In this document: positions 1 through 64,000 of the stretch, one piece after another
Numbering within the stretch: position 1 is the stretch's first letter
Layout: each line of letters begins with the position of its first letter
NCBI GenBank assembly: GCA_018820925.1
Contig: JAHJNJ010000017.1
Span: forward strand, 8,064 to 72,063
Length of the DNA: 64,000 nucleotides
Reading direction: 5' to 3'
From: Gammaproteobacteria bacterium
GTDB lineage: Bacteria; Pseudomonadota; Gammaproteobacteria; Burkholderiales; Gallionellaceae
Position numbers and translations under genes: made by a program
Notes under the pieces: generated by a model
What the model saw: the letters and a program-made list of their open reading frames with translations, nothing else
Databases searched by the model: none
Told to the model about the DNA's origin: nothing

Positions 1-956
1 TCAGCCCTGCCATATAGATGACACCTCACCCCCTGCCCCTCTGCCACCACCGTCCATTCCGGTGTCTGTTCGTGGCACAGCGCCCAAGCCTTGTCGCAGC
101 GCGGCGCAAAACGACAGCCCTGCGTAATGCTGCCCAGTGGCGGCACGCTACCGGAAATGGCGCACAATGCTTGCCCTGTTCGCTCAGCACTCGGCAGCGC
201 TGCAAACAACTTCTGCGTATACGGATGCAAAGGTTTGCCAAACAACTGCTCGCGGCTGGCCTGTTCGACGATCTGTCCGGCATACATCACGCCGACGCGA
301 TGTGCATTCTCCGCCACCACGCCCAGATCATGCGTAATGAGCAATGTCGCCATGCCCGTTTGCGATTGAGTGTCGCGCAACAGTTGCAACACCTGCGCCT
401 GTATCGTCACATCCAGTGCGGTGGTCGGCTCGTCGGCAATCAGCAGCTTCGGCTTGCCCGCCAATGCCATTGCAATCATCACGCGCTGCTTCATGCCGCC
501 GGAAAGCTGGAACGGATATTCATCAAGGCGACGGGACGCATCGGGGATGCCGACCTGATCCAGCAACTCGATGCAGCGCTCACTCGCTGCGTCTTCCCGC
601 AGGCCACGATGCAGCGCCAATACCTCGGCAATCTGCCCGCCCACCGTCATGACGGGGTTCAGGCTCAACCCCGGCTCCTGGAAAATCATCGCCATCTTGC
701 CGCCGCGCACCTCGCGCATCTCGCGTTCCGGCAAATCGAACAACCTGGCGCCATCCATCCGCGCCTCTCCACCCGCATGCACCACCCCATCCGGCAGCAG
801 CCGCATCAGGGACAGCGCCGTCATGGACTTGCCGCAACCCGATTCGCCGAGCAACGCAAAAGTTTCGCCTGCGGCAATTTCGAACGAAATGTCATCGACG
901 ATATTTGCGCCGTTGCGCAGACAAGCAACCAGATTTTTTACGGAAAGCAGACTCAA
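1..956 (-). CDS. Dipeptide/oligopeptide ABC transporter ATP-binding protein (runs off the window edge)
   Basis: Manual translation from TTG at 956: MSLLSVKNLVACLR...LLGESGCGKSMTALSLMRLLP (Walker A); VRCHLY motif near position 10-30; start overlaps the permease stop; no stop before base 1. Not in the ORF track. Confidence 0.9.
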   Translation of the reverse strand, partial: MSLLSVKNLVACLRNGANIVDDISFEIAAGETFALLGESGCGKSMTALSLMRLLPDGVVHAGGEARMDGARLFDLPEREMREVRGGKMAMIFQEPGLSLNPVMTVGGQIAEVLALHRGLREDAASERCIELLDQVGIPDASRRLDEYPFQLSGGMKQRVMIAMALAGKPKLLIADEPTTALDVTIQAQVLQLLRDTQSQTGMATLLITHDLGVVAENAHRVGVMYAGQIVEQASREQLFGKPLHPYTQKLFAALPSAERTGQALCAISGSVPPLGSITQGCRFAPRCDKAWALCHEQTPEWTVVAEGQGVRCHLYGRA

Positions 957-2320
957 ACGCCGACCTCCGTCCGGTTCAGGCGCGGATCGAAAGCATCGCG
1001 CACCGCATCGGCAAACAGGTTCGCCGCCAGCACCAGCACCAGCATGAAGCCGAAAGCCGAGGCCAGCGCCCACCACACCATCGGCTCGCGTCCCATTTCC
1101 AGCCTGGCGCCGTTGATCATGGTGCCGAAGCTGATCATGGTCGGATCGACACCCACGCCGACATAAGACAACACCGCCTCCGCCAGCACCAGCGCGGAAA
1201 AATCCATCACCAGCGAGATCAGCACGATGTGCATCACGTTGGGCATGATATGGCGCGTCAGGATGCGCAGGCCGGATACGCCGAACGATTGCGCGGCCTG
1301 GATGTACTCCATCTCGCGCAGCTTCAGCGTCTCGCCGCGCAACAGACGGCACAAACCGGTCCAGCTTGTCACCCCGAGAATCAGGCACAGGAATACCAGC
1401 CGCAAGTCGGCGCGCGAAGCCGTGGTAGCGAACCATTCCGGATGCGTATCGATGGTCACCTGCATCATCAGCACCGCCGCCGCAATCAGCAACACGCTGG
1501 GGATGGAGCTCAGCACGGTATAGATATACTGGATGGCATCGTCCACCCAGCCGCGAAAATAGCCCGCCGCGACGCCGAGAAACAAGGCCAGCGGCAGCGT
1601 CACCAGCGTCGTCACCGTACCGATGATGAGTCCGGTGCGGATGCTCTTCAACGAGAGATACAGCACATCCTGCCCCACCTTGTCGGTGCCGAGCACGTGG
1701 TAGACAGCGGCAAGACTGATGATCGCACCGATGAGGGTGGTGAGGATCATGGTGACGACGGAGACCGCCCGGTCGCATCCGGAAGCGCAGTGCAACTTCC
1801 TGTGCGTAAGATAGAACGACAACAGCCCGACAAATAACCCCAATCCGGCGCCAATCAACGCGCGGACCACCACATCCGCATCGCGCCTGGACACATCCTC
1901 CAGATGCGCCCCGCCGTATTGCAGTCGCGGGAACTCGCGCAGCACATTGCCTTGCGCGTCGGTGCGCGTCTCCCTGGCATACAAGGTCAACGCGAACGGT
2001 GCGGAATAAGTCTTTTCGGTATGCGTGCGCAACGGGTCGACAAGCTTGTCGAACACGCTCAGCACTTCCGGCGAATACACTTTCTCGCCACCATTCGATT
2101 GCGGCAACACACTGCGAAAGTGCAGCGTATCCAGCAGGCCGACCAGAAGGAATAGCGACAACACCAGCAGCGAAACCATCGCCAGGCTGTTATGCGTCAC
2201 GCGCCGCCACGGCAGCAGCAAGTGCTCGTGGCGCCGCACGTACCAGACCGCCACGCCCGTCACCGCAATCAGCAGGAACACCAGCGCATCGCTCCAAAGA
2301 ATGACCGGCATGAAACTCAT
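953..2320 (-). CDS. Peptide ABC transporter permease (DppC/OppC-like)
   Basis: LGTDKVGQDV, EAA-loop region (EYIQAAQSFG...HIMPN), C-terminal DAFDPR. Confidence 0.92.
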   Translation of the reverse strand: MSFMPVILWSDALVFLLIAVTGVAVWYVRRHEHLLLPWRRVTHNSLAMVSLLVLSLFLLVGLLDTLHFRSVLPQSNGGEKVYSPEVLSVFDKLVDPLRTHTEKTYSAPFALTLYARETRTDAQGNVLREFPRLQYGGAHLEDVSRRDADVVVRALIGAGLGLFVGLLSFYLTHRKLHCASGCDRAVSVVTMILTTLIGAIISLAAVYHVLGTDKVGQDVLYLSLKSIRTGLIIGTVTTLVTLPLALFLGVAAGYFRGWVDDAIQYIYTVLSSIPSVLLIAAAVLMMQVTIDTHPEWFATTASRADLRLVFLCLILGVTSWTGLCRLLRGETLKLREMEYIQAAQSFGVSGLRILTRHIMPNVMHIVLISLVMDFSALVLAEAVLSYVGVGVDPTMISFGTMINGARLEMGREPMVWWALASAFGFMLVLVLAANLFADAVRDAFDPRLNRTEVGV

Positions 2321-3294
2321 GCCAGCCTCACGCGTGGATCGACAACTGTGTACGAGAGATCGGTCAATATCAGGCCGACGATGTAAAGCACCGACCCCAG
2401 AAACACCATGGCGCGCACGATGCTGAAATCCTGCGCATTGATGGCATCGATAGTGTAGCTGCCCAGGCCGGGAATGCCGAAGAACGACTCGGTGAGCAGG
2501 CTGCCCAGGAACAGCAGCGGTATCACCACCACCACGCCGGTCAGGATGGGAATCATCGCGTTCTTCAGTACATGCGTAAACAGCACGCGCAGCTCGGATA
2601 AACCCTTGGCGCGTGCCGTGCGCACATAGTCCTTGCCGATTTCCTCGAGGAAGATGGTGCGATACCAGCGGCTGCTGGAACCGACCCCGCCCATCACCCC
2701 GATAACAATGGGCAACACCACAAATTTGAAGCTATCCAGACCGCCCGCATAGCCGGAGATGGGCACCAGATGCCACAACTTGCTCACCAGGAACTGTCCG
2801 CCGATGATGTAAAACAAAGTGGAGATGGACATCAACACGACACACAAGGCCACGCCTGCCACATCCAGCACTGTGGCGCGGAACAGCGTCATCAATAACG
2901 CAAAGCTGACATATACCAGCAGACCAACGAAAAAAGTCGGCAGCGCAATCGACAGGCTGGGCCCCATGCGCGTGACGATTTCGCGGCTGATACTGCGCCC
3001 GTCGTCCGAGTAACCGAAATCGAACACGAACATGCTGGCGGACTTCTGCCAGAAAATGGTGTCGGTCAGTTTATCCTTGCCGCTTGCAGTGCTATTGATC
3101 AGCAACGGCTTGTCATACCCATGCTGCTGCTTCCATTTGCTGATGGATTCCGGCGTGACACGCTTGATGCCGAGCTGCATGCGCGCCATATCGTCCGGTG
3201 TATTCACCACAAAGAACAGCGCGAAGGTGAGCAGGTTCACCCCGATCAGAATGGGTACGGCATAAAGGATGCGGCGGAATAGGTAGGCAATCAT
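2317..3294 (-). CDS. Peptide ABC transporter permease (DppB/OppB-like)
   Basis: Start MIAYLFRRIL at 3294; DYVRTARAKGL, HVLKNA, VVDPRVRL; 4-bp overlap with next permease. Confidence 0.92.
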   Translation of the reverse strand: MIAYLFRRILYAVPILIGVNLLTFALFFVVNTPDDMARMQLGIKRVTPESISKWKQQHGYDKPLLINSTASGKDKLTDTIFWQKSASMFVFDFGYSDDGRSISREIVTRMGPSLSIALPTFFVGLLVYVSFALLMTLFRATVLDVAGVALCVVLMSISTLFYIIGGQFLVSKLWHLVPISGYAGGLDSFKFVVLPIVIGVMGGVGSSSRWYRTIFLEEIGKDYVRTARAKGLSELRVLFTHVLKNAMIPILTGVVVVIPLLFLGSLLTESFFGIPGLGSYTIDAINAQDFSIVRAMVFLGSVLYIVGLILTDLSYTVVDPRVRLA

Positions 3295-3437
3295 GAGTGC
3301 CGCTATTGTAAGGCAAACGCCGGATTGCCAAACACCGGGCTGAAGCAGAGAATGGAATCGCGAAAAAAGCGGAAACTTTGCCAGAACAACCCCGGTCGTA
3401 TTTTCATGATGCATAAACCAACAAAAAGGAGAACGCC

Positions 3438-4076
3438 ATGAAAATCGGAATCCTTGGATCAGGAGATGTAGCAAAAGCCTTGGCAGGCGGTTTTCTCAAG
3501 CATGGTCATGACGTTACGCTGGGCACACGCACGGCAGACAAGCTGGCCGACTGGATTGCAAAAAACCCCAAGGCCCGCGTAGCCAATTTTGCCGATACCG
3601 CCCGCTTTGCCGAACTGGTGGTTCTGGCAGTCAAAGGGACGGCGGCGGCTGAAGTGCTGCGCATGGCCGGCGCTGCCAATATTTCCGGCAAGCCGGTCAT
3701 CGACGCCACCAACCCCATTGCGGACGCGCCCCCCGTCAACGGCGTATCGAAGTACTTCACCACACTTGAGGACTCGCAAATGGAACGCCTGCAGCGCGAA
3801 TTCCCGGCCGCGCGCTTCGTCAAAGCTTTCAATTCCGTCGGCAATGCCTTTATGGTCAATCCGCAGTTCAAGGGCGGCAAGCCGACCATGTTCATCTGCG
3901 GCAACGACGCGGCGGCCAAAAAGATCGTGAGCGGAATCCTCGACCAGTTCGGCTGGGAAACGGCCGACATGGGCATGGTCGAGGCAGCGCGCGCCATCGA
4001 GCCGTTGTGCATCCTGTGGTGCATACCCGGCTTCCTGCGCAACGACTGGGCGCATGCCTTTAAACTGTTGGCCTGA
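3438..4076 (+). CDS. F420-dependent NADP oxidoreductase-like (Rossmann) protein
   Basis: MKIGILGSGDVA dinucleotide-binding motif, VIDATNP, FVKAFN; AGGAG RBS. Confidence 0.85.
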   Translation: MKIGILGSGDVAKALAGGFLKHGHDVTLGTRTADKLADWIAKNPKARVANFADTARFAELVVLAVKGTAAAEVLRMAGAANISGKPVIDATNPIADAPPVNGVSKYFTTLEDSQMERLQREFPAARFVKAFNSVGNAFMVNPQFKGGKPTMFICGNDAAAKKIVSGILDQFGWETADMGMVEAARAIEPLCILWCIPGFLRNDWAHAFKLLA

Positions 4077-4106
4077 GTCAAACCGCGCAATGACAAGGAG
4101 AACACC

Positions 4107-4742
4107 ATGCAAATAGAGGTCTGGTCGGATGTGATTTGCCCTTGGTGCTACATCGGCAAGCGGCGGCTGGAAATGGCATTGGCGAAGTTTCCGCACTGGG
4201 AAAGTGTGCACGTAGTCTGGCGCAGCTTCGAACTTGATCCTGAATCGCCGCTTCAGCCACCGGGTACCCTGGAAGAGTTATTGGCGAAAAAATACGGTGT
4301 CAGCAGAGAGGAAGCGGCCGCGATGAATGCACGCGTCACCGAAGCTGCCAAACAAGTCGGGCTGGAATACCGCCTGGCCGACGCACACCCCGGCAACACC
4401 TTCGACGCGCACCGCCTGCTGCATTTCGCCGCATCGAAACAACTGGACGACGGCGCTTCGGAGCGCCTCATGCACGCCTATTTTTCGGAATCGCTTGCGG
4501 TCAGCGATCATGCCGCACTGGCCCGCCTCGCCCCGGACTTCGGCATTTCCGAAGAAGAGGCGCTGGCGGTGCTTAATAGCAACGCCTATTCCGGAGAAGT
4601 GCGGGCGGATGAAGCGCGCGCGGCGAGCTTTGGCATCACTTCCGTGCCGAGCTTCGTCATTGATGAAAATATCGGCATTTCCGGTGCGCAGCCGGTCGAG
4701 GCGTTTGCCAAAGCAATACAGCAAGCATGGGACGAATCGTAA
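4107..4742 (+). CDS. DsbA-family oxidoreductase (FrnE-like)
   Basis: WSDVICPWCYIGKRRL CxxC motif; ITSVPSF cis-Pro loop; GAQP. Confidence 0.9.
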   Translation: MQIEVWSDVICPWCYIGKRRLEMALAKFPHWESVHVVWRSFELDPESPLQPPGTLEELLAKKYGVSREEAAAMNARVTEAAKQVGLEYRLADAHPGNTFDAHRLLHFAASKQLDDGASERLMHAYFSESLAVSDHAALARLAPDFGISEEEALAVLNSNAYSGEVRADEARAASFGITSVPSFVIDENIGISGAQPVEAFAKAIQQAWDES

Positions 4743-4752
4743 ACTGCGCGAG

Positions 4753-6873
4753 CTATCGCGCCTCTTCCCGCTTCCGCAACGCCCGCCACATCCACAATCC
4801 AAACAGTAACACTCCCCCCACGCCCAGCCACAACGGCCAGCGCACCGGCTGGTTCCACTCGCGACGCAGCCGGTCGCGCAATGTGGGGTCCACGCGCCAG
4901 TACTTGAGCTTGTTGTTGGCCATGATGTTGGGTTTGATGTTGTGCAGCCACTGATGCTGCAGCACGTAGTTCTTGGGGTGGTAGCCCCATAGCCAGGGCG
5001 AATCGCGGCGCAGTATTTCCAGCATCCGGTCGATGATCGCCTGCCGCTCCGGACTGTTGTCCATGTTCTTCATCTGCTCGAACAGGCGGTCGAATTCCGG
5101 ATTTTCGTAGTTGGACGCATTTTCGCCGCCCTTGCTCGCCTTGGCCTGGGGGCCGTTCAGCAGAAACAGGAAATTCTCCGGGTCGGGATAGTCGGCGTTC
5201 CATCCGAAATAATACATTTGCGTATCGCCGCGCCTGAGCTTGTCCTGGAAACGGTTGTAGTCGGTACTGCGCACATCAAGCTGCACGCCGATCTTGTCGA
5301 ACTGTTTGCGTATCCAGTCCAGCCGCGACTTGTTGCCAACGCCGCCGGCAGTGGTGTCAAGGTGAATCACCAGCGGCTGTCTGGTCCTGGCATCCACACC
5401 GCCCGGGTAGCCCGCTTCGGCGAGCAGGCGCCGGGCCTCAGCAATGGGTTTGCGTTCCGGCTTCCCTTTCACGCAATCGTACACGTAGGTATTGATGCCG
5501 GCACACCCTTCGCGGTAACCGAAAATGCCCGGCGGGATGGGGGACTGCGCAACGATCCCGCGCCCGTTGGCAAAGATGGAAATGAACTCCTCGAAGTCCA
5601 CCGCAATGGCAATGGCACGGCGCAACTTGCGCGTTCTTTCAGATGATCCGCCCACCACCGGATCCAGCCAGTTAAAACCGGTATAGAAAGTGGAAGTGGA
5701 AACGGAGGTAGAAAGCGTGATGCCCTGCGCCTTCATCACGTCGCTGACATTGGCTTCGCCGTTCACACTCACCTGCACCGCCTGATCAAAGCTGTCCGAA
5801 CTGATGCCGGAAGCATCGTAATAACCCTGCAGGAATTTGTTCCAGTACGGGATGGTTTCTTTTTCCAGCGAGAATACGATCCGGTCGATCAGGGGCAGCG
5901 GCTTACCCGCATCAGACAACAACCCTGCCTGTGCATCGCCCTGCCCGCCTTCGCCGGGATAGTTTTCGCTGTCGTAATAGGGATTGCGCGCGAGCACCAT
6001 GCGCCGGTTCGGCTCGTTCTCGGACAGGTAATACGGCCCGCTGCCCACCGGCCACCAGTCCAGCGATAGGTTGCGTTCGCGCATGCCGGGTTGCGCATAG
6101 AAACGCTCCACCTCCTGCGGCATGGGCGAGAAGAACGGCATCGCCAGCCAGTAGGCGAATTGCGGATATTTGCCGTGAATGGTGATGCGATAGGTCGTGC
6201 CATTCACCACTTCGACGCCGGGCAACGGGTACCGATTCAAATCGAGAAAATCGTCCGGATGCGCCTTGGCCGCGTCCTGCAGCGTGGCGGCATATTCCTT
6301 GAGGCCGACGATATATTCGCTCATCACGCCTGCGATCGGCGTGTGCAACTGCGGGTGCACAAGACGCTTGATCTGGTAAACGTAATCCGCTGCCGTAACC
6401 GTGCGTGTGCCGGTTTCTGGAAAATCATTCAACCCGTAAACACCGCGCAGACCGCCGGGCTTGAGCATGTCATTTCCCGGCACAAAAGCCGGATGCGGCT
6501 GGTAACGCATGTTCGGTTTGAGGTGTATCTCATAGACACTGAAGGCAATACGCCCGGGCGCAGCCTTCTCCGGCAATAGCCGATGCTGCTGGTCCAGATA
6601 CATCACCCTGGGCATTTCACTGGCCGCCAGCGGAACAAGTTGATACGGGCGCTTCAGATAGTGGTATTGCAACGGCGGCGAATAGATCAGCGCGAGAAAT
6701 TCATATTCATTCTCGGAATACGCCTGGGCCGGATCCAGGTGCTTGGGGCGCTCGGTAAAAGCCGTGTAGAGAATGGACTTGCCTTCATCCGCCGCGGGAT
6801 AAGGATCGTTCCACAGCCCGCCATCGCAGGCAGTAAGCGACAAAAATGTTAAGGCAAGCAGCAGTGCTTTCAT
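4753..6873 (-). CDS. Peptide ABC transporter substrate-binding lipoprotein (family 5) with C-terminal hydrophobic segment
   Basis: Lipobox LTAC after MKALL; PVGSGPY, GWNADYPDPENF; C-terminal WLGVGGVLLFGLWMWRALRKR. Confidence 0.88.
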   Translation of the reverse strand: MKALLLALTFLSLTACDGGLWNDPYPAADEGKSILYTAFTERPKHLDPAQAYSENEYEFLALIYSPPLQYHYLKRPYQLVPLAASEMPRVMYLDQQHRLLPEKAAPGRIAFSVYEIHLKPNMRYQPHPAFVPGNDMLKPGGLRGVYGLNDFPETGTRTVTAADYVYQIKRLVHPQLHTPIAGVMSEYIVGLKEYAATLQDAAKAHPDDFLDLNRYPLPGVEVVNGTTYRITIHGKYPQFAYWLAMPFFSPMPQEVERFYAQPGMRERNLSLDWWPVGSGPYYLSENEPNRRMVLARNPYYDSENYPGEGGQGDAQAGLLSDAGKPLPLIDRIVFSLEKETIPYWNKFLQGYYDASGISSDSFDQAVQVSVNGEANVSDVMKAQGITLSTSVSTSTFYTGFNWLDPVVGGSSERTRKLRRAIAIAVDFEEFISIFANGRGIVAQSPIPPGIFGYREGCAGINTYVYDCVKGKPERKPIAEARRLLAEAGYPGGVDARTRQPLVIHLDTTAGGVGNKSRLDWIRKQFDKIGVQLDVRSTDYNRFQDKLRRGDTQMYYFGWNADYPDPENFLFLLNGPQAKASKGGENASNYENPEFDRLFEQMKNMDNSPERQAIIDRMLEILRRDSPWLWGYHPKNYVLQHQWLHNIKPNIMANNKLKYWRVDPTLRDRLRREWNQPVRWPLWLGVGGVLLFGLWMWRALRKREEAR

Positions 6874-6942
6874 GGCGCAAGAGTTTAGCCGAAACCATCC
6901 GCTTCGCGGTAAGATTGCATACATTCAGGGATGGGCAAAAAA

Positions 6943-7974
6943 ATGAACCAGGATTGGCAAAACTTCCTCGCAGCGCAAGGCGCGCAAATACAGGATGGTA
7001 CCGTGCAGCATTTCGGCGATGCGGTCGCAGAGCATACTGCCACGCGCGACGGCACCGTGTTGTGCGACCTGTCGCAGTTCGGCGTGATCAAGGTTTCCGG
7101 CGAAGAAGCGCAGGGTTTCCTGCACAACCTGTTCAGCAGCGATGTCAATGCGCTCACACCGCAACAGGCGTTGCCCAGCAGTTTCAACACGGCCAAGGGG
7201 CGCGCATTGGCGACCTTCATGATCTGGCGCACTCCGGACGAATTCTTCCTGCATCTGCCGCAAAGCCTGCTCGCGACTATCCAGAAGAAACTCACGATGT
7301 ATGTATTGCGCGCCAAGGTCAAGATCGAAAATGCCAGCGACAGCATCGTCTGTCTCGGCCTGGCGGGTGCGGATGCAGCCGCACTGCTGCAACAGCAATT
7401 CCCGACACTGCCGCAAAATCCGCTCGACGCCGTGCAGCACGACGACACCGGACTCATCTGCCTCGGAGCGGACCGCTTCCAGATCAACACCTCTCCGCAA
7501 CACGCCCCCGCCCTGTGGCAGAAACTCAGTACCGAAGCGCGCCCAGCCGGGTCGCCCTGCTGGGACTGGCTCAACATCCGTGCCGGCATCCCCGTCATCC
7601 TGCCGCAGACACAGGAACAGTTCGTGCCGCAAATGGTAAATCTCGAACTCATCGGTGCGGTGAATTTCAAGAAGGGTTGCTATCCGGGACAAGAGATCGT
7701 GGCGCGCATGCAATACCTCGGCAAAAACAAACGCCGCATGTACCTCGCGCAAGTCTATGCAGAAGCAGCGCCGCAACCGGGTGCCGAGCTGTTCAGCATG
7801 GAAACGGAAGGCCAGGCCTGCGGCATGGTGGTCAATGCACAACATTCGCCAGACGGCGGCTACGACCTGCTGGCCGTGGTGCAGATCGCCAGCCACGACG
7901 CCTTCCCGGTGCATCTCGGCGCGCTGACCGGCCCGCGCCTGCAATTCCATCCTTTACCCTACCCGATGCCGTGA
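6943..7974 (+). CDS. ygfZ: Folate-binding Fe-S cluster/tRNA-modifying protein YgfZ
   Basis: KKGCYPGQEIVAR signature; GcvT-like N-terminus. Confidence 0.93.
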   Translation: MNQDWQNFLAAQGAQIQDGTVQHFGDAVAEHTATRDGTVLCDLSQFGVIKVSGEEAQGFLHNLFSSDVNALTPQQALPSSFNTAKGRALATFMIWRTPDEFFLHLPQSLLATIQKKLTMYVLRAKVKIENASDSIVCLGLAGADAAALLQQQFPTLPQNPLDAVQHDDTGLICLGADRFQINTSPQHAPALWQKLSTEARPAGSPCWDWLNIRAGIPVILPQTQEQFVPQMVNLELIGAVNFKKGCYPGQEIVARMQYLGKNKRRMYLAQVYAEAAPQPGAELFSMETEGQACGMVVNAQHSPDGGYDLLAVVQIASHDAFPVHLGALTGPRLQFHPLPYPMP

Positions 7975-8639
7975 ACCTGCCACCCCAACTTTTCACGAAC
8001 GACTGGTTGTGGCTGGCCGACTTTGTCTTTGCCATCGTTCTGTATCAGGCAGCGGCTCGAGCACCGTGGCGCGCATTATTGAAAAATGGCGCCATGGTGA
8101 ACGCACTGGCAGGGCTGACCATCGGTGTATTTTTCTTCTGGCAAATGAATGTGGGCCTTCGTCCCGGCATCAATTTCCACATCCTGGGCTCCACCCTGTT
8201 CATGCTGATGTTTGGCTCGCACATTGCCACCGTTGCCATTTCGCTGGTCATGCTCGCCACCTGGCTGCGCACGGATATATCCCTGATCACGCTCGGCCTC
8301 AACGGCCTGTTGATGATCGCCCTGCCCGTGAAATTCAGCGAATGGCTGCTGCAGTTCAGCAAACGCAACCTGCCGAAAAATCTTTTCTTGTTCGTGTTGT
8401 GGAACGGCTTTGCCTGCGGTGCGATCTCCATCATACTGAACGTGGCCGCGACTTCCATACTGCTACTGCTGGTGACCCACTACACCTGGCCGCAGATACA
8501 ACACCATTACCTCGTCGCCTCCAGCGTCATTGTGGTCTCTGAAGCCTTTACCACCGGCATGTTGATCACCGCTTTCACGGTATTTCAACCGCAGGCAGTC
8601 ATGCACTTCAGTGACGAAGAATATTTGAACGGGAAGTAA
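7971..8639 (+). CDS. ECF-type S-component-like (CbiM-family) membrane protein
   Basis: GTG start overlapping ygfZ stop (GTGA); about 6 hydrophobic helices; GINFHILGSTL motif. Confidence 0.72.
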   Translation: MNLPPQLFTNDWLWLADFVFAIVLYQAAARAPWRALLKNGAMVNALAGLTIGVFFFWQMNVGLRPGINFHILGSTLFMLMFGSHIATVAISLVMLATWLRTDISLITLGLNGLLMIALPVKFSEWLLQFSKRNLPKNLFLFVLWNGFACGAISIILNVAATSILLLLVTHYTWPQIQHHYLVASSVIVVSEAFTTGMLITAFTVFQPQAVMHFSDEEYLNGK

Positions 8640-8641
8640 AT

Positions 8642-9079
8642 TCAGGGGGGAGAAAATTTCAATTTCATCTTCTTGTGCGGCATTCCGGCATCCATGAATT
8701 CCTTGCCGTGCTCGACAAAACCGAAGTTGTGGTAGAACGGTATCGCGAAAGTTTGCGCATCGATATCGACTTGTTTGTAGCCGCGCGAACGTGCCTCTTC
8801 CAGTAGTGCCTCCATAATTGCCGTGCCCACCTTCTGCTTGCGCCATTGCGGCAGCACCGCCATGCGGCCGATATGCCCGTTCGGCAATATGCGCCCGCAG
8901 CCGATGGCATCGCCATTCAGGCTCAAGACCAGCGCGTGACGGCTCCCCTCATCCTGTCCATCCCACTCCAATTCTTCGGGAACATTCTGCTCGCGGATGA
9001 ACACCGCCTCGCGTATGGCTCGCAGCAAAGGCTCGCCGTCGTGCCAGCTCACCAGACTGACTGTGAAAGGTGTAGACAT
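8642..9079 (-). CDS. GNAT N-acetyltransferase (ElaA/YjcF-like)
   Basis: IREAVFIREQ, IGRMAVLPQWRKQKVG acetyl-CoA motif, FMDAGMPH. Confidence 0.88.
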   Translation of the reverse strand: MSTPFTVSLVSWHDGEPLLRAIREAVFIREQNVPEELEWDGQDEGSRHALVLSLNGDAIGCGRILPNGHIGRMAVLPQWRKQKVGTAIMEALLEEARSRGYKQVDIDAQTFAIPFYHNFGFVEHGKEFMDAGMPHKKMKLKFSPP

Positions 9080-9152
9080 AGCTCACTCCTTTACTCCCTC
9101 TTTTTCGCCTTGCGGTGAAAAGGGAAGAAACATTGTTATTCTTCGTACTGCC

Positions 9153-10252
<1,100 letters not shown>

Positions 10253-10286
10253 TCAGAATGCCAGCGCTCAATTCCGTTATACACAC

Positions 10287-10961
10287 ATGCAGCAACAAAC
10301 CACCGGCAGGCCCGAAAGAAGAGCGCACGCACGCGACCAGACGCTTGGCGAAGAAATCGCCAATAGCATCAGCCATAGCGTCGGATTGGGGGCGGCCATT
10401 GTCGGCACGCCGCTGCTCATCGTGAATGCGGTACAACACGGCGGAATAGGCTATCTGGTCGGCAGCGCCATCTTTTCCGCCACCATGATCGTGCTATACC
10501 TGTCTTCGGCGCTTTACCATTCTTTCCGTCCCGGCAGACTCAAGCACATCTTCCGCATCATCGACCACTCGGCGGTGTACCTGCTCATCGCAGGCACCTA
10601 CACCCCCTTCACCCTGGGCGTGCTGTACGGGGCATGGGGCTGGACGCTGCTGGTACTGATCTGGGTATTGGCGCTGACCGGCGTGGCGCTCAAGGTACTG
10701 CGGCGCATGACCCACCCCATCATCTCCACCATCCTGTACCTGCTGATGGGATGGCTCATCATCGTCGCGATAGACCCGCTCTACCAACGCCTGCCCGCAG
10801 CGGGCCTGGCCTGGCTGGTGGCCGGAGGACTGGCCTACACGCTGGGCACCATCTTCTTCGTCGCCGATTCGCGCCTGCGCTATGGACACTTCATCTGGCA
10901 CTGGTTCGTGCTGGCGGGCACCACCTGCCATTATTTTGCGGTGTATTGGTACGCGGCTTAA
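10287..10961 (+). CDS. Hemolysin III family (PAQR) membrane protein
   Basis: EEIANSISH, SALYH, DHSAVYLLIAGTYTPF, HFIWHWFVLAG...H. Confidence 0.9.
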   Translation: MQQQTTGRPERRAHARDQTLGEEIANSISHSVGLGAAIVGTPLLIVNAVQHGGIGYLVGSAIFSATMIVLYLSSALYHSFRPGRLKHIFRIIDHSAVYLLIAGTYTPFTLGVLYGAWGWTLLVLIWVLALTGVALKVLRRMTHPIISTILYLLMGWLIIVAIDPLYQRLPAAGLAWLVAGGLAYTLGTIFFVADSRLRYGHFIWHWFVLAGTTCHYFAVYWYAA

Positions 10962-10962
10962 T

Positions 10963-11165
10963 GGGAGCGCCGACGTCTCATCGGCTTATTCAAACAATCA
11001 TGCCGACGAGGACGTCGGCGTTCCCGGAAACCGGCCTGGTAGGGTGGGCACGGCAGATGGTGGTTTTGTAGGTGCGAATTTATTCGCACGCCCACCGAAT
11101 ATTGGGCGAATGAATTCGCCCCTACATCCCCCAATGGGAGCGCCGACGAGGACGTCGGCGCTCCC
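10963..11165. repeat. Mixed REP cluster (GGGAGCGCCGACG...GTCGGC family x3, truncated GTAGGGTGGGCAC, GTAGGTGCGAA doublet)
   Basis: Palindromes at 10963-10985, 11002-11025, 11135-11165; inverted GTAG pair 11068-11124; lies between convergent genes. Confidence 0.75.
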
Positions 11166-11171
11166 GTGCTC

Positions 11172-11903
11172 TTAGGGCATCCTCGGCCGTGCCGTCCCAC
11201 TCTGCCGCACCGAATTACGTAGCGCACGCAGCACGTTTTCGATGGTGCGTATCTGCATCTTGCGTACCGGCGAAGGCGGGCTTTTCTCATCCGGGATTTC
11301 GGTGCCATAGCCCGGCTTGTCGATGACCACGCTGCCGAATTCATTGGAAACCACGATGGAAGTCTGCTTGCCCGCTTCTTCCGGTTCCAGCAACACGATT
11401 TTGGCGGAAGCATCCACCGTCTTCCCGTCTATTTCCTGGCGGTCGGTCACTTCGCCTTCGACCTGGGTGCCGCGAATGCCGATCGTGGCCACCCTCGCCC
11501 GCACCGTCATTTCGCGTCCCTTGGTATGCGCGATCAGGCCGGACACGAAACGGAAAACACCCTTGATGATCCTGGAATGAAAGGCATCCTCTTCCGCACC
11601 TTTGGTGTATTTGAATTTATCAATCACAAACTCGGTATTCGGCCCCAGGGCGAAACGCGACTCATCGGTGAACTGGATGTGAACACTGGTGTTCTTGTCA
11701 GTCGAGATATGTTCCCCGGAATACACGGCATCGCCCACACTGAGCTTGCGCGAAGTACCGTCGGGCTGCCGGGCTTCGGCAACATCCCCGGTCATCTTCG
11801 ACACTTCCCCCGCAGAAGGCGGGCCCGCCATGGCCGAAGCCATCACCGGCGATAAAAGCACGCCCAAAAAAATCAAACCTGTCATCCAATTTTGATATTT
11901 CAT
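11172..11903 (-). CDS. FecR-domain exported protein
   Basis: Signal peptide; RKLSVGDAVYSGE, F.D.S...LGPNT, ATIGIRGT typical of FecR domains. Confidence 0.8.
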   Translation of the reverse strand: MKYQNWMTGLIFLGVLLSPVMASAMAGPPSAGEVSKMTGDVAEARQPDGTSRKLSVGDAVYSGEHISTDKNTSVHIQFTDESRFALGPNTEFVIDKFKYTKGAEEDAFHSRIIKGVFRFVSGLIAHTKGREMTVRARVATIGIRGTQVEGEVTDRQEIDGKTVDASAKIVLLEPEEAGKQTSIVVSNEFGSVVIDKPGYGTEIPDEKSPPSPVRKMQIRTIENVLRALRNSVRQSGTARPRMP

Positions 11904-11977
11904 TTTCTATCTCCTTTGGTGCTGATTGATGCGACGCATGAGGGCTATGTGATGAAACCAGTGCTGTTGCAGCCTAA

Positions 11978-12187
11978 AGCCCCTCACCCTAACCCCCTCC
12001 CGCCTGCGGGAGAGGGAATTGATATGTTTAATCTCTTCGGGAAAAATTCCCCGCTGCTTGCAGCGCCAGATTTTGTAGGATGGGTTGAGCGCAGCGATAC
12101 CCATCAAATTCCGGGTGGCCAACAAATGATGGGTATCGCTGCGCTCAACCCATCCTACACAAGCAATACCACGCAGCTTGCTGCGGG
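11978..12187. repeat. Nested repeat mosaic: CCCTC-type hairpin, two CGC(T/A)GCTTGC(A/T)GCG hairpins, perfect 31-bp inverted GTAGGATGGG REP doublet
   Basis: ccctcaccctaacccctcccgcctgcgggagaggg near 11980; GTAGGATGGGTTGAGCGCAGCGATACCCATC 12075-12105 and its exact inverse 12128-12158. Confidence 0.75.
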
Positions 12188-12210
12188 GTACTTTATTACT
12201 CAGTGCCCCC

Positions 12211-15200
12211 TCACTTCTTAATATCCACCGCCAAACGCGCCGTCCCCAGGCTGCTGCTGGGCAACAATGTACTACCTTTGGCGGGAAGGTAGCGCGCCCC
12301 GACCAATTGTTTCTCAACCTTGAGGCTCTCCACTTTCCACCTGGCCTGGCCTCTCGAATCCAGCTTGACCGGTCGTCCGACCCGTTTGCCGTTAAGCGTG
12401 AACTGCACGGTTCCCGTCGGGACAACTTTTCTGGCGACGTCCATCCGGGTGATCGCGGCGTGTCGCACCACTGTCGCGGTAAACGTGACCGTCTTCTTGT
12501 CCCTGGAAATACCCCTGTCGTCGCGCAATACGATTGCGGTCAACCCGGTGCGTACCTTCTGGGTGAGCGCATGGCCCTTGGCAAGGTTGGCATTCCCCAT
12601 GACTCTTACGTCGAACACACAGTCTGCCTTCTCGTTCTTGCCCGCGACACCGCGACAGGCAAGCTGCGCAGCCTTGAGCCCGAGCGGCTTGGCAACCGGC
12701 CCGCTACCCGTGGCATACGGCCCGTTCTCCGTCGGCCATGCCTTGTTGGTAAAGCTCACTGTCGAAGTACCCTCGGCATAATCGAACAGGCTGGTCTCCT
12801 TGTTCACGCGCCAGGAATCGGCAAACTTCACATACAGCTCGACATAGCGGTCATGCGGTGCGGCGGGCATCATTCCCAGCGCCGAACCATTCGCCAGCCT
12901 GGGCAGCCAGCTTCCCTTGCCGCGCGCCCCCATGATGCCTTCGTAGGCAGATGTGTGGAACACATTGATATGCAGCCACCACGCGCCGTAGAAAGGCCAC
13001 GAACTGGTGTTGACCATCAGCGTGGTCTGATCCGGGAAGTCGATCTGAATGCCGCTGGCCTGCGCCATCACCCGGCCGCCATCGCCAAGATCGATGCCGT
13101 CAACAGGCAATGTGGTCGGCACGCCGTCCACGCGCAATACGAACGTACCGCCCGCCGCATTGGGACTGGTATCCGGCTGATAGGTCACGCGATGCTTGCC
13201 TACTCGTGCCGCGACCGCAGTATTGACACTCGCCCCGCTGGTCAGACCGGTATAGGCATCGGGGAGCGGCGGCGCGGTGGGAACTGCGGCCATGCGCAGT
13301 TGAATCTCCATACCCTTGGCACCGCGCAAGGCCACGAACTCGCCCGCGCCCTGGAAGTCGTAGTGCAGACCGTCAACGGTGGTGATGTGCGGGTCACCCA
13401 CGGCAGTTGCATCAGTGGCGCTGCAAACGCTTTCCGGGGTGCCGCCACCATCCGTGTAGGACACGCACACGCTCATGAATTGGCCGATATCGGCTGCAGC
13501 CAGGACATAAGTGTCACTGTTCCCGCCCACCGGTGCGCCAGTGGCCTGCCACTCATAGCTGAAAGCACCCAAACCATCCGCATCAAAAATCGGGTTGGGT
13601 AAAGTGGCCGTAAGCGTATTGGCCGTGAGCGTCTGGCCCACCGTCCTTGTGCCGCTGATGAACGGCAGCCCGGTCGGTGCATCGTTCATCGGCGCCACAT
13701 TCACCGTCACCGTCGCCACGTTCGAAGTCAGGCCCCCATCTGTCGCCTGGTAGGTGAAATTCGCCGTACCGTTAAAGTTCGTGTTCGGCGTAAAGGTCAC
13801 CGTACCACCGCCGTTCAGCACTACCGTGCCGCCCACGCCATTTGTCACGCTGGCAACCGAGAGCGTCGTGCCCGCATCCACATCCGTATCGTTACCCAGC
13901 AATTGTGCCGCCGTATAAGTCACCGGCATGTCCTCGGTTGCAGCAAGCGTGTCGTTATTCGCCACTGGCGCATGCGGCACCGCCGCCGACACATTCACCG
14001 TCACCGTCGCCACGTTCGACGGCAAGCTGCCGTCCGTTGCCGTGTAAGTGAAGTTCGCCGTGCCGCTAAAACCGGCTGTCGGCGTAAAAGTCACCGTGCC
14101 ATCACCGTTCAGCACCACTGTTCCGTTGGCACCGCTTGTCACGCTGGAGATCGTAAGCGTCGTGCCCGCATCCACATCCGTATCGTTACCCAGCAATTGC
14201 GCCGCCGTGTAGGTCGCCGGCGTATCCTGAGCCGCCGCAAGCGTATCGTTATTCGCCACCGGCGCTTCGTTCACGTTCGTGATCGCCAGCGAGAAAGCCT
14301 GGGAGGCATCCGGTGTCGCCCCGACACTCACATCATCGACGCTGACCGTGACGCTATAGCTGTTCTTGACCTCGTAATTGGCACTGCCGGAGAAATACAA
14401 CTCGTTGCCGGCAATATTGAATGACCCCGCATCCGCCCCCGACAAGGCCAGCAGGTTTGTCCCCAGTCCGTCATCGGTGACCACAATATCCGCCACCTTG
14501 ATATTGCCGCCGTTTTCGGGTGTAGCGGGAACCGTGTTCGACAGCACCAGCGCTGTCGGCGGATCGTTCACGTTGATCACGTTCACCGTCAAAGGCTGAT
14601 CAAATGCCGCCCCAAAAAAATCCGTCACACGGACAGTCACGGCATAGCTCGGTTTCGTTAGATAGTTCAAAACACCGGCATTGATACGCAGTGTATTGGT
14701 TGCGGAATTGATACTGAAAACTGCCGAGTCGGCCCCACCATTGATGCTGAAAGTATACTTGTCGCACGTATCGGTATCGATTGCACTCAACGTGCCAACG
14801 TCATAACCGCCGCTCGTATTGATATGCTCGTTGAGGCTGCTGCTGGAAAGAGTGACGCCTGTCGGCACTTGATTGCGTTGCATCATTGCGCGATAGATGT
14901 CGAGACGCGGCGCGCTACTTCCATCAGGGAATGGCACCGTAACATTTGCGCTGGTGCGCAAGGTGGATTCGATTTGGTCGAGTGGGACGCCGCAGGAATT
15001 CAGGATTGCAGCTGCACCAGCGATCATGGGCGAAGCTAACGAAGTACCGCTTGGACTGCTATAGCCTCCACCCACAGCAGTCGTGCGAATAACTGATCCT
15101 GGGGCAACCATATCTACCCAAGCTCCATAATTGCTGTCGCTACAACGTTGATCCAGCGCAACCGAGCCACAAGCTGGATCAACCACTGATGCACTATTTG

Positions 15201-16923
15201 CAACGGTAATAAACAACGCCTTGTTTGTCAGGGCAGCATGCTCAGGCCGTACAGAGTCGTTGCATCGCGCAGGGTAATAGAAACTATTTACGTTATTGTT
15301 TCCAGCACCATTTACAGCAACAGCAATAGGTACACCTGCATTAAGCACTGCAGAATTAACTGCAGAACAAAGAGGAGTGACATCTACCAGCCCCCCCCAA
15401 GGCCCCCCGATAAAGCTGGCATTTATGACAGAGGCAAGCCCATAAGCTGCAGAATCGGTAAAACCTTGCGTCATTTCTGCAAAAGTAATCACGGCATCTG
15501 CACTCACCTGTATGGATTTGATCTTACTCCCGTACGAAACTCCAGCCACCCCCAAAGCATTGTCTGTCTTTGCCGCAACGACTCCAGCGACCTGAGTGCC
15601 GTGCCCAACAATGTCGGTATTGGCTGAACCACAGTCGTTATCTACCAACTGACAGTTGCCTACAATACCGAAATCAGGATGAGTGCGGTCCAGTCCTGTA
15701 TCCAACACAGTCATAGTCACACCAACACCCGTCGCCCCGATATCCCAAACATCCTGCGCTCTCACGCGCTGCAAACCATGCTGGCTCGCATATTCAGTGT
15801 CGGAGGGCGTGAACACATAAGCACCAATCGCGTTAACCGATACGGACTTCACCTCGGATCGCTTATTCAATTCATCAATCAATGACAACAATCGAGAAGA
15901 GTTCGCAGGTTCGGGAAGCCGCAATTGATACAAGTTCAAAGGCAGAATGCTGCCGACAACTTTTGCATTGATATCTGCCGCCAACATTAGTATCGATTTC
16001 GAATTGACCCCAGGTGCCACCGTGATTAGCAGTTCATCCGCAACCGCTTTAGTGCCACCCGATAAAACCACAGGCTTGGATATATTCGAAGCTGCCGCGC
16101 GCACCGGAAATGCACTTACACATAACTTGAGTGGCGAGGAAACCACTTCGGTGCGTCCTTTATGAATTACCGCCTCATAACTCAAACACGAATCCGGTTT
16201 CAACAGGCCCGTATCGACGACAACATTCACACCATAGATCCCATCCTTGGCAATCAAGTCGCCCTCTTTGCCGAGGTCGTTCATAGCAATCAATTTACGG
16301 CCAGCGCCACTACGCAGATAGACTTCATTTGACGTACCAAACTTCCCTGCAGTCCTGACGCTGAACCGGACTTTAGCTTTGCCGCTATCCGCTTTCAACG
16401 CATAGGGTTCTGCTCGCGGCTCCAGCGGAGCCAGCTCAACACCTGCACTCACATGGGAAGCGGATGCAAAAGGCGATCTCACCGTATTAACCCGAATCGC
16501 TTTTGTGGTAACCGTTTGTCTGACTTTTTCAACTGCATAATCCACCCGAACCGCCTTGGTCATGCCGCCAGCTACCAACCTCTCTTTAGGTAATGCAAAT
16601 TCAAAGTAAGGCTGCCCATCCTTACCTATCCCTTGTGCATTCAGGACGCGCACAGTCTTGAGTGCATCCTGATCAATCGACAGTCGCAAAGGAGAAAGAA
16701 GCGCAGCTCCAGAGCGGTTCCTAACGCGCACCAGGGTGGAATAGATACCTTTTTTTGCATCAAACTGAACCTTGGAAAAGGTGACCGTCACGCGGTGATC
16801 GACACTGACAACAACAGGCGTCTCAGCGGCCATCACCTGGAACGAGAACAAAGATAGAACAAGCACCCCCAACAGTCGGTGGAATCGCTGCATTATGTTG
16901 GTTGTTGTTAAACATGCATTCAT
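12211..16923 (-). CDS. Large secreted S8 subtilase with cadherin/Ig repeats, VWD-like domain and C-terminal Ig-like domain
   Basis: GGAGG RBS before ATG 16923; triad VLDTG / GHGTQVAG / GTSLASPMIAGAAA; APVANNDTL repeats; GDPHITTVDGLHYDFQGAGEF; no C-terminal TM. Confidence 0.85.
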   Translation of the reverse strand: MNACLTTTNIMQRFHRLLGVLVLSLFSFQVMAAETPVVVSVDHRVTVTFSKVQFDAKKGIYSTLVRVRNRSGAALLSPLRLSIDQDALKTVRVLNAQGIGKDGQPYFEFALPKERLVAGGMTKAVRVDYAVEKVRQTVTTKAIRVNTVRSPFASASHVSAGVELAPLEPRAEPYALKADSGKAKVRFSVRTAGKFGTSNEVYLRSGAGRKLIAMNDLGKEGDLIAKDGIYGVNVVVDTGLLKPDSCLSYEAVIHKGRTEVVSSPLKLCVSAFPVRAAASNISKPVVLSGGTKAVADELLITVAPGVNSKSILMLAADINAKVVGSILPLNLYQLRLPEPANSSRLLSLIDELNKRSEVKSVSVNAIGAYVFTPSDTEYASQHGLQRVRAQDVWDIGATGVGVTMTVLDTGLDRTHPDFGIVGNCQLVDNDCGSANTDIVGHGTQVAGVVAAKTDNALGVAGVSYGSKIKSIQVSADAVITFAEMTQGFTDSAAYGLASVINASFIGGPWGGLVDVTPLCSAVNSAVLNAGVPIAVAVNGAGNNNVNSFYYPARCNDSVRPEHAALTNKALFITVANSASVVDPACGSVALDQRCSDSNYGAWVDMVAPGSVIRTTAVGGGYSSPSGTSLASPMIAGAAAILNSCGVPLDQIESTLRTSANVTVPFPDGSSAPRLDIYRAMMQRNQVPTGVTLSSSSLNEHINTSGGYDVGTLSAIDTDTCDKYTFSINGGADSAVFSINSATNTLRINAGVLNYLTKPSYAVTVRVTDFFGAAFDQPLTVNVINVNDPPTALVLSNTVPATPENGGNIKVADIVVTDDGLGTNLLALSGADAGSFNIAGNELYFSGSANYEVKNSYSVTVSVDDVSVGATPDASQAFSLAITNVNEAPVANNDTLAAAQDTPATYTAAQLLGNDTDVDAGTTLTISSVTSGANGTVVLNGDGTVTFTPTAGFSGTANFTYTATDGSLPSNVATVTVNVSAAVPHAPVANNDTLAATEDMPVTYTAAQLLGNDTDVDAGTTLSVASVTNGVGGTVVLNGGGTVTFTPNTNFNGTANFTYQATDGGLTSNVATVTVNVAPMNDAPTGLPFISGTRTVGQTLTANTLTATLPNPIFDADGLGAFSYEWQATGAPVGGNSDTYVLAAADIGQFMSVCVSYTDGGGTPESVCSATDATAVGDPHITTVDGLHYDFQGAGEFVALRGAKGMEIQLRMAAVPTAPPLPDAYTGLTSGASVNTAVAARVGKHRVTYQPDTSPNAAGGTFVLRVDGVPTTLPVDGIDLGDGGRVMAQASGIQIDFPDQTTLMVNTSSWPFYGAWWLHINVFHTSAYEGIMGARGKGSWLPRLANGSALGMMPAAPHDRYVELYVKFADSWRVNKETSLFDYAEGTSTVSFTNKAWPTENGPYATGSGPVAKPLGLKAAQLACRGVAGKNEKADCVFDVRVMGNANLAKGHALTQKVRTGLTAIVLRDDRGISRDKKTVTFTATVVRHAAITRMDVARKVVPTGTVQFTLNGKRVGRPVKLDSRGQARWKVESLKVEKQLVGARYLPAKGSTLLPSSSLGTARLAVDIKK
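13697..14284 (-). repeat. Two tandem 294-bp intragenic repeats (98-aa cadherin-like/Ig units)
   Basis: acattcaccgtcaccgtcgccacgttcga at 13697 and 13991; long shared stretches such as gtgcccgcatccacatccgtatcgttacccagcaattg. Confidence 0.85.
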
Positions 16924-16975
16924 CACTGCCTCCAGGATTGAAAAGTGCTGCTTATTGATGAGAACCTCTCGCATT

Positions 16976-17043
16976 GTCATGCCGAACTTGATCCGGCATC
17001 CAGTTGTTTTATTCAACCAGATTCCAGCCTCCGCCGGAATGAC
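16976..17043. repeat. GTCAT-type REP-like inverted pair
   Basis: GTCATGCCGAACTTGATCCGGCATCCAG at 16976-17003 facing the inverse of GTCATTCCGGCGGAGGCTGGAATCTGG at 17017-17043. Confidence 0.65.
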
Positions 17044-17059
17044 AAAATTTGTTTTTTCC

Positions 17060-17875
17060 CTAATCCGCCGCCAATCCCCCAAGTATTTCCCCCCAAACAT
17101 CTTGCCAACAGCAACTGTGATCCTGCTTCGGGAATACCTTGAACGTTGCCCCTTGCTGCCGCACAAGCGCATCACGCACCAGCATCGGCGGCACGTTGTC
17201 ATCCAGTGCACCAGCAAAATGCATCTGCCTGATACGCGGTAGCAATGGCGGACGGGTTGCGGGGTTAAGCGAACCTGTCAGCGGCTGTTGCTTGTGCAAT
17301 GCTGCCCAGCGCTCCGTATCCAGGTTAGCGGCAATAGTGATGACTGTTTGGGTTTTCGGCTGCCGTGCTGCAATCAGCATTGCCAGTGCGCCGCCTCCGC
17401 TATAACCCAAGATATCCAGTGCCTGATAATCCACCGACAACCGATCCAGCGCTGCGGACATGCTGGCCACGACGGCCTCCGAATAACGACGATTCGTCCA
17501 CATGTCGGGCGTGCAGCCCTTTGCAGTATTCAGTCCGTGATAACAGGGCCGCCCCAGATAGAGGCTGGGCGATGGATCGAGCAGCATGAGTTCCAGCATC
17601 AGTGGCGTACGCGGTGTAGGATCAGCGGCCGCTACCCGCCTATGCACCCAGGGTGTGCCGTCGCCTTCCAGATAAACATGCAATGCCGAATGCGGCGTTG
17701 CGCTGCCATTCTTGATATACGCGACATGGCTGAAACCATCTCCCCTCACCACTACTCTCCGGTAACCCAGAGCAGCCGCTCGATCATCAATGCGCTGGGA
17801 TGGATTGGCGCAACCTGATATTTGTGCAGCAACGAGCAGCAACAATAGCAGCCTCATTGCACATGCTGTTTTCAT
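17060..17875 (-). CDS. Alpha/beta hydrolase lipoprotein
   Basis: Lipobox ISGC; HVYLEGDG oxyanion region; GYSGGG nucleophile elbow; putative Asp (GALDDNV) and His (QDHSCC). Confidence 0.8.
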   Translation of the reverse strand: MKTACAMRLLLLLLVAAQISGCANPSQRIDDRAAALGYRRVVVRGDGFSHVAYIKNGSATPHSALHVYLEGDGTPWVHRRVAAADPTPRTPLMLELMLLDPSPSLYLGRPCYHGLNTAKGCTPDMWTNRRYSEAVVASMSAALDRLSVDYQALDILGYSGGGALAMLIAARQPKTQTVITIAANLDTERWAALHKQQPLTGSLNPATRPPLLPRIRQMHFAGALDDNVPPMLVRDALVRQQGATFKVFPKQDHSCCWQDVWGEILGGLAAD

Positions 17876-18081
17876 CGATATCACTGCGAATAAAGTAAGG
17901 ATTGAATAATCGACGCATGATTCGACGTGTTTCCGTTCGCCCTGATAGCCACCAACTTGTAACCAACGACTTGGGTGGCCTTGTATACCAGCTTAGTCGT
18001 GCGGCTAGTAGTTCCGCCAGTACCGCGCACGATACGGTGGATCAAAGGGGTGAATGTGAAACACTACTCGGCTCGTATTGT

Positions 18082-19293
18082 TCAGAACTCCATCAACGCG
18101 CCGAGGCTGACCGCCCAGCTACTTAACAGTTTGTCCTGTGCGCGTCTATCATAATCAAGGAACAGTTGGGTGCCGCCATTGAGCGCTGCTGATACTCCCA
18201 AACCCAGATCTAAATAGTTACGGTCTGGAGCATCCGTTGTCACAGTGAAACCATAGCCGGGAGTGCCAACCAATTCATTGGTGATCTGCTTAGAATTATT
18301 TTGAAACTCATGCACTGTGGCCAAACGTGCTGTTGGATTCAAGGTACCCCAGTCGTAACCATAAGAGGTACTCAATCGCGCCCCAAGACTTGTTGTCATT
18401 GAGATTGTGCTTCGATCGAAGTAGTGCATCTCGAGAGACGTCGTACCGCTCTCGCGGTACCCATCAATAAACGTCTTAATGTAATCCAGATTAATAAAGG
18501 GAGACAGATTTAAACGACCTACATCTTTTTGGTAACTGGTTGAGATGCCAGCCATGACCTGATGTCCGTTAGTTGTACCGCTGGTCGTGCCGGATATAAG
18601 GCCAAACTCAACATGACGATTGCTATCGAAGTTAAGTTTCCCATAACCCAAGTAACCATCGACTGAGACGCTCTCCGATGGCAACCAAGTGCTATACATT
18701 GTTAATGCATTACTGCTAGTTTTGATAAAACCGGCACTGTTGAGAAAAGTAGCATTATCTTTTGTATAACCGAGGGTCGCACCGAATACAAAACTATTCG
18801 AATATCTGTAATCCAGTCCTGCAACCAACCCTATTAATTTAGATTGATAGCCATTCTCGAGGTCGGTCTCGTTGCGGTTGCTATTGCCGAACTGAGGTGT
18901 CAGCAAAAAACCCCACGAACTTCCATCGGCACTGGCACCCTTTTCAGTTTCTTCTTTCTGTTCATCCCGAAGCTCACGAATCCCTTTGTTTTTTCTAGAA
19001 GCACTCCCGCTGGCTGCATTGACACTAAGGTTAGTAGAAACTGTCACGGCAGCCGTTCCAGAAATCGGTTGACCTGCAAATGCATCCAAACAGTTCTGAC
19101 CAGTTAATGTCCATCCAGGAGGGACGGGATAAGCGGTGCAAATATTGACTAGGTATTGCTTGAACTGAGTATCTGCAGAATTTGCCATAACTTGGTTCGG
19201 AAATAGCCAAAACCCCAATGACAAAACAATAACACCAGATTTACTGGCAAACGCGCAACGACCCACTTTGGACTTGATTACTCCCATATTCAT
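18082..19293 (-). CDS. Autotransporter-type outer-membrane beta-barrel with very short passenger
   Basis: Signal peptide, about 85-aa segment with two Cys, then amphipathic strands (GLVAGLDYRY, SLGARLS, LDLGLGVSA), terminal Phe. Confidence 0.8.
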   Translation of the reverse strand: MNMGVIKSKVGRCAFASKSGVIVLSLGFWLFPNQVMANSADTQFKQYLVNICTAYPVPPGWTLTGQNCLDAFAGQPISGTAAVTVSTNLSVNAASGSASRKNKGIRELRDEQKEETEKGASADGSSWGFLLTPQFGNSNRNETDLENGYQSKLIGLVAGLDYRYSNSFVFGATLGYTKDNATFLNSAGFIKTSSNALTMYSTWLPSESVSVDGYLGYGKLNFDSNRHVEFGLISGTTSGTTNGHQVMAGISTSYQKDVGRLNLSPFINLDYIKTFIDGYRESGTTSLEMHYFDRSTISMTTSLGARLSTSYGYDWGTLNPTARLATVHEFQNNSKQITNELVGTPGYGFTVTTDAPDRNYLDLGLGVSAALNGGTQLFLDYDRRAQDKLLSSWAVSLGALMEF

Positions 19294-19383
19294 ATCTCCC
19301 CCCGGATTAATTGCCTATGAACTAAATGCCACCTCGAAAAAAAACCTGCAATCCATAGCGACTTTGAATTGAATCTCCCCCTA

Positions 19384-19413
19384 AGTCAATATGACTATAT
19401 ACCTGACAGGTAT
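19384..19413. promoter_or_regulatory. Two adjacent palindromes in divergent promoter region
   Basis: AGTCA-ATA-TGACT (19384-19396) and ATACCTG-A-CAGGTAT (19399-19413). Confidence 0.4.
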
Positions 19414-19631
19414 TATCTGGATTCGCCACATCACCTGCTTATGGTTTTCGGTCAGTGATATAGCTGTCATGCATAGATCACGATTCGCTCCATATATGTC
19501 CCCAAAGCCGTACCTCATATCGCTCCCGGGAAACTAAAGACCGGAATATATAGGCCATCAAAACCCTTTCCCTGCCATAGCTTTTCAAACTACTATCGCG
19601 GTCGACTTTTCACAGTAACGGGAAAACCAGC

Positions 19632-22600
19632 ATGAACCGAAAAAACCTGAGTATCGTCGCTTCTGTGTTCTCGATGTTCGTTCTGACGCTGTGGCTCACG
19701 CAAGATCATGACGAAGCTGCGCAGACCGCGTCTTCATCCAGCGAGGCAAAGCTGGTAGCGACCAATGCAAAGCCCTCCGCGAATCCATCGGCGACATCTG
19801 GCAAGTCCGGAAACGGTACTTCCTCCACCCGGCAGCATGATCGATATGCAACACAAGGCGCGCTGACCGCTCAAGCAACGTCCGTCGCAACACCTCCTGC
19901 CCGCAACGGCGCAAATAACGATCCATCCAGCTACAATTCATCTCCGCTTCAATCTTCCCTTCAGGCGAAAGCCAGGGTCGAACCAACACCGCTTGAACCA
20001 CGCGCCGATCCATATGCATTGAAGGCCAACAGCGGCAGCGTCAATGTCCGGTTCAGCGTCAGGCTGATCGGGGATGCCGATGCATCGACCAGGGTCTATC
20101 TGCGCCAGGACGGGGCGAATGGCGTCATCGCATTGAACGACCGGGGCGCGGATGGCGATATCGTCGCCGGAGACAATATCCACGGCGGCAACATCGTGCT
20201 GGACACTTCACGTCTGCAACCGGATACCTGCCTGAGTTACATCGCAGCGCTCAGGGATGGCGAGAGCGAAACCGTTTCGTCGCCGCTGAGCTTGTGCATC
20301 AGCAACCTGCCGGTGCGTACTGCGGCATCGAACACCGACAACCCTGTTGTGTTCGCCGACGGCTCCAAAGCCGTTGCGGATGAAATACTCGTCACTGCTC
20401 TACCCGGCACCAAGATTGCCGCGATACAGGCCCTCGCCGCCAGCATCAACGCCACCATCGTCGGCAGTATCCCGCCGCTGAATCTGTATCAACTCAAACT
20501 CGCCGCACCTGCCAGCGAAGCACAGTTGGTTGCGTTGGTTGCGCAATTGAATACGCAGCCTGAGGTGAAGGCGACATCAGTTAATGCGGTTGGCAGTTAT
20601 GCATCCACACCCAACGACACGGAATATGGGAACCAGCATGGTTTGCAACGAGTGCGCGCACAGGACGTGTGGGATAACGGGGCGACGGGAAATGGGGTGA
20701 TCGTCACCGTGCTTGATTCAGGATTAGATCGCTCGCATCCTGATTTTGGAGTGCCCGGCAACTGCCAGTTGGCAACAGACGCAACACCGGGCGTGGCAAA
20801 TACAGATTGTGGTGGTACGAACAATGATTCTTTAGGCCACGGAACGCAAGTCGCTGGTGTGATTGCCGCGAAGACCAACAATGCATTGGGTGTGGCTGGG
20901 GTAGCGCACGGCAGCAGGATACATTCGATTCAAGTAAGCGCTACTGCTCCTTCTCTTGTGGAAATGATGCAAGGCTTTACTGATGCGGCAGCCTATGGAG
21001 TCGCTTCGGTAATCAATGCCAGTTTCGCTGTTTTGGTATCGCCATCCACAAACGTATCTGGTCTATGTAACAGGATAAATACAGCGGTATTGAATGGAAC
21101 GAATGCTGTTGCGGTGGTGGTCAATGCGGCCGGGAATAGCAGCACCAACGACTACTACTATCCAGGTCGCTGCAACGTCAATGATCTAGCGAACCATATA
21201 GGTCAACATGAGATGCTTACCCGCAAAGATTTATTCATCACTGTAGCGAATAGCGCATCTGTGGCCGATGCGGCATGCGGTTCCGTTGGGATTGATCAGC
21301 GATGCAGCACGAGTAATTATGGCGCCTGGGTGGATATTGCAGCACCGGGTACACAAATACGAACGACCGCAATAGGTGCGCCTCAACCACCGGCTGGAAA
21401 TTACGCCAGTCCGTCAGGTACTTCATTCTCTGCACCAATGGTCTCCGGGGCTGCTGCGATATTGAAGCAGTGCGGCGTGCCTTTGGATCAAATTGAATCG
21501 AAACTCATGACAGGTACCATCCCGTCTATCCCTATAGTGTCTGTTCCGTTCCCTGATGGTAGCAGCGCACCGCGACTGGATATCTATCGTGTCTTGGCGC
21601 ATCTTAACCGTGCCCCCACTTCAGTTAATCTCACCAACAACAGTCTCAATGATGGTACCGACACCACGACTGGCGTGGAGGTTGGTACCCTGACGTCTGC
21701 CGATCTCGACACTTGCGACAAGCATAGCTACACAATCAATGGGGGTGCCGATGCCGCCAAGTTCAGCATTGGTGGTGCCGCATCCGACAGGCTGATACTG
21801 ACTGACGGGGTGCTGAACTATACAAACCAGTCCAGCTATACAGTCATCGTTCACGTGACAGACTTTTTCGGCGCAACACATGATCAAGCGCTGACGGTGA
21901 ACGTAGCCGCCGTGAACCACGCCCCAACCATTTCCAGCCAGACTTTCCGCACCAACGAGGACACTGCCAACAGCACGACTGTTGGAACGGTACTCGCAAG
22001 CGACCCGGACAGCGGCAACGTGCTCACTTACAGCATCACTGCGGGCAACACGAGCAGTGCCTTCAGCATCAACGCCAACACGGGGGTGCTCAGCGTCAGC
22101 AACAGCACGGCACTGGTTTACGCGACCAACCCGACTTTCAGCCTGACCGTGACAGTGACCGATGGCGGCGGGTTGAGCGCTAACGCCACGGTGACGGTGA
22201 ATGTCAACAAGGCTCCGACCCTCTCGAATCAGACTTTCAGCGTCAACGAGAGCGGTGCCAGCGGCACCGTTGTTGGAACGGTGCAGGCCAGCGATGCGGG
22301 CGATACGTTGAGCTACAGCATCACGGCAAGCAGCCCCAGCACTGCCTTCAGCATCAATTCATCCACGGGGGTGGTTAGCGTCAGCAACAGTGCGGCTTTG
22401 GTTTATGCGACCAACCCGACTTTCAGCCTGACCGTGCAGGTCACGGACACGGGCGGATTGACCGCGTCAGCCACGGTGACGGTGAATGTGAACCCGCCGG
22501 GTACGCCGACAAATAACGCACCGGTTATCGCCAATCAAACCTTTGTCGTTGCCGATAGTGCTGCCAACGACACGGCGGTCGGGTCGGTAGTCGCCAGCGA

Positions 22601-23018
22601 CCCGGATGCGGGCGATAGCCTGAGCTTCAGCATCACGGCAGGCAATACGGACAGCGCCTTCGCCATCAACCCGGCCACAGGGGTACTCAGCGTGAGCAAC
22701 AGCGCGGCGGTAAGTTATACGACCAATCCGACGTTCGGTTTGACCGTTCGCGTGACCGATGGCGGCGGTTTGACTGCGGCGGCGACTGTGACGGTGAATG
22801 TGAATGCGCCGACTTCTCCCCCACCCGCGTCTGGTGGTGGCAGCCCAAGTGGCGGTGGCGGCGGGTGTTCGGTGATGCCTGTTGGGGCTGATCCTGATTT
22901 GTCCCTGATCCTGGCGGTGCTGGGTTTGCTGGCTTATGGGTTGCGACGGCAAGGAACTATTGCTTATAAATCCATACTCGCGGTCGCAATTTCAAAAGTA
23001 ACGGGGAAACCAGTATGA
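19632..23018 (+). CDS. S8 subtilase with cadherin repeats and GlyGly/JDVT-type C-terminal sorting signal (paralog 2)
   Basis: VLDSG / GHGTQVAG / GTSFSAPMVSGAAA; cadherin repeats; GGGGCSVMPVGADPDLSLILAVLGLLAYGLRR. Confidence 0.87.
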   Translation: MNRKNLSIVASVFSMFVLTLWLTQDHDEAAQTASSSSEAKLVATNAKPSANPSATSGKSGNGTSSTRQHDRYATQGALTAQATSVATPPARNGANNDPSSYNSSPLQSSLQAKARVEPTPLEPRADPYALKANSGSVNVRFSVRLIGDADASTRVYLRQDGANGVIALNDRGADGDIVAGDNIHGGNIVLDTSRLQPDTCLSYIAALRDGESETVSSPLSLCISNLPVRTAASNTDNPVVFADGSKAVADEILVTALPGTKIAAIQALAASINATIVGSIPPLNLYQLKLAAPASEAQLVALVAQLNTQPEVKATSVNAVGSYASTPNDTEYGNQHGLQRVRAQDVWDNGATGNGVIVTVLDSGLDRSHPDFGVPGNCQLATDATPGVANTDCGGTNNDSLGHGTQVAGVIAAKTNNALGVAGVAHGSRIHSIQVSATAPSLVEMMQGFTDAAAYGVASVINASFAVLVSPSTNVSGLCNRINTAVLNGTNAVAVVVNAAGNSSTNDYYYPGRCNVNDLANHIGQHEMLTRKDLFITVANSASVADAACGSVGIDQRCSTSNYGAWVDIAAPGTQIRTTAIGAPQPPAGNYASPSGTSFSAPMVSGAAAILKQCGVPLDQIESKLMTGTIPSIPIVSVPFPDGSSAPRLDIYRVLAHLNRAPTSVNLTNNSLNDGTDTTTGVEVGTLTSADLDTCDKHSYTINGGADAAKFSIGGAASDRLILTDGVLNYTNQSSYTVIVHVTDFFGATHDQALTVNVAAVNHAPTISSQTFRTNEDTANSTTVGTVLASDPDSGNVLTYSITAGNTSSAFSINANTGVLSVSNSTALVYATNPTFSLTVTVTDGGGLSANATVTVNVNKAPTLSNQTFSVNESGASGTVVGTVQASDAGDTLSYSITASSPSTAFSINSSTGVVSVSNSAALVYATNPTFSLTVQVTDTGGLTASATVTVNVNPPGTPTNNAPVIANQTFVVADSAANDTAVGSVVASDPDAGDSLSFSITAGNTDSAFAINPATGVLSVSNSAAVSYTTNPTFGLTVRVTDGGGLTAAATVTVNVNAPTSPPPASGGGSPSGGGGGCSVMPVGADPDLSLILAVLGLLAYGLRRQGTIAYKSILAVAISKVTGKPV

Positions 23019-26000
23019 GCCATAAAAACCTGAGCATTGTCGCTTCTGCATTCTTGCTGTTCTTTATGATGCTGTGGCTCACGCAAGATCATGATGAAAG
23101 TGCACAGACAGCGACTTCACCCAACGGAATGAAGCCGCTTGCGAGCAATGCAAAACCCTCTGCCATGTTTTCAGCAACATCTGACAAGTCCCGAAACGGA
23201 TCCCCCGGCACCCCTCAGCATGATCAATACGCAACTCAAAGCGCGCAGTCCGGTGAAGCCACCTCCGCCGCAACAACTCCTGCCCGCAACAGCACAAACA
23301 ACAATCCATCCAGAGACAACTCATCCCCGCTTAACTCTGCCATTCAGGCGAAAGCCAGGGTCGAACCAACACCGCTTGAACCGCGCGCCGATCCATATGC
23401 ATTGAAGGCCAACAGCGGCAGCGTCAATGTCCGGTTCAGCGTCAGGCTGATCGGGAATGCCGATGCATCGACCAGGGTCTATTTGCGCCAGAGCGGTACG
23501 GATGATGTTGTCGCCATGAACGATCAGGGCATGAACGGCGATCTTGTTGCAGGAGATAACATCCATGGTACGAACATCGTGCTGGATACGTCCAGGCTGG
23601 CACCGGATACTTGCCTGAACTACACCGCCATGTTGAAAGAAGGCGAGCACGAAGCGCTTTCGTCACCGCTGCGCTTGTGTGTAAGCAGCTTGCAAGTACG
23701 GGTGACGGCATCGGATACCACTAACCCCGTTATCTTCGCCGATGGCACAAAAGCCGTTGCCGACGAGATACTGGTCACCGCTCAGCACGGTACAAAAATC
23801 GCCGCGATGCAGGCCCTCGCCGCCAGCATCAACGCCACCATCGTCGGCAGCATCCCGCCGTTGGACTTGTATCAACTCAAACTCCCCACCCCCGCCACCG
23901 AAGCGCAACTGACCTCGCTTGTTGCGCAATTGAATGCTCACCCTGAGGTGAAAGGAGCTTCGGTCAATGCGATAGGGGAAGCCGCCGCCGCGCCAAACGA
24001 TCCTGAATATGTAAACCAACATGGTCTGCAACTTGTCCGTGCGCAGGATGTGTGGGATGCAGGTGCTACAGGCAGTGGAATTATCGTCACCGTGCTGGAT
24101 ACGGGTATTGACCGCACACATCCTGATTTTGGAACAGTGGGAAATTGCCAACTAGCAGAGAATGACTGCGGCTCTGCGAATACCGATGCTGCGATAGGCA
24201 CAACCCTTGCTGGGCACGGCACGCAAGTCGCGGGTGTTATTGCAGCAAAGACCAACAATGCCTTGGGTGTGGCAGGTGTCGCGCCTGGCAGCAAGATTCA
24301 TTCGATTAAGCTCGCAGACTACACTGCAGCAGGAATGGTGCAAGGTTTCACCGATGCAGCCACCTACGTTAGTGCTTCTCTAATCAATGCCAGTTTCTAC
24401 GGTGAGTGGGACCCATCAAGTTGGGTATATGCATCAAGCCTAACGGCTTTATGCACCTCAATCAATTCTGCCGTAGTGAATGGAAATACACCTGTCGCGG
24501 TGGTCGTCAATTCAGTTGGAAATAACGGCATGAATGGCAATTTCTACCCTGCGCGATGCAACGATTCCACAAACGCCCTACATGGGCAACTAACCCGCAA
24601 AGATTTACTTATTACCGTTGCCAATAGTATTTCCTCGCTACCCGTTGACCCACTTTGCGCAAACGCCGTTGCTGTAGATCAACGCTGTGGTGGTACATCC
24701 ACAGGAATCTACTACACCAGCAATTATGGTGCGTGGGTGGATATTGTCGCGCCTGGTGCGCAGATACGTACGACCACATTAACTAATGCCGGAAGCTACA
24801 CCAGCCCTACAGGCACTTCATTCTCATCCCCCATGGTCGCAGGCGCGGCAGCCATACTGAAACAATGTGGAGTACCACTTGGCGACGACCCAGCAACGCC
24901 ATCGGTTACAGAAGGAATCGAACACGTATTGAAAGCAAGTGGTGCCAATGTAATGGTTTCATTCCCCGACGGCAGCAGCGCCCCACGCCTCGACATCTAC
25001 CGCGCCCTCGAACTAGTCAACCGCCCCCCCACAGCCCTGGCAATCTCCAACAGCAGCCTTCTCAGCAATCTCAACACCTCAGCCGGAGCCGAGGTTGGAG
25101 CGTTGAGCAAAACGGATCCCGACACGTGCGACAAGTGGACTTACAGCATTGTGGGCGGCGCAGATGCCGCATCGTTCAGCATCGGCGGCACTGCTTCCGA
25201 CAGACTGATACTGACTGCCGGCGTGTTGAATTCTGCAGTCAAGTCCAGCTATGCCGTTACTGTCCGTGTAACGGACTATTTTGGAGTGCCGTTCGATCAG
25301 CCAATGACGGTAAACGTAACTTCCGTGAACAACCCGCCCACCATTTCCAACCAGACCTTCCGCATCAACGAGAGCAGTGCCAATGGCACGGCTGTGGGAA
25401 CCGTGCTCGCCAGCGATCCGGATAGCGGCAATGTGTTGAGCTACAGCATCACTGCGGGCAATACCAGCAGTGCCTTTAGCATTAACGCCAGCACGGGCGC
25501 GCTCAGCGTCAATAACACTGCAGCATTGGCAGCCAACCCGACTTTCAGCCTGACCGTAACAGTGACCGATGGCGGCGGATTGAGCGCTAACGCTACCGTG
25601 ACGGTGAATGTCAACAAGGCTCCGTCCATTTCCAACCAGACTTTCAGCATCAACGAAGGCAGTGCCAATGGCACGTCTGTCGGGACGGTGATAGCCAGCG
25701 ATGCGGGCGATACGTTGATCTACAGCATCACTGCAAGCAGCCCAAGCAGTGCTTTCAGCATCAATTCTTCCACGGGGGTGATCAGTGTCAGCGACACTAC
25801 GGCGTTAATTTATGCAACCAACCCGACTTTCAGCCTGACCGTGCAGGTAACGGATAGCGGTAATTTGTCTGCGTCTGCCACGGTTACGGTAAATGTGAAC
25901 CCGCCGGGAACACCAGCAAACAACGCACCAAGCATTGCCAATCAGACGTTTGCCATCGACGACTGTAGCGCGAATGGCACTGTCGCAGGTTCGGTACTCG

Positions 26001-26371
26001 CCTCGGACCCGGATGCAGGCGATAGCCTGAGCTTCAGCATCACGGCGGGCAACACGGACAGCGCCTTCGCCATCAACCCGACCACGGGGGTGCTCAGCGT
26101 GAGCAACAGTGCGGCGGTGAGTTATACGACCAATCCGACTTTCAGCCTGACTGTGCAGGTGACTGATAACGGCAGCCTGAGCGCGAATGCCACCGTGACG
26201 GTGAATGTGAATGCGCCGACTTCTCCCCCACCCACTTCTGGTGGTGGCAGCCCAAGTGGCGGTGGCGGCGGGTGTTCGGTGATGCCTGTTGGGGCTGATC
26301 CTGATTTGTCCCTGATCCTGGCGGTGCTGGGTTTGCTGGCTTATGGGGTGCGGCGGCGGCGGCAAGTTTGA
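23015..26371 (+). CDS. S8 subtilase with cadherin repeats and GlyGly/JDVT-type C-terminal sorting signal (paralog 3)
   Basis: VLDTG / GHGTQVAG / GTSFSSPMVAGAAA; same architecture; ends YGVRRRRQV. Confidence 0.87.
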   Translation: MSHKNLSIVASAFLLFFMMLWLTQDHDESAQTATSPNGMKPLASNAKPSAMFSATSDKSRNGSPGTPQHDQYATQSAQSGEATSAATTPARNSTNNNPSRDNSSPLNSAIQAKARVEPTPLEPRADPYALKANSGSVNVRFSVRLIGNADASTRVYLRQSGTDDVVAMNDQGMNGDLVAGDNIHGTNIVLDTSRLAPDTCLNYTAMLKEGEHEALSSPLRLCVSSLQVRVTASDTTNPVIFADGTKAVADEILVTAQHGTKIAAMQALAASINATIVGSIPPLDLYQLKLPTPATEAQLTSLVAQLNAHPEVKGASVNAIGEAAAAPNDPEYVNQHGLQLVRAQDVWDAGATGSGIIVTVLDTGIDRTHPDFGTVGNCQLAENDCGSANTDAAIGTTLAGHGTQVAGVIAAKTNNALGVAGVAPGSKIHSIKLADYTAAGMVQGFTDAATYVSASLINASFYGEWDPSSWVYASSLTALCTSINSAVVNGNTPVAVVVNSVGNNGMNGNFYPARCNDSTNALHGQLTRKDLLITVANSISSLPVDPLCANAVAVDQRCGGTSTGIYYTSNYGAWVDIVAPGAQIRTTTLTNAGSYTSPTGTSFSSPMVAGAAAILKQCGVPLGDDPATPSVTEGIEHVLKASGANVMVSFPDGSSAPRLDIYRALELVNRPPTALAISNSSLLSNLNTSAGAEVGALSKTDPDTCDKWTYSIVGGADAASFSIGGTASDRLILTAGVLNSAVKSSYAVTVRVTDYFGVPFDQPMTVNVTSVNNPPTISNQTFRINESSANGTAVGTVLASDPDSGNVLSYSITAGNTSSAFSINASTGALSVNNTAALAANPTFSLTVTVTDGGGLSANATVTVNVNKAPSISNQTFSINEGSANGTSVGTVIASDAGDTLIYSITASSPSSAFSINSSTGVISVSDTTALIYATNPTFSLTVQVTDSGNLSASATVTVNVNPPGTPANNAPSIANQTFAIDDCSANGTVAGSVLASDPDAGDSLSFSITAGNTDSAFAINPTTGVLSVSNSAAVSYTTNPTFSLTVQVTDNGSLSANATVTVNVNAPTSPPPTSGGGSPSGGGGGCSVMPVGADPDLSLILAVLGLLAYGVRRRRQV

Positions 26372-26480
26372 AACCTAACCCCCTCCAACTCCCCCTTATG
26401 CGAGCATCCGCTGCGCGAATTGCCTGCTTACCGGACTTTGTATAGCAACTGTGTGCTTCAAAAGATACTTTTTCCTTGGG

Positions 26481-26530
26481 TGTTGGCTGATTTGACAACA
26501 TGATTTAATGTTGGCATAGTGGCCAACATG
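26481..26530 (+). promoter_or_regulatory. Sigma70-like promoter with overlapping operator palindrome; probably leaderless
   Basis: TTGACA 26492-26497, 17 bp, CATAGT 26515-26520; ATGTTGGC-N6-GCCAACAT 26508-26529 covering -10 and ATG 26528. Confidence 0.7.
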
Positions 26531-26812
26531 TCAGCCCAACTTATTGCACGCTTCAAAAACATCACAACCGATGGCGCTCTTCTTGAGGTTGTTGTGTGGA
26601 AAGTGCCCGAACCTGTGCCGCCTACGGACCATGGCTATAAATATAGAGCGGTCTATGTGGTGGATGGAATTCGCGTAGTGGGATTTGATAATGAGCGCGG
26701 CAAGGGCGATCACTGCCACCTCGACGGTATTGAAGCGCCCTATGCTTTCAGGGGAGTGGAGCAGTTAATCGAAGACTTTATTGCGGCAGTTGCCGCCAGG
26801 AGAAAACCATGA
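26528..26812 (+). CDS. DUF6516 (TumE-like) putative toxin
   Basis: HGYKYRAVYVVDG.RVVGFDNERGKGDHCH motif; 94 aa; overlaps HTH gene. Confidence 0.75.
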   Translation: MSAQLIARFKNITTDGALLEVVVWKVPEPVPPTDHGYKYRAVYVVDGIRVVGFDNERGKGDHCHLDGIEAPYAFRGVEQLIEDFIAAVAARRKP

Positions 26813-27162
26813 CCGAACGTTACCTTACCATAACCATGCAGCCTGACTGGAAGGGTGCTTTACGCGCTATGGGGCAAGCAGCCAAGGCGGATACCTACCA
26901 AGGTGAAGTGCTTAATTTCGAGAGCCCCGGTCACTTCTTTGGCCAACTCTCTGAAAAGCGCTGGGAGATTGTCCGTGCCGCACAAGGTAAAGGTGAACTA
27001 TCGGTGCGTGAACTAGCTCGTGCAGTTGGGCGCGATGTTAAGCGCGTGCATGAAGACGTAGTTATTCTGGCTGAATTGGGCTTGCTGGAACGTACAGAGG
27101 GAGGTGGTGTGATGTGCCCTTATACTTCCATGCACATTGACATGTACCTAAAAGCGGCTTGA
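26809..27162 (+). CDS. HVO_A0114-family HTH protein, putative antitoxin
   Basis: LSEKRWEIV, SVRELARAVGRDVKRVHEDV..L.ELGL HTH; ATGA overlap with upstream gene. Confidence 0.75.
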   Translation: MTERYLTITMQPDWKGALRAMGQAAKADTYQGEVLNFESPGHFFGQLSEKRWEIVRAAQGKGELSVRELARAVGRDVKRVHEDVVILAELGLLERTEGGGVMCPYTSMHIDMYLKAA

Positions 27163-27246
27163 AACATCGAGACTTCGCACTTCTTGTGAACGCGCCGGTG
27201 TTGATTGGACACAAGCCAAGCGTGCTGCCCTGCCTAATTCAGTGAG

Positions 27247-27300
27247 GTAACCCCCCGGCTATGCCGGGGGATTCAACAAGGTTTGACCTATGCGGCGGGC
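27247..27300 (+). mobile_element. IS200/IS605-like end hairpin without transposase (remnant)
   Basis: CCCCCCGG-CTATG-CCGGGGG hairpin followed by GGTTTGACC, recalled as typical of IS200-group ends; no Y1 transposase follows. Confidence 0.4.
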
Positions 27301-27468
27301 ATGCATAGCCATTGAGCGGTTGGGCGGCAAGCCGTATTTTGTTTAATCCAATTGATCCGGCGGTCCCTTCAAATACCCATACTAGCGTACCCAAACCCAC
27401 ACCCGCCGATGCCGCTTGCCTAACCGCCCGATTTTGACAACAATGGCAGCCAGTAACCGGAGCCCCGA

Positions 27469-27924
27469 ATGCCAAAACAAGCTGTAGCCGATTTCACCCT
27501 GCCCGCCACCGGCGGTGTCGATTTCACGCTTTACCCCATCCGCAGCAAATCGTTGGTGATTTATTTCTATCCCAAGGACAGCACGCCGGGTTGTACCACC
27601 GAGGCGCAGCAGTTCCGCGATTTGTATGCCGAATTCAAGGAAGCGGGCAGCGAGATCGTCGGTATTTCGCGCGACGGCATCAAGTCGCACGAAAACTTCA
27701 AAACGAAATTCACGCTGCCGTTTGCATTGCTTTCCGATGAGGAAGAGAAGGTATGCAACCTGTTCGGCGTGCTGAAGAAAAAGCTGATGTACGGCAAGAC
27801 AGTACACGGCATCGAGCGCAGCACCTTTGTGCTCGATAACAAGGGCATCATCCGCAAGGAATGGCGCGGCCTCAAGGCGGACGGCCACGCAGATGAAGTA
27901 CTCGATTTTGTTCAAACAATTTAA
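27469..27924 (+). CDS. bcp: Peroxiredoxin BCP
   Basis: YFYPKDSTPGCTTEA, IERSTF. Confidence 0.92.
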   Translation: MPKQAVADFTLPATGGVDFTLYPIRSKSLVIYFYPKDSTPGCTTEAQQFRDLYAEFKEAGSEIVGISRDGIKSHENFKTKFTLPFALLSDEEEKVCNLFGVLKKKLMYGKTVHGIERSTFVLDNKGIIRKEWRGLKADGHADEVLDFVQTI

Positions 27925-27932
27925 AGGACAAC

Positions 27933-29345
27933 ATGAACGCTCGTAAAGCAACACCGGACAACGTCACCAAACTTTTCGTGCTGGACACCAACGTGCTGAT
28001 GCACGACCCGACTTGCCTGTTCCGCTTCGAGGAACACGATGTCTATCTGCCGATGTTCGTGCTGGAGGAGTTGGACAATAACAAGAAGGGCATGACGGAA
28101 GTCGCGCGCAACGCGCGCCAAGCCAGCCGCTTCCTGGATAACCTGGTCAGCTCGAGCGAAGAGAACATCGACGAAGGCGTGCCGCTGGATGCCCTGGGCA
28201 ACAAGAACGCAACCGGGCGCTTGTATCTGCAGACCAAATTCATCAACGACCCGATACCGGCGACGCTGGCGAACGGCAAAGCCGATAACGCCATTCTCGG
28301 CGTGGTCAGCCATCTGCACACGCAGCACAGCAACCGCCAGATTGCGCTGGTCAGTAAAGACATCAACATGCGCATCAAGGCGCGTGCGCTGGGCCTGGCG
28401 GCGCAGGACTACTTCAACGACAAGGTACTGGAAGACACCGACCTGTTGTATACCGGCGTGCGCGAACTGCAGGCGGATTTCTGGGACAAGAATGGCAAGG
28501 ACATGGTGTCCGGCACCCAGGGCGCCCACACTTTCTACAATATCAAAGGCCCGGATTGCCGCGACCTGCTGGTGAACGAGTTTGTGTTCCAGGACGACCC
28601 CAACAATCCGTTCTATGCGGTGGTCACCGCGCAGGACAGCGGCTCCGCCACGCTGCGCACCCTCACCGACTACACGCACAGCAAGAACGGCATCTGGGGC
28701 ATCACCGCGCGCAATCGCGAGCAGAACTTCGTGCTCAACCTGCTGATGAACCCGGAGATTGATTTCGTCACGCTGCTGGGCCAGGCCGGCACCGGCAAGA
28801 CCCTGCTCACGCTGGCGGCCGGACTGATGCAGACGCTGGAACACAAGCTCTACACCGAGATCATCATGACCCGCGTCACCGTGCCGGTGGGCGAGGACAT
28901 CGGCTTCCTGCCCGGTACCGAAGAAGAGAAGATGTCACCGTGGATGGGCGCGCTGGACGACAACCTCGACGTGCTCAACAAGTCCGACGACGAGGGCGGC
29001 GAATGGGGCCGCGCCGCCACGCGCGACCTGATCCGCAGCCGCATCAAGATCAAGTCGCTCAACTTCATGCGCGGCCGCACCTTCCTCAACAAATACCTGA
29101 TCATCGACGAGGCGCAGAACCTGACGCCCAAGCAGATGAAGACGTTGATCACGCGTGCCGGTCCCGGCACCAAGGTGGTGTGCATGGGCAACATCGCGCA
29201 AATCGACACGCCCTACCTGACCGAGGGCAGTTCCGGCCTGACCTATGTGGTGGACCGATTCAAGGGCTGGGCGCACAGCGGCCATGTCACCCTGATGCGT
29301 GGCGAACGCTCGCGGTTGGCAGATCACGCGGCGGAAGTGCTTTGA
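27933..29345 (+). CDS. PIN-PhoH (PhoH2) family ATPase
   Basis: N-terminal PIN FVLDTNVLMHDP; Walker A GQAGTGKT; RGRT, DEAQN. Confidence 0.92.
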   Translation: MNARKATPDNVTKLFVLDTNVLMHDPTCLFRFEEHDVYLPMFVLEELDNNKKGMTEVARNARQASRFLDNLVSSSEENIDEGVPLDALGNKNATGRLYLQTKFINDPIPATLANGKADNAILGVVSHLHTQHSNRQIALVSKDINMRIKARALGLAAQDYFNDKVLEDTDLLYTGVRELQADFWDKNGKDMVSGTQGAHTFYNIKGPDCRDLLVNEFVFQDDPNNPFYAVVTAQDSGSATLRTLTDYTHSKNGIWGITARNREQNFVLNLLMNPEIDFVTLLGQAGTGKTLLTLAAGLMQTLEHKLYTEIIMTRVTVPVGEDIGFLPGTEEEKMSPWMGALDDNLDVLNKSDDEGGEWGRAATRDLIRSRIKIKSLNFMRGRTFLNKYLIIDEAQNLTPKQMKTLITRAGPGTKVVCMGNIAQIDTPYLTEGSSGLTYVVDRFKGWAHSGHVTLMRGERSRLADHAAEVL

Positions 29346-29371
29346 AACCAAGGCCCACAGTTGATGCGGCT

Positions 29372-29459
29372 GTAGGTGCGAATTTACCTCGCAGAGGTTC
29401 TTGCACCCTGTGGGTGTTCGCACGCCCGTTAAGTCATGTGCGAATGAATTCGCACCTAC
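29372..29459. repeat. GTAGGTGCGAA REP inverted pair
   Basis: gtaggtgcgaatttacctcgca ... gtgcgaatgaattcgcacctac. Confidence 0.75.
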
Positions 29460-29490
29460 ATAGGCAATGTAATCTACCGGGTTCTCAATC

Positions 29491-30099
29491 ATGAAACTGA
29501 TCGGATCAACCACCAGCCCCTACGTACGCAAAGCGCGTCTGGTATTGCTGGAAAAAAACATCCCGCACACGTTTGTGATCGACTCGCCGCATGAGCCGAA
29601 CAACACGGTGGCGCAATTCAATCCGCTGGGCCGTATCCCCGCGTTGATCCTCGACGACGGCACCTGCGTGTTCGATTCGGCCGTGATCGCCGAATACGCC
29701 GACACGCTGAACGACACGCCCATCCTGATCCCGCGCAACGATGCACTGGCCAGGATGCGCGTCCGGCGCGGCGAAGCGCTGGCGGACGGCATCATGGACT
29801 CCGCCGTTGTGGTGCGCATGGAGCTCATCCGCCCCGCCGAAAAGCAGGAGCAGGGCAATATCGACCTGCACTACAGGGCTATTACCCGCACGCTGGAACA
29901 TATTGCCGCTCAACTGGGTCAGAGCGAATGGTGCGTAGGCAACAGCATCTCGCTGGCCGACCTGGCGCTGGTGGCGGCGCTGGTTTATCTCGATCTGCGC
30001 CAACCGGAACGCGACTGGCGCGGCGCGCACCCGAACCTGGCGGCATGGTTCAAGCGGCTCGGCACTCGTCCCAGTGTGAAAGCCGCTTTGGCGGAATAA
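29491..30099 (+). CDS. Glutathione S-transferase family protein
   Basis: TSPYVRKAR, NPLGRIPAL, DSAVIAEY, SLADLA. Confidence 0.9.
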   Translation: MKLIGSTTSPYVRKARLVLLEKNIPHTFVIDSPHEPNNTVAQFNPLGRIPALILDDGTCVFDSAVIAEYADTLNDTPILIPRNDALARMRVRRGEALADGIMDSAVVVRMELIRPAEKQEQGNIDLHYRAITRTLEHIAAQLGQSEWCVGNSISLADLALVAALVYLDLRQPERDWRGAHPNLAAWFKRLGTRPSVKAALAE

Positions 30100-30100
30100 G

Positions 30101-30180
30101 GTAGGGTGGGCACGTTTTCTGTGCCCACGCTGTAGGCAAATGTTGTTTCCGCGTGGGCACAGAAAACGTGCCCACCCTAC
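30101..30180. repeat. Perfect 29-bp inverted REP doublet (GTAGGGTGGGCAC family)
   Basis: 30101-30129 is the exact reverse complement of 30152-30180. Confidence 0.85.
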
Positions 30181-30201
30181 ATGAGCAATTCAGGATATAC
30201 G

Positions 30202-30594
30202 ATGAGCAATACCGAAAAATCCGATGATGAATGGCGCGAAGAACTGACGCCGGAACAGTATGAGGTCTGCCGCGAGTGCGGCACCGAGCCCGCCTTTACC
30301 GGCGAATACTGGGATTGCCACGATATCGGCATCTACCGTTGCGTGTGTTGCGGCTCGCCCTTGTTCGATTCCGAGACCAAGTTCGAATCGGGCAGCGGCT
30401 GGCCAAGCTTCTGGCAACCGATCAATGAATACTTGGTCGAATACCGCGACGAAGATAAACTCGGCTTGGATCGCATCGAAGTCTGCTGCGCACAATGCGA
30501 CGCGCATCTCGGCCATGTATTTGAAGACGGCCCAGAACCCACCGGGCTGCGCTTCTGCATCAATTCAACTTCGCTCGCACTCGACCGGAAATAA
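30202..30594 (+). CDS. msrB: Peptide methionine sulfoxide reductase MsrB
   Basis: TEPAFTG, CxxC pairs, SGSGWPSF, HLGHVFEDGP, RFCINS. Confidence 0.95.
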   Translation: MSNTEKSDDEWREELTPEQYEVCRECGTEPAFTGEYWDCHDIGIYRCVCCGSPLFDSETKFESGSGWPSFWQPINEYLVEYRDEDKLGLDRIEVCCAQCDAHLGHVFEDGPEPTGLRFCINSTSLALDRK

Positions 30595-30595
30595 T

Positions 30596-30626
30596 GATGG
30601 GTATCGCGTTGCTCCACCCATCCTAC
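30596..30626 (-). repeat. Single GTAGGATGGG-family REP
   Basis: gatgggtatcgcgttgctccacccatcctac, variant of the 12128-12158 copy. Confidence 0.75.
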
Positions 30627-30646
30627 ACTTTGGATAGAAAGTAATC

Positions 30647-31192
30647 ATGAAACTGCTGTTCGACCTGTTCCCCGTTATCCTGTTTTTTGTCACGTTCAAA
30701 TTCGCGGGCGTCTTCACCGCCACCGCGGTGGCCATTGGCGCCACCTTTGTGCAGGTCGGCTGGGTGAAATACCGCCACGGCAAAGTTGACACCATGCTGT
30801 GGGTGAGTCTGGGCATCATCAGCGTGTTTGGCGGCGCAACGCTGCTGCTGCATGACGAAACCTTCATCAAGTGGAAGCCGACCGTGCTGTACTGGTTCTT
30901 CTCGGCAGCGCTGTTGCTCGCACCTGTCCTGTTCAAAAAGAACCTGATGCGCGCGCTGTTGCAGGAAAAGATCGCGTTACCCGATCCGGCGTGGAGCCAG
31001 CTCAACCTCGCGTGGAGCGCGTTTTTCGCGGTGCTTGGTGTGGTCAACGTGTATGTTGCATACAACTTCAGCACCGACGCATGGGTCAACTTCAAACTGT
31101 TCGGCGCCACCGGCATGATGTTTGTCTTCGTATTGCTGCAAAGTCTGTGGCTGTCGAAATATGTAGAAGAAGACAAGAAGGAAAACCAATGA
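30647..31192 (+). CDS. ispZ: Inner membrane-spanning protein YciB/IspZ
   Basis: [29 protein letters not shown]. Confidence 0.93.
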
Positions 31193-31500
31193 TGCTCTAC
31201 GCCATTTTTGGACAAGATGTCCCGGATAGCCTGCAAAAACGCCAGGCCGCGCGCCCCGCGCACCTGGCGCGCTTGCAGGCCTTGCAGGACGAAGGACGTT
31301 TGTTGCTGGCCGGCCCCTTCCCGGCCGTGGACGCCATCGATCCCGGCTTGGCCGGTTTTACCGGCAGCCTCATCGTGGCCGAGTTTGCCTCGCTGGAAGC
31401 AGCACAAAAATGGGCGGATGCAGACCCCTACGTCGGCGCCGGCGTATATGCCCAAGTCGCCGTAAGACCTTTCAAGAAGGTCTTTCCGGCCCATGCATAA
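31189..31500 (+). CDS. yciI: YciI family protein
   Basis: [27 protein letters not shown]; ATGA overlap with ispZ. Confidence 0.9.
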
Positions 31501-31566
31501 GGCGTGCTATATTGCGCGTCTGATTTTTCCGAACCACCCCAACATCAACTCTCAAAGGAAAGAAAC

Positions 31567-32352
31567 ATGCTGAAATTTTCCAAGTTCGCGCTTCTGTCGG
31601 CTTTGCTGGCCTTTGCAGCAGCCGTACAAGCTGCCGATGACAAACCCGAAGCACTGGTTAACGGCGTATCCATCCCCAAATCCCGCGTTGATTTGCGCGT
31701 CAAAATCGCCGCGCAACAGAACCAGCCGGACAGCCCGGAATTGCGCAAAGCGATTGTCGATGAACTTGTCGGTCTGGAGTTTCTCTCGCAAGCCGCCGTC
31801 AAGGAAGGTCTCGACAAACAGCCGGAGACAGTTCAGCGCCTGGAAATTACACGACAAAACGTGCTGGCCGATGCGCTCGTACAAAATTACGTCAAGACCC
31901 ATCCCGTCACCGACGACCAGTTGAAGCAGGAATACGAGGTCTTCAAGAACCGCATCGGGAAAACAGAATACAAGCTGTCGCACATTCTGGTGGACACGGA
32001 AGATGAAGCCAAAAAAATTGCGGCCAGCCTGAAAAAAGGCGGCAATTTTGCCAAGCTCGCCAAGAGCAAGAGCAAGGATCCGAGCGCCAAGGAAAACAGC
32101 GGCGAATTGGGCTGGACCATTCCGGCCAAGTTTGTGCAGCCTTTCGCCGAAGCCATCACCAAGCTGAAGAAAGGCCAGATCAGCGCCCCGGTGCAAACCC
32201 AGTTCGGCTGGCACATCATTAAGCTGGAAGACACGCGCGACCTGAAAGTGCCGTCTCTGGAAGACATGAAACCAAACATTGAAAACAGCCTGCATCAACA
32301 GGCGGTCAAGAAATATATCGACGAGCTGCGCAGCAAGGCCAAGATCGAATAA
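31567..32352 (+). CDS. PpiC/parvulin-type peptidyl-prolyl isomerase
   Basis: Signal peptide; SHILV, SKDPS, GELGW, PVQTQFGWHII. Confidence 0.92.
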   Translation: MLKFSKFALLSALLAFAAAVQAADDKPEALVNGVSIPKSRVDLRVKIAAQQNQPDSPELRKAIVDELVGLEFLSQAAVKEGLDKQPETVQRLEITRQNVLADALVQNYVKTHPVTDDQLKQEYEVFKNRIGKTEYKLSHILVDTEDEAKKIAASLKKGGNFAKLAKSKSKDPSAKENSGELGWTIPAKFVQPFAEAITKLKKGQISAPVQTQFGWHIIKLEDTRDLKVPSLEDMKPNIENSLHQQAVKKYIDELRSKAKIE

Positions 32353-32370
32353 TCCTGCTACTCAGCTTCC

Positions 32371-32402
32371 AAAAAAGGACATCCCGGTGATGTCCTTTTT
32401 TT
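32371..32402 (+). terminator. Rho-independent terminator (bidirectional type)
   Basis: AAAAAAGGACATC-ccggt-GATGTCCTTTTTT. Confidence 0.85.
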
Positions 32403-32491
32403 ATGGGCGAACCGCCCGGAAATTTGAATATTCAAGACACCCACTCACCCCCCAGTTACAATGCCGGCAAGCCCATGAGCATCATGTAGAT

Positions 32492-35400
32492 ATGCATAAA
32501 CTCACCCTGCAATCCGTCCTTTCGCCCTCGGTGTTCACCGTTGCGCCGGATGCGCCCTTGCCCGATGTGCTGGCCAGCATGGAATCGATGCGCATCAGCT
32601 GTGTGGTCGCGGTAGACAAGTCTAATCGCCCGCTGGGCATTTTCACCGAACAGGATGCCATTCGCCTGATGGCAGAACGCAGAGTGGTGGCGAAACTGCA
32701 TATGTCCGAGGTGATGAGCGCCTCTCCACTTACAGCACCGTCCAGTCTGGATTTCCGCGATGCATACCGGCTGATTTCGGAAAAAGGCTTCCGGCATCTC
32801 GTTGTGGTGGACGATAGAGGCGGTGTCGCCGGCGTGGTCAGCGAAGCGGATTTCATGCAGCACATGGGCATGGAGTATCTGGTCGGCATCAAGAACGTCG
32901 GCAGTGCCATGACGCGCGATCTCATCAGCCTGAAAGAGGACGCCACACTGGCCGATGCGGTCGATTTGATGACCAGAAAGAAGATCAGCTGCGTCATCGT
33001 CACCCGGGAAAACACTCCAGTCGGCATTCTGACCGAACGCGATGCCGCAGGACTCGCGCGCACCATCAGCGACCCAACAAGAATCGGCATCGCAAGCGTG
33101 ATGAAATCGCCGGTGCAAACCGTCGAGGCCGCTTTGTCGATACCGGACGCCATGCTGCGGATGGAATCAACCGGTATCCGCCGCCTGGTCGTGGTTGAGG
33201 AAGGGATATTGGCCGGGATTGTCACCCGCCACGACTTCGTCAAGACCATGCAGGGGCGTTATATCGAATTCCTGTACGAGACGCTGGATTTTCAACGCAA
33301 GGATTTGTTCCTTGCGCAAAAACAAGTCGAACAAACGCGCCAGCAACTGCTGTACCACAGCCTGATGGAACAGATCAACGATGCGATCTTCGTCATCAAG
33401 GCGGAAAACGGCGGCGTTGTCGATTGCAACGAGCAGGCCTGCCGCGATCTGGATTACACGCGCGACGAGTTGTTGCGCATGACCCTCTTCGACTTCACCA
33501 CCCGTCTCAAGCCCGGCCCGCTCTGGCAAGCCGAACTGGAGGTCATCTCCCGCGAAGAACACCGGATAACCGGGACACACCACAGGCGCCGCGATGGAAC
33601 CATTTTCCCGGTTGAAATCAACGCGCACCTCATCCGGAAAGATAACGAACGCTTCATCGTCGCCGTCGCGCGCAACCTGACCGAACGCAAACGCGCCGAG
33701 ACGCAGCTGCACCTGCAGGATACGGCACTCAACTCCTCGGCCAACGCCGTGGTCATCACCGACAGGGATGCCGTCATCCAGTGGGCGAATCCGGCGTTTT
33801 CGGAAATGACCGGTTTCACACTGGAAGAAACCATCGGCAAGCGTCCGAAAGATCTGGTGACTTCAGGCATCCAGCCCCCGGGCTTCTATGATGCACTCTG
33901 GAGCACCATCCTGAGCGGCCAGGTATGGCGCGGCGAGCTGGTCAACAAGCGCAAGGATGGCTCGCTGTATACCGAAGAAATGACCATCACGCCGGTGCAT
34001 ACGGAAAACGAAACCATTACGCATTTCATCGCCGTCAAACAGAACATCAGCGAACGCAAAAAAATTGAAGCGCAATTGCGCGAAGCCGCTGCCGTCATGC
34101 AGAACACGCATGAAGGCGTGGTCATTACCGACACGACGCCGCACATTCTCGCTGTCAACGATGCCTACACAACCATCACGGGCTATTCCCGCGATGAAGC
34201 AATCGGCAAAGACCCGGGCATTCTCAACTCCGGACGGCAGGACAGTTCGTTCTACGAATTCATGTGGAAGACGCTGCTTCATGACGGTTTTTGGCAGGGA
34301 GAACTGTGGAACCGGCGCAAGAACGGCGAAATCTACCCGCAATGGATGAGCATCAGCGCCGTCCTCAACGACCAGCAGCAACCCGTGCGTTACATCGGCG
34401 TGTTCTCGGATATTTCGAAACTGAAGGAAAGCCAGTCGCAACTGGAATTCCTCGCCCACCACGACCCGCTGACCCGGCTCTTCAACCGCTCCGCGGTTGA
34501 GTCGCGCATGGAACATGAACTGGAGCAGGCGAAACGGCATGACCGTGCGTTAAGCGTGCTGTTCATCGACCTGGATCGTTTCAAGCAGGTGAACGACAGT
34601 TTCGGCCACCTGATCGGCGACGAACTCCTGTGCAGCGTGGCCGAACGCCTGCGGGCACGCCTGCGCGATGGCGATGTGTTGGGCCGCCTGGGCGGCGATG
34701 AATTTGTCCTGCTGGCGTCGCCGTTGCAGGAAAAACAGGATGCCGCCGTCATTGCGCGCGACATCCTCGTTGCCTTGAGCGAACCGTACAATCTTTCCAC
34801 CGGACACGAAGTGTTCATCGGCGGCAGTATCGGCATCAGCCTGTTCCCGGACAACGGTTCGACGGTGGCCGAGTTGACCAAGAATGCGGATGCCGCGATG
34901 TATCTGGCCAAGGAAAACGGCCGCAACCAGTTTTCTTTCTACACGCCGGAATTGAACGCCGATGCGCGCAAGAAACTGGAACTGGAAAACGACCTGCGCC
35001 GCGCCGTCATGCACAACGAATTGCGCTTGCACTACCAGCCCAAAGTGAATATCGACAACGGGCAAATCAGCGGCGCCGAAGCACTCGTGCGCTGGAAACG
35101 ATCCGACGGTAGTTGGGTATCGCCCGGCGAATTCATCCCGGTTGCGGAAAAATCCGGTGTCATCCTGACCATTGGCAACTGGGTGATCGATCAGGCCTGT
35201 GCGCAGATACGCGCCTGGATGGAAGACGGACTGCCGGAAATTTGCGTCGCCGTGAACGTCTCGGCACGCCAGTTCCGCAGCGGCCATCTGGACAAACTGG
35301 TCAGGAATGCGCTGGAAAAACACGGAGTCCTGCCGCATCAACTGGAACTGGAACTGACCGAGAGCATGCTGATGAACGAGCCGGAGCACGCCATCGACAC

Positions 35401-35752
35401 CATGAACAAGTTGAAGAGGATCGGTGTGAAGATATCGCTCGACGATTTCGGGACGGGCTATTCCAATTTCGGCTACCTGAGACGTTTCCCGATCGACAGC
35501 CTGAAGATCGACCAGTCTTTTGTGCGCGGCGTGGCCATCAAAGCGGACGATGCGATGATCGTCGATTCGATCATCGGCCTGGCACAGCGCATGAAACTGC
35601 ATGTCATCGCCGAAGGCGTCGAGACCGCCGACCAGCTCCATTATCTGCGCACCAACCACTGCGACGAAATACAGGGGTATTATTTCAGCAAGGCGCTACC
35701 AGCCGAAGCATTCGCCGAATTGCTGCGCAGCGGGAAAAGATTGCTGGATTGA
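32492..35752 (+). CDS. CBS-CBS-PAS(3)-GGDEF-EAL c-di-GMP enzyme
   Basis: Two CBS pairs (RHLVVVD, RRLVVVE), PAS repeats, HDPLT, RDGD-x5-GGDEF, AEALVRW, DDFGTGYS; start approximate. Confidence 0.9.
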   Translation: MHKLTLQSVLSPSVFTVAPDAPLPDVLASMESMRISCVVAVDKSNRPLGIFTEQDAIRLMAERRVVAKLHMSEVMSASPLTAPSSLDFRDAYRLISEKGFRHLVVVDDRGGVAGVVSEADFMQHMGMEYLVGIKNVGSAMTRDLISLKEDATLADAVDLMTRKKISCVIVTRENTPVGILTERDAAGLARTISDPTRIGIASVMKSPVQTVEAALSIPDAMLRMESTGIRRLVVVEEGILAGIVTRHDFVKTMQGRYIEFLYETLDFQRKDLFLAQKQVEQTRQQLLYHSLMEQINDAIFVIKAENGGVVDCNEQACRDLDYTRDELLRMTLFDFTTRLKPGPLWQAELEVISREEHRITGTHHRRRDGTIFPVEINAHLIRKDNERFIVAVARNLTERKRAETQLHLQDTALNSSANAVVITDRDAVIQWANPAFSEMTGFTLEETIGKRPKDLVTSGIQPPGFYDALWSTILSGQVWRGELVNKRKDGSLYTEEMTITPVHTENETITHFIAVKQNISERKKIEAQLREAAAVMQNTHEGVVITDTTPHILAVNDAYTTITGYSRDEAIGKDPGILNSGRQDSSFYEFMWKTLLHDGFWQGELWNRRKNGEIYPQWMSISAVLNDQQQPVRYIGVFSDISKLKESQSQLEFLAHHDPLTRLFNRSAVESRMEHELEQAKRHDRALSVLFIDLDRFKQVNDSFGHLIGDELLCSVAERLRARLRDGDVLGRLGGDEFVLLASPLQEKQDAAVIARDILVALSEPYNLSTGHEVFIGGSIGISLFPDNGSTVAELTKNADAAMYLAKENGRNQFSFYTPELNADARKKLELENDLRRAVMHNELRLHYQPKVNIDNGQISGAEALVRWKRSDGSWVSPGEFIPVAEKSGVILTIGNWVIDQACAQIRAWMEDGLPEICVAVNVSARQFRSGHLDKLVRNALEKHGVLPHQLELELTESMLMNEPEHAIDTMNKLKRIGVKISLDDFGTGYSNFGYLRRFPIDSLKIDQSFVRGVAIKADDAMIVDSIIGLAQRMKLHVIAEGVETADQLHYLRTNHCDEIQGYYFSKALPAEAFAELLRSGKRLLD

Positions 35753-35789
35753 TCGTGAAAGACGCAGTTGGATGAATGCTCTGATAATT

Positions 35790-37481
35790 TGTAGTAGTTC
35801 CAACTTCATCTGACAGATACTGTCCGAAGTTCGGCCTAAGCGGACTATCGCGAGATCTCTTTGTTGCTTCTGCTCTAGGACTAATAACGGACGGTTGAAA
35901 TTTCTCTAAGTAGCCGACCTTTATGCATGTATAAGCCAGAGATATACCTTTTGGCATATTGCCTTGCTGTTAACTGCAGCCTAAGCTTCGGCATCCTTAC
36001 TTACTATGCATCCCTCGTTGTTTCCAGCAGCACAGACTCGCAGGTCCGTCTATTAATGGTCAGTTCATCATGGAAGAAGAAAAATGAAATCCTCAACCCT
36101 AAATACGTTGTTGGTTGCTAAGTCTATCTACACCGAAACAAAAAGCTTGGTTAATTCGGGCGACAAACATTTCTGTACTGCAGGAATTATCCTGCTCCAG
36201 GATTTTGTTGAGCTAGTTGTCTTGGCAGCATTGGATGAGCTAGATGTTGATGAACAAAGAAGTCTGGAGTCCAAATGTTTTGACGAACTGCTAGGGGAAT
36301 TAAAAATTCAGGGAATTCCAATAATTAAGTCAGGAACCATCAAGGCATTGAATAAGCAGAGAGTGATTTCAAAACACTATGGTCAACTGACTGAGTCTGC
36401 ATCTGCGGTTAATTATTTCAATGTGGCAGAAATATTTGTTGATGACCTTTTGAAAAAAGTCACCGGAAAAACGCTTCAAGAAATCTTTATGACAGACCTC
36501 CTAAAGGAGGGGGCGGTTAAAGAAGCTGTGAAATTTGCAATTACTTTGTCTGACCAAGAAAACTTCATCGATGCATTAGTTGAACTACGAAAAGCTTTTT
36601 TTCTAGGGTACGAGAAAGACTTTTCAATCTACGCATGGAAAGATCAAGATAAAGTTCACTCTCCCGCTGTTGGGCTATTAAGTTTTTTTCGTGGTGGCAC
36701 CAAGGCCCACAACTGGAAGAAGAACAAACAGTGGATCGATGAAAATGTCACAGAACCTACAGATTACGTTCAGATAGATTACGATCAATTAAAAATTGAC
36801 TGCATGGAATGGGGACTTAGTACCGTTCATGTTGATAACTTCAGGAGGCTGACACCTAAGGTAATCGAGACAGCGAAAGACCAATGGCATACAAGTTACG
36901 AATCAGGCCTTGTCGCCAATGAAGCGAACATTGAAAATTTCCGTTATTGCTTGGATTTGCTATTGGATTTTCTACTAAAAAAGCAGGAGTTTGATTCCAG
37001 AATGAAATGGCCAAAGTCAGAAAAATCCATCCCCCCACCACCTATTTATATTGATAAGCCTGTTTATGAAAAACCAAATCCGGGATCAAAAGTTGTGCAT
37101 ATGGTCCAAGCTGATTATTTCTATTCAGTCGATAGGGTCGTAACAGGGTTTGATAGCAAGGAGCGATATTTATACGTCCATTTATATCAAGAAGATAATG
37201 GTGCTAGGATGAATCATGTTCGCGGCTACCTACTTGTTGAAGAAGAAAACTAACAAAGTCATGCCGTCGGACAAAAGCGTGGGTCGGGCGATGCGCCCGC
37301 TTAATTAAGCTTAAGCAGGCGCATTCAAGACGATGAAATGAACCGGAGTCGAATTGTTTTTGCCACTCATAAAATCGAGTGACTACTGTTGGCCATAGCG
37401 GAAGTTGCGCTCCGCTATTCTGAATTTCCGCAATGGCCGAATTTCGGACAGTGTCTGTCAGATCAAGTCGCGACTACTACA
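35790..37481. mobile_element. Non-autonomous transposable cassette with 47-bp TGT...ACA terminal inverted repeats and 7-bp target duplication
   Basis: Left IR 35790-35836 versus reverse complement of 37435-37481: 41/47 identical; GATAATT at 35783-35789 and 37482-37488; no transposase inside. Confidence 0.85.
36084..37253 (+). CDS. AT-rich hypothetical protein with HEPN-like N-terminal domain
   Basis: 389-aa ORF, visibly AT-rich; QDFVEL helix plus LNKQRVISKHYG (R-x4-H). Confidence 0.6.
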   Translation: MKSSTLNTLLVAKSIYTETKSLVNSGDKHFCTAGIILLQDFVELVVLAALDELDVDEQRSLESKCFDELLGELKIQGIPIIKSGTIKALNKQRVISKHYGQLTESASAVNYFNVAEIFVDDLLKKVTGKTLQEIFMTDLLKEGAVKEAVKFAITLSDQENFIDALVELRKAFFLGYEKDFSIYAWKDQDKVHSPAVGLLSFFRGGTKAHNWKKNKQWIDENVTEPTDYVQIDYDQLKIDCMEWGLSTVHVDNFRRLTPKVIETAKDQWHTSYESGLVANEANIENFRYCLDLLLDFLLKKQEFDSRMKWPKSEKSIPPPPIYIDKPVYEKPNPGSKVVHMVQADYFYSVDRVVTGFDSKERYLYVHLYQEDNGARMNHVRGYLLVEEEN

Positions 37482-37503
37482 GATAATTCATTATGCTGCC
37501 CAT

Positions 37504-37561
37504 GTAGGTGCGAATTCATTCGCACATAGCTCAATGGGCGTGCGAATGAATTCGCACCTAC
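37504..37561. repeat. Perfect inverted GTAGGTGCGAATTCATTCGCAC REP doublet
   Basis: 22-bp arms, exact inverse. Confidence 0.85.
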
Positions 37562-37620
37562 AAGCACCTCAACTGCGTTTTCCTGTTTTATTGCGGTATC
37601 AGCCCCGCCCGCGCGAAGCT

Positions 37621-39069
37621 TCACTGCGCCTTGGCAACCGCCTGCTTCTGCCAGCCTCCCCCCAGAGCCTTGAACAGATCGGCGACCGCGCTGCGTTGCG
37701 CGCGTTCCGCATCCAGCCGATTCAACTGGGCCTGCAGATAATTGCGCTCCACATCCAGCAATTCCAGGCGGCTCGCAATCCCCGCCTCGTAGCGCAATCC
37801 GGCCTGCTTGTACGCCGACTCCAGCGCATCGCTGCGCGCGCTTTCATAAGCCAGCACCTGCCTTGCCGCGTCCTGTGCCGACAAGGCATTGCGCACATCG
37901 CCGAAAGCGTTGGCTACCGCCTGCTTGTACTGGATCAGCACCTGATCGCGGCGCGCTTCGGCCGCATCCACCAGATACCCCACCCGGCCGGCATTGAAGA
38001 TCGGCTGGGTAATGTTGGCAGCAAACTGGAAGATGCGCGCGGGACCGGTGAACAGGTCGGAAAACGCCACGCTTTCACCGCCCACATAGCCGGTCAGCGC
38101 GAGCGAAGGAAAATACTGCGCCCGGGCAACGCCAATACGCGCATTCATTGCCACCAGACGCTGCTCGGCATCTCTCAGGTCGGGCCTGCGCAACAGCAGG
38201 TCGGAAGGCAAACCTTCCGGCACGGTTGCCACGGGCAAGGAGGGATTGCCGCGTTGCACGCTTGCCGTCATCACTTCACGCGGCGAACGTCCCAGCAACA
38301 GCGTCAGCGCGGTTTCCTGTTTGTTGCGCGCCTGGCTTATCGAAACGAGTTGCGATTGCACCGCCGCCACATCGGCTTCGGCCTGATGCAGGTCGTATTC
38401 GGAAATCAGGCCGACCGCCAGCTGTTTCCTGTTGAGGTCGATGCGTTCCTGACGGCTCGCCAGCAAACGATTGACGGCAGTCTCCTGCGCATCCAGCGCA
38501 ACGAGGGTGAAATACTGTTGCGCCACTTGCGCGGTCAGTGTCAGGCGCACGGTTTCCTGTGCCGACTCTGCCGACAACAAGTCCGCGCGCGCGGCTTCGC
38601 TGGCGCGCCTGAGCTTGCCCCACAGATCGAGCTCATAACTCGCATCGAGCGAGGTGTGCGACAGATTCTGGATGCGCGGCAAAGTCGCCGGGCGCGGAAC
38701 AGCTCCCGCCAGGGTACTTTTGGTGCGGCTCCCCATCATATGTGCACTGACGGTCGGATATAAATCCGCCCTGGAAATCCCCGCCTGCGCCTGCATTTCC
38801 AGCACCCGCGCCGCCGCCACCTGGATATCCGAGTTGTGTGCCAGCGCCTCTTCTTCGAGCCGGTCGAGCGTGGTGTCGGCATACAAATGCCACCATTGCT
38901 CATCCGCACTGTTCGCCTTGTGGGCGCTCTCGTCCTGCTGCACCGGCCATGCTTCCGGCAGCGCCATGTCGGGGCGCTTGTAGTCCGGCCCGGCGGCACA
39001 GGCTGCAAGCAGGCAGGCTGGTAACAGAACTGCGACCGCATTCAATTTTCTTTTCATCTTGCTACTCAT
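37621..39069 (-). CDS. RND efflux outer-membrane lipoprotein (OprM/NodT family)
   Basis: Lipobox LAAC-AAGPDY; SYELDLWGKL; PSDLLLRRPD; LFKALGGGW. Confidence 0.93.
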   Translation of the reverse strand: MSSKMKRKLNAVAVLLPACLLAACAAGPDYKRPDMALPEAWPVQQDESAHKANSADEQWWHLYADTTLDRLEEEALAHNSDIQVAAARVLEMQAQAGISRADLYPTVSAHMMGSRTKSTLAGAVPRPATLPRIQNLSHTSLDASYELDLWGKLRRASEAARADLLSAESAQETVRLTLTAQVAQQYFTLVALDAQETAVNRLLASRQERIDLNRKQLAVGLISEYDLHQAEADVAAVQSQLVSISQARNKQETALTLLLGRSPREVMTASVQRGNPSLPVATVPEGLPSDLLLRRPDLRDAEQRLVAMNARIGVARAQYFPSLALTGYVGGESVAFSDLFTGPARIFQFAANITQPIFNAGRVGYLVDAAEARRDQVLIQYKQAVANAFGDVRNALSAQDAARQVLAYESARSDALESAYKQAGLRYEAGIASRLELLDVERNYLQAQLNRLDAERAQRSAVADLFKALGGGWQKQAVAKAQ

Positions 39070-42000
39070 GCTTGTCCTCCTCATGCGGCGCCTTGCCGGG
39101 GAAGATGTGGCGAATCACCACGAAGAATACCGGCACCAGGAACACCGCCAATACGGTCGCGGCGATCATGCCGCCCATGACGCCGGTACCGATGGCGTGA
39201 CGCCCGTTCGCCCCGGCACCCGAGGAGAGGACCAGCGGCAGAACACCCAGCACAAAAGCGATGGAGGTCATCAGGATGGGACGGAACCTGAGGCGGCACG
39301 CTTCCAGCGTGGCGTCGATCAGGTCATGCCCCTTCTTTTGCAGGTCGAGTGCAAACTGGATGATCAGGATCGCGTTTTTCGCCGCCAGACCGATGATGAC
39401 AATCAAGCCAACCTTGAAATAGATGTCGTTGCTCAAACCGCGCATGTGGACGGCGGACAACGCACCAAGAATGCCGATGGGCACGACAAGAATGACGGCA
39501 ATCGGAATGGTCCAGCTTTCATACAGCGCCGCCAGACACAGGAACACGGCGATTACCGAGAGTCCAAACAGGAACGGTGCCTGGCTGCCGGAGAGACGCT
39601 CTTCACTGGAGGTGCCGGCCCATTCGAAACCGAAACCCGGCGGCAATCTGGACGCGATATCTTCCATTGCCGCCAACGCCTCACCGCTGCTGCGGCCGGG
39701 TGCCGCGCTGCCCGCAATCTTCATCGCCGGCAGGCCGTTGAAGCGGTCCAGCTTGGGCAGATCCACGACCCAGCGCGCGCGCGCAAATTCGGACAGCGTC
39801 ACCATCCCGCCCTGCGCATTGCGCACCGGTATCTGCAATATGCTTCTCGGCGTGGCGCGCGTGCCGGGCTCTGCCTGCATCTGTACGCGCAGGATGCGGC
39901 CTTCGCGCACGAAATCGTTGATGTAGGCAACGCCCAGTGTCGACTGCAGCGTCTCGTTCAGGTCGGCAATCTCCACACCCAGTGCACGCGCTTTCAGGCG
40001 GTCGATATCGATCAACAGTTGCGGTCCCGGTTCTTGTCCCTCGGGACGCACACCGACCAGTGCCGGATTCTTGCCGGCCATGCCCAGTGCCATGTTGCGC
40101 GCTTCCATGAGCTTGGCGCGGCCCTGGCCGGAACGGTCCTGCAGGCGGAAATCGAATCCGCCCACAGCTGCCAGTTCGGGAATCGGCGGCACGTTAATGG
40201 CAAAGATGAATGCCTGCTTGATGCGGAACAGTGCCATGTTGGCACGCTTCACCATCGAGGTGGCCGAACCATCCTTGTTGGGCCGTTCATCCCAATCCTT
40301 GAGACGCACGAAGGCGATGGCGGCGTTTTGGCCGCGACCGAAAAAGGAGAACCCCAGCACACCGATGACATGTTCCACCTCGGGCTGTTGCAGATAAAAC
40401 TGTTCCACTTTTTGCAGCACTTCCTGCGAGCGTTCGCGTGTGGCGCCGGGTGGCAACTGGATCAGGTTGATGAAATAGCCCTGGTCCTCCTCGGGCAGGA
40501 AACTGGTCGGCAAGGTCACGAACAGCCAGCCCATGATGGCCAGCAGCCCGCCGTACAGCAGCAGGTAGCGGCCGGTGCGTTTCAATACAGCCGTTACGCC
40601 ATTCTTGTAGCTTTGCGTGGTCCTGGCAAAGAAGCGGTTGAACCAGCCAAGAATACCCGTCGTCGGCACCATTTCGTGACCGGGCGTGTTTTGCAGCAAT
40701 GCGGCGCACAGCGCCGGTGTCAGCGTCAGCGCCATCAGCACCGAGAACAGGATGGTCAGGATCAGGGTAACCGCGAACTGGCGGTAGATCGCACCGACGG
40801 AACCGCCGAAGAACGTCATCGGGATGAATACCGCGCACAGTACCAGCGTGATGGCAATGATGGCGCCGAAGATCTGTCCCATGGCCTTGCGTGTTGCATC
40901 ACGCGGACCGAGCCCTTCCTCGGTCATGATGCGTTCCACGTTCTCCACCACCACAATGGCATCGTCCACCACGATACCCACGGCCAGCACCATGGCAAAC
41001 AGCGTCAGCGTGTTGACCGAATAGCCGACGGCGTACAGGCCCACCAGGCCGCCGATCAGCGCGATCGGCACAACAATGGCGGGAATGAAAGTGGCGCGCA
41101 GGTTGCCCAGGAACAGGTAGATGACGATGAATACCAGCAGCATGGCTTCCGCCAGCGTTTTCACGACTTCGCTGATGGATATCTCGACGAACTTGGAGGT
41201 GTCATAAGGAATGATCCAGTCCACACCCTTGGGGAAAAACCTGGACAGCTCGTCCATCTTGGCCTTGACCGCCTTGGCGGTATCCAGCGCATTGGCGGTG
41301 GGCGACAGCCGGATCGCAATCGCCGCTGCCGGTTGCCCGTCGATGCGGGCGGCAACGGAATAGTCCTGCGCGCCCAGCTCCACCCGCGCCACGTCCTTGA
41401 CGCGCACTGAAGATCCGTCCGCGTTTGCACGCACGATGACATTGCCGAATTCCGCCACTGTCGACAAGCGGCTGCGCGTCACGATGACCGCGTTGAACTG
41501 CTGACCGGAAACGGCGGGCAAGTCCCCCAATTCACCTGTGGCGAGTTGTGCGTTCTGGGCACGCACGGCACGGCTCACATCGCCGGGTGACAGGTTGTAG
41601 GCATGCAGTTTTTCCGGCTTCAGCCACAAGCGCATCGAGTACTCGGTGCCGAACAACAGCGCCTCGCCCACGCCCGGCACACGCCGGATATTTTCCAGCA
41701 CGCTGGCAGCCGCATAACTGCCGAGCGCCACATTGTCATGACTCTTGTCCGGCGAAATGAGCGCCATGATCATCAGGAAGTTGCGCGCCGACTTGCCCAC
41801 GGTAACGCCCACACGCCGCACATCTTCCGGCAAACGTGCTTCGGCGCGCTTCACCCGGTTCTGTGTTTCGACCGACGCCACATCCAGGTCGGTACCCGCG
41901 TCAAAAGTCAGCGTGATGGTGCCGCGCCCCTGCTCGGAGGAGGAATCCATGTACAGCAGGTGTTCGATGCCGTTCAGTTCCTGCTCGACCAGCGCCACGG

Positions 42001-42184
42001 CGGTTTCTTCCACCACCTGCGCCGAAGCACCCGGGTAAATAAGCGTGATTCCCAGCGCGGGCGGTGCCACTGCCGGATAGGAAGCGACAGGCAGATTCTT
42101 GAAGGCCAGGCCGCCGCTCAGCAAAATGATGAGCGCAATAACCCAGGCAAAGATCGGACGGTCAATAAAGAATTTTGCGAACAC
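39062..42184 (-). CDS. RND efflux transporter (AcrB/MexB HAE1 family)
   Basis: FFIDRPIFAWVIA, GIVVDDAIVVVENVER, RFRPILMTS. Confidence 0.96.
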   Translation of the reverse strand: MFAKFFIDRPIFAWVIALIILLSGGLAFKNLPVASYPAVAPPALGITLIYPGASAQVVEETAVALVEQELNGIEHLLYMDSSSEQGRGTITLTFDAGTDLDVASVETQNRVKRAEARLPEDVRRVGVTVGKSARNFLMIMALISPDKSHDNVALGSYAAASVLENIRRVPGVGEALLFGTEYSMRLWLKPEKLHAYNLSPGDVSRAVRAQNAQLATGELGDLPAVSGQQFNAVIVTRSRLSTVAEFGNVIVRANADGSSVRVKDVARVELGAQDYSVAARIDGQPAAAIAIRLSPTANALDTAKAVKAKMDELSRFFPKGVDWIIPYDTSKFVEISISEVVKTLAEAMLLVFIVIYLFLGNLRATFIPAIVVPIALIGGLVGLYAVGYSVNTLTLFAMVLAVGIVVDDAIVVVENVERIMTEEGLGPRDATRKAMGQIFGAIIAITLVLCAVFIPMTFFGGSVGAIYRQFAVTLILTILFSVLMALTLTPALCAALLQNTPGHEMVPTTGILGWFNRFFARTTQSYKNGVTAVLKRTGRYLLLYGGLLAIMGWLFVTLPTSFLPEEDQGYFINLIQLPPGATRERSQEVLQKVEQFYLQQPEVEHVIGVLGFSFFGRGQNAAIAFVRLKDWDERPNKDGSATSMVKRANMALFRIKQAFIFAINVPPIPELAAVGGFDFRLQDRSGQGRAKLMEARNMALGMAGKNPALVGVRPEGQEPGPQLLIDIDRLKARALGVEIADLNETLQSTLGVAYINDFVREGRILRVQMQAEPGTRATPRSILQIPVRNAQGGMVTLSEFARARWVVDLPKLDRFNGLPAMKIAGSAAPGRSSGEALAAMEDIASRLPPGFGFEWAGTSSEERLSGSQAPFLFGLSVIAVFLCLAALYESWTIPIAVILVVPIGILGALSAVHMRGLSNDIYFKVGLIVIIGLAAKNAILIIQFALDLQKKGHDLIDATLEACRLRFRPILMTSIAFVLGVLPLVLSSGAGANGRHAIGTGVMGGMIAATVLAVFLVPVFFVVIRHIFPGKAPHEEDKHE

Positions 42185-42193
42185 GGTGTCCCT

Positions 42194-43345
42194 CTATTTC
42201 TTTTCAGGTGCTGCGGGGACATTCTGTGCCGGTGTACTTGCCTCGGGACTCCACTCAACCGCTTTCACCGGCGCGCCGGGACGTATCTTTTGCAAGCCGT
42301 TGACGATCACCCTGTCGCCGGGTTGCAAGCCTTCCTCAATGACAAAGTCGCCACCCACCATGTCGCCCGTTTTGACGGGACGCGGCGCGGCTTTGCCTTG
42401 CTCGTCCACCACCATTACGGACTGGCCCTGCGTCGACATTTGCACCGCACGCTGCGGCACCCTGATGCTGCGATCGTTTATGCCTTCCGGGAAACGCACG
42501 CGCGCGAACATACCGGGCAGCAATTCGTGGTGCGCATTGGGAAATTCTGCGCGCAACGAAACGCTGCCGGTGCTCGAATCCACCGCAAGGTTGGAGAACA
42601 ACAGCTTGCCCGGTTGCGGATAGACACTGCCGTCTTCAAGTATCAATTCGACTTTGGCCGATCCGGTACGCTGCATCTTGCCGGACTGGAAAGCCTGCTG
42701 CAGGCGCAGCACATCGGAACCCGGCTGGGTGAAATTGGCATAGATGGGATTCACCTGTTCGATCGTCGCAAGCAAGGTGGCTTCGCCGCGTCCGACCAAT
42801 GCGCCCTCGGTCACCAGCGCGCGACCGATACGACCGTCGATCGGTGCGGGCACACGGGTATTGTCAAAGTCGAGCTGCGCTCTGGACATGGCCGCTTCGG
42901 CCTGCTTGAACCTGGCCTCGGCCAGGTCGTAATCCTGCTGACTCACCGCCTTGAACTCCAGCAGCGGTTTGTAGCGTTCCACTGTCTGGCGCGCCACGGC
43001 CAGGTCGGACTTGGCGGATTCGTAAGCGGTACGGTAGTTGCGCGCATCGATCTGGAACAGCGTGGCGCCTGCCTTCACATCGCTGCCTTCCTTGAACAGG
43101 CGTTTCTCGACAATCCCCTCCACCCGCGCGCGTACTTGGGCGCTGCGGTACGCCTCCAGACGCCCCGGAAGATCCTGGGTCAGCACGATGCGGCTCGTGG
43201 CAACCGTCACCACATCCACTTCGGTTGGCGGCGGCGCGGCGCCTGCAGCCTGCTTTCCTCCGTCTTCCTTTGAACCGCAAGCGGCGAGCGCTAACACGAC
43301 CGCAACAACCACAGCGGCGTTTGGAAAAAGTATTCTTGTATTCAT
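42194..43345 (-). CDS. RND membrane fusion lipoprotein (AcrA/MexA family)
   Basis: Lipobox LAAC; VRARVEGIV, APIDGRIG, LLPGMF. Confidence 0.95.
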   Translation of the reverse strand: MNTRILFPNAAVVVAVVLALAACGSKEDGGKQAAGAAPPPTEVDVVTVATSRIVLTQDLPGRLEAYRSAQVRARVEGIVEKRLFKEGSDVKAGATLFQIDARNYRTAYESAKSDLAVARQTVERYKPLLEFKAVSQQDYDLAEARFKQAEAAMSRAQLDFDNTRVPAPIDGRIGRALVTEGALVGRGEATLLATIEQVNPIYANFTQPGSDVLRLQQAFQSGKMQRTGSAKVELILEDGSVYPQPGKLLFSNLAVDSSTGSVSLRAEFPNAHHELLPGMFARVRFPEGINDRSIRVPQRAVQMSTQGQSVMVVDEQGKAAPRPVKTGDMVGGDFVIEEGLQPGDRVIVNGLQKIRPGAPVKAVEWSPEASTPAQNVPAAPEKK

Positions 43346-43414
43346 CGAAAATCTCCGGCCGGATTCTTAATTCTTGATGGCTGTCCGAATAGCATTTCAG
43401 GCAGCAGGCTAATC

Positions 43415-43442
43415 GTTAGCAAGCTAACTATTAGCAGATTAA
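43415..43442. promoter_or_regulatory. MarR/SlyA-type operator palindrome upstream of RND operon
   Basis: GTTAGC-AA-GCTAAC (43415-43428) containing TTAGCAAGCTAA; second imperfect TTAGCAGATTAA at 43431-43442. Confidence 0.6.
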
Positions 43443-43564
43443 CATAATCTGCGTATTCTGCAGTATGGGCATATGCGTTCACCGAAAATTTACAGCCACA
43501 ACATTCAAGTTGCCACTATCTCAAGATATTGGCTTCTGAAACAGGCTCACACCGGTCACATGCC

Positions 43565-43960
43565 TCACCACTCGCGCGGCAAGCGGTACTTCTCCGGCAA
43601 TAACTCGATGATTTCCCTTTGTACCATGATGTTGTGCTCTTCGTAGAGCGGCTCACCACACAACGCAAGCACCTCATCCAGGTTATCCAGCACCTTTTCA
43701 CCCTGCCATACCCAGTCGACCGGCAGGCACACCTCGTCTTTGCCTGCAACCGAAAAGTCGGACTGCACAATGCCTACCGCCTTGATATGCATACTGGATT
43801 GCGGCGTACATTGCTTGATAAACACGATGTCTTCGTGCCTGATGGGCGAAACGATGCCGTGCAAGTCAGCATTACCGTCCGGCAGGTGCGGAAAACATAC
43901 CGTGCTCCTGTCGATATAGCCCCGTGCATTGTGCTCGTCGATTCCAAAAAATGCAGACAT
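43565..43960 (-). CDS. Hypothetical protein (possible PUA/EVE-like fold)
   Basis: GGAGGA RBS then ATG 43960; EDIVFIK...IKAVGIV...VDW pattern. Confidence 0.55.
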   Translation of the reverse strand: MSAFFGIDEHNARGYIDRSTVCFPHLPDGNADLHGIVSPIRHEDIVFIKQCTPQSSMHIKAVGIVQSDFSVAGKDEVCLPVDWVWQGEKVLDNLDEVLALCGEPLYEEHNIMVQREIIELLPEKYRLPREW

Positions 43961-44324
43961 GATGTCCTCCCTCAGTTTGGCGGTTTGAATACCGCGTTTT
44001 TCCCTGATTTCCTTTGCCGCCCGCACAAATGCGGCACCGGGTAATTCAGCAGACCGGTCACGGGCGTGGAAAAGGCGCCAAAACTATCAGGGGGCAAAGA
44101 CGATACAGCCCGCCCGCACACCCATTACCAATATGCCGGCATCGTTTGAATTAATGCGGTAGCCACTGCTGTATTGCGATGTCGAGCACGAACAAATTCT
44201 CTTGCCGAACCTTGCGGACGATCTTGAATTCATCCGGGATGGAAAGCCTAAAATTAGCGACCGTGTTTGTCAACGTTACCCCCCCATCCACTCACCGTTA
44301 CAAAAATGGCAGGGGATAGCCTTG

Positions 44325-46067
44325 TCAACAGTATGTATTCGAGCCGTTGTGTTTGGCCTTGTACATGGCTGCATCGGCTTTGCTCAGGATGATTTCCATA
44401 TCGCGCCCGTCGTCGGGATAGATGGCAATGCCCATACTGCCCGTAATGTGGATTGCGTGCCCGTCGATGCTATAGGGGAGGCTCAACGCTGCCAGTATCT
44501 TGTCGGCCAACGTTGTCACATCGTTGCGTGTCGACACTTCGCTCATCAGCACCGCAAACTCATCCCCGCCGAACCGGGAAACCGTGTCGATTTCCCTGAC
44601 CTGCAGCTTCAGTCTCTCCGCAACAGCCACCAGCAACTGGTCACCCACCTGATGCCCCAGCGTATCGTTCACCGGTTTGAATTTATCCAGGTCGATATAC
44701 AGGACGGCGAATTTTTTCTTGTGCCGCTTTGCCCGCGCCAGTTGCTGCTTGAAACGGTCGCGGAATAACAACCGGTTCGGCAGATTGGTCAGGAAATCGT
44801 GTTGCGCCTGATGCGCCACGGTTTCCTGCTCGGCCCTGATTTGCGTGACGTCGGAAAAGACGCCGATGCGATTCACCACTTTGCCGAGTTTATCCTTGAG
44901 TGTGTATATGGAAAGCTGTTCCAGAAATGCTTCGCCATCCTTGCGACGGCTCCACAGCTCGCCATTCCAGTAGCCCGTTTCGATCAATGATTTCCACATG
45001 TCCGAATAAAACTCCGGACTTTGCTTGCCGGAAGACAATAATTTCGGATCCCTGCCGAGCACCTCGTCATGGGAATATCCGGTCAATTCGGTAAAAGCCG
45101 GATTGACCTCGATGATCCTGTTTTCGGCATCCACGATCATGATGCCGTCATTGCTGACCGCGAACACTTTGGCATTGAGGGTGATCAGGTGCGCAGCCCT
45201 GCGCTGTGCCGTGGACAGCACCGCAAGCGCCATGCCGGACACGGCCAGCAACATCGCAAACATCCAGAAATTGGACAAACCATATCGGGAGAAATCATCG
45301 GAAAAATAGCCGACTTTGTAATACGCGCCGGCCAGCACCTGAGCCATGAACATCAACTGGATCAGCGCGGTATTTCTTCTTCCCGTGCGCAACCCCGCCC
45401 ACACCAGTATCGGGATAATCCAGGTCAGCACAATCGGTTGATCGAGCGCGACACCCGGCAGTTTCCAGCCGAGGAAAATGCTTTGTCCGATGACAAACGA
45501 TGCCGTCCACAATGCCATCAATTCCCAGGCTTTGGAAAGCTTCAGGAATTTGGACTTTTGTCCTGCGAACACAAGAACGATGGGCGTAAAGAATGCGATG
45601 CCCAGCACGTTGGCACGCCACCACTGCCACATGACATCGGGAAGAATACCCGGCGTAACCAAACCGGATCCCAGCAAAGACAGGGGGCCCAAAGTGGCAC
45701 TGGCGATCGGGGGAATCAATCCTCCCAGCAGAATGACCTGAAACAGATCGCGTGGGCGGCTGAGCGATAAATCGAGATGGTTGAAGCGTCTGAGCAGATA
45801 AAAACCAATATATGTTTCCAGCGTATTTCCAACGGTGAACCCCAGCGCAAAGAACGGCGATGCGCCCACCATCATGGCCGTGATACCCGCTGCCAGGAAT
45901 ACCGAGGGAAGATAGCGGATTCCGCCGAGCAGCAAAGCAGCCAGCGCAATACCACCCGGAGGCCAGAATATCGTGGCACTACTGCTCACCGTTCCGAATA
46001 CCAATCCGACCTTGGCTGCAACAAGATACGCAACAACCAGGATTACTGAGTTAACGATGAATGGCAA
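44325..46067 (-). CDS. MASE1-PAS-GGDEF diguanylate cyclase
   Basis: IFWPPGGIALAAL (MASE1), PAS, HDFLTNLPNR, REID-x5-GGDEF. Confidence 0.9.
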   Translation of the reverse strand: MPFIVNSVILVVAYLVAAKVGLVFGTVSSSATIFWPPGGIALAALLLGGIRYLPSVFLAAGITAMMVGASPFFALGFTVGNTLETYIGFYLLRRFNHLDLSLSRPRDLFQVILLGGLIPPIASATLGPLSLLGSGLVTPGILPDVMWQWWRANVLGIAFFTPIVLVFAGQKSKFLKLSKAWELMALWTASFVIGQSIFLGWKLPGVALDQPIVLTWIIPILVWAGLRTGRRNTALIQLMFMAQVLAGAYYKVGYFSDDFSRYGLSNFWMFAMLLAVSGMALAVLSTAQRRAAHLITLNAKVFAVSNDGIMIVDAENRIIEVNPAFTELTGYSHDEVLGRDPKLLSSGKQSPEFYSDMWKSLIETGYWNGELWSRRKDGEAFLEQLSIYTLKDKLGKVVNRIGVFSDVTQIRAEQETVAHQAQHDFLTNLPNRLLFRDRFKQQLARAKRHKKKFAVLYIDLDKFKPVNDTLGHQVGDQLLVAVAERLKLQVREIDTVSRFGGDEFAVLMSEVSTRNDVTTLADKILAALSLPYSIDGHAIHITGSMGIAIYPDDGRDMEIILSKADAAMYKAKHNGSNTYC

Positions 46068-46200
46068 ATTTCCCTCTCAAGTCAAGGAACGGCTCCCACA
46101 CATCTCCCCATCAACAACTGCATATTTTATTGTTTGGGCAAGTTATAGACGCACAAATTGAATAAGTCAATTCGCGAATATCCCCGCAATCGCAAAGGAA

Positions 46201-46755
46201 TCACGCACCCGGAGTGCATGTGACGGGCCGGACAAGTTCGATCCATTCGCAATTGGTGACGCTGCGCAGCGCGGTCTGCGCAGGATACGCACTCGTCAGG
46301 CACAACGCGGCCACGATGGGATTTTCGTGAGAAACCGCCATCACGACACCGTCCGGGTGGCGTGCCGCAATCTCATCCAGAAAACCGCGCAGCCGCTCCA
46401 TCTGTTCCAGAAATGACTCGCCCTGCGGCGGCTTGGTGCGCAGGTAATCGGCCCGTACCAGATCGTTGAAGTCATCCACGTGCCGCCCGTCCATGCCGGA
46501 GAGACGCTCGTTCAGGCGCGCATCGATGCAGATCTCGATATTCCGCTGCTGCAGCAGGATCGCGGCAGTCTGTTGCGCGCGCGGAAACTGCGAGGCATAG
46601 GCGTGGGTGAAAGACATGTCGCGCAGCCGCTCCTTTGCCGCTTCGGCCTGCAACCTGCCCCTTGCAGTCAGGTTGACGATGCGTCCGGGATCGTCGTTGA
46701 TTTCGTGCCGGACGTTGCCCTCGCTCTCGCCGTGTCGTATCAGAATGATTTTCAT
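46201..46755 (-). CDS. Histidine phosphatase (phosphoglycerate mutase-like) family protein
   Basis: LIRHGESEGN, RAQQTA, GES, VSH. Confidence 0.88.
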   Translation of the reverse strand: MKIILIRHGESEGNVRHEINDDPGRIVNLTARGRLQAEAAKERLRDMSFTHAYASQFPRAQQTAAILLQQRNIEICIDARLNERLSGMDGRHVDDFNDLVRADYLRTKPPQGESFLEQMERLRGFLDEIAARHPDGVVMAVSHENPIVAALCLTSAYPAQTALRSVTNCEWIELVRPVTCTPGA

Positions 46756-46767
46756 ATGAAGTCCGGA

Positions 46768-47541
46768 TCAGAGATTCCTGCTCTTCTTGATCATGTCGTA
46801 AGCGACCTGTATCTCTTTTGCCTGCTCGGTCGCCATGGCGATCATATCGGCAGGCAAGCCCTGTCCCATCAACTTGTCGGGATGGTACTGGCTCATCAGC
46901 TTGCGATAGGCGCGCTTCACTTCCGCGTCGGTCGCATCCTTGCCCACGCCCAACGCCTTGTAGGCGTCGTCCAGCGCGTCGGCAGTAACGGCCTGTCCGG
47001 CACCGAAATGCGACTGGTTCAACACCATGTCCAGCAAGTGCTTGAACGCATCCCTTCCATAACCGAGGCGTCCCGCAATTTCGGTGAGCAACGCTTCTTC
47101 TGCCGGGTGAAAATGCCCGTCCGCCAGTGCCATCACAATCAGGTACACCAGCAACATTTCTTTCAGATTCCGCGTCTGTCCGCAAACCGCCATGAACCTG
47201 GCAAAAGTCTGCTCAATATCGAAAGCCGGATCGGCGCCCTGCTTGAACAGCGCAATAGCCTGCAGGCGATGTTCCGCCGTCATGCCCAGCTTTTGCATGA
47301 ACTGCTCGACATGCTCGATCTCGTCCTGCGAAACACGTCCATCGGCCTTCGCCAGTCTGCCCATCGAGATAAACACCGTCTCCAGGAATACGGTCTGGCG
47401 CACCGCATTCTGCAAGGGATTCATTGCGCCGGAACCATATGCTCTCACCCGGTCAATGGACGAGCCGAGGAAGAAGCCCAGGAGCGCTCCCCAAAATCCC
47501 AAAAAGTAATAACCCGCAACGACACCAATGAGCTTGAACAA
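46768..47541 (-). CDS. djlA: DnaJ-like co-chaperone DjlA
   Basis: N-terminal TM, TerB-like AKADGRVS, J-domain YRKLMSQYHPDKL; TTG start. Confidence 0.88.
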   Translation of the reverse strand: MFKLIGVVAGYYFLGFWGALLGFFLGSSIDRVRAYGSGAMNPLQNAVRQTVFLETVFISMGRLAKADGRVSQDEIEHVEQFMQKLGMTAEHRLQAIALFKQGADPAFDIEQTFARFMAVCGQTRNLKEMLLVYLIVMALADGHFHPAEEALLTEIAGRLGYGRDAFKHLLDMVLNQSHFGAGQAVTADALDDAYKALGVGKDATDAEVKRAYRKLMSQYHPDKLMGQGLPADMIAMATEQAKEIQVAYDMIKKSRNL

Positions 47542-47609
47542 GACGACTCCAGAGAAAAGAATTGAATGGAAACCAAACCGAAGGCGCGCATTATACCCGC
47601 GACTCGTCG

Positions 47610-47639
47610 TTGACAGCCCGCAACCAACTCCCCTACAGT
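47610..47639 (+). promoter_or_regulatory. 18-bp-spacer promoter, copy 1 of 5
   Basis: TTGACA-GCCCGCAACCAACTCCCC-TACAGT. Confidence 0.65.
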
Positions 47640-47693
47640 CCGGACAAATCGCTTAATGAACGTTGATTGCACCAACCAAATGCAGGAGCCACC

Positions 47694-48377
47694 GTGGTGA
47701 ACGTGTACCGGCACAACAAGTCTCTCTCCGCTCCTCTCGCACTGATCGCCCTGGCCCTGTTCTGCATGGAGGCGACGGCCTTCGAGGCGGCGTTCGAAGA
47801 GGCTTACACCCCCTCCGGCGTTTACTCGCAAGCCGGTTTCCATTTCCTGGTGCGCGAAGGCATCACCGGTGGCGGGGACACCCTATCCGGGATCACTTTA
47901 TCCAACGGCACAAAGAGTGAAATCATCGCCGGCGGTGCCTATCAGATCGGCCTGGGCACGCGTTATCAACTGGATGTTGTCCCGGTTTCGCTCGCACTGA
48001 GCGTCAACTACCACTACGACGCAGACCATAATGAATACGACGACGCCTCATTCCGGCGTGTCCCGCTCGAAGCCCTGCTCTACATCGAGATGCCGGGCAA
48101 CCTCCGCCTGGGTGCGGGAACCCGCTACGTTCACTCGGCAAGAGCGACCTCAACCATCAACGGCGTATCCGAAAAGATCGCGTTCAAGAACACCAGGGGG
48201 AGCGTTGTCGAGATCGGCTATCACGTCGCACCCTACGGCTGGGTCGACCTGCGCTATGTAAAAGAAACCTATCAGGTCGAGTCCTACTCCAGCACGGGAG
48301 ACGCAAACCCGGCAATATGGGGCAACACCCCTTACGACGGTGCGCACGTCGGTTTGTTCATCACTTTCGAAAACTGA
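47694..48377 (+). CDS. Putative outer-membrane beta-barrel protein
   Basis: AGGAG RBS and GTG; signal peptide; alternating strands; C-terminal VGLFITFEN. Confidence 0.6.
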   Translation: MVNVYRHNKSLSAPLALIALALFCMEATAFEAAFEEAYTPSGVYSQAGFHFLVREGITGGGDTLSGITLSNGTKSEIIAGGAYQIGLGTRYQLDVVPVSLALSVNYHYDADHNEYDDASFRRVPLEALLYIEMPGNLRLGAGTRYVHSARATSTINGVSEKIAFKNTRGSVVEIGYHVAPYGWVDLRYVKETYQVESYSSTGDANPAIWGNTPYDGAHVGLFITFEN

Positions 48378-48403
48378 ATTCCGTCGCCCGCTATCAGGCA
48401 GGA

Positions 48404-48612
48404 TTGACACCGCCCTCGCAACTCCCCTAAAGTTCGCATCAATTGCAAATCCGTCGGAATGCATGCGCGCCGCAAAGCACGGTGCGCGGCTGCCGAAGGA
48501 CCCTCCAGAACGAGGCTGGCGCAAGAATATACCCCGCACATGCGGGAGATATCGCCGCTATCAGGACTTGTTCGAAAGGAGGATCACCTGACTTCACTTC
48601 TCACCGATCTTC
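48404..48612 (+). ncRNA. Promoter plus conserved structured leader/ncRNA candidate (copy A)
   Basis: TTGACA-N18-TAAAGT, then blocks shared in order with 63393-63604; predicted stems show compensatory changes. Confidence 0.55.
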
Positions 48613-48750
48613 ATTACGCCGGCACGATACATCGCGTTCCCGGAAATTCCTGCTGCAAACCCCGGCGTTACTGAACCAATATTTTCCTGAAATTCTTTGC
48701 GAGTGCGAATTGAAAGTCGATTCGATTATTTCAATGAAAGGAGAAACATC

Positions 48751-49605
48751 ATGGCTACGATACATGGAATGGGTATGGGGCGGCAACGCGATTTGGCGGA
48801 CTTCCGCGACCGCACGGTGCAGACTGATTCAATCAAGGCAATCCTGGGCAAATCGGCGCCGCTCAAAGCCGCCGCACGGAAACAACCCGCTTCCATCGAT
48901 TTGCGGGCATGGTGCTCGCCCGTCGAAAACCAGGGCAATCTGGGATCGTGCACCGCCAATGCGGGGGTCGGCATGCTTGAGTATTACGAACGCCGCACCT
49001 CGGGCAAGCATATTGACGGATCGCGCCTGTTTCTCTACAAGGTCACGCGCGAACTGCAGGGAATCAAAGGCGATGACGGCGCCCAATTGCGCGACGTCAT
49101 GAAAGCCATGGTGCTGTTCGGCGTCCCGCCGGAAAAATACTGGCCGTATCTCGTCGACAAATTCAACGACGAACCGAGCAATTTCTGTTACGCCTTCGCG
49201 CAAAACTATCAGGCGCTCCAATATTACCGTCTCGATCCTGCAGGCACATCGCCCACCGATGCGCTTGCCGCAATCAGGAAAAACCTGGCTGCCAAATTGC
49301 CGGCCATGTTCGGTTTTTCCGTATACAGCTCCATACCGCCCCTGGGCGATGGCAAAGGAGAGATACCGTTCCCCGAACTGGGCGACTCCCTGGAAGGCGG
49401 TCACGCCGTGCTTGCAGTCGGCTACGACGACAGCAAGAAAATCGGCAAGACCAAAGGTGCCTTGCTGATCCGCAACTCATGGAGCACAGACTGGGGCGAC
49501 AAAGGCTACGGCTGGCTGCCCTACGCCTATGTCGAACAGGGACTCGCAGACGATTTCTGGTCCATGGTCAAGGCAGAGTATGTGGACACAGATTTATTCA
49601 AGTAA
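48751..49605 (+). CDS. C1 (papain-like) cysteine peptidase, no signal peptide
   Basis: QGNLGSCTANA (Gln/Cys), GGHAVLAVGY (His), IRNSW (Asn); AAGGAG RBS. Confidence 0.9.
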   Translation: MATIHGMGMGRQRDLADFRDRTVQTDSIKAILGKSAPLKAAARKQPASIDLRAWCSPVENQGNLGSCTANAGVGMLEYYERRTSGKHIDGSRLFLYKVTRELQGIKGDDGAQLRDVMKAMVLFGVPPEKYWPYLVDKFNDEPSNFCYAFAQNYQALQYYRLDPAGTSPTDALAAIRKNLAAKLPAMFGFSVYSSIPPLGDGKGEIPFPELGDSLEGGHAVLAVGYDDSKKIGKTKGALLIRNSWSTDWGDKGYGWLPYAYVEQGLADDFWSMVKAEYVDTDLFK

Positions 49606-49671
49606 AGCGCGCGGCGCGAATGACAGACAAATCGACCAACAATCTTCGATCAATCGGGAGGTGTACCAATC

Positions 49672-51342
49672 ATGCGCAACAGACAAGAGAAAGACCAGTT
49701 GAGTGTTCAAGCCATAGCCGGGACCCATGTGGTATTGCTCGGCATTAACCTGCCCAAAGCAAAATGTTCCGGATTGCTCGGCTTCGCGATCCGGCGTGAA
49801 GACCATACCGAGGGGGAACGCTACTGGTTGAGCGGATACAAAACCTTCGCCAGCGTCGAACCCGATCCCGCACCCGGCGCACAATATTCGACGCGGCGCC
49901 ACCCGATACAGGGATTCACATGGTCGGATTTTTCGGCCAAGCCGGGTTACGACTATACCTATGAGGTCGTGGCAATGCGCGGCTCGCCGTCGGCACCGGA
50001 TGAGGCCGAACGCGTGAGCGTAAAGATCAGCACCGAATCCGAATCGCCAACCGGCAGCAAACACCACGTGCACTTCAACCGGGGTGCGGCGGCATCGCAG
50101 GAATACACGCGGCGCTTCGGCGACAAACGCCCTGAAGAAATCGGACAGTCGGCTTTCAACTGGCTGTCGCGCGGCGCGGCAGAATCAATCAAACAACTCA
50201 TCGAACGCGCCGCCGATGCGGGTTGGGGACTGCGCGTGTGCGCCTACGAGTTCACCGATGACCATGTGCTGCAGGCGCTCAAGGACGCGCACAAACGCAA
50301 GGCGGACGTGCGCGTGCTGTATCACGCACGCAATGACAGCACTAAAACCGGTAACGAAGAAGCGATCAAAAAATATGCCCTGTCCCGGATATGCAAGCCG
50401 CGCAATGCCAAAGGCCTTTCACTCTCGCACAACAAGGTAATCGTCCTCACCCAGGGCGGCAAGGCACAGGCGGTACTTACCGGCTCGACCAATTTCAGCG
50501 AGGGCGGCATCTACGGCCACAGCAACGTCGTGCACATCTGCGAAGACCGCAACATTGCCGCGCAATATCTGTGGCTATGGAACGAACTCGCCAAGAATGA
50601 AGACCGGCGTTATGCGGCCCCGTTACTGGCGGAAAAAACGCCGCTGCCCGCCGACCCGAAAACGCCCGGCACCTCTCCCATCTTCAGCCCGCGCGCCGAT
50701 TTGTCCGCACTGGAATGGTATGCCCGGCAGGCCAAGGACGGCGGCGGGGCGCTGTTCATGACTTTCGCTTTCGGCATGAACGACCTGTTCCAGGATGCGT
50801 ACCGCGATGGTAAGGCGAAACTGCGCTACAGCCTCATGGAACAAATGAGCGGCCCGACCCGAACCCCAGCGCAGAAAAAAGCGAACGAAGCCAAGATCAT
50901 CGCATTGCGCAAAATGGTCGAAAACAAATTTGCCATCGGCTCGCAATTGAAGGATGGCACCTTTGAACGCTGGCTTGACGAAAGCTTGAGCGGTCTCAAT
51001 GTCCACGTGAAATACCTGCATACCAAATACATGCTGGTCGATCCGCTGGGCAAGAATCCGCTGGTGGTCAGCGGCTCTGCCAACTTCAGCGAGGCTTCCA
51101 CCACTTCCAACGACGAGAACATGCTCGTCATCCGCGGCGACACACGTGTGGCCGATATCTACCTGGGCGAATTCATGCGCCTGTACCGCCACTATGCGTT
51201 TCGCGACTGGCTGTCCTCGCAACCGGACAACCAGCAGACCGAAGCCAAAGTGTCCCACCTCGACGAAAAGAATACCTGGTGGAAGCGATATTTCGGCACC
51301 TCGTTCGCCTCGCGCCAGCGCGCATACTTTGCCGGGAAATGA
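49672..51342 (+). CDS. Phospholipase D/nuclease superfamily protein with two HxK motifs
   Basis: HNKVIVLT..LTGSTNFS and HTKYMLVD..VSGSANFS. Confidence 0.85.
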   Translation: MRNRQEKDQLSVQAIAGTHVVLLGINLPKAKCSGLLGFAIRREDHTEGERYWLSGYKTFASVEPDPAPGAQYSTRRHPIQGFTWSDFSAKPGYDYTYEVVAMRGSPSAPDEAERVSVKISTESESPTGSKHHVHFNRGAAASQEYTRRFGDKRPEEIGQSAFNWLSRGAAESIKQLIERAADAGWGLRVCAYEFTDDHVLQALKDAHKRKADVRVLYHARNDSTKTGNEEAIKKYALSRICKPRNAKGLSLSHNKVIVLTQGGKAQAVLTGSTNFSEGGIYGHSNVVHICEDRNIAAQYLWLWNELAKNEDRRYAAPLLAEKTPLPADPKTPGTSPIFSPRADLSALEWYARQAKDGGGALFMTFAFGMNDLFQDAYRDGKAKLRYSLMEQMSGPTRTPAQKKANEAKIIALRKMVENKFAIGSQLKDGTFERWLDESLSGLNVHVKYLHTKYMLVDPLGKNPLVVSGSANFSEASTTSNDENMLVIRGDTRVADIYLGEFMRLYRHYAFRDWLSSQPDNQQTEAKVSHLDEKNTWWKRYFGTSFASRQRAYFAGK

Positions 51343-51379
51343 GCTGCGAAATTGGTGCCTGACACAGCGCTGCGCATAG

Positions 51380-51408
51380 AAAAAGGCGACCCGACGGTCG
51401 CCTTTTTT
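51380..51408. terminator. Bidirectional terminator
   Basis: AAAAAGGCGACC-cgac-GGTCGCCTTTTTT between convergent genes. Confidence 0.85.
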
Positions 51409-51444
51409 AACTGGTAACAAGTGCCGCTCTCAGGCGCCAGACCT

Positions 51445-52173
51445 TTACTCCAGCGTCGCTTCCTCGATAAGCACCTTGTAGGCATAACCCGAACCGAAGT
51501 CCTTGTCCGTACGAACAGTCCCTTTAACAGTCACGACATCCCCAACCCTGGTTTCGCTCTGCGAGGTCACCAGAATATCGTTCGTGTCGTCAGTAGCCGA
51601 TCCAGAACCGTCACGCAGGTGGATCCAGTTCTTGCCCATGATGCTTGGGTTGAACTTCACTACCCTGCCGCGCAGTTGGACAGTTTTGTCCTTGAGATCG
51701 GCGCTGCTGGTGACAATCTCGGAAACCGTGTACGCGTTCGCACCGCTGGCCTTGGCAACCGGCGCTTCGTTAATCGTTTCCAGCTTCTTGCCCGGAACAA
51801 GCGGATAGGCCGTGCCCAGGCCATGCCCGGTCGGCGCCATTGCAGTTGCACTTCCCAATGTGCCGAACAGAATCGTCGGGAAGGTTTTGTTCAGTGCCTT
51901 GCTGTGAAAGTTGTTCATCACCACCCCGTTTTCAACGGTGACGGTGCTGCCTTTCCTGACCTTGGCCGTCATCACCGCAGCCCATAGTTCGCCGTCCCGG
52001 GTTTTGAGACGGAGGAAGGTGTAACTGTCGACATCCTTGACCTCAAGCACCTTGCCCGTCATGGAAACGGCTGGCGCTGTCGGCATGGCGGCGGGGGGCA
52101 TTGTGGCAGGTGTTTCAGATGCAATAACGAGCGTCGAAAAAAATAACATGCAAATTGCCAACAATGCTTTCAT
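51445..52173 (-). CDS. Exported tandem OB-fold protein
   Basis: Signal peptide; GKVLEVKDVDSYTFL; RGRVVKFNPSIMGKNWIHLRDGSG. Confidence 0.65.
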   Translation of the reverse strand: MKALLAICMLFFSTLVIASETPATMPPAAMPTAPAVSMTGKVLEVKDVDSYTFLRLKTRDGELWAAVMTAKVRKGSTVTVENGVVMNNFHSKALNKTFPTILFGTLGSATAMAPTGHGLGTAYPLVPGKKLETINEAPVAKASGANAYTVSEIVTSSADLKDKTVQLRGRVVKFNPSIMGKNWIHLRDGSGSATDDTNDILVTSQSETRVGDVVTVKGTVRTDKDFGSGYAYKVLIEEATLE

Positions 52174-52349
52174 GGTCTGACTACTCCTTCTTGTAAAGTT
52201 CGCAAAGTGTAACAGGACAAAAAATTCCGGTCATGCCCGCCTGGGGGATGTGAGGGCTGTTGCACCGATAAAGTTGCATCGGATTGAAAATATCGACGTG
52301 GCGCAGGTGGCAGTACCCCTGCCGAATACAGGACTTCCTGCCCGGAACT

Positions 52350-54995
52350 TTATGTTGTTGCAGTGCGGTACAGCCAACCGCGCCGCACCATCCATTTTTC
52401 GATCTCCACGGCAAAGAACACGACACTGGATGAAATAATGCAAATTGCCAGTTCGCCCGGGCTGAGCGGCTTTGTTTTGAAAATCTCGTTGAAGAGCGGC
52501 AAATAGATTGTCGTCATCTGGAGCATAAAGGTAAAGATGATGCTTGCCGCCATCGCCGGGTTGGAAAAGAAGCCGACACTGAACAAGGATTCCTTTTCCG
52601 AGCGTATGGCCATTACATGGGCAAGTTGCGACAGGGTAAGCACTGTGAACACCATGGTTTGCCAGTTTGCCGAACCACTGCGCATACTCCAGGCTTGTAT
52701 CAACAAACATATCCCTGCCATCAACATCCCGACCCAGATCATGTGCTGCCACATGCCGTGCGCGAAGATGCTTTCCTGCGGGGGACGCGACGGACGGCGC
52801 ATGATGCCGCGCTCGGCGGGTTCTATTGCCAACGCCAGACCGGGTAAACCATCGGTGACCAGATTGATCCACAAAATCTGAATCGGCAACAGCGGAATCG
52901 GCAATCCGAGAAACGGTGCCAGAAAGATCGTCAGGATTTCGGCTGAGTTGGTGGAAATGCCGTAGCGGACGAATTTGCGGATATTGTCGTACAGGCGGCG
53001 CCCCTGGCGCACGGCATGCACAATGGTGGCGAAATTGTCGTCGAGCAACACCATATCCGCCGCCTCGCGCGCCACATCGGTGCCGCCCTTGCCCATGGCA
53101 ATGCCGATGTCCGCCGCCTTGAGCGCGGGTGCATCGTTGACGCCGTCGCCGGTCATTGCCACCACTTCGTGCATATCTTGCAGCGCACGCACAATTTTGA
53201 TTTTCTGCGCCGGATTAACGCGCGCATATACCCTCACCTGCTTAACCATGGCTTCGAATGCAGCCTGATCGAGTTGCGCCAACTCCACACCGGTCATTAC
53301 GCGACCGTCGCCATCGTCAAGGATGCCGAGCTGGCTGGCAATCGCGCGCGCGGTGGCCGGATGGTCGCCGGTGATCATCACGGGTGTAATGCCGGCGGAA
53401 ATGCATTGTGCCACCGCTTCCTTCACTTCGCCGCGCGGAGGATCGATCAGCCCGACGAATCCCACAAAGACCAAATCCTGTTCCAGCTCTGCGTTGCGTT
53501 CGCTTTCCGGCAACGAAGGCCAGTGCCGAAACGCAATTGCCAGTACGCGCAAACCGTCTGCGGCCATGGACTCCGCCTGCCGCAGCAGCGCATCGGCATC
53601 CACGGCCTGTTCACCAGATGCGCCAAGCATGCGGGTACACTGCGACAACACCGTTTCCGGGGAACCTTTGGTATAGGCAACAACCTGCTCGGCGCTGGCG
53701 TGAAAAGTCGTCATACGTTTGCGCTCGGAATCGAACGGCAGCTCTTTCAGGCGCGGTGTTTCCAGTTCCAGCACTGATTTGTCATAGCCCGCCGCCTGCG
53801 CGGCATGCAGCAGCGCCGCCTCGGTCGGTTCGCCGCGCACCTTGTGGTGTTTGTCCAGAGATGCGTCATTATTCAGTGCCAGCGCTCGGAACAATGTCGG
53901 CCAGGGCTCGGCATCCCTTCCACCAGGCGTAGCGTCACGTATCGCACCATCGGCGTAGATCGCCGTCATGGTCATCTTGTTCTGCGTAAGTGTGCCGGTC
54001 TTGTCGGAGCAGATGAAGCTGACCGAACCCAGCGTCTCGACAGCAGGCAGGCGACGGATCAATGCCTGCTGTTTGACCATTTTATGCGCGCCCAATGCCA
54101 GCGAGATCGTCACCACCGCCGGAAGCGCAGACGGAATTGCAGCGACGGCAAGGCTCAGCGCGGTCATGAACATCAGCAGCAGCGGTTCGCCTCGCAACAC
54201 GCCAATAGTAAACACCAGTACGCAGATCGCCAGCGCTGCAATGGCAAGTTGTTTGCCCAAACGCGTCAGCCGTTTCTGCATCGGCGTCTTGCTTTCTTCG
54301 CTTGCATTGAGCAGCGCGGCTATCTTGCCCAGTTCCGTGTCCATGCCGGTTGTCACCACCAAGCCCTGCGCCCGGCCAAAGGTAACGATGGTGCCTTTGT
54401 AGGCCAGACATAGCCTGTCGCCCAGCGGAGCATCAAGCGCAGTCTGCGCCTGAGCCAGTTTTTCCACGGCGACCGATTCCCCGGTAAGCGCAGATTCGTC
54501 GATCTTGAGACGAGTTGTCTCGACAATGCGCAGGTCGGCGGGCACCACATTGCCCGCCTCCAGCAGCACCGCATCGCCTGGCACCAGTTCCGAGGCATTG
54601 ACCGTTTCCACGCGGCCATCGCGCAATACCTGTGCGCTCGCCTCCGCCATGCGCTTGAGCGCGGCCATGGCACGCTCCGCGCGGAATTCCTGGATGAAGC
54701 CGATCAGCGCATTCAGGATCACGATGACGATGATGGCGATGGTGTCACCCACATCGCCGACGACGCCGGAGATGATCGCCGCACCGATCAACACAATGAT
54801 CATGAAATCGCTGAATTGGTCGAGCAGCATGCGCCAAGGAGAACGCGCACGTTTTTCCTGCAGGGCATTGGTACCGAAACGCGTCAGCCGCTCGACCGCC
54901 TCCGCCGCACTCAGTCCGGAATGCAGGCTGGTCTCAAGGCGTTGCGCGACTTCATCGGCGCCCAGCGTGTGCCAGTTGTCGGGCTTATTGGGCAT
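52350..54995 (-). CDS. Type IIA (Ca2+-type) P-type ATPase
   Basis: DKTGTLT, TGES, PFDSERKRM, MITGDH, TGDGVNDAPAL, INLVTDGLP. Confidence 0.95.
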   Translation of the reverse strand: MPNKPDNWHTLGADEVAQRLETSLHSGLSAAEAVERLTRFGTNALQEKRARSPWRMLLDQFSDFMIIVLIGAAIISGVVGDVGDTIAIIVIVILNALIGFIQEFRAERAMAALKRMAEASAQVLRDGRVETVNASELVPGDAVLLEAGNVVPADLRIVETTRLKIDESALTGESVAVEKLAQAQTALDAPLGDRLCLAYKGTIVTFGRAQGLVVTTGMDTELGKIAALLNASEESKTPMQKRLTRLGKQLAIAALAICVLVFTIGVLRGEPLLLMFMTALSLAVAAIPSALPAVVTISLALGAHKMVKQQALIRRLPAVETLGSVSFICSDKTGTLTQNKMTMTAIYADGAIRDATPGGRDAEPWPTLFRALALNNDASLDKHHKVRGEPTEAALLHAAQAAGYDKSVLELETPRLKELPFDSERKRMTTFHASAEQVVAYTKGSPETVLSQCTRMLGASGEQAVDADALLRQAESMAADGLRVLAIAFRHWPSLPESERNAELEQDLVFVGFVGLIDPPRGEVKEAVAQCISAGITPVMITGDHPATARAIASQLGILDDGDGRVMTGVELAQLDQAAFEAMVKQVRVYARVNPAQKIKIVRALQDMHEVVAMTGDGVNDAPALKAADIGIAMGKGGTDVAREAADMVLLDDNFATIVHAVRQGRRLYDNIRKFVRYGISTNSAEILTIFLAPFLGLPIPLLPIQILWINLVTDGLPGLALAIEPAERGIMRRPSRPPQESIFAHGMWQHMIWVGMLMAGICLLIQAWSMRSGSANWQTMVFTVLTLSQLAHVMAIRSEKESLFSVGFFSNPAMAASIIFTFMLQMTTIYLPLFNEIFKTKPLSPGELAICIISSSVVFFAVEIEKWMVRRGWLYRTATT

Positions 54996-55989
54996 GTTCG
55001 AACAATATCCACGAGTTGAGCACATACAGCATGAGCAAGCCCAGGCTCACCCAGGTCAGCCCCAGCACGACACGGCCTTGAGGCCGGTAGATCAGGCCCA
55101 CGGTCACCAGCGCGCTCATCATCACGGCGGTGAAAGCAGTCAACGCGTGGCTGGTTTGCGCATGCGCAAGCAAAGGGCCTTTGGTGTAAAACACATCCAC
55201 CACCGCCAGCACCGCAATATCAAACAAGTTGCTGCCGAGCAGATTGGCAATGGCCATATCCAGCGCACCGATGCGCAACGCCGAAATAGTGACCGCCGCT
55301 TCCGGCGCCGAAGTCACGCCCGCCACCAGCAACGTGCCGACAAAACTCTGGCCCCAGCCCATCAGGTCGGAGATATCCTTGGCGATCACCGGCAACCAGA
55401 TACCGGCCAGCACCACCGCGAAAGCCGCCTTGGCGTAGCCGATGACAGCGCTGCGCAAGGTCACCTCAGGATAACGCTCGACTGAAGCCTCGGCATATTC
55501 GGACAGCGTACGGCGTTCATAGCTGTACACGGCGCGCATGGACACCAGGTAAACCAGCACGATCAGCGGCGTATAGAGCCCGACGAATCCAAGCGACATA
55601 TTCATTCCCGCATGATCCAGCAGCAAACTGAATCCGGCGAACGCGATCAGCATCGTGCCCAGCGCAGCCGACAGGATGTGGCCCTGTGCGGCACGCCCGT
55701 ACATGCTCTCGCGCCGGTACAACGCATCCAGCACTACCAGGATGGCAAGGTTGAATACCGTGCTGCCCAGCACCTCGCCGACCGCGATATCCGGCGAATC
55801 CGCTAACGTGACGGCGGAAATGCCGGTGATCAATTCCGGCAGCGAGGTTGCCGTGGCGAGCAGGATGAGGCCGATCCAGGAAGCGGAGATGCCGGATTTC
55901 TCGGCGATGATGTCGCCGTAACGTGAAAGGTAATAGCCCGCGTAAGCAATGACGGAAAGACAAATCAGGAATTCCAGCCAGATCAGCAT
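54985..55989 (-). CDS. Sodium:calcium antiporter (YrbG/CaCA family)
   Basis: Alpha repeats LATATSLPEL and GVTSAPEA, LLGSNLFD; GGAGA RBS. Confidence 0.88.
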   Translation of the reverse strand: MLIWLEFLICLSVIAYAGYYLSRYGDIIAEKSGISASWIGLILLATATSLPELITGISAVTLADSPDIAVGEVLGSTVFNLAILVVLDALYRRESMYGRAAQGHILSAALGTMLIAFAGFSLLLDHAGMNMSLGFVGLYTPLIVLVYLVSMRAVYSYERRTLSEYAEASVERYPEVTLRSAVIGYAKAAFAVVLAGIWLPVIAKDISDLMGWGQSFVGTLLVAGVTSAPEAAVTISALRIGALDMAIANLLGSNLFDIAVLAVVDVFYTKGPLLAHAQTSHALTAFTAVMMSALVTVGLIYRPQGRVVLGLTWVSLGLLMLYVLNSWILFEHAQ

Positions 55990-56088
55990 GTCAGTCGATC
56001 TCCCAAAATATGGCAAGGCACTTGCGTCGCAATATTACATTTTACATGCGTACCAATCGGCTCCGGCCGCAAAATCGGCAACACATAA

Positions 56089-56118
56089 TTGACACTACCC
56101 TCGCAATTCCCATACTGT
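56089..56118 (+). promoter_or_regulatory. 18-bp-spacer promoter, copy 3 of 5
   Basis: TTGACA-CTACCCTCGCAATTCCCA-TACTGT-TCGC. Confidence 0.65.
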
Positions 56119-56154
56119 TCGCCCAACCTGCAAATATAGCCACAAGAAAGAAGT

Positions 56155-57327
56155 ATGGGCATCAATCTCACACGACTCGTTTTACGCAAAGGCAACCAGC
56201 CGACGCGATACACCTGGTTGAAGCCGTTCTGCTTGGTGGCATGCAGCCTGCTCGTTTCCTGCGGCGGCGGCAGCGAAACACCGCCCCCGCCAGCTGCAAC
56301 GCGCACTTTCCTCATGGGCTTCTCGCCGTGGCCGTGGGACGCAACCCAGGAAGCGGTGGACTGGACCTACCAGGCCATCATGACCAACGGCGATATCGTC
56401 TCGCACCACATCGAAGAAGGTGTGCCCTGGCCGGAAGCATTGGCCGGTTCCGCTGTCCCGGCCAGTTATGCCAGCATGCTGGCAGACCGTGTCACCCGCA
56501 CACCCGCCGGGAAAAAAATCCTGCTGCAGATCAACCCCCTCAATCTTGGCCGCGACGGACTGGCCAGTTACCGCACCGATGCCGCCATCAACGCCGCGCT
56601 GACTGTCCCGTGGAACGGCTACGCCCTCAACGCAACGGAGGTGAAGACTGCCTTTGCCAACTATGCGCTGTATATGGTGAACACCATGCACCCGGACTAT
56701 CTTCAAATCGGCGTCGAGGTCAATTTGCTCAAGCGCAATAGTCCGGCGTTGTGGACGCAATATGTCGAGTTGCAATGCTCAACCTATAGCGCAGTCAAAG
56801 CCGTGCATCCGGACCTCCCCGTTTCCGTCTCGCTGTTCTCCGTCCCGTTCTTCCCGGAATGGTCGGGACCGGACAACCTGACCGATCAGCAGAATGCGCT
56901 GGCCGATGTTTCCGCCTGCAGCGACGTGATCGGCTTCTCGGTGCATCCCTTCATGAGCGCCCTGCTCGCCGACAGTTTTCCGGCGGACTATTTCGACCGC
57001 CTGTTCGCCTATACGACAAAACCCATCGCTATCACCGAGAGCAGCTACCCGGCACAGGAATGGAGTTCTGGCAGCTCGACCTGGAACGGCACGCAGGCCA
57101 AACAGGCCGACTTTCTGGACAAGATACTGACTGCCGCCCAAAGCCACCAACTGCAATATGTGATCTGGTTCACCGTGCGCGACTACGACCAGCTCTGGAA
57201 CGGCGCACTGGCACATGACCCGACTGCATTGATCTGGCGCGACACCGGGCTCTACGATGAAAACGGATTGGCGCGCGAAGCCATGACGACCTGGAGTAAC
57301 ACACTGAGCAAGACCTATCTGCCATGA
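56155..57327 (+). CDS. Putative glycoside hydrolase (clan GH-A TIM-barrel) lipoprotein
   Basis: Lipobox LVSC-GGG; IGVEVN (acid/base-like), KPIAITESSYP (nucleophile-like), GLYDENG. Confidence 0.6.
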   Translation: MGINLTRLVLRKGNQPTRYTWLKPFCLVACSLLVSCGGGSETPPPPAATRTFLMGFSPWPWDATQEAVDWTYQAIMTNGDIVSHHIEEGVPWPEALAGSAVPASYASMLADRVTRTPAGKKILLQINPLNLGRDGLASYRTDAAINAALTVPWNGYALNATEVKTAFANYALYMVNTMHPDYLQIGVEVNLLKRNSPALWTQYVELQCSTYSAVKAVHPDLPVSVSLFSVPFFPEWSGPDNLTDQQNALADVSACSDVIGFSVHPFMSALLADSFPADYFDRLFAYTTKPIAITESSYPAQEWSSGSSTWNGTQAKQADFLDKILTAAQSHQLQYVIWFTVRDYDQLWNGALAHDPTALIWRDTGLYDENGLAREAMTTWSNTLSKTYLP

Positions 57328-57388
57328 CAACCCATGGCATGGTTTGTCGTCGATTCAATGAGTCTGACTTTTGCGACGGAGCGACTGA

Positions 57389-57901
57389 ATGAACAAATAC
57401 ATACTGCTGCTGGTGCTGATTTCCGGCATCTTGTCCGGATACCTGATCGGTGACTACCGGAACAAAGACGCGCGCGAAGCGCTGAAAAAGGCGCTCGAAA
57501 CAGGCAAGACGCTGGACACAGAGCGCGAAGCCGCCATCACCCGGCTCAAAGCCGAACTGGACGGCATCACCGACAGGCATCGCCGGGAACTGGAAGCGAT
57601 TCGCAAAAGCAACGCTGCCAAAATCGCCGAATGGCGGCGTGCCAGGGATGGATTGAACGACCAGATCAAACACTCAAGCGCCAGACTCGCCGCATCCGAC
57701 AACCGGCTGAAAACACTTGCCGCCCGGCGCGATGCCGCATCCGGTGCCGAGAGGACAAAACTTGATCTGGAGATGGCGAACCTGCGCAAGGAGCGCGATG
57801 ATTTGCAGCGGGAAATCGAAGGCAACGCATGCCTGCAAACACGGGTTCCGCTCAGTGTGTCTGAAGCACTGAATGAAACACACATCGCGGGGAGCAAATA
57901 A
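57389..57901 (+). CDS. Rz-like inner-membrane spanin candidate
   Basis: Single N-terminal TM, long predicted coiled coil, C-terminal C-x4-VP-x-SV...LN. Confidence 0.6.
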   Translation: MNKYILLLVLISGILSGYLIGDYRNKDAREALKKALETGKTLDTEREAAITRLKAELDGITDRHRRELEAIRKSNAAKIAEWRRARDGLNDQIKHSSARLAASDNRLKTLAARRDAASGAERTKLDLEMANLRKERDDLQREIEGNACLQTRVPLSVSEALNETHIAGSK

Positions 57902-58218
57902 TGAAATCACCTTGCTTGAAACTCCTGCCGATCTTGCTGGGCAGTCTGTTCATCGCGGGATGCAACACACTTCCCGTTGCCTCGCATGCGATCGGTTGCG
58001 ATGTAAGCGCAGAACTGCTCTCCGGCAAATGCGCGGCGCCCAGGCCGGTCTCCAACGGCACGACTTACGCGGCGCTGGTCGACACCATGCAGGCAGATCG
58101 CAAGGCATTACAGGAATGCGGCAATATGACAGACGCATTGCGCGATGCTCTCCTGCGCTGCAATCAGGCGACCGGCGAGTACAACAGCAAGATCGATGCA
58201 CTTAACCGCGCGCGCTAG
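57901..58218 (+). CDS. Rz1-like outer-membrane lipoprotein (o-spanin) candidate
   Basis: Lipobox IAGC; CAAPRPV...TTYAAL...ALQECG; TAATG overlap with upstream gene. Confidence 0.6.
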   Translation: MKSPCLKLLPILLGSLFIAGCNTLPVASHAIGCDVSAELLSGKCAAPRPVSNGTTYAALVDTMQADRKALQECGNMTDALRDALLRCNQATGEYNSKIDALNRAR

Positions 58219-58382
58219 ACAAGCAGCCAAGCCGAATTGGTTCTGTCCAGAGCAGCAAGAACGATTCATACCCGAAAGCTCTTTTCAGGACCTGAACGGG
58301 CATGAATCAGTTGAGTAGATTTATATGCAGCGGTGTCATTACACCTTGGAAGCGGAAAAGACGCGAATACAACGCGCCTGAA

Positions 58383-58658
58383 TCAGTAAGCGGCAGGCGG
58401 TTCGGAAGCAGAAGGCGGTTCCGGAGTTGAGTCTTCAGCCACGGCCGACGCTACTGAAGGTTCACCGGCATTCGTATCTTCGTCAGCGGGCGATGCTTCC
58501 TGTTGCACGGCGGGGGTCTTGATGGCAGCCTGCTTCTTATCTGCGGCAGCCTTGCCCAGATTGACAATGGTCCCGGACATCATCGCCTTGAATGCAAAAA
58601 TGGCAATGATGCTCACCGCAACAACGATCAGCAGGCGTTTCAGGGCGCGTTCATCCAT
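58383..58658 (-). CDS. Small hypothetical membrane protein with acidic Ala/Pro-rich tail
   Basis: N-terminal TM LLIVVAVSIIAIFAF; low-complexity C-terminus. Confidence 0.55.
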   Translation of the reverse strand: MDERALKRLLIVVAVSIIAIFAFKAMMSGTIVNLGKAAADKKQAAIKTPAVQQEASPADEDTNAGEPSVASAVAEDSTPEPPSASEPPAAY

Positions 58659-59043
58659 GCCAATCAGTCTAGCAGAACATGCAAAGGGGGCGTACGGGTG
58701 AACTTCGCAAGTCCCCTTGCGCCAAGCCAGCCCGCTTCACGCGCATGTCCTGCCCTCCTCCCTTGGCTGCATCCGTAAACACCTGTCACACACCTGTAAT
58801 AATCCGCCTCTCCCGCATTCATTTAACAGCTTGTTGTATAAAGTTTTTCCGGTTTTTGCCGATTAAATTACCCATAAACCCTCAATGGTTCTGGCGCAAG
58901 AAAAAATATTATCGACACGTATCCATGGTTTGGGAAAAAGTGTACCTTTACGGAAAATAGTGGCTTCTATTCCTAAAAGAAAAAACTGCAACAAAACAAT
59001 ACGATATTTCGACATACGAAAATTGACCCGGGGTGAGGTTGAT

Positions 59044-60669
59044 GTGTTCGCGAATTTTCTCAATGCATGCCGTTGTTCCATTCAGTTCAAACTGTTCCTG
59101 TCTTTGACAGTGATCGTTGCGCTGAGCCTGACGGCCATCCTGGCCAGCCAGGTATATCTGGTGCAGGACTATTTCATTCGCCAGGCGGAATCGAATCTGC
59201 GCAGCAGCAACTATTTGTTGAGCCGCGTTCTGGCTGACCCCCTGTTTGCACACGATTTGGTGCAATTGCAGACCCGGTTGCAGGATATCCAGACCAAACT
59301 GCCTATCTGCAATTTTCAACTGAAGGACAATATCGGATCGGTTGTATACAAGGTTGGGAATGTACGCGCACGGGCCGATACCGAATTCAATCCGGACAAC
59401 CGCGACGGCTGCTATAACACGATTCTTCCCGTGATGTACGGCGACAAACTGATGGGTACAGTGCGCATGGGCGTGCGCACCGACGACATAGCGCAAGCCA
59501 GAAAAAAACTGATTCAGGAGAGTATGTTTTTCGCCTTGTTCTGGTTTGCCCTGTTCATGTTGCCTTTTTTTGTGCAAATCCGCCGCCTGATTCGACCATT
59601 AGCCTCCTTGAATGAAGCCGCAAAGCAATTCACCAATGGCAACCTTGAGTATTCATCGACGTTGCTTGTTCCAGGGAAAGACGAGATCTCGCAGTTAATC
59701 GTCAGTTTCAAGGGAATGGCCGAGACGCTGATCCGCAACCGCAAAGAACAAGCCGCCAACCTGGCTGCGCTCGACAATGAAAAATCAACCCTGTTCGCGT
59801 TGCTGTCCACCATACCGGTCGGCGTGATCTTTGCCGACCGCAGCCATATCCGCTATTGCAACAATGCATTCCGTCGCATGTGTCTGCTCAGTGCAAATGA
59901 AGACTTGGTCGGCATGAAGAATGACGCGATGCTGTTGCGCATAGGACAGATCGTGGCCGACGCGGATTTGTTTATCAAACTGATCGCCGAAATGCTGGAG
60001 ACCAGAAAACTGACCGAACCCATTTATTTCGCGTTGAAAGACGGCCGTACGCTGCGCCTGATTTCCAATGTCGTCATCGCGCCGGAAAACAACGGCTACC
60101 TGGGCCGTTTCTGGTTGTTCGAAGACGTAACCGAGGAGCAGAAAATCCTGCAGGAGGCCGAACAGCATGCAGAAGTCGACTCACTGACCTCGATCTACAA
60201 CCGTCGGCGCTTCGATCAGGACTTGAAGCGACTTATCGCCCAGGCAGATCGGGACCATTCGCAACTCGCCCTGCTGATGTTCGATCTGGATGACTTCAAG
60301 CCCATCAACGACCTGTATGGCCACGCCTGCGGTGACAAAGTGCTCAGGCAGGTCGCGCAAACCCTGTTACAGCAATTGCGCCGCAACGAAGTACTGTACC
60401 GGATAGGCGGGGACGAATTCGCCGTATTGCTGGTCAATGCAAGCGATGAAGAGATGGCAATTATTGCGGAACGTATCGTGCACACGATCCACTCCCTCGA
60501 AGTCGAATGCAGCGGCGAATTGGCAAACGTCGGTTGCAGCATGGGCATTGCGCGTTATCCGCGCGATGCGAATTCGATCCAGAGCCTGCTGGAACTCGCC
60601 GATCATGCAATGTACGAGGCGAAACAGCAGGGCAAGAATGACTGGGTGTTGCATCACACCAGAAAATAA
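59044..60669 (+). CDS. HAMP-PAS-GGDEF diguanylate cyclase
   Basis: Two TMs, HAMP (RPLASL..DEISQL), DSLTSIYNRR, RIGGDEF; likely GTG start at 59044. Confidence 0.85.
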   Translation: MFANFLNACRCSIQFKLFLSLTVIVALSLTAILASQVYLVQDYFIRQAESNLRSSNYLLSRVLADPLFAHDLVQLQTRLQDIQTKLPICNFQLKDNIGSVVYKVGNVRARADTEFNPDNRDGCYNTILPVMYGDKLMGTVRMGVRTDDIAQARKKLIQESMFFALFWFALFMLPFFVQIRRLIRPLASLNEAAKQFTNGNLEYSSTLLVPGKDEISQLIVSFKGMAETLIRNRKEQAANLAALDNEKSTLFALLSTIPVGVIFADRSHIRYCNNAFRRMCLLSANEDLVGMKNDAMLLRIGQIVADADLFIKLIAEMLETRKLTEPIYFALKDGRTLRLISNVVIAPENNGYLGRFWLFEDVTEEQKILQEAEQHAEVDSLTSIYNRRRFDQDLKRLIAQADRDHSQLALLMFDLDDFKPINDLYGHACGDKVLRQVAQTLLQQLRRNEVLYRIGGDEFAVLLVNASDEEMAIIAERIVHTIHSLEVECSGELANVGCSMGIARYPRDANSIQSLLELADHAMYEAKQQGKNDWVLHHTRK

Positions 60670-60683
60670 GCCGCAACCAGAAG

Positions 60684-60715
60684 AAAGAAGGCGACCTGCC
60701 GGTCGCCTTCTTTTT
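60684..60715. terminator. Bidirectional terminator
   Basis: AAAGAAGGCGACC-tgcc-GGTCGCCTTCTTT, 13-bp perfect stem between convergent genes. Confidence 0.85.
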
Positions 60716-60745
60716 ATGCCACACGAACGCTCGCCAAATTGACCT

Positions 60746-62590
60746 TCATTCCAGGCTCATCTCCATTTCCAGCCAGGTTTCCTCGAGTTCCGCCACTTTG
60801 CTTTCCAGCACCTCGCGCCGTGCATTCAAATCGGCGATGAAATCGCTGCTGCAATCCGCATAGGTAGACGGGTCGCCCAGTTGGCGAATGATTCCGCTCA
60901 ATTCGGTTTGCACCTTGCCCAATTCGGTTTCCAGCCTGGCCAGTCTGGATTGCAGCGCTTTCCGGTTTGGCCTGGGTGCTGCGGGCGGGCGCGGTTTGTC
61001 TGCCTTGACCTGAACGGTCTCGCGGCGGCGCCGGGTTTCAATCCATTCCTTGTAGTCTTCCAGATCGCCGTCGAACAATTTGGCGCTGCTGTCGGCGACC
61101 AGCCACAGTTCATCCGCCACCGCGCGTATCAGGCTGCGATCGTGGGATACCAGCACCACCGCACCGGTGTACTCCTCCAGCGCCAGCGTCAGCGCGTCGC
61201 GCATGTCCAGGTCGAGATGGTTGGTGGGTTCGTCGAGCAGCAACAGATGGGGCTTCTGCCAGGCCAGCAGCGCGAGCGCCAGACGGCTTTTTTCCCCGCC
61301 GGAAAAACTCTCCACCGGACGCTCCTCGCTGTTGCCCGCCAGCCCGAAACGGCCGAGAAAGGTGCGCAACGTCAGCGCGGTTTCCCTGGGTGCCAGCCGT
61401 TCCATGTGTTGCAGCGGTGTGGCCGTGCTGTCGAGGTTTTCCAACTGATGCTGGGCGAAATAGCCGATGCGAATATCCGGGGTTATTTCCAGTTTACCCG
61501 AGGTGGGTTTGAGTTCGCCAACCAGCAATTTGATTAACGTGGATTTGCCCGCGCCGTTCGGGCCCAGCAACGCGATGCGCGCACCGGCACGCAGGTTGAG
61601 TTCGACTTTTTCAAACAGCTTCTTGTCGCCGTACGCAAAGCCCATTCCTTCCGTGCGCAGGAGCAGGTCAGGGCTGCGTTCCGGCGCTTCGATCTCCAGT
61701 TCGAAGTGGCCGTCGCTGACATGCGCGGGGGCGATGCGCGTCAGACGCTCCAGCGCCTTGACGCGGCTTTGCGCCTGCTTGGCCTTGGTGGCCTTGGCAC
61801 GAAAGCGGCGCACGAAATCTTCCAGATGGGCGATCCTGGCTTGCTGGGTCTGGAAGGCCTGATTCTGCAATGCAATGCGCTCGGCACGCGCACGCTCGAA
61901 ATCGTCGTAGTCGCCCGCATAGCTGTCGATCACGCAATCATGCACGTGGGCAATGCGATTGACGGTCGCGTTGAGGAATTCGCGGTCATGCGAGACCAGC
62001 AAAATACTGCCGGGATAACGCGCCAGATATTGCTCCAGCCAGATGATGGCTTCGAGGTCGAGGTGGTTGGTGGGTTCGTCGAGCAGCAGCAGGTCGGCGC
62101 GGTGCATCAGCGCGCGCGCCAGATTGAGGCGCATGCGCCAACCGCCGGAAAAGCTGCTGACGGGGCGCTGCAGCGTGTCGGCCTCGAAGCCCAGGCCGCT
62201 CAGCAGTTGTGCGGCGCGCGCCGGGGCGCCGTAGCCGTCGATGGACTCGAAGTGCTGCTGCGCCTCGAACCAGGCCGCGTCGTGCTGTTCCTGCGCCAGT
62301 GTCATTTCCAGTTGGCGCAATTGGGCGTCGCCGTCCAGCACAAACTCCAGCGCAGGCTGCGCGGAATTGGCGATTTCCTGTTCCACGTAGCCCAGCGTCT
62401 TGCCGCTTTGCAGCGAGACTTCGCCGCCGTCGCATTTGATCTCGCCGCGAATCAGGCGGAACAGCGTGGATTTGCCGCAGCCGTTCTTGCCGACCAGCCC
62501 GATGCGCTGGTTTGCGAAGGCTTGCAGATTTGCGGATTGGAAGAGGGGAATGCCACCTTGCAGGTACGTCATGTTTTGAATATTCAGCAT
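60746..62590 (-). CDS. ABC-F family ATPase (YheS/Uup-like)
   Basis: Two ABC domains (GKNGCGKST, GPNGAGKST), FSGG signatures, LLDEPTNHLD twice, C-terminal coiled coil. Confidence 0.93.
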   Translation of the reverse strand: MLNIQNMTYLQGGIPLFQSANLQAFANQRIGLVGKNGCGKSTLFRLIRGEIKCDGGEVSLQSGKTLGYVEQEIANSAQPALEFVLDGDAQLRQLEMTLAQEQHDAAWFEAQQHFESIDGYGAPARAAQLLSGLGFEADTLQRPVSSFSGGWRMRLNLARALMHRADLLLLDEPTNHLDLEAIIWLEQYLARYPGSILLVSHDREFLNATVNRIAHVHDCVIDSYAGDYDDFERARAERIALQNQAFQTQQARIAHLEDFVRRFRAKATKAKQAQSRVKALERLTRIAPAHVSDGHFELEIEAPERSPDLLLRTEGMGFAYGDKKLFEKVELNLRAGARIALLGPNGAGKSTLIKLLVGELKPTSGKLEITPDIRIGYFAQHQLENLDSTATPLQHMERLAPRETALTLRTFLGRFGLAGNSEERPVESFSGGEKSRLALALLAWQKPHLLLLDEPTNHLDLDMRDALTLALEEYTGAVVLVSHDRSLIRAVADELWLVADSSAKLFDGDLEDYKEWIETRRRRETVQVKADKPRPPAAPRPNRKALQSRLARLETELGKVQTELSGIIRQLGDPSTYADCSSDFIADLNARREVLESKVAELEETWLEMEMSLE

Positions 62591-62628
62591 GGCGCAATAA
62601 TAACAGAGGGCGTCACCGTCAAGCCTTG

Positions 62629-62658
62629 TTGACACTAACCGACCAACTCACCTACAGT
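62629..62658 (+). promoter_or_regulatory. 18-bp-spacer promoter, copy 4 of 5
   Basis: TTGACA-CTAACCGACCAACTCACC-TACAGT-TCGC...TTGCAAATCCG. Confidence 0.65.
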
Positions 62659-62731
62659 TCGCCCCGCTTGCAAATCCGCCCCGCGCAAATCGAAATCCCA
62701 AACCCACTTTAAATGAAGGAGAACACCAAGC

Positions 62732-63154
62732 ATGTATAACCTGTACAAACCCGAACAACCCGCCGGCCTGATGGACTTCGTGCGTGCCGCCAAGTCCTGC
62801 ATCGTTGAAATCACGCCGGTTGAACTCAAGACCAGGATGGACGCCAACGAAGACCTGGTACTGATTGATGTACGCGAAGCAGCCGAGTTCGAGCATGGCC
62901 ATATCGGCGGCGCACATCTTGTTCCGCGCGGCATCATCGAAGCCGCCGCCGACACCAGCTACCCGAAACACTATGCACCGCTATCCGGCGCCCGCGACCG
63001 GCAGGTCGTTGTCTACTGCGCCACCAGCGGACGCTCAGCCATGGCTGCCGCCGTGTTACAGATGATGGGTTTCAAAAATGTGCTCAATCTCGCCGGAGGC
63101 TATGTACGCTGGGAAGCCGAAGGAATGCCGCAAGTTCACGAAGCGGAATACTAG
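62732..63154 (+). CDS. Rhodanese-like sulfurtransferase
   Basis: LIDVRE, GHIGGA, active-site YCATSGRS, NLAGG; AAGGAG RBS. Confidence 0.9.
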   Translation: MYNLYKPEQPAGLMDFVRAAKSCIVEITPVELKTRMDANEDLVLIDVREAAEFEHGHIGGAHLVPRGIIEAAADTSYPKHYAPLSGARDRQVVVYCATSGRSAMAAAVLQMMGFKNVLNLAGGYVRWEAEGMPQVHEAEY

Positions 63155-63392
63155 GCAACCGGTGGTTCCCGGAAGGGACCACTTCCACTCAATCCTGTCT
63201 TTCCCGCAAACGGGAACGGCAGGTCATCAAACAATCTGCGCACTGCGTAACAGGCAGACCCAAAGTTGCTCGGGCGCATTTTTCCAGAATTTCCGTTTTT
63301 GTGGAAATATCCGCAATTGCAGGGTTTGTGGACTGAATTGCGGGAAGATATCAATTCCCAAAGCCAATACCGCAGCAATTCGCACAACTTCA

Positions 63393-63604
63393 TTGACACC
63401 ACCCTCTCCGCTCACCTAAAGTTCACATCCCTTGCAATTCCGCCGCACGCACATCGCACCGCAAGCATGGTGCGAGGCTCACAGCGGAACCTCCAGAACA
63501 GGATGGCTGGCGCAAGAATCGTTTCCTGCAGCGCCGGAAACATTGCCAGCAGCACAACTTGTTCAGCGAAGGGGTAGCACTTGATTGCAGGACTCACCAG
63601 ACTT
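63393..63604 (+). ncRNA. Promoter plus conserved structured leader/ncRNA candidate (copy B)
   Basis: TTGACA-N18-TAAAGT and co-linear homology with 48404-48612. Confidence 0.55.
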
Positions 63605-63675
63605 CCGTTGCCCGGGCCGGACCTATCTGTGCCTCACGCTGCCCTTTCAGAATCAATCGCAATACAAACCGCTCC

Positions 63676-64000
63676 ATGAAATCGTCCCATTCACGTGGCT
63701 GGACGAGGCTATCCGGTCTTGCCGGGCTGGCGGGTGTCATGGCCCTGTTGTTGCTCAGTCTGGGAAACGAATACCAGGAAGCTGAAAAGCAAGCCCAGTC
63801 CGAGGTGGAAACACTCTCCCGCGTGCTGGAAGAACACGCACTGGCAATCGTGCAACAAGTGGACCTGGTATTGCACGATGTGCAAAGCCACGTGCGCCCG
63901 AATGACATGCGACTGAGGCACATGTCCGGCGATGCCAGCGCCAGGAAGTTTCACGCGTTGCTCAAATCCCATCATGATGACGTGCCGGAATTAAGCCTGC
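63676..64000 (+). CDS. Membrane sensor protein, periplasmic Cache-like N-terminus (partial, runs off window)
   Basis: Manual translation MKSSHSRGW...LAGVMALLLLSL...EEHALAIVQQVDLVL; open to window end. Confidence 0.65.
   Translation, partial: MKSSHSRGWTRLSGLAGLAGVMALLLLSLGNEYQEAEKQAQSEVETLSRVLEEHALAIVQQVDLVLHDVQSHVRPNDMRLRHMSGDASARKFHALLKSHHDDVPELSL

Follow-up and report, generated by a model that had tools for sequence, protein, structure and literature searches.

The cluster of three large subtilases and their neighbors in the 64,000-nt window (the whole stretch of DNA analyzed here) is probably a dedicated, lineage-specific Gallionellaceae envelope system for positioning large subtilisin-type proteases at or close to the cell surface. 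Each type of enzyme is already known, whereas the constant association of these proteases with three partners (a mini autotransporter barrel, a lipoprotein hydrolase, and a FecR-like protein) is previously undescribed. We infer the activity, surface location, and substrates of this system, as well as all of its protein-protein contacts. A putative core operon runs leftward on the minus strand from a 403-aa minimal type Va autotransporter (the barrel; 18082-19293) through an outer-membrane lipoprotein of the alpha/beta-hydrolase type (ORF 17060-17884, feature 17060..17875) and the subtilase S8A to a predicted secreted FecR-domain protein (11172-11903 in the ORF list; 243 aa). The S8A ORF (12211-17217) stays open to 17217; the likely start codon is the ATG at 16893, for a protein of ~1560 aa (12211..16893). 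What we read as an accessory arm diverges on the plus strand and would comprise one or two S8A paralogs in which the N-module, catalytic domain, and cadherin stalk are preserved and the C-terminus is a JDVT-CTERM tag: here, S8B (19632-23018; 1128 aa) and S8C (23015-26371; 1118 aa). These ORF positions and strands agree with the first-pass annotation, which had described a divergent arrangement around the barrel and hydrolase with FecR downstream.

A 338-bp, AT-rich intergenic region (19294..19631) lies between the barrel operon and the two tagged subtilase genes and presumably holds promoters for both directions; no consensus promoter stands out on inspection of its sequence, and Rfam returned zero matches for it. 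The GC content of the 18-20 kb interval is 0.477. The S8B stop and S8C start overlap as ATGA. Unique parts of S8B and S8C had sequencing depths of 28.1 and 29.6 in run X1, equal to their flanks (31.8 and 31.3), and an independent groundwater run (X2) contains both copies with 100% identity, which excludes misassembly as the source of the tandem pair. Runs containing the island sequence are DNA metagenomes only. The host is an iron-oxidizing bacterium.

Among Gallionellaceae, at least 13 species genomes or metagenome contigs carry the barrel, hydrolase, VWD-Ig-bearing S8, and FecR genes in this one order and at one shared chromosomal position (loci L025-L028, L031, L032, L034, L036, L039-L041, L170, and L172). 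Locus L029 has the barrel, hydrolase, and S8A, with no FecR match after S8A, while L072 has the hydrolase, S8, and FecR on a contig whose start precludes the barrel position. In relatives, FecR-like orthologs with 64-84% identity likewise end the operon. Barrel identity across the recurring loci is just 45-61%, suggesting that the core gene order survived long divergence. Since the recurrence lies mostly in one family and at one syntenic site, shared ancestry explains part of it. Across 25 genomes of the genus, the four core genes are all-or-none: all are found in four (G000, G004, G012, and G018) and none in 18, two others are fragmentary (G008 and G003), and G009 has the barrel, hydrolase, and FecR without S8. 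The first-pass annotation had proposed a dedicated system of cell-surface proteolysis/adhesion, tying that inference to these gene types co-occurring elsewhere. The recurring core and the genus profile support it, as do the export signals read from the translations of all six island products (signal peptides in S8A, the barrel, and the FecR-like protein, an ISGC lipobox in the hydrolase, and N-terminal hydrophobic segments in S8B and S8C) and the location of CTERM-class subtilases: all eight copies examined, including the two here, lie inside the island and diverge from the barrel.

Pfam searches and a three-way alignment agree with the earlier description of three paralogous S8 proteases with intact triads and a common N-module. 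Matches to Peptidase_S8 (PF00082; cut-off 21.8 bits) reach 85.8 bits in S8A, 117 in S8B, and 101 in S8C, and the D506/H539/S726 triad is invariant; the S8A catalytic domain spans 14995..15726 on the minus strand (residues 498-741 of the printed ORF). Motifs common to the three include PLEPRA(E/D)PYALKA.SG, (M/L)ND.G..GD..A.D.I.G, and the closing motif FPDGSSAPRLDIYR, the last also as first described. Over the protease region, S8B and S8C share 72% identity, against 59% with S8A, and Pfam finds cadherin-type repeats in each protein. In its C-terminal half, the N-module corresponds to a Fervidolysin_NPro-like S8 prodomain (27.1 and 23.2 bits, cut-off 21), and the proposed resemblance of this module to choice-of-anchor X falls short: S8A alone matches that model, at 16.7 bits (cut-off 25). 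Along S8A, a signal peptide is followed by an Ig-like domain, the N-module, the prodomain, and the S8 domain, then by a stalk of cadherin and tandem-95 repeats (tandem-95 at 149.7 bits, cut-off 90) and a VWD-C8-Ig end.

In our best reading, two anchoring routes would display these subtilases on their cadherin stalks, one of them through the sorting protease MrtJ and type II secretion. The C-terminal sorting signals already noticed on two of the subtilases are of the JDVT-CTERM type (NF033191, cut-off 27 bits). That of S8C (26258-26362, plus strand), which reads GGGGGCSVMPVGADPDLSLILAVLGLLAYGVRRRRQV, scores 28.4 bits in a six-frame search and 22.8 by hmmscan; that of S8B (22851-22952, plus strand), after which a 20-aa tail runs into the S8C start codon, stays below the cut-off at 25.5 and 19.8 bits. 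Both tags have the single Cys, Asp-Pro at +8/+9, Leu-rich helix, and Arg cluster defined for JDVT-CTERM (bioRxiv 10.1101/2023.06.07.544157), and a profile search of the genome returned no JDVT-CTERM candidates besides these two proteins. The genome also encodes the cognate MrtJ (76 bits, only just above the cut-off of 75), with EExxxR, FxxxH, and HxxxN motifs, as well as GspD of type II secretion (622 bits). MrtJ lies outside the island, on contig C25, where its neighbor is an unrelated 619-aa S8; in four relatives (G004/L025, L029, L166, and L168) it adjoins a CTERM subtilase gene. After Sec export, the tag helix may hold S8B and S8C in the inner membrane, where the single Cys would be modified and MrtJ would cut behind it; type II secretion could then carry the proteins out, leaving them lipid-anchored at the surface. 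This sequence of events is modeled on MYXO-CTERM and myxosortase, for which cleavage and surface anchoring of TraA were demonstrated experimentally and T2SS dependence and Cys lipidation are model only (PMC11980579).

S8A, presumably exported as a zymogen, may be retained or processed through its C-terminal module, the barrel, hydrolase, and FecR trio, or both, and these together are probably the second anchoring route. The module (12214..13422, minus strand) combines VWD-like, C8/RGM_C-like, and Big_3_5 Ig domains. The VWD plus Ig end named in the first-pass annotation is sub-threshold in Pfam for both domains (17 bits against a cut-off of 22.9 for VWD), and its VWD part is backed by other evidence: a phmmer match to FCGBP in the PDB (E=1.9e-4), best Foldseek matches to the D assemblies of MUC2 and FCGBP from a low-confidence model (pLDDT 55.9), and homologs that match the RGM_C and C8-3_MUC4 models. 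The domain opens with a GDPH motif (13387..13398, minus strand), a candidate Asp-Pro self-cleavage site that is invariant in this S8A and 11 orthologs within GDPH(I/L)xT(V/I)DGLxYDFQ(G/S)AGEFV; animal VWD domains undergo GDPH cleavage (PMC10880436, PMC8267560). One S8A ortholog (L028) and a Methylococcaceae S8 (L064) have other C-termini, and the G009 trio has no S8 at all, so the core must be able to do without the VWD-Ig end.

Alternatively, S8A could be a freely secreted type II substrate with a nutritional or matrix-degrading role, and the barrel, hydrolase, and FecR genes could be independent of it, traveling together through a shared hotspot. The site between CbiM and PhoH does vary in content, its toxin-antitoxin pairs change, and empty sites mark it as a variable hotspot; GspD is encoded; and the VWD-Ig module, contained in 3377 representative clusters, also terminates many unrelated secreted enzymes. 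However, order and orientation persist despite the barrel divergence, the genus profile is all-or-none, and hydrolase-barrel and FecR-barrel links reappear in other orders with the genes rearranged. As chemolithoautotrophs, Gallionellaceae have no evident reason to scavenge peptides. We consider free secretion quite unlikely.

The barrel, hydrolase, and FecR trio may form an outer-membrane docking or maturation platform for S8A. The barrel matches the autotransporter beta-domain at 184.3 bits (residues 135-382), which upholds its first-pass assignment, but it is not entirely bare: behind the signal peptide, an ortholog alignment reveals a conserved mini-passenger of ~60-90 aa with two conserved Cys, then a linker helix and the 12-strand beta-domain (18148-18891). 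That this barrel serves S8A as a detached translocator, as in a two-gene version of NalP, SphB1, or EprS, is highly improbable. Fusions of S8 to autotransporter barrels are well known, and the subtilases weakly match the EprS model (38-43 bits, cut-off 1700), but the barrel is complete alone, its homologs bear Calx-beta or PKD passengers of their own, S8A ends in VWD-Ig without an autotransporter linker, and the barrel gene lies upstream with the hydrolase gene between the two. Type Va secretion is not known to operate in trans.

The hydrolase has its lipobox cleavage at ISG|C, a putative catalytic set of Ser162 (in GYSGGG), Asp228, and His256, and four invariant Cys. Its AlphaFold2 model (pLDDT 89.1) retrieved only generic esterases, an S9 acylaminoacyl peptidase, and PlaF in Foldseek (TM 0.55-0.63). 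The FecR-like protein has a signal peptide (MASA|MAGPP) and a FecR domain (34.4 bits, cut-off 24), and its residues 31-107 resemble an RTX adhesin retention module (NF033682 retention_LapA, 39.5 bits, below the cut-off of 50; PDB 5ix9, E=0.011). Relatives of the hydrolase occur in 425 species genomes, and 42 of 80 hydrolase loci overall, including ~25 of ~60 in other orders, have an autotransporter barrel no more than 10 kb away. Methylococcaceae locus L064 runs from hydrolase to an S8 with a related N-module to barrel, and L088 joins FecR, barrel, and hydrolase. Pairs of a FecR-like and a barrel gene, as in G030 and G387, extend to two other Burkholderiales families.

Some of these pairs occur without any protease. 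In Gammaproteobacteria the hydrolase and barrel neighbor a caspase-like lipoprotein, Ser/Thr kinase, PP2C, and FHA-SLT rather than S8, suggesting that the trio may have a role of its own. One such role is an envelope sensor, in which the barrel (with a surface-exposed Cys-loop), periplasmic FecR-like protein, and hydrolase relay signals and the proteases are regulated output or processing enzymes. FecR is a classic trans-envelope signaling domain, and the protease-free pairs, the G009 trio, and the kinase-bearing Gammaproteobacteria neighborhoods would fit a sensor too. We nonetheless find this unlikely: sigma factors, anti-sigma domains, kinases, and inner-membrane partners are all missing from the island in Gallionellaceae; the FecR-like protein offers a signal peptide only (domain scan and translation revealed no anti-sigma or transmembrane part); and cadherin-stalked, tagged subtilases resemble end products rather than relay parts.

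The proposed protease-display system shares parts with several known ones. The FecR-like protein recalls FecR periplasmic domains and, through a weak match, the retention module by which LapA and MpIBP adhesins plug an outer-membrane channel; the island protein, however, is stand-alone, 243 aa, and secreted, neither a giant-adhesin N-terminus nor an anti-sigma factor, and both a type I secretion system and a TonB-dependent transducer are absent near the island. The S8A end shares with the self-cleaving VWD domains of MUC2, MUC5AC, FCGBP, RGM, and SUSD2 a GDPHxxTxDGxxYDFQGxxE segment that opens a beta-sandwich, but the module here is bacterial, Cys-poor, followed by a Big_3_5 Ig, and attached to an enzyme, with cleavage a candidate feature of a Pfam-sub-threshold VWD. 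Neisseria NalP, Bordetella SphB1, and Pseudomonas EprS also unite an S8 protease and an outer-membrane beta-barrel of type Va, and NalP and SphB1 trim other surface proteins; theirs is a single polypeptide, whereas the island has separate, complete genes with a hydrolase gene between them. Vibrio cholerae VesB, a type II-secreted surface serine protease, likewise carries a C-terminal tripartite signal (GlyGly-CTERM) cut by an intramembrane protease (rhombosortase), but it is trypsin-like, with another tag and a rhomboid rather than CPBP sorting enzyme, and lacks the cadherin stalk and the barrel, hydrolase, and FecR partners. The closest likeness in tag is to JDVT-CTERM/MrtJ, a relative of MYXO-CTERM/myxosortase MrtX (PMC11980579) described in silico only (Haft 2023; bioRxiv 10.1101/2023.06.07.544157): S8B and S8C have its tripartite tag, with Asp-Pro ~9 residues past the Cys, and the CPBP-family MrtJ is in the genome and client-adjacent in the four relatives. 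While the usual client is one per genome, here there are two in tandem, unlinked to MrtJ, and each is an 1100-aa subtilase-cadherin within a larger conserved island.

The protease island at 11172-26371 probably constitutes a dedicated system of surface proteases anchored by two routes; an autotransporter barrel, a lipoprotein hydrolase and a secreted FecR-like protein would together form the platform on which the subtilase S8A docks or matures. Going by the source names of its relatives, the source organism belongs to the Sideroxyarcus/Sideroxydans group of the Gallionellaceae. Four minus-strand genes make up a core operon, encoding in transcription order the barrel (18082-19293), the alpha/beta-hydrolase (ORF 17060-17884, probable start 17875; lipobox ISG before the Cys), the very large S8A (ORF 12211-17217, probable start 16893, from which it gains a classical signal peptide, MQRFHRLLGVLVLSLFSFQVMA before AE) and the secreted FecR-domain protein (11172-11903). 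Across an AT-rich gap of 338 bp, a tandem pair of subtilase genes runs on the plus strand: S8B (19632-23018) and S8C (23015-26371), joined by an ATGA overlap. GC content falls to 0.48-0.55 within the island versus 0.57-0.61 in its surroundings, and the left flank holds ordinary genes (HlyIII, YkuD, GNAT and CbiM). An Rfam scan of 10-28 kb returned zero matches to RNA families, and a promoter and terminator scan gave counts no higher than those of shuffled sequence; its single notable site, at 12052-12065(-), was a terminator-like hairpin within the 307 bp that separate S8A from the FecR gene. In most relatives the two genes overlap or are 0-40 bp apart, so ours may be the only genome in which the FecR gene has a transcript of its own. 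A search of sequencing runs for RNA evidence of co-transcription yielded no RNA run containing the stretch.

Directly past the island, on its right flank, lies a TumE toxin/HVO_A0114 pair (26519-27162), followed by PhoH, GST and MsrB. This junction collects toxin-antitoxin pairs, since BrnT, HigB or Phd modules occupy the same spot in relatives; across loci, such pairs (TumE, BrnT, HigB or Phd) separate the subtilase from AhpC-PhoH. The longest ORF in the interval beyond, 27382-27954 on the minus strand (190 aa), matched no Pfam family and is probably spurious. The true gene there is most likely the plus-strand ORF 27469-27924 (151 aa), whose counterpart in relatives is an AhpC/TSA gene situated ahead of PhoH.

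The core operon recurs among relatives. A search for relatives of the hydrolase, the mid-island gene, with one genome per species, gave 425 matches, from which 80 loci with 10-kb flanks were kept. Gallionellaceae loci of sufficient length keep the order barrel, hydrolase, S8 protease (N-terminal module, S8 domain, cadherin, VWD-Ig end) and FecR-like protein (L025-L028, L031, L032, L034, L036, L039-L041, L170, L172), usually between PhoH and HlyIII. Locus L029 has the barrel, hydrolase and S8A with the FecR match absent, and L072 has the hydrolase, S8 and FecR-like protein, its barrel being expected beyond the contig start. The five gene types of the first-pass annotation, which would have read their never co-occurring elsewhere as chance accretion, thus occur together repeatedly and in the same order in these Gallionellaceae loci. 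The barrels of these loci share only 45-61% identity with that of the window, so the recurrence does not reflect recently shared sequence. Within 25 genomes of the genus, all four core genes are present in our genome, G004, G012 and G018, fragmentary in G008 and G003, and lacking only the S8 gene in G009; the other 18 lack all four. The island is missing from G005, the complete genome of this genus that was analysed. Genomes without the module carry other genes at the CbiM-PhoH site, which marks it as a variable hotspot. That the island holds independent secreted proteases brought together in such a hotspot is nevertheless quite improbable, given the conserved gene order, the all-or-none profile in the genus and the links that extend across orders. 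The literature yielded nothing relevant on Gallionellaceae surface subtilases or this operon, and no description of a fixed six-family island or of a hydrolase-barrel link was found.

By their sequences, the three proteases are ordinary S8 members. Peptidase_S8 (PF00082) matches them at 85.8, 117.0 and 101.4 bits (cut-off 21.8), and the catalytic triad, in subtilisin order, is invariant in the alignment of all three: D506 (VLDTG), H539 (GHGT) and S726 (GTS). Pfam and NCBIfam matches and this alignment bear out the earlier claim of three S8 proteases with intact triads, and the three sequence motifs that had been quoted as shared are likewise all present in the three-way alignment. All three proteins carry cadherin-type repeats (Pfam, NCBIfam); S8A additionally has a tandem-95 repeat at 149.7 bits and a Big_3_5 Ig domain at 28.8 bits, under the cut-off of 35.5. 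Their shared N-terminal module comprises an Ig-like piece bearing (M/L)ND.G..GD..A.D.I.G and then a subtilase prodomain (Fervidolysin_NPro-like). The proposed likeness of this module to choice-of-anchor X (NF041940) did not hold up: S8A alone matched, at 16.7 bits (E=0.0044; cut-off 25), with zero matches in S8B and S8C. The module occurs in only about 39 protein clusters, nearly all from Gallionellaceae or Nitrosomonadales; one partial sequence is labelled Dongiaceae. Its carriers fall into two classes, one of about 1000-1120 aa with the sorting tag and one of 1300-1850 aa with the Ig end.

The tandem pair is genuine: in contigs of the metagenome run X1, depth over the unique cores of S8B and S8C equals that of the single-copy flanks, and both genes are recovered at 100% identity from groundwater run X2, which is independent of X1. 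At the DNA level they share 80-94% identity in the N-terminal module, stalk and tag, and only 52-61% in the catalytic core, a pattern that reflects either diversification of the active-site region or homogenisation of the flanks by gene conversion. In a bioreactor metagenome (run X3), one contig joins the end of a CTERM subtilase gene (26372) to a point just upstream of a subtilase start (19606), bridged by 19 other letters, which suggests a relative with a tandem array of different spacing.

The first proposed anchoring route is that of S8B and S8C, whose C-termini read GGGGGC-SVMPVGA-DP-DLSLILAVLGLLAYG-(V/L)RR. The JDVT-CTERM tag described by Haft (bioRxiv 10.1101/2023.06.07.544157) has a single Cys, an Asp-Pro about nine residues on, a Leu-rich helix and an Arg cluster. 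Both tags show the whole architecture (Cys, Asp-Pro, Leu-rich transmembrane helix and C-terminal Arg cluster), in agreement with the CTERM sorting signal first proposed for two of the proteases. Against the 27-bit cut-off of NF033191, S8C scored 28.4 in a six-frame genome search but 22.8 with hmmscan, and S8B scored 25.5 and 19.8, respectively. The S8B protein runs on past the Arg cluster in a 20-residue tail (TIAYKSILAVAISKVTGKPV; 22953-23018) that extends into the S8C start codon; the S8C tag ends normally.

MrtJ (NF033192), the CPBP-family protease cognate to this tag, is encoded once in the genome, on another contig (C25:11864-12289(-); 76 bits, cut-off 75), and carries the CPBP catalytic motifs EExxxR, FxxxH and HxxxN. 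Its gene lies directly downstream of those for an unrelated 619-aa S8 protease without a CTERM tag and a 122-aa I9-propeptide-like lipoprotein, the whole group spanning C25:11864-14677. In alignment, this MrtJ is visibly more divergent than the island-linked copies of relatives are among themselves. All eight CTERM-class subtilase copies that could be placed (the two studied here and those of G004/L025, L029, L166, L168, L170 and L172) belong to this island and are oriented divergently to the barrel; L168 has a second, disrupted copy upstream. MrtJ directly follows the tagged subtilase in L025, L029 and L168, follows an inserted BrnT pair in L166, and is not positioned next to the subtilase in L170, L172 and our genome. 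Among the sampled relatives from the genus and order, most genomes whose MrtJ match exceeds the cut-off have a JDVT-CTERM match as well, though G003 has none. The typical, though not obligatory, pattern of one client adjoining mrtJ is not followed in our genome, and the tagged S8B/S8C pair is a new JDVT-CTERM/MrtJ case, atypical in having two clients and an unlinked protease. Experiments have demonstrated myxosortase cleavage and surface anchoring for the related MYXO-CTERM tag, while Cys lipidation and type II export constitute a working model (PMC11980579). By analogy, we infer that S8B and S8C would be sorted along a pathway like that of MYXO-CTERM proteins; a true GspD is present in the genome.

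The second route probably involves the 400-aa C-terminal module of S8A, at whose start stands GDPH. The motif GDPH(I/L)xT(V/I)DGLxYDFQ(G/S)AGEFV is invariant in S8A and 11 orthologs, and this stretch matches the start of the VWD domains of FCGBP and MUC2 (PDB phmmer to FCGBP, 1.9e-4). The first-pass annotation had one protease end in VWD plus Ig, which the motif and the FCGBP match support for the VWD part, but both Pfam models stay below threshold: Big_3_5, and VWD (PF00094) at 17.0 bits versus a gathering score of 22.9, with only 28 residues aligned. In an AlphaFold2 model of the module built with 12 orthologs, the best Foldseek matches were MUC2 and FCGBP D assemblies (TM 0.25-0.39); because model confidence is low (pLDDT 55.9), these matches are only supportive. 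In an exhaustive search, 3377 representative clusters matched the module, 267 at values below 1e-30. This VWD(GDPH)-C8-Big_3_5 module is mostly C-terminal and common on bacterial secreted proteins of many kinds, including other S8 proteases, a multicopper oxidase, DUF7948 beta-propeller proteins and DUF1326 proteins (P0164-P0310), and some homologs match RGM_C and the mucin C8 model (C8-3_MUC4). One protein of 7101 aa contains ten copies. Animal proteins cleave themselves at the Asp-Pro bond of GDPH (PMC10880436, PMC8267560). The S8 proteases of L028 and of a Methylococcaceae locus have other C-termini, so the VWD-Ig end is not obligatory for the operon, and an obligatory docking of VWD to the barrel was rejected on the same ground.

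Of the three companions of S8A, the barrel has an autotransporter beta-domain (PF03797) that scores 184.3 bits over residues 135-382 of 403. The protein had been called a bare barrel, which fits the beta-domain but overlooks an unusually small passenger: after the signal peptide come a conserved segment of about 60-90 aa with two conserved cysteines and a charged linker (RKKKGIRE..EQKE), kept in orthologs. A split autotransporter, in which this barrel would be the separately encoded translocator of S8A, is very improbable and was rejected, since the barrel protein is complete in itself. The confident model of the hydrolase (pLDDT 89) shows a plain alpha/beta-hydrolase fold, and the protein has the triad Ser162-Asp228-His256 and four invariant cysteines; a fold search with this model retrieved generic alpha/beta-hydrolases, with no specific subfamily and no close structural relative, and a PDB sequence search with the hydrolase and the FecR-like protein gave marginal matches only. 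A FecR domain (PF04773) at 34.4 bits (cut-off 24) confirms the FecR protein that had been placed downstream. This 243-aa protein lacks an anti-sigma domain and a transmembrane helix; all that precedes its FecR domain is a cleavable signal peptide, and neither a sigma factor nor a TonB-dependent receptor is encoded in 4.7-30 kb. A LapA-type retention module (NF033682) reaches 39.5 bits, below the cut-off of 50, in what is a small, stand-alone protein.

Outside Gallionellaceae, hydrolase relatives at 43-53% identity frequently have an autotransporter nearby, as in Methylococcales, Chromatiales, Thiodiazotropha, Competibacteraceae and other groups; overall, a barrel gene lies within 10 kb of the hydrolase in 42 of the 80 loci. 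These autotransporters have the same Cys-containing pre-barrel segment along with real passengers (Calx-beta, PKD), and the loci differ in the order and orientation of their genes. Of these loci, 36 encode a caspase-like C14 lipoprotein with Sel1 repeats and 38 a Ser/Thr kinase; PP2C and an FHA-SLT protein are also present. The gammaproteobacterial loci L043-L104 recurrently combine the hydrolase, a Sel1-repeat coiled-coil C14 lipoprotein, a membrane Ser/Thr kinase, PP2C, FHA-SLT and an autotransporter, in what looks like an undescribed envelope module. In the Methylococcaceae locus L064, the hydrolase is followed by an S8 protease with a related N-terminal module and then a barrel. In G030 and G387, from two other Burkholderiales families, a full-length FecR-like ortholog adjoins an autotransporter barrel without protease or hydrolase, and a Burkholderiaceae contig (L088) holds FecR, barrel and hydrolase together. 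The hydrolase-barrel and FecR-barrel associations outside Gallionellaceae point to the barrel as the common partner. Kinase-rich gammaproteobacterial neighbourhoods and protease-free FecR-barrel pairs would also fit a module for envelope sensing, but this is an unlikely account of the present island, where an inner-membrane partner is absent. A bolder and rather unlikely proposal is that the mini barrel and the hydrolase, joined in Betaproteobacteria by the FecR-like protein, make up a previously unrecognised outer-membrane platform that docks, matures or regulates envelope proteases. Its clients would be S8 proteases in Gallionellaceae and in one member of the Methylococcaceae, and C14 lipoproteins of the caspase-like type in many of the remaining Gammaproteobacteria. 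As part of this speculative scheme, the VWD(GDPH)-C8-Ig end might cleave itself at Asp-Pro like mucin and FCGBP domains, tethering or releasing its enzyme.

In Gallionellaceae, iron is oxidized on the outside of the cell, where the surface has to stay functional as minerals form on it; to our knowledge, little is known of their surface proteins. The island offers a recurrent, well-delimited set of very large predicted surface proteases with two anchoring solutions side by side. Its two tagged clients, alike in stalk and tag but diverged in the catalytic core, also make it well suited to testing the JDVT-CTERM/MrtJ pathway, so far predicted only. The partnership of a small autotransporter with a lipoprotein hydrolase extends across Beta- and Gammaproteobacteria with different proteases, and the S8A end draws attention to a widespread bacterial VWD-like module whose animal relatives cut themselves. 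These observations add testable parts to current ideas without overturning them. Among systems known to work, the nearest counterparts are VesB with its rhombosortase, and NalP and SphB1, autotransporter subtilases in which the protease is fused to the barrel.

Follow-up and report, generated by a model that had tools for sequence, protein, structure and literature searches.

The question raised by this locus is what the insert between its two convergent host genes represents, and how a single gene could have arrived there without a transposase of its own. We address it through the anatomy of the insert, its relatives in the genus and in metagenomes, and the nature of the gene that it carries.

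Anatomy of the element and its target site

The element occupies positions 35790-37481 of the window, by which we mean the whole stretch of 64,000 nucleotides that was analysed. It is 1692 bp long and low in GC, with TGT...ACA termini: the left terminus, TGTAGTAGTTCC..., starts at 35790, and the right terminus, ...GCGACTACTACA, stops at 37481. The features of the element and its surroundings are as follows.

32279-35752, plus strand: upstream host gene, putative large multidomain GGDEF-EAL-type signalling protein (sequence motifs)
35783-35789, no strand: left target-site duplication GATAATT, read directly, fitting NNTNANN
35790-35836, plus strand: left terminal inverted repeat, 47 nt, 41/47 against the right end
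35837-36083, plus strand: non-coding leader of the cargo gene, which travels with the gene (contig L173)
36084-37253, plus strand: cargo gene, 389-aa protein with a predicted N-terminal HEPN-like domain and a C-terminal part of unassigned function (ORF and model)
36360-36377, plus strand: codons of the R-x4-H motif, R93-V-I-S-K-H98, invariant in 42 homologues
37281-37314, plus strand: 14-bp imperfect hairpin 3' of the cargo gene, a possible terminator without a T-run (centroid structure)
37394-37434, minus strand: conserved subterminal part of the right end (GCGGAAATTCAG...ACTTCCGCTATG), common to other end copies
37435-37481, minus strand: right terminal inverted repeat, 47 nt, TGTAGTAGTCGCGACTTGATCTGACAG..., 41/47 against the left end
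37482-37488, no strand: right target-site duplication GATAATT, read directly
37621-39084, minus strand: convergent downstream host gene, putative RND outer-membrane gene (label of the earlier note; ORF list)

An earlier note on this DNA had described 47-bp inverted ends with TGT...ACA termini, a perfect 7-bp GATAATT duplication and one AT-rich gene without a transposase, and our analysis bears out each of these descriptions. Aligned by BLAST, the two ends are identical at 41/47 positions (87.2%), and the termini and both copies of the duplication can be read directly. In a repeat search the inverted repeat reaches 61 nt, with 82% identity, and at the left end weaker similarity carries on to about 35850. 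The palindrome GTCCGAAGTTCGGCC lies within the inner part of the left inverted repeat. On the other side, the subterminal right-end sequence recurs in end copies and relics of the same genome (C40:1576-1632) and in the relatives L002, L003, and L007.

The base composition sets the element apart from its surroundings, with a GC content of 0.37-0.43 inside and 0.55-0.64 in the flanks. The cargo gene is the sole interior ORF longer than 100 aa, and its product has no transposase domain. An Rfam scan of the element gave no match, and promoter and terminator scans returned nothing of note.

Host-gene setting and the empty site

The insertion occupies the spacer between the two convergent host genes, the upstream of which stops 30 nt ahead of it. 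In the relatives G004, G006, and G090, both flanking host genes are adjacent without the 1.7-kb insert. The earlier note had proposed looking for the empty site in related strains, and the outcome is divided: the host genes adjoin each other without the insert in these three relatives, but the exact empty site, carrying a single GATAATT, turned up in none of 69 congeners. The spacer is unrelated in G004, G006, and G090, and no single GATAATT is readable in species-level relatives because the intergenic region is not conserved there. A search of the metagenomes for the empty-site joint returned only a joint of 35754 to 37606, in metagenome X3, where the strain concerned is more divergent and its spacer is different. 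A look-up of the exact protein of the downstream host gene, aimed at strain variants, returned no database record.

The ATGAAT...ATTCAT inverted repeat that the same note had read at the restored empty site is real, with one arm at 35772-35777 and the other formed by the ATT of the duplication and the following CAT. At just 6 bp, it carries little weight as evidence.

Between the element and the downstream gene, positions 37503-37562 hold a perfect 23-bp inverted repeat (TGTAGGTGCGAATTCATTCGCAC, 14-nt spacer) that is REP-like. This palindrome occurs at many places in the same genome and in relatives, with metagenome-contig depth spikes of 200-350x.

The ends and their IS481-family partner

The cassette ends are no chance repeat. 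Their terminal ~27 nt (TGTAGTAGTnnnnnCTTGATCTGACAG) match a widespread 1.2-kb insertion sequence of the IS481 family, and the first 27 nt of the right end are identical to ends in many genomes. A 25-nt end pattern occurs in 26 of the 69 genomes of the genus, against one match for the reversed control. Among the matches listed, it is also found in more than 120 stretches across bacteria, with hosts that include Nitrosospira, Nitrosomonas, Nitrotoga, Gallionellaceae, Legionella, Microbulbifer, Xenorhabdus, Desulfovibrio, and Acidobacteriota.

Autonomous copies with the same ends are 1202-1243 bp long and contain one ORF each, which measures 347-376 aa when counted from the likely start codon and 365-394 aa as an open frame, with the domains HTH_29, rve, and rve_3. 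Their transposases score 284.6 and 275.2 bits on the NCBIfam IS481 model NF033577 (cut-off 224 bits), and in RefSeq the Burkholderia glumae plasmid copies, which are 80% identical, are labelled as IS481 family transposase. Exact 7-bp duplications flank full copies in Nitrosospira, Nitrosomonas, Xenorhabdus, the B. glumae plasmids and others; those around the copies L057, L076, L093, L096, and L131 are perfect, and the B. glumae plasmid copy (NZ_CP100253.1) is flanked by GGTGACT. Two MITEs, L138 (291 bp) and L059 (333 bp), likewise have perfect 7-bp duplications. In 120 non-redundant ends, the 7 nt outside TGT follow the target consensus NNTNANN, with T in the third and A in the fifth position in 88%. 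This IS481 subgroup is widespread; its duplication has a fixed length of 7 bp, and its target, NNTNANN, is symmetric.

IS481 members in general have TGT...ACA termini and duplications of 2-15 bp, mostly 6, according to ISfinder (PMC10045372). The cassette has IS481-type termini, short inverted repeats and a duplication, at 7 bp, inside this range; as it has no DDE (rve-type) transposase, it is a derivative of the IS481 family and not a member IS.

The partner surfaced only upon scanning all genomes. A search of 20 congener end loci for an adjacent autonomous partner found no shared protein, the neighbors including an IS30 transposase, enolase and sensor kinases. The end search suggested in the earlier note succeeded in part, giving IS481 copies elsewhere and different-cargo cassettes in the genus, but no partner in the element's own genome.

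A missing transposase and present mobility

To look for the transposase at home, we ran tblastn with four cognate transposases, which found nothing in the element or in its own genome (52 contigs, 100% complete by markers). In the source metagenome, X1, nothing at least 80% alike to a Gallionellaceae copy was present except a 36-nt piece. Within the genus, a cognate transposase copy occurs only in G029, where it is broken off at a contig end. Absence from these assemblies is not proof, because metagenome assemblies lose repeats. Since the genome has no cognate transposase, the cassette is likely immobile now and probably stranded at its present site.

A second, unrelated IS481-like element is found in the same genome at C34:334797-336077, with an intact 410-aa ORF. 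Its gene (C34:334814-336043), the only IS481-like one in the genome, scores 222.6 bits, just below the cut-off, and its inverted repeats of about 30 nt (CATCGGTAACAC.TTAGTACAAGGACATGGGT) are unrelated to the cassette ends.

A transposase-less sub-family in the genus

The resemblance of the cassette to the autonomous IS is limited to the outer ~27 nt of the ends. Further inward, both ends carry GTCCGAnnTTCGGCC and additional shared sequence, whereas the motif TTACCCG...TTTGA belongs to the autonomous IS and not to the cassette. The GTCCGAnnTTCGGCC type of inner end marks a transposase-less sub-family of the genus, of which the same genome holds more copies or pieces near contig ends (C22, C36, C39, C40, C41, and C24). 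The frame belongs to this genus-wide, non-autonomous sub-family, with ends of 47 nt or longer and variable interiors.

Other members of the genus provide the closest parallels. At G073:C3:32430-35338 (L021:2430-5338), a sister cassette has about 90-nt inverted ends that lie 2909 bp apart, a duplication of AATAATC/AACAATC, and a cargo gene whose 633-aa product is a PtuA-like (Septu-type) ATPase extended at its C-terminus. In G022, a 1.68-kb end pair surrounds a 228-aa unknown protein, without a duplication, and in G027 a solo end adjoins an E1-E2/JAB-type gene. Many ends in the genus are partnerless within 20 kb. Other defence-like cargo in the genus is framed by the same 47-nt end type.

Several further observations concern the ends themselves. 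Elements of 58-75 bp in L024 (G083), L026 (G089), L089 (Thiomicrorhabdus marina), and L109 consist of two abutted IS481-type ends and have no target duplications. An IS110-family element (C22, with a 383-aa transposase ORF; family assigned by eye) sits inside the palindrome GTCCGAnG|TTCGGCC of IS481-type ends, and transposase-less IS110 derivatives of about 65-130 nt occupy the same palindrome at several independent copies. The IS110-type insertions in the end palindrome are the following.

C41:26892-27060
C24:1-180
C39:101620-101854
C22:1-1466 with C36:117207-117481
L173:1-50
L030

Contig C40 also begins with an integron-like array (C40:1-1500), in which three ~70-nt attC-like repeats (GTCTAAC...GGGTTAG) lie between small reverse-strand ORFs. 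The array is followed by the relic of an IS481-type right end at C40:1576-1632.

The same site in metagenomic strains

Metagenome X2 contains the identical insertion, and metagenome X3 presents a different picture. Here, a contig with a depth of about 10x agrees, with 1 mismatch, with the left flank and the whole left end (35650-35836) and then, past 35836, continues for 420 nt into unrelated sequence (AGAGCAGAAATCC...). This alternative interior starts with AGAGCAGAAATCCAACAGC, and its first 30 nt have no match in all the sequence searched. On the other side, the X3 right flank adjoins the same right end without a mismatch (37453-37670). The identical right end forms a separate 48-nt contig, a graph node, of about 32x, or about three times the strain depth, and this node connects to two or more further interiors and to one further flank.

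These data are Logan contigs and not reads, and they cover the X3 interior only partly. Read in this way, they indicate a near-identical strain with the same frame at the same site, another interior, and several copies of the frame. The pattern favours a mobile, multi-copy family of ends.

The cargo gene and its protein

The cargo is a foreign single-gene module with a GC content of 39%. Its leader contains no consensus sigma-70 promoter and has no Rfam match. Cargo and leader recur together at 92.5% nucleotide identity in the Logan contig L173, which is otherwise unrelated and in which the end of a second element interrupts the left end at GTCCGAAG|TTCGGCC. No second copy of the exact cassette was found at another chromosomal site; the closest is L173, a 1.6-kb contig without flanks.

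We identified 163 homologues of the cargo protein, each of them unnamed and lacking a Pfam domain. Their hosts include Vibrio, Aeromonas, Pseudomonas, Acinetobacter, Methylophilus, and Desulfonatronum, and they also occur in many metagenomes. The residues N90, K91, Q92, R93, K97, H98, Y99, G100, and Q101 do not vary among 42 of these sequences, which extend down to 44% identity. They include the motif R93-VISK-H98, which has the spacing of the conserved catalytic R-x4-6-H motif of HEPN proteins. The AlphaFold2 model (pLDDT 85.4) has a helical N-terminal half, with the motif in helix 83-99, and a small beta-rich C-terminal part.

The best Foldseek matches of the model in the PDB are the HEPN proteins 2hsb, 1ufb, 8xdj, 1wol, 7bxo, and 5yep, all with E >= 0.16; the match to 2hsb has a probability of 1.00 and a TM score of 0.76 on the target, with a non-significant E-value. 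At the sequence level, PADLOC, NCBIfam, Pfam, and a PDB sequence profile returned nothing for the cargo protein. It has no significant match to a HEPN sequence model, and the Pfam HEPN family (PF05168) is touched by just 2 of 42 family members (E = 0.066). Because the fold E-values are non-significant and the sequence matches marginal, we keep a HEPN-like RNase as a likely assignment only, with about an even chance of being right. The protein would most likely act as a stand-alone RNase of HEPN type in defence or abortive infection.

The genomic surroundings of its relatives point the same way. The V. parahaemolyticus homologue is one cassette of a chromosomal integron array with about 20 attC-type repeats, and attC-like sites flank homologues of 68-80% identity. 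In Amphritea, the homologue adjoins a TIR-domain gene, and in Methylophilus it lies among ATPase, ubiquitin-like, and patatin genes, a defence island. Most relatives of the cargo are integron gene cassettes or reside within defence islands, and this context supports a putative defence role. IS481-type ends were sought around 16 cargo homologues and were found at none.

At the locus itself, an AACTAAC box (RYYYAAC-like) is still present over the cargo stop codon. We considered the cargo as an integron cassette in situ and rejected this candidate: the sequence gives no attC fold, only the 14-bp hairpin (z = -0.6 and -1.5). In the relative L175, a long attC-like hairpin is found, with z = -2.7.

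Origin of the cassette

Mobile insertion cassettes (MICs) are passenger genes between IS-related repeats that have no transposase and are activated by a cognate transposase (PMC4337579). The element combines IS-related inverted repeats, no internal transposase, a passenger gene, and a duplication of the partner type. It is best regarded as non-autonomous, because there is no transposase inside and a matching one is absent from the genome and from the source metagenome. We are highly confident that the element is a MIC, that is, a passenger gene framed by IS481-family inverted repeats that has no transposase of its own and would have been moved in trans. The suggestion of the earlier note, a non-autonomous cassette that shuttles cargo genes, gains support from the genus, where ends of the same type enclose different cargo.

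Mobilisation in trans by the cognate DDE transposase is the most likely history, as far as can be judged from the sequence. Indirect evidence comes from X3, in which the identical right end is present at several places with different interiors. The transposase of such an IS would have been supplied in trans and would have bound both ends. It would then have cut out or copied the frame, which would have been integrated via staggered cuts 7 bp apart into the spacer of the two convergent genes.

The X3 strain bears on the order of these events. Because it shows the same left end and site with a different interior, the cargo possibly entered an existing frame by recombination. An IS481-type frame (a MITE), empty or with a different load, would then have transposed here and made the GATAATT duplication, and the cargo would later have replaced its interior by homologous recombination or gene conversion between the 47-nt ends of two family members; the element would still be an IS481-derived cassette, with a gene that was not brought by transposition. 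Substrates for such exchange are available, since the X3 right-end node (~32x) joins several interiors and flanks. However, 47 nt is short for efficient recombination, and the Logan contigs, with their incomplete X3 interior, do not show which of the two interiors is ancestral. We consider this course of events possible but on balance unlikely. A broader version is more doubtful still: the 47-nt ends might serve as a reusable frame in which defence modules from the integron pool are swapped at a fixed site by end recombination, with a dedicated IS110-family element homing to the end palindrome. If true, this would amount to a second, transposon-framed cassette system alongside integrons.

Three further accounts are each unlikely. 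IS elements with passenger genes exist, and autonomous copies have the same terminal 27 nt, as would be expected if a full IS481 element with a passenger had inserted autonomously and then lost its transposase by internal deletion. Yet no transposase remnant lies inside the element, and inward of nt 27 its ends are those of the transposase-less sub-family (GTCCGAnnTTCGGCC...) rather than TTACCCG...TTTGA, which makes such decay very unlikely. The abundance of partnerless ends in the genus would also allow two unrelated solo ends to have come to flank a horizontally acquired gene by chance, the unit never having moved whole. The two ends are, however, inverted and of the same sub-type, and a 7/7 duplication of the family's length and target type would arise by chance with a probability of about 6e-5; we regard such a coincidence as highly improbable. 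Termini of the TGT...ACA type are also found in IS21- and Tn7-type elements, and the earlier note had named IS481, IS21, and Tn7 together as candidate partners. Every autonomous element found with these ends (TGTAGTAGT...CTGACAG) encodes one IS481-type ORF but lacks a second gene, for an ATPase; its transposase reaches just 30.5 bits on the IS21 model (cut-off 160), and the duplication is 7 bp as opposed to the 5 bp of Tn7-like elements. The match to the transposase model, the 7-bp duplications and the target fit place the partner in IS481; the chance of an IS21- or Tn7-type partner is negligible, and only the first of the three names stands.

Comparison with known systems

The cassette is closely related to the TGTAG(T/A)AGT...CTGACAG subgroup of IS481 (B. 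glumae NZ_CP100253.1, Nitrosospira sp. Nl5, and Xenorhabdus sp. BG5), with which it shares the ~27-nt ends, TGT...ACA, the 7-bp duplication and NNTNANN. The autonomous IS is 1.2 kb long and has a transposase, whereas the cassette is 1.7 kb long, has none, and diverges inward of nt 27. The subgroup itself makes 7-bp duplications, in contrast to the 6 bp of most IS481 members (PMC10045372). MITEs of the same IS (L138, L059, and the 47-nt-end elements of the genus) have the same ends and 7-bp duplication and similarly no transposase, but they contain no gene, while the cassette holds a complete gene with its leader. The IS110-type element in the end palindrome is similar to IS1111-type elements, which home to the inverted repeats of transposons.

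Compared with integron gene cassettes, the likeness lies in the cargo: relatives at 60-80% identity occur as single-gene cassettes bounded by attC sites (the V. parahaemolyticus array and metagenome contigs). The element differs in that it has no foldable attC, and its boundaries are transposon ends and a duplication, not G|TT crossover points. Because the gene family is an integron cassette in Vibrio and others and is transposon-framed here, the locus links two pools of mobile single-gene modules.

With HEPN toxins and defence RNases (HepT of HepT/MntA: 7bxo, 8xdj, and 5yep; AF_0298: 2hsb), the cargo protein would share a four-helix fold, matched in its model over ~135 residues (TM up to 0.76 on the target) at non-significant E-values, and it has the invariant R-x4-H. 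At 389 aa, it differs from them by a large additional C-terminal region, and, unlike in HepT/MntA, no antitoxin or nucleotidyltransferase gene is adjacent. The 389-aa HEPN-like family is unannotated and broadly distributed, and is a candidate for anti-phage activity.

Among MICs, the appropriate comparisons are MIC231 of Bacillus cereus and the TnXax1-derived MICs of Xanthomonas. Here, the partner is IS481, with a 7-bp duplication, and not IS231/IS4 or Tn3; the cargo is HEPN-like, from a family otherwise found mainly as integron cassettes; and the host genome has no cognate transposase. The findings leave the current understanding of transposition unaltered and offer a clean natural example of a single defence-type gene capable of movement without a mobility gene of its own. 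To the MICs already known, they add a HEPN-like cargo known elsewhere as an integron cassette, the difference in interior at the same site in X3, and an IS110-type element in the end palindrome.

Follow-up and report, generated by a model that had tools for sequence, protein, structure and literature searches.

A candidate single-gene HEPN ribonuclease of an unnamed three-domain family, carried by a non-autonomous TIR element in a Gallionellaceae bacterium

The window analysed here, a stretch of 64,000 nucleotides from a Gallionellaceae contig (JAHJNJ010000017.1), carries on a short mobile element a gene whose 389-residue product belongs to a new, unnamed three-domain protein family of a known kind, namely the stand-alone HEPN defence or toxin genes found on mobile cassettes. 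The N-terminal 128 residues of this protein are very probably a HEPN domain, and its catalytic set is intact and invariant, comprising E43 in helix 2 and R93-x4-H98 at the end of helix 3. Judged from genomic context and by analogy with the abortive-infection protein HepS, the product is a candidate self-contained HEPN ribonuclease, and on balance we think it probably serves as a one-protein abortive-infection (anti-phage) module.

The open reading frame, whose position was given exactly in a preliminary description made from the letters of this DNA and whose product is 389 residues long, is a real gene under strong purifying selection, with a dN/dS (NG86) of 0.11-0.12 for the whole gene in comparisons with homologs at 92% and 81% DNA identity. 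When calculated by domain, dN/dS rises from 0.04-0.05 in the HEPN domain through 0.12 in the middle domain to 0.25-0.29 in the C-terminal domain, the fastest-evolving part of the protein, and this gradient fits a conserved catalytic head joined to a more adaptable recognition end. The gene had also been described as AT-rich, and indeed its GC content is about 40%, as against about 57% for the genome (0.40 over positions 36001-37000, with surroundings of about 0.55-0.62). A Shine-Dalgarno-like GGAAG lies about 9 nt 5' of the ATG, and the cassette has no recognisable promoter of the sigma-70 consensus type. The sole other ORF of at least 50 aa in the cassette, located at 35927-36121 and encoding 64 aa, overlaps the start codon of the gene and has no counterpart at other loci of the gene family.

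Table 1. Positions in the window of the gene, of the domains of its product and of the element that carries it
Feature	Positions	Strand	Basis
Left copy of the target-site duplication, GATAATT, 7 bp	35783..35789	.	direct reading; abuts terminus
Left terminal inverted repeat, begins TGTAGTAGT	35790..35844	+	inverted-repeat search and alignment
Non-coding cassette leader, GGAAG box near its 3' end	35845..36083	+	sequence reading
Gene of the 389-aa HEPN protein, three domains (stop codon included)	36084..37253	+	ORF list, homologs, dN/dS
HEPN domain, aa 1-128	36084..36467	+	AlphaFold2, Foldseek, invariant residues, PF05168 in relatives
Middle domain, mostly helical, aa 131-306	36474..37001	+	AlphaFold2 models, alignments
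Proline-rich linker KWPKSEKSIPPPPIYIDKP, aa 307-325	37002..37058	+	lower pLDDT, no secondary structure in models
C-terminal SH3b-like beta domain, five strands, aa 326-389	37059..37250	+	AlphaFold2, local Foldseek, dN/dS
CTAAC box overlapping the stop codon	37250..37254	+	sequence reading, comparison with L002 and L066
14-bp GC-rich hairpin 3' of the gene	37291..37324	.	inverted-repeat search
Right terminal inverted repeat, ends ACTACTACA	37427..37481	-	inverted-repeat search and alignment
Right copy of the target-site duplication, GATAATT, 7 bp	37482..37488	.	direct reading; abuts terminus

Domain architecture and conserved residues

A HEPN pattern had been proposed for the N-terminal ~130 residues, and the fold, the position of the motif, its invariance and the Pfam HEPN matches of relatives all agree with this assignment. 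In a confident AlphaFold2 model built on the family alignment (mean pLDDT of 85.9 for the whole protein), helices span residues 3-23, 28-52, 66-75, 83-99 and 105-127, the third of them being an insert. This is the four-helix up-and-down bundle of the HEPN superfamily, in which an insert often separates helices 2 and 3. Modelling followed by Foldseek had been named as a check on the proposal, and it did reveal structural similarity to HEPN, since residues 1-128 match at least nine distinct HEPN structures. The top HEPN match is AF_0298 (2hsb; prob 0.99, target-normalised TM 0.75, rmsd 2.7 Å, 132 columns), and the others include the HepT toxins 5yep, 6m6u, 7bxo, 8xdj and 7ae6, as well as the sacsin HEPN domain (3o10), ST0689 (1wol) and 1wwp. 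Foldseek E-values for the HEPN matches are weak, lying between 0.5 and 3, and hence the case for the fold stands on the concentration of HEPN entries and on the TM-scores.

The residues expected of a HEPN ribonuclease lie where the superfamily has them. QDFVE comprises residues 39-43 and LNKQRVISKHYG residues 89-100, and within the latter R93-VISK-H98 constitutes an R-x4-H motif at the C-terminal end of helix 83-99, while helix 28-52 supplies the acidic residues, with E43 invariant and D40 at least 90% conserved (codons of E43 at 36210-36212, R93 at 36360-36362 and H98 at 36375-36377). A hydrophobic V directly follows R93, a position that is polar in many HEPN families. In an alignment of 50 close homologs, the whole block N90-K-Q-R93-x3-K97-H98-Y-G-Q-L is invariant. 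Conservation of R and H in homologs, which had likewise been put forward as a check, was found at greater distance as well, with R93 and H98 unchanged in all 65 relatives, down to 21% identity, in which E43, N90, R93, K97, H98 and W268 are the sole invariant columns of the protein. The invariance of N90, R93, K97, H98 and E43 across these 65 family members shows that the R-x4-H motif is no chance occurrence.

Using Pfam, PF05168 (HEPN) was matched by 16 of the 65 divergent relatives, with a best E-value of 2.3e-5; the window protein itself gave no Pfam HEPN match at E <= 10. HMMER searches with either a whole-protein profile or an N-terminal-only profile found no HEPN protein among PDB sequences, and HMMER is judged too insensitive for the detection of PDB HEPN entries at such a distance. 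The link of the window protein to HEPN is therefore made by its fold, its motif and its relatives.

The middle domain is mainly helical except for a beta hairpin at residues 259-271, and R169, E177, W217, P225, NFRRLTP (252-258), W268 and C289 are invariant in the alignment, W268 being the only one of these that is invariant across the 65 divergent relatives. Residues 130-389, modelled separately with AlphaFold2 (pLDDT 86.0), gave no significant fold match in the PDB by Foldseek, which leaves the middle domain without a known fold. Its assignment as a second, degenerate HEPN domain was considered and dropped, as it is without a conserved R...H pair. The C-terminus had been suspected to be beta-rich, and about 60 residues (326-385) are indeed spanned by beta strands in two independent AlphaFold2 models. 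The only local similarity to recur is that of this beta domain to bacterial SH3-type domains, namely those of the endolysin 4krt (prob 0.91-0.96) and of NlpC2 6biq. The possible sensor role suggested for it in the preliminary description is compatible with the higher dN/dS of the domain. In PHROGs, one remote phage-derived relative was detected (phrog_37995, E 2.8e-7), which covers residues 28-306 and is without the beta domain.

Vehicles, partners and genomic neighbourhood of the gene

In the window, the gene is the only one on an element of 1,692 bp (35790-37481), which has inverted ends of 55-61 nt that are 82% complementary and a perfect GATAATT direct repeat. With its TIRs, its target-site duplication, no transposase inside and its absence in relatives, this vehicle is a non-autonomous TIR element. 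On one side of the insertion point lies a GGDEF-EAL gene and on the other an efflux operon, and none of the 18 congeners has the HEPN gene. In the congeners G004 and G006, the GGDEF-EAL and efflux outer-membrane genes are 62 and about 250 nt apart versus about 1,900 nt here; their spacers have diverged too far for an empty site to be read from them to the base. The suggestion in the preliminary description that the gene is mobile is thus borne out by the TIRs with the duplicated target, by the lack of the gene in all congeners and by the closeness of the flanking genes in relatives, and together with its low GC content these mark the gene as foreign. The element ends recur a few times elsewhere in the genome, once on a cargo-less unit of about 450 nt, and are present in five of the 18 congeners at one or two copies each, being restricted to one genus. 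No cognate transposase for the TGTAGTAG... ends was identified, and none lies inside the element. An independent groundwater metagenome contains the identical element at the identical site, and therefore represents the same strain and adds no new insertion site. Rfam searches with the element and its ends returned only sub-threshold miRNA noise, on an adjoining REP-like palindrome. In having long TIRs with TG...CA tips, a 7-bp target-site duplication, one passenger and no transposase, the element resembles MICs and MITE-like elements, but it differs from them by its very low copy number and its confinement to one genus.

Elsewhere, the gene is carried by integrons. In V. parahaemolyticus (L002), where 15 attC sites lie within 9 kb of the chromosomal integron, two of them bound it as a cassette of 1,312 nt, and no other cassette in that stretch of the array is as large. 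Two metagenome contigs (L066 and L067) have an attC-like site 3' of the gene whose bottom strand folds as a long imperfect hairpin, with -35.4 kcal/mol and z = -6.5 in L066. The homologs in Vibrio (L002) and L066 are followed by attC sites whose R'' box occupies the same place as the CTAAC box of the window copy, and the latter is possibly the relic of an integron cassette. The 126 nt past the stop codon of the window copy do not fold like an attC site (z = -0.7 and -1.3, as compared to -6.5 for L066), and an identification of this copy as an integron cassette was rejected, with neither an attC-like fold nor an array at hand. The GC-rich hairpin 3' of the gene probably functions as a terminator or else marks the middle of a decayed attC. 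The leader is conserved with contig L065 only, at 92.5%. The homology boundary G|TTCGGCC of that contig was also considered as a cassette crossover and discarded, as a foreign insertion in the TIR explains it better.

Further copies of the gene occur on other vehicles and beside other defence-type genes. The Methylomonas albis copy is part of a P4-like satellite, flanked there by the integrase and the Ogr/Delta gene, and in P. rhodesiae the gene resides in an integrase island and adjoins an AAA_15/21 ATPase. Its immediate neighbour is a DUF2806 protein in Aeromonas and an Abi_C (AbiJ-type HEPN) protein in A. baumannii, whereas in Desulfonatronum it is found within a TA/nuclease cluster and in Methylophilus in a defence island with AAA_15/21, SMC-like, ubiquitin-like/ThiF/BubE and patatin genes. 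A plain tally without background of 278 neighbours at 34 further loci, using PADLOC and Pfam, finds SIR2, AriA, RT, Cas1, type I/IIG R-M, DarT1-NADAR, TOTE, PIN, SocA and MqsA, and many of the tallied neighbours are housekeeping genes. Phages and plasmids as the usual vehicle were discarded, given that the family is present in 0 of 50,697 phage records and on one of 72,556 plasmids. The gene is a portable unit that has been taken up by several capture systems.

The family is large, with 374 representative clusters at 50% identity, and extends over at least eight phyla; the 163 matches in a 90%-clustered database are all annotated as 'hypothetical' and nearly all have 384-398 residues. Carriers include V. 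parahaemolyticus, A. baumannii, Aeromonas, Stenotrophomonas and Pseudomonas. The GC content of the gene is below that of its flanks at 38 of 44 loci, with means of 42.7% versus 54.2%. Neighbours were compared by clustering every ORF of at least 60 aa within 4 kb of the gene at 42 loci, and the largest neighbour family occurs at five of these 42; small partners were sought among ORFs of at least 25 aa within 600 nt, and the recurrent ones are all alternative frames inside the gene. Over this range, 4 kb on each side at 42 loci and 600 nt for small ORFs, the gene has neither an MNT nor an antitoxin-like gene beside it, and no partner is conserved. Since more than 40 loci share no conserved neighbour of any size, the gene is solo, which upholds the earlier statement that this is a solo copy with no antitoxin or MNT partner inside the cassette.

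Relation to known HEPN proteins

Pfam, NCBIfam, PADLOC and PDB-sequence searches with the protein yielded noise only (ribosomal L36e, DrmC). PADLOC had been recommended as a check on the defence assignment, and this one gave it no support: no defence model matched, and identity with DrmC, the sole PADLOC match, was rejected as noise (E 0.022 over 50 aa).

The best precedent from experiment is HepS ('HEPN Solo'), the abortive-infection protein of the Salmonella prophage Gifsy-1 described by Sargen et al. (Nature 2026; PMC13043305). HepS has no partner, is non-toxic when overexpressed and rests as a tetramer with misaligned R/H residues, until siphovirus tail-tip proteins activate it to cut tRNA anticodon loops (PMC13043305). 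Both are single proteins whose one HEPN domain has an R-x4-H motif (R100-H105 in HepS, R93-H98 here), both lack a co-occurring partner or inhibitor, and both are located in accessory slots of mobile elements. However, the HepS family is defined by homology to STM14_3211, a length of <250 aa and no additional domains (PMC13043305), whereas the present protein has 389 residues with novel helical and SH3-like beta domains, and HepS is often prophage-borne while the present family is missing from the phage records surveyed. No protein described as HepS appears among the PDB-sequence matches or the top-50 fold matches.

HepT (DUF86) toxins are among the best N-terminal structural matches (the entries named above) and have the same Rx4H arrangement, but they are about 130 residues long and always adjoin an AMPylating MNT nucleotidyltransferase antitoxin. 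Since no MNT neighbour is conserved within 4 kb at the 42 loci, the present protein is not a HepT-MNT toxin.

Two further parallels come from integrons, whose cassettes are rich in single-gene defences, among them Esos. The 'Integron cassette HEPN' family (PDB 3jrt) was introduced by Anantharaman et al. 2013 (PMC3710099), and Esos, from the V. cholerae integron, is a HEPN-like single-gene cassette with experimentally demonstrated anti-phage activity accompanied by growth arrest (Darracq et al.). Both are HEPN or HEPN-like single-gene integron cassettes, as is the present family in V. parahaemolyticus. Neither phmmer nor hmmsearch recovers 3jrt at E <= 10, and it appears in neither of the two Foldseek top-50 lists; the V. 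cholerae integron systems are described as small, whereas the V. parahaemolyticus cassette of the present family is large. Esos or one of the V. parahaemolyticus cassettes of Getz et al. may belong to the present family, and this possibility is the chief reservation about its newness.

ApeA, AbiV, AbiU2 and AbiJ also combine in one polypeptide a HEPN effector and a poorly understood extra region, but they differ in domain order and in the nature of the extra domains. No HEPN_Apea, AbiV, AbiU2 or Abi_C model was matched at E <= 10 by the window protein in Pfam or PADLOC, nor by the 65 relatives in Pfam. The protein is not a demonstrable member of the HepS, ApeA, AbiV, AbiU2, AbiJ, Esos or 3jrt families.

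Proposed function and alternative explanations

The anti-phage reading is suggested by the occurrence of the gene in defence islands, in integrons and at a satellite hotspot, together with the HepS-type analogy. Points against it are the lack of any match to PADLOC, Pfam defence or NCBIfam models, the failure of the window protein itself to reach a HEPN sequence model, the hydrophobic residue after R93, the many housekeeping genes among the neighbours and the lack of a recognised promoter in the cassette. By this reading, the protein would oligomerise like other HEPN enzymes, so that two R-x4-H motifs would form one RNase site, and it would be inactive at rest, which would explain why it needs no antitoxin. 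The middle domain and the faster-evolving SH3-like C-terminal domain may act as a built-in sensor or autoinhibitor and would release the RNase upon the appearance of a phage component. RNA would then be cleaved, perhaps in the anticodon loops of tRNA, as it is by HepS, PrrC and RloC, and translation and with it phage growth would stop. In its fullest form, a self-sufficient sensor-effector anti-phage system on a one-gene shuttle, in which the novel helical domain keeps the RNase in check and the SH3-like domain detects a phage component, this model is offered tentatively.

One alternative accepts the nuclease and questions its target of action. The HEPN RNase could serve the mobile element itself, either as a toxin that ensures addiction or stabilisation or as a stress-induced dormancy factor belonging to integron cassettes and small transposable units, with no phage role, and Anantharaman et al. 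proposed exactly such a role for integron-borne HEPN domains (PMC3710099). The residence of the gene on selfish vehicles and in TA-rich neighbourhoods speaks for this, but addiction requires a labile antidote and none is conserved beside the gene, and the validated solo HEPN genes of integrons and prophages proved to be anti-phage; we regard this explanation as unlikely. It is also conceivable that the HEPN-like domain is a non-nuclease binding or scaffold module and that the real activity resides in the middle domain, whose own invariant residues are numerous and whose fold has no known match; some HEPN domains are non-catalytic (PMC3710099). Such non-catalytic domains, however, usually lose the R/H pair, whereas R93, H98 and E43 are invariant here, and the HEPN part has the lowest dN/dS in the protein; we hold this explanation to be improbable.

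A different objection concerns the independence of the protein, which might need an unlinked or host-encoded partner, be it an antitoxin, a chaperone or a nucleotide signal, and would then not be truly stand-alone. Control in trans is known for some HEPN effectors, exerted by cyclic nucleotides in Csm6/Csx1 and by antitoxins in HepT-MNT and RnlA-RnlB, and the two additional conserved domains might have a ligand of their own. Against this, the family is spread over at least eight phyla and many vehicles with no recurring neighbour, so that the partner would need to be universal, and we hold such a dependence to be improbable.

No known immune module is simpler than a single-protein defence that both senses infection and kills, and the mechanism is understood for only a few of these, HepS being an example. 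The present family is large, is unannotated everywhere and has been missed by PADLOC, Pfam and NCBIfam, and it occurs in clinically as well as environmentally important Proteobacteria. With a clear HEPN active site coupled to a domain without known fold, it could reveal a built-in control of a HEPN RNase and, if the anti-phage reading is true, would add to the list of known solo HEPN defences. At the same time, it illustrates how one defence-type gene is exchanged among quite different capture platforms, from integrons and TIR cassettes to satellites and defence islands.

Coding content and surroundings of the cassette

The PHROGs family phrog_37995 (299-position profile), which groups phage proteins without an assigned function, is remotely related to residues 28-306 of the HEPN protein (E 2.8e-7); the similarity spans the HEPN and middle domains and leaves out the beta domain. 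Despite this match, tblastn searches of 50,697 phage genomes retrieved no homologs of the HEPN protein. The cassette leader also contains an ORF of 64 aa that overlaps the start of the HEPN gene; it lacks a counterpart in the other loci and is probably spurious.

Immediately outside the cassette lies a perfect palindrome with 23-nt arms, TGTAGGTGCGAATTCATTCGCAC and GTGCGAATGAATTCGCACCTACA, which is a REP-like repeat present in numerous copies in the genome and at very high depth in metagenome reads. At the equivalent intergenic position, relatives carry a different REP (GTAGGTTGGGCA...). In the congener locus L050, the region downstream of the GGDEF-EAL ortholog lacks the outer-membrane efflux gene, and the spacer contains a tandem heptamer run (CACGAAATA, about five copies) and then leads directly to the RND pump gene.

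TIR family and a putative IS110-type element

The cassette TIRs are members of a small family of repeats confined to the genus (TGYAGTAG...CTGACA...CTGTCCGA|TTCGGCC), which also occurs as solo ends and as a MITE-like unit of about 450 nt without cargo. Among congeners, it is found in 5 of 18 genomes with one or two copies each, and 12 further genera from the same order had no copy; a cognate transposase was not found.

An IS110-family transposase gene on contig C22 of the same genome adjoins one TIR-family copy. The cassette of the metagenome contig L065 is 92.5% identical to that of the window, and the homology stops precisely at the centre of the left-TIR palindrome, CCGAAG|TTCGG. The foreign flank begins GCAATGTGCCATTTGC, and the identical 16-mer follows the IS110-family gene on C22. 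This break at the palindrome centre, together with the 16-mer common to both contigs, suggests that an IS110-type element targets the TIRs of the cassette family, in parallel to IS4321/IS5075, which target the inverted repeats of Tn21.

Coordinates of the cassette features, repeat-family sites and integron-type sites
Feature	Location	Domain matches
TIR-family sites, window (cassette ends)	35790-35844, 37427-37481	
Leader ORF, window	35927-36121	
CTAAC(A)A box at HEPN-gene stop, window	37250-37254	
REP-like palindrome, window	37503-37562	
TIR-family sites, own genome	C40:131408-131785, C22:1290-1467, C41:26892-26939	
IS110-family transposase gene	C22:253-1215	PF01548 E 1.6e-20, PF02371 E 1.1e-18
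Homology break and foreign flank, L065 cassette	L065:1-50	
Integron-type cassette array, own genome	C40:1-1500	
Inner fragment of TIR-family repeat	C40:1576-1632	
Stop codon in attC R'' box, Vibrio cassette	L002:9158-9162	
CTAAC(A)A box, L066 cassette	L066: about 1530-1536	

Possible integron ancestry

Outside the window, contig C40 carries an integron-type cassette array, in which attC-like sites of about 75 nt (GTCTAAC...GCGTAGGGTTAGGT) form at least three direct repeats with small ORFs between them; hence, the organism has integron cassettes as well as the TIR cassette. Just past this array lies a piece of the TIR-family repeat, derived from its inner part.

In the window copy, the stop codon of the HEPN gene lies inside a CTAAC(A)A box, as does that of the Vibrio parahaemolyticus integron cassette within its attC R'' box; in the cassette of metagenome contig L066, this box is located a few bases 3' of the stop codon. 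These positions hint at an origin of the TIR-borne copy as an integron cassette, with subsequent decay of its attC.

Follow-up and report, generated by a model that had tools for sequence, protein, structure and literature searches.

Several riboswitches that act on translation, namely, SAM-II, SAM-V, and preQ1-II, hold the Shine-Dalgarno sequence (SD) as part of a pseudoknotted aptamer, while leaders of the mgtA/mgtL type and coupled upstream open reading frames (ORFs) provide control that depends on a leader ORF. Near-identical promoter regions ahead of nonhomologous genes are also known, and such regions are reused both within and across related genomes (PMC3575422). The Gallionellaceae element analyzed here resembles the translational riboswitches in its location in the 5' untranslated region (5' UTR), compact fold, candidate pseudoknot, SD strand within a core helix, conserved junction and loop nucleotides, and covarying stems, whereas its leader is far larger (~150 nt, two arms), lacks a metabolic theme, and occurs in one bacterial family. 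With mgtA/mgtL leaders it has in common a short ORF between the structured leader and the gene, whose translation plausibly sets expression, although the peptide is unconserved and without diagnostic codon runs and about one-third of the copies have no short ORF. Compared with the mobile promoters described previously (PMC3575422), the Gallionellaceae unit adds a structured leader of 150 to 250 nt with a buried SD. In addition, both this element and the c-di-GMP-I riboswitches precede a heterogeneous mixture of genes with signaling, surface, and phage-like functions, a GGDEF cyclase among them. Our literature search returned no report linking Gallionellaceae, Sideroxydans, or Gallionella with a riboswitch or RNA motif. 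We conclude that the element is a real, uncatalogued, and family-specific structured leader, which occludes the ribosome binding site (RBS) and has been propagated together with its promoter.

Copies of the leader in the window and in the host genome

The window, i.e., the whole 64,000-nucleotide stretch of DNA that was analyzed, corresponds to positions 8064 to 72063 of contig C8 in a genome of 3.44 Mb and 52 contigs. A first-pass annotation had claimed that two regions of the window, 48404-48612 and 63393-63604 (here copies A and B), share a promoter followed by a series of ordered blocks. This was confirmed by a promoter scan and by MAFFT alignment of the two surrounding stretches (48380-48700 versus 63370-63690), which gave 78% column identity and contained every listed block in order. 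That the two elements precede unrelated genes also proved correct, with a protease-PLD pair after copy A and a dCache-PAS-GGDEF diguanylate cyclase after copy B; the PAS and dCache_1 domains of the cyclase were matched by Pfam once the full-length protein had been retrieved from the genome. The relevant features of the window are listed below.

47610-47639, + strand: promoter-only relative, TTGACA-N18-TACAGT with the same C-rich spacer, without leader
48404-48433, + strand: copy A promoter, TTGACA (48404-48409), 18-nt C-rich spacer, TAAAGT (48428-48433); consensus scan, 10/12 matches
48440-48585, + strand: copy A leader core, a divergent member (model R1, 97.4 bits, E = 7e-20)
48586-48612, + strand: copy A remnant of the 3' module, with CUCACC at 48600-48605 (aligned with other copies)
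48751-49605, + strand: papain-family cysteine protease downstream of copy A (Pfam Peptidase_C1, 4.5e-16)
49672-51342, + strand: PLD-like protein downstream of copy A (Pfam PLDc_2, 2.2e-23)
56089-56135, + strand: promoter-only relative, TTGACA-N18-TACTGT, then the leader stub CCUGCAAAU
62629-62690, + strand: truncated copy, promoter (TTGACA 62629-62634, TACAGT 62653-62658) and the first ~25 nt of the leader (GCUUGCAAAUCCGCCCCGCGCA), followed by an unrelated short 5' UTR
62732-63154, + strand: rhodanese gene downstream of the truncated copy (Pfam Rhodanese, 5.8e-23)
63393-63422, + strand: copy B promoter, TTGACA, 18-nt spacer, TAAAGT; consensus scan, 10/12 matches
63429-63578, + strand: copy B leader core (model R1, 147 bits, E = 4.5e-31)
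63581-63679, + strand: copy B short ORF, UUG six nt past the SD, 32 codons (read from the sequence)
63676-64000, + strand: start of the dCache-PAS-GGDEF diguanylate cyclase downstream of copy B, running off the window (Pfam GGDEF, 6.3e-49)

While both stretches stood as described, the statement that the element is present twice did not, since the host genome has nine matches to a covariance model (R1; 150 positions and 37 pairs, applied after BLAST) in addition to the truncated and promoter-only copies. Full copies of the leader family in this genome numbered at least eight. Besides A and B, they were located on contigs C51, C34, C14, and C48, with two more on C8 just past the window, and two host-genome copies were split by REP-like insertions. 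The sequencing runs holding the window stretch were all metagenomic DNA, the best of them being a biofilm metagenome.

Comparison with catalogued RNA families

Searches against Rfam 15 returned nothing at gathering thresholds across the whole window; at E ≤ 10, copy A drew only noise, copy B had no relevant match, and the consensus-like copy C had none at all. The variants with an expanded P6 (described below) likewise had no match in Rfam 15. The initial impression that this is not a catalogued riboswitch was thus upheld at both gathering and permissive thresholds.

Cyclic di-GMP, which had been put forward as a ligand to probe, gained no support. The match to c-di-GMP-I (RF01051) was confined to copy A at 13 bits (E = 7.2; cutoff, 35 bits), with nothing in copies B and C, and it derived from the strings GCAAA ... 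CGCAAAGC ... GCUGCCGAA of that copy, where CGCAAAGC lies in a hairpin loop. Members of RF01051 have a score of at least 35 bits and GGCAAA/CGCAAAGC junctions flanking the P1b and P2 hairpins, a combination that the present element lacks. Genuine c-di-GMP-I elements, scoring 42 to 84 bits, were recovered from 24 of 41 genomes of the family, including two in the host genome, indicating that the search was able to find riboswitches in these same genomes.

Promoter and transcription

The consensus scan identified a single sigma-70-like site per region in copies A and B. For the strict pattern TTGACA-N17/18-TAnAGT, 0.8 occurrences would be expected in the 3.44-Mb genome, whereas 11 were counted, 10 of them belonging to the leader family; the sharing of the promoter is thus far beyond chance. 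The 10 family promoters precede unrelated proteins, as is characteristic of reused promoters, namely, Peptidase_C1, GGDEF, and rhodanese proteins and, for the other host-genome copies, an Excalibur protein, a single-domain receiver, DUF6804 membrane proteins, and a UbiE-like methyltransferase. Across the wider collection, a promoter-like site was present upstream of 86 of 99 copies, and in these promoter-bearing copies the distance from the end of the -10 hexamer to the C of CUUGCA was 7 to 9 nt, a spacing from which the transcription start is predicted to lie 1 to 2 nt upstream of CUUGCA.

Transcription of the leader, which the first-pass annotation had expected from this promoter, was partly corroborated. 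At two loci, RNA-seq contigs of an isolate of the same genus span the leader together with the gene that follows it, although these contigs (available in assembled form only) break in or near the repeat and reach upstream of the promoter and so do not define the 5' end. In one RNA-seq run, a contig with a depth of 345 stops ~60 nt past the element, and the gene body has a depth of 16; this drop hints at attenuation and is taken as a lead only.

Fold and covariation

The leader of ~150 nt is predicted to comprise two arms, i.e., a hairpin (arm 1; P1/P2) and a long arm (arm 2; P3 to P6). Arm 1 is an irregular hairpin with conserved internal loops, built from P1 (UCCGC/GCGGA), P1a (a short GC/GC helix from RNAalifold), and P2 (CGCACCG/CGGUGCG), which is capped by a conserved ACGCA-type loop. 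Arm 2 starts from the basal helix P3 (CCCC/GGGG) and continues through P4 (GAACAGG/CUUGUUC) and P5 (GCUGGCG/CGCCAGC) to P6, a variable hairpin. RNAalifold predicted P1 to P6 on plain MAFFT alignments of 5 and 28 copies, in which no covariance model was used, and all five pairings that had earlier been drawn by hand reappeared in these predictions. The corresponding elements in the window are as follows.

48442-48446 and 48521-48525, + strand: copy A candidate pseudoknot, 5' strand AUUGC and partner GCAAG
48450-48500, + strand: copy A arm 1 (P1/P2), from the fold
48501-48506, + strand: copy A anti-SD, CCCUCC
48508-48514 and 48567-48573, + strand: copy A P4, GAACGAG/CUUGUUC
48515-48521 and 48553-48559, + strand: copy A P5, GCUGGCG/CGCCGCU
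48532-48537 and 48542-48546, + strand: copy A P6, CCCCGC/GCGGG
48578-48582, + strand: copy A SD, GGAGG
63431-63435 and 63512-63516, + strand: copy B candidate pseudoknot, CUUGC and GCAAG
63438-63443 and 63484-63489, + strand: copy B P1, UUCCGC/GCGGAA
63454-63461 and 63469-63475, + strand: copy B P2
63490-63494, + strand: copy B anti-SD, CCUCC
63496-63502 and 63558-63564, + strand: copy B P4
63506-63512 and 63544-63550, + strand: copy B P5
63521-63526 and 63536-63541, + strand: copy B P6, GUUUCC/GGAAAC
63571-63574, + strand: copy B SD, GGGG

Covariation over 105 copies aligned to the model supports every helix. Standard pairs occupied 90% of the cells in this alignment, which, being fitted to the model, leans towards the structure. 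Double changes were found at 28 of the 37 pairs (28 to 30 across analyses), for example, CG in 68 copies and UA in 27 in P1, or AU in 55 and GC in 23 in P2. The double-change cells numbered 152 (152 to 154), compared with 42 ± 5 after shuffling and 22 to 65 when the partners were slid, and the signal was therefore well above both controls. The sequences come from a narrow family and resemble one another, with much of the fold being invariant; a structure-blind MAFFT alignment of 99 copies analyzed with RNAalifold recovered only the pseudoknot and a few pairs, because the 3' half was misaligned, and at this depth it provided no independent confirmation of the fold. The frequent G-U pairs indicated that the transcribed strand is the one downstream of the promoter. 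Meanwhile, no open frame ran across the core (127 to 153 nt long in 99 copies), stops being present in each frame in 45 to 58 of the 99 copies, and the coding check thus revealed no conserved reading frame, in keeping with the original view of the element as an RNA.

Large insertions were observed only at P6 or between the arms, and these are also the sites of the REP-like elements, those at P6 lying in its loop. At five loci (L122, L124, L125, L127, and L129), a domain of ~170 nt replaces P6, and this subgroup still has CGCCAG, CCUGUU, AAAGGGGAA, and AUG on the far side. The long-range helices are supported by this arrangement, as the distal strands of P5, P4, and P3, the SD, and the AUG have been kept ~170 nt further on. 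A closing helix, P0 (5' CUUGCAAU with 3' AUUGCRAG), was seen with compensatory changes in many long-form copies; it was rejected as a defining feature on account of its absence from copies A and E and from all copies in which the start codon opens the gene directly.

The internal loop between P5 and P6 contains GCAAG, the complement of the 5'-terminal CUUGC, and a pseudoknot probably joins the two strands and would thereby lock the arms together, judging from complementarity with little variation. In the pseudoknot columns, 96.6% of the cells pair (105 copies), the variation comprising six wobble changes and a single AU/UA swap (locus L102, CAUGC with GCAUG). CTTGCA is also retained in the promoter-only stubs and forms part of a near-palindrome; consequently, its conservation could lie at the DNA level, as an operator.

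Shine-Dalgarno sequence, start codons, and short ORF

A start codon occurs 4 to 11 nt past GGGG in 90 of the 105 copies (UUG in 55, AUG in 34, and GUG in 1), which bears out the earlier reading of an SD-like tract as a sequestered RBS; the GGGG tract is a real SD. Several of the UUG codons open signal peptides (e.g., MKIAFASLLAALMFC...), and one methyltransferase family occurs with either an AUG or a UUG start, both of which show that UUG is used as a start codon here. Copy A has no canonical start codon after its SD, with CUG (48588-48590) in place of the usual UUG. In the SD helix P3, double changes were present at all four pairs, and 93.5% of the cells were paired (105 copies). In thermodynamic ensembles, the SD guanines were paired with a mean probability of 0.87, and the SD paired with its designated CCCC at P > 0.5 in just 44% of the copies.

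Two arrangements follow the SD: in about one-third of the copies, the start codon is that of the gene, and in about half, it is that of an ORF of 16 to 60 codons. The end of this short ORF fell between -8 and +30 nt of the candidate main-gene start in 32 of 55 copies, compared with 34 of 108 control frames (Fisher p = 0.0013, two control frames, the copies being nonindependent), suggesting on statistical grounds that the short ORF is coupled to the main gene. In copy B, the TGA of the short ORF (63677-63679) overlaps the ATG of the main gene (63676-63678) as ATGA, and the same ORF contains AUUGCAGG (63584-63591), a possible pairing partner of the 5' CUUGCAAU, as well as CUCACC (63593-63598). 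The short-ORF region forms a second module conserved at the nucleotide level, consisting of (U)CUCACCGAAnnUUCUUUgCnCAG and then a covarying hairpin, e.g., GACCAGAUAAAUCGUGGUC. Since the frames differ among the copies, it is the RNA and not a peptide that is conserved in this 3' module. A conserved leader peptide of the MIARLTEH type was considered and rejected, because the same nucleotides (UCUCAC ... CAGACCAGAU) are read in other frames elsewhere; one copy has no start codon in the MIARLTEH frame.

Distribution and downstream genes

BLAST detected the element in 64 of the 151 Gallionellaceae genomes sampled and in 10 of 18 genera, with at least 157 matches across the 64 genomes when up to 6 matches were scored per genome, and the copies were often clustered within a few kilobases. 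Model R1 found none in other families (301 genomes from 142 genera of the order). An exact-pattern scan covering one genome for each of 185,579 species pointed to Sideroxydans, Gallionella, Sideroxyarcus, Ferrigenium, and other Gallionellaceae along with scattered unrelated taxa; after checking with the model, the positives consisted of Gallionellaceae-type records only. Carriage by phages was also considered and rejected, with four pattern matches in IMG/VR that were all model negative.

Among 92 instances, the families most often encoded by the downstream genes were class I methyltransferases (8), DUF3857/transglutaminase proteins (5), SMC_N ATPases (5), AAA_21 ATPases (4), ORF6N proteins (4), GH108 proteins with PG_binding_3 (4), Peptidase_C1 proteins (4), and DUF6765 proteins (2). 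No metabolic theme shared by the genes of these 92 instances pointed to a ligand. The gene set looks accessory, with signaling, surface, lytic, and defense-like functions.

Proposed mechanism and alternative explanations

The first-pass annotation had proposed a new cis-regulatory RNA that sequesters an RBS, and the combined results (no match in Rfam, covariation, no conserved frame, and an SD followed by a start codon) support it. The element also has the general attributes of riboswitches, being a covarying structured domain that lies in cis in the 5' UTR with an SD platform in the core helix P3. On balance, we favor a cis-acting 5' leader of the orphan riboswitch type that gates translation initiation and moves with its own promoter, and sequestration of the SD modulated by an effector is the most likely mechanism. 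The near-consensus sigma-70 promoter would start the RNA 1 to 2 nt before CUUGCA, and the first ~150 nt would fold into the two arms, which the pairing of 5' CUUGC with GCAAG in the P5/P6 loop would tie together. Once the whole fold has formed, P3 (CCCC/GGGG) would bury the RBS, 4 to 11 nt before the UUG or AUG. A putative effector would then stabilize or destabilize the fold and so set translation; as the SD helix lies within the conserved core, the likeliest polarity would be OFF with the effector bound. In the copies in which the start codon opens the gene directly (about one-third), control would act on the gene itself. In the short-ORF copies (about half), the ORF would cross the second module (CUCACCGAAnnUUCUUU and the hairpin) and tend to stop at the gene start, such that either translational coupling or protection against premature termination would relay the control.

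More tentatively, and with less confidence than in cis-acting translational control as such, the leader could represent a new Gallionellaceae riboswitch class that senses a cellular signal, coordinates an accessory regulon, and spreads as a promoter-riboswitch cassette. Conceivable signals include a nucleotide second messenger and an alarm molecule of stress or phage infection, and the regulon would comprise signaling, surface, lytic, and defense-like genes, sometimes controlled via a coupled upstream ORF.

A purely constitutive role is unlikely, although several observations speak for it. A strong promoter and a stable 5' UTR would be reused as a cassette, the fold protecting the 5' end and fixing translation at a low level with no sensing involved. 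In agreement with this, promoter and leader always occur together before nonhomologous genes, often several times within a few kilobases; these genes, accessory and varied, share no pathway; some copies consist of the promoter alone or of a stub; and the reuse of promoters is documented (PMC3575422). However, a two-arm fold of 150 nt with invariant loop and junction nucleotides in 10 genera exceeds what 5'-end protection needs, and the location of the SD within a conserved, covarying helix argues for regulated access.

We consider it less probable still that a dedicated RNA-binding protein or a trans-acting small RNA (sRNA), and not a small molecule, acts on the leader, which would then mark a posttranscriptional regulon. 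The heterogeneous gene set does resemble a global regulon, and the invariant single-stranded CUUGCA, GCACA, and ACGCA loop could be protein contacts. Nevertheless, control by CsrA through the GGA-like tracts was rejected because PF02599 was absent from all 21 genomes searched (the host and 20 relatives), the search being positive in the controls E. coli, B. subtilis, and T. maritima. Furthermore, whole-genome BLAST with the leader gave further copies only and no antisense partner, and no candidate protein was consistently adjacent.

An RNA thermometer or other physical sensor, in which the SD helix would melt with temperature or ionic conditions, is improbable. The position of the SD in a short helix of 4 to 5 bp beside an A-rich internal loop would suit such a device, but known RNA thermometers are short and poorly conserved in sequence, whereas this leader has extensive invariant sequence and a pseudoknot, and the thermometer models of Rfam had no match.

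It is slightly more doubtful again that conservation acts on the DNA, as an operator array, a recombination site, or a miniature mobile element, with the fold being incidental. This explanation draws on the near-palindrome ACTTGCAA(G/A)T at the predicted start site, retained even in the stubs, on the clustering of the copies in islands, and on the insertion of REP-like elements into copies. The compensatory and G-U changes, however, are strand specific and preserve RNA helices whose strands are up to 200 nt apart, and every copy points towards a gene, the SD and the start codon lying at a fixed distance. An integron-like co-directional cassette array was rejected as well, as both strands of the island that surrounds the window copies carry genes.

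Finally, the least probable explanation is that the copies are independent sRNAs (the free-standing alternative of the first-pass annotation) or type I toxin mRNAs acting through the short-ORF product, for although they have their own promoter and a compact fold and about half carry a short ORF behind a buried SD, as hok- or tisB-type mRNAs do, the short ORFs encode hydrophilic peptides in frames that differ among copies, so that no peptide is conserved, each complete copy has a co-oriented ORF just downstream, about one-third of the copies run straight into long genes, and copy B has no terminator after the element.

Implications

New signals sensed by RNA come to light mainly through orphan riboswitch candidates, and the leader described here is large, well structured, and abundant in a lineage of environmental iron oxidizers whose gene regulation is almost unexplored. 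A covariance model for it would improve the annotation of Gallionellaceae genomes and metagenome-assembled genomes. Moreover, a promoter and a posttranscriptional device that are copied together before new genes bear on the question of how regulons grow. Considering that the leader precedes diguanylate cyclases, response regulators, secreted proteases, lysozymes, and defense-like ATPases, its effector could reveal a global switch for the biofilm/stalk lifestyle or for defense in the Gallionellaceae.

Genomic layout of the leader copies and their promoters

Leader copies and promoter-only relatives clustered on contig C8, within a ∼22-kb stretch (window 47610-63422) that also carries genes on the opposite strand. 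The latter ruled out a co-directional cassette array, and the stretch is therefore an island of leader-driven genes. Elsewhere in the same genome, the sole strict TTGACA-N17/18-TAnAGT promoter not belonging to the leader family, at C9:21256 (+), appears to lie directly upstream of a tRNA-like sequence (GCCCAGATGGCGGAATTGGTAGACGCGC). Two canonical c-di-GMP-I riboswitches (79 and 60 bits) were also present outside the window, and this class was found in 24 of the 41 Gallionellaceae genomes sampled.

Canonical c-di-GMP-I riboswitches in the genome
C33:36254-36342 (-), one of the two hits
C31:4386-4467 (-), the other hit

Insertions and variants of the leader

Repeated insertion of a REP-like palindromic element (CTGCGGAAGGGTGGCGGCGCAGCCGCCGGGCACCCACCGGCGTACCCCTTGCGGGTG) into leader copies was observed, either directly downstream of CACTTGCA, in the segment that separates the two arms, or within P4/P5. 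A second short repeat (CCCTCTCCCTTGCAGGGAGAGGGTTAGGGAGAGGG) occurred between the UUG start of the leader and the body of a UbiE-like methyltransferase gene, shifting the working start codon of this gene to an ATG further downstream. In a variant subgroup from other Gallionellaceae genera (loci L122, L124, L125, L127, and L129), a conserved ∼170-nt domain takes the place of P6; this domain includes GGGUUCGAGACAGGACCC as well as CGGAGAAGC..GCGGG.AACGGAAA, and Rfam returned no match for it.

Leader copies carrying insertions
C14:4834-5158 (-), REP-like element
C8:73625-73915, REP-like element, just past the window end
Loci L119 and L006, REP-like element
C48:1300-1885 (-), second short repeat
Loci L089, L111, L128, L036, and L072, second short repeat

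Possible attenuation downstream of the leader

Downstream of leader copy A, and ahead of the Shine-Dalgarno sequence of the protease gene, lies a terminator-like hairpin followed by ATTATTTCAA. The hairpin could act as an attenuator confined to this copy.

Window 48706-48724 (+), terminator-like hairpin CGAATTGAAAGTCGATTCG

At L089, a leader locus in an isolate of the same genus, one RNA-seq run (X28) yielded a contig (L089:1-357) at a depth of 345 that stopped ∼60 nt past the leader, with a loose A-rich tail after this point, while the downstream gene had a depth of 16. In other runs, the 3' part of the leader and the downstream gene were covered at similar depth. Condition-dependent attenuation could account for the X28 pattern, as could a stable leader fragment.
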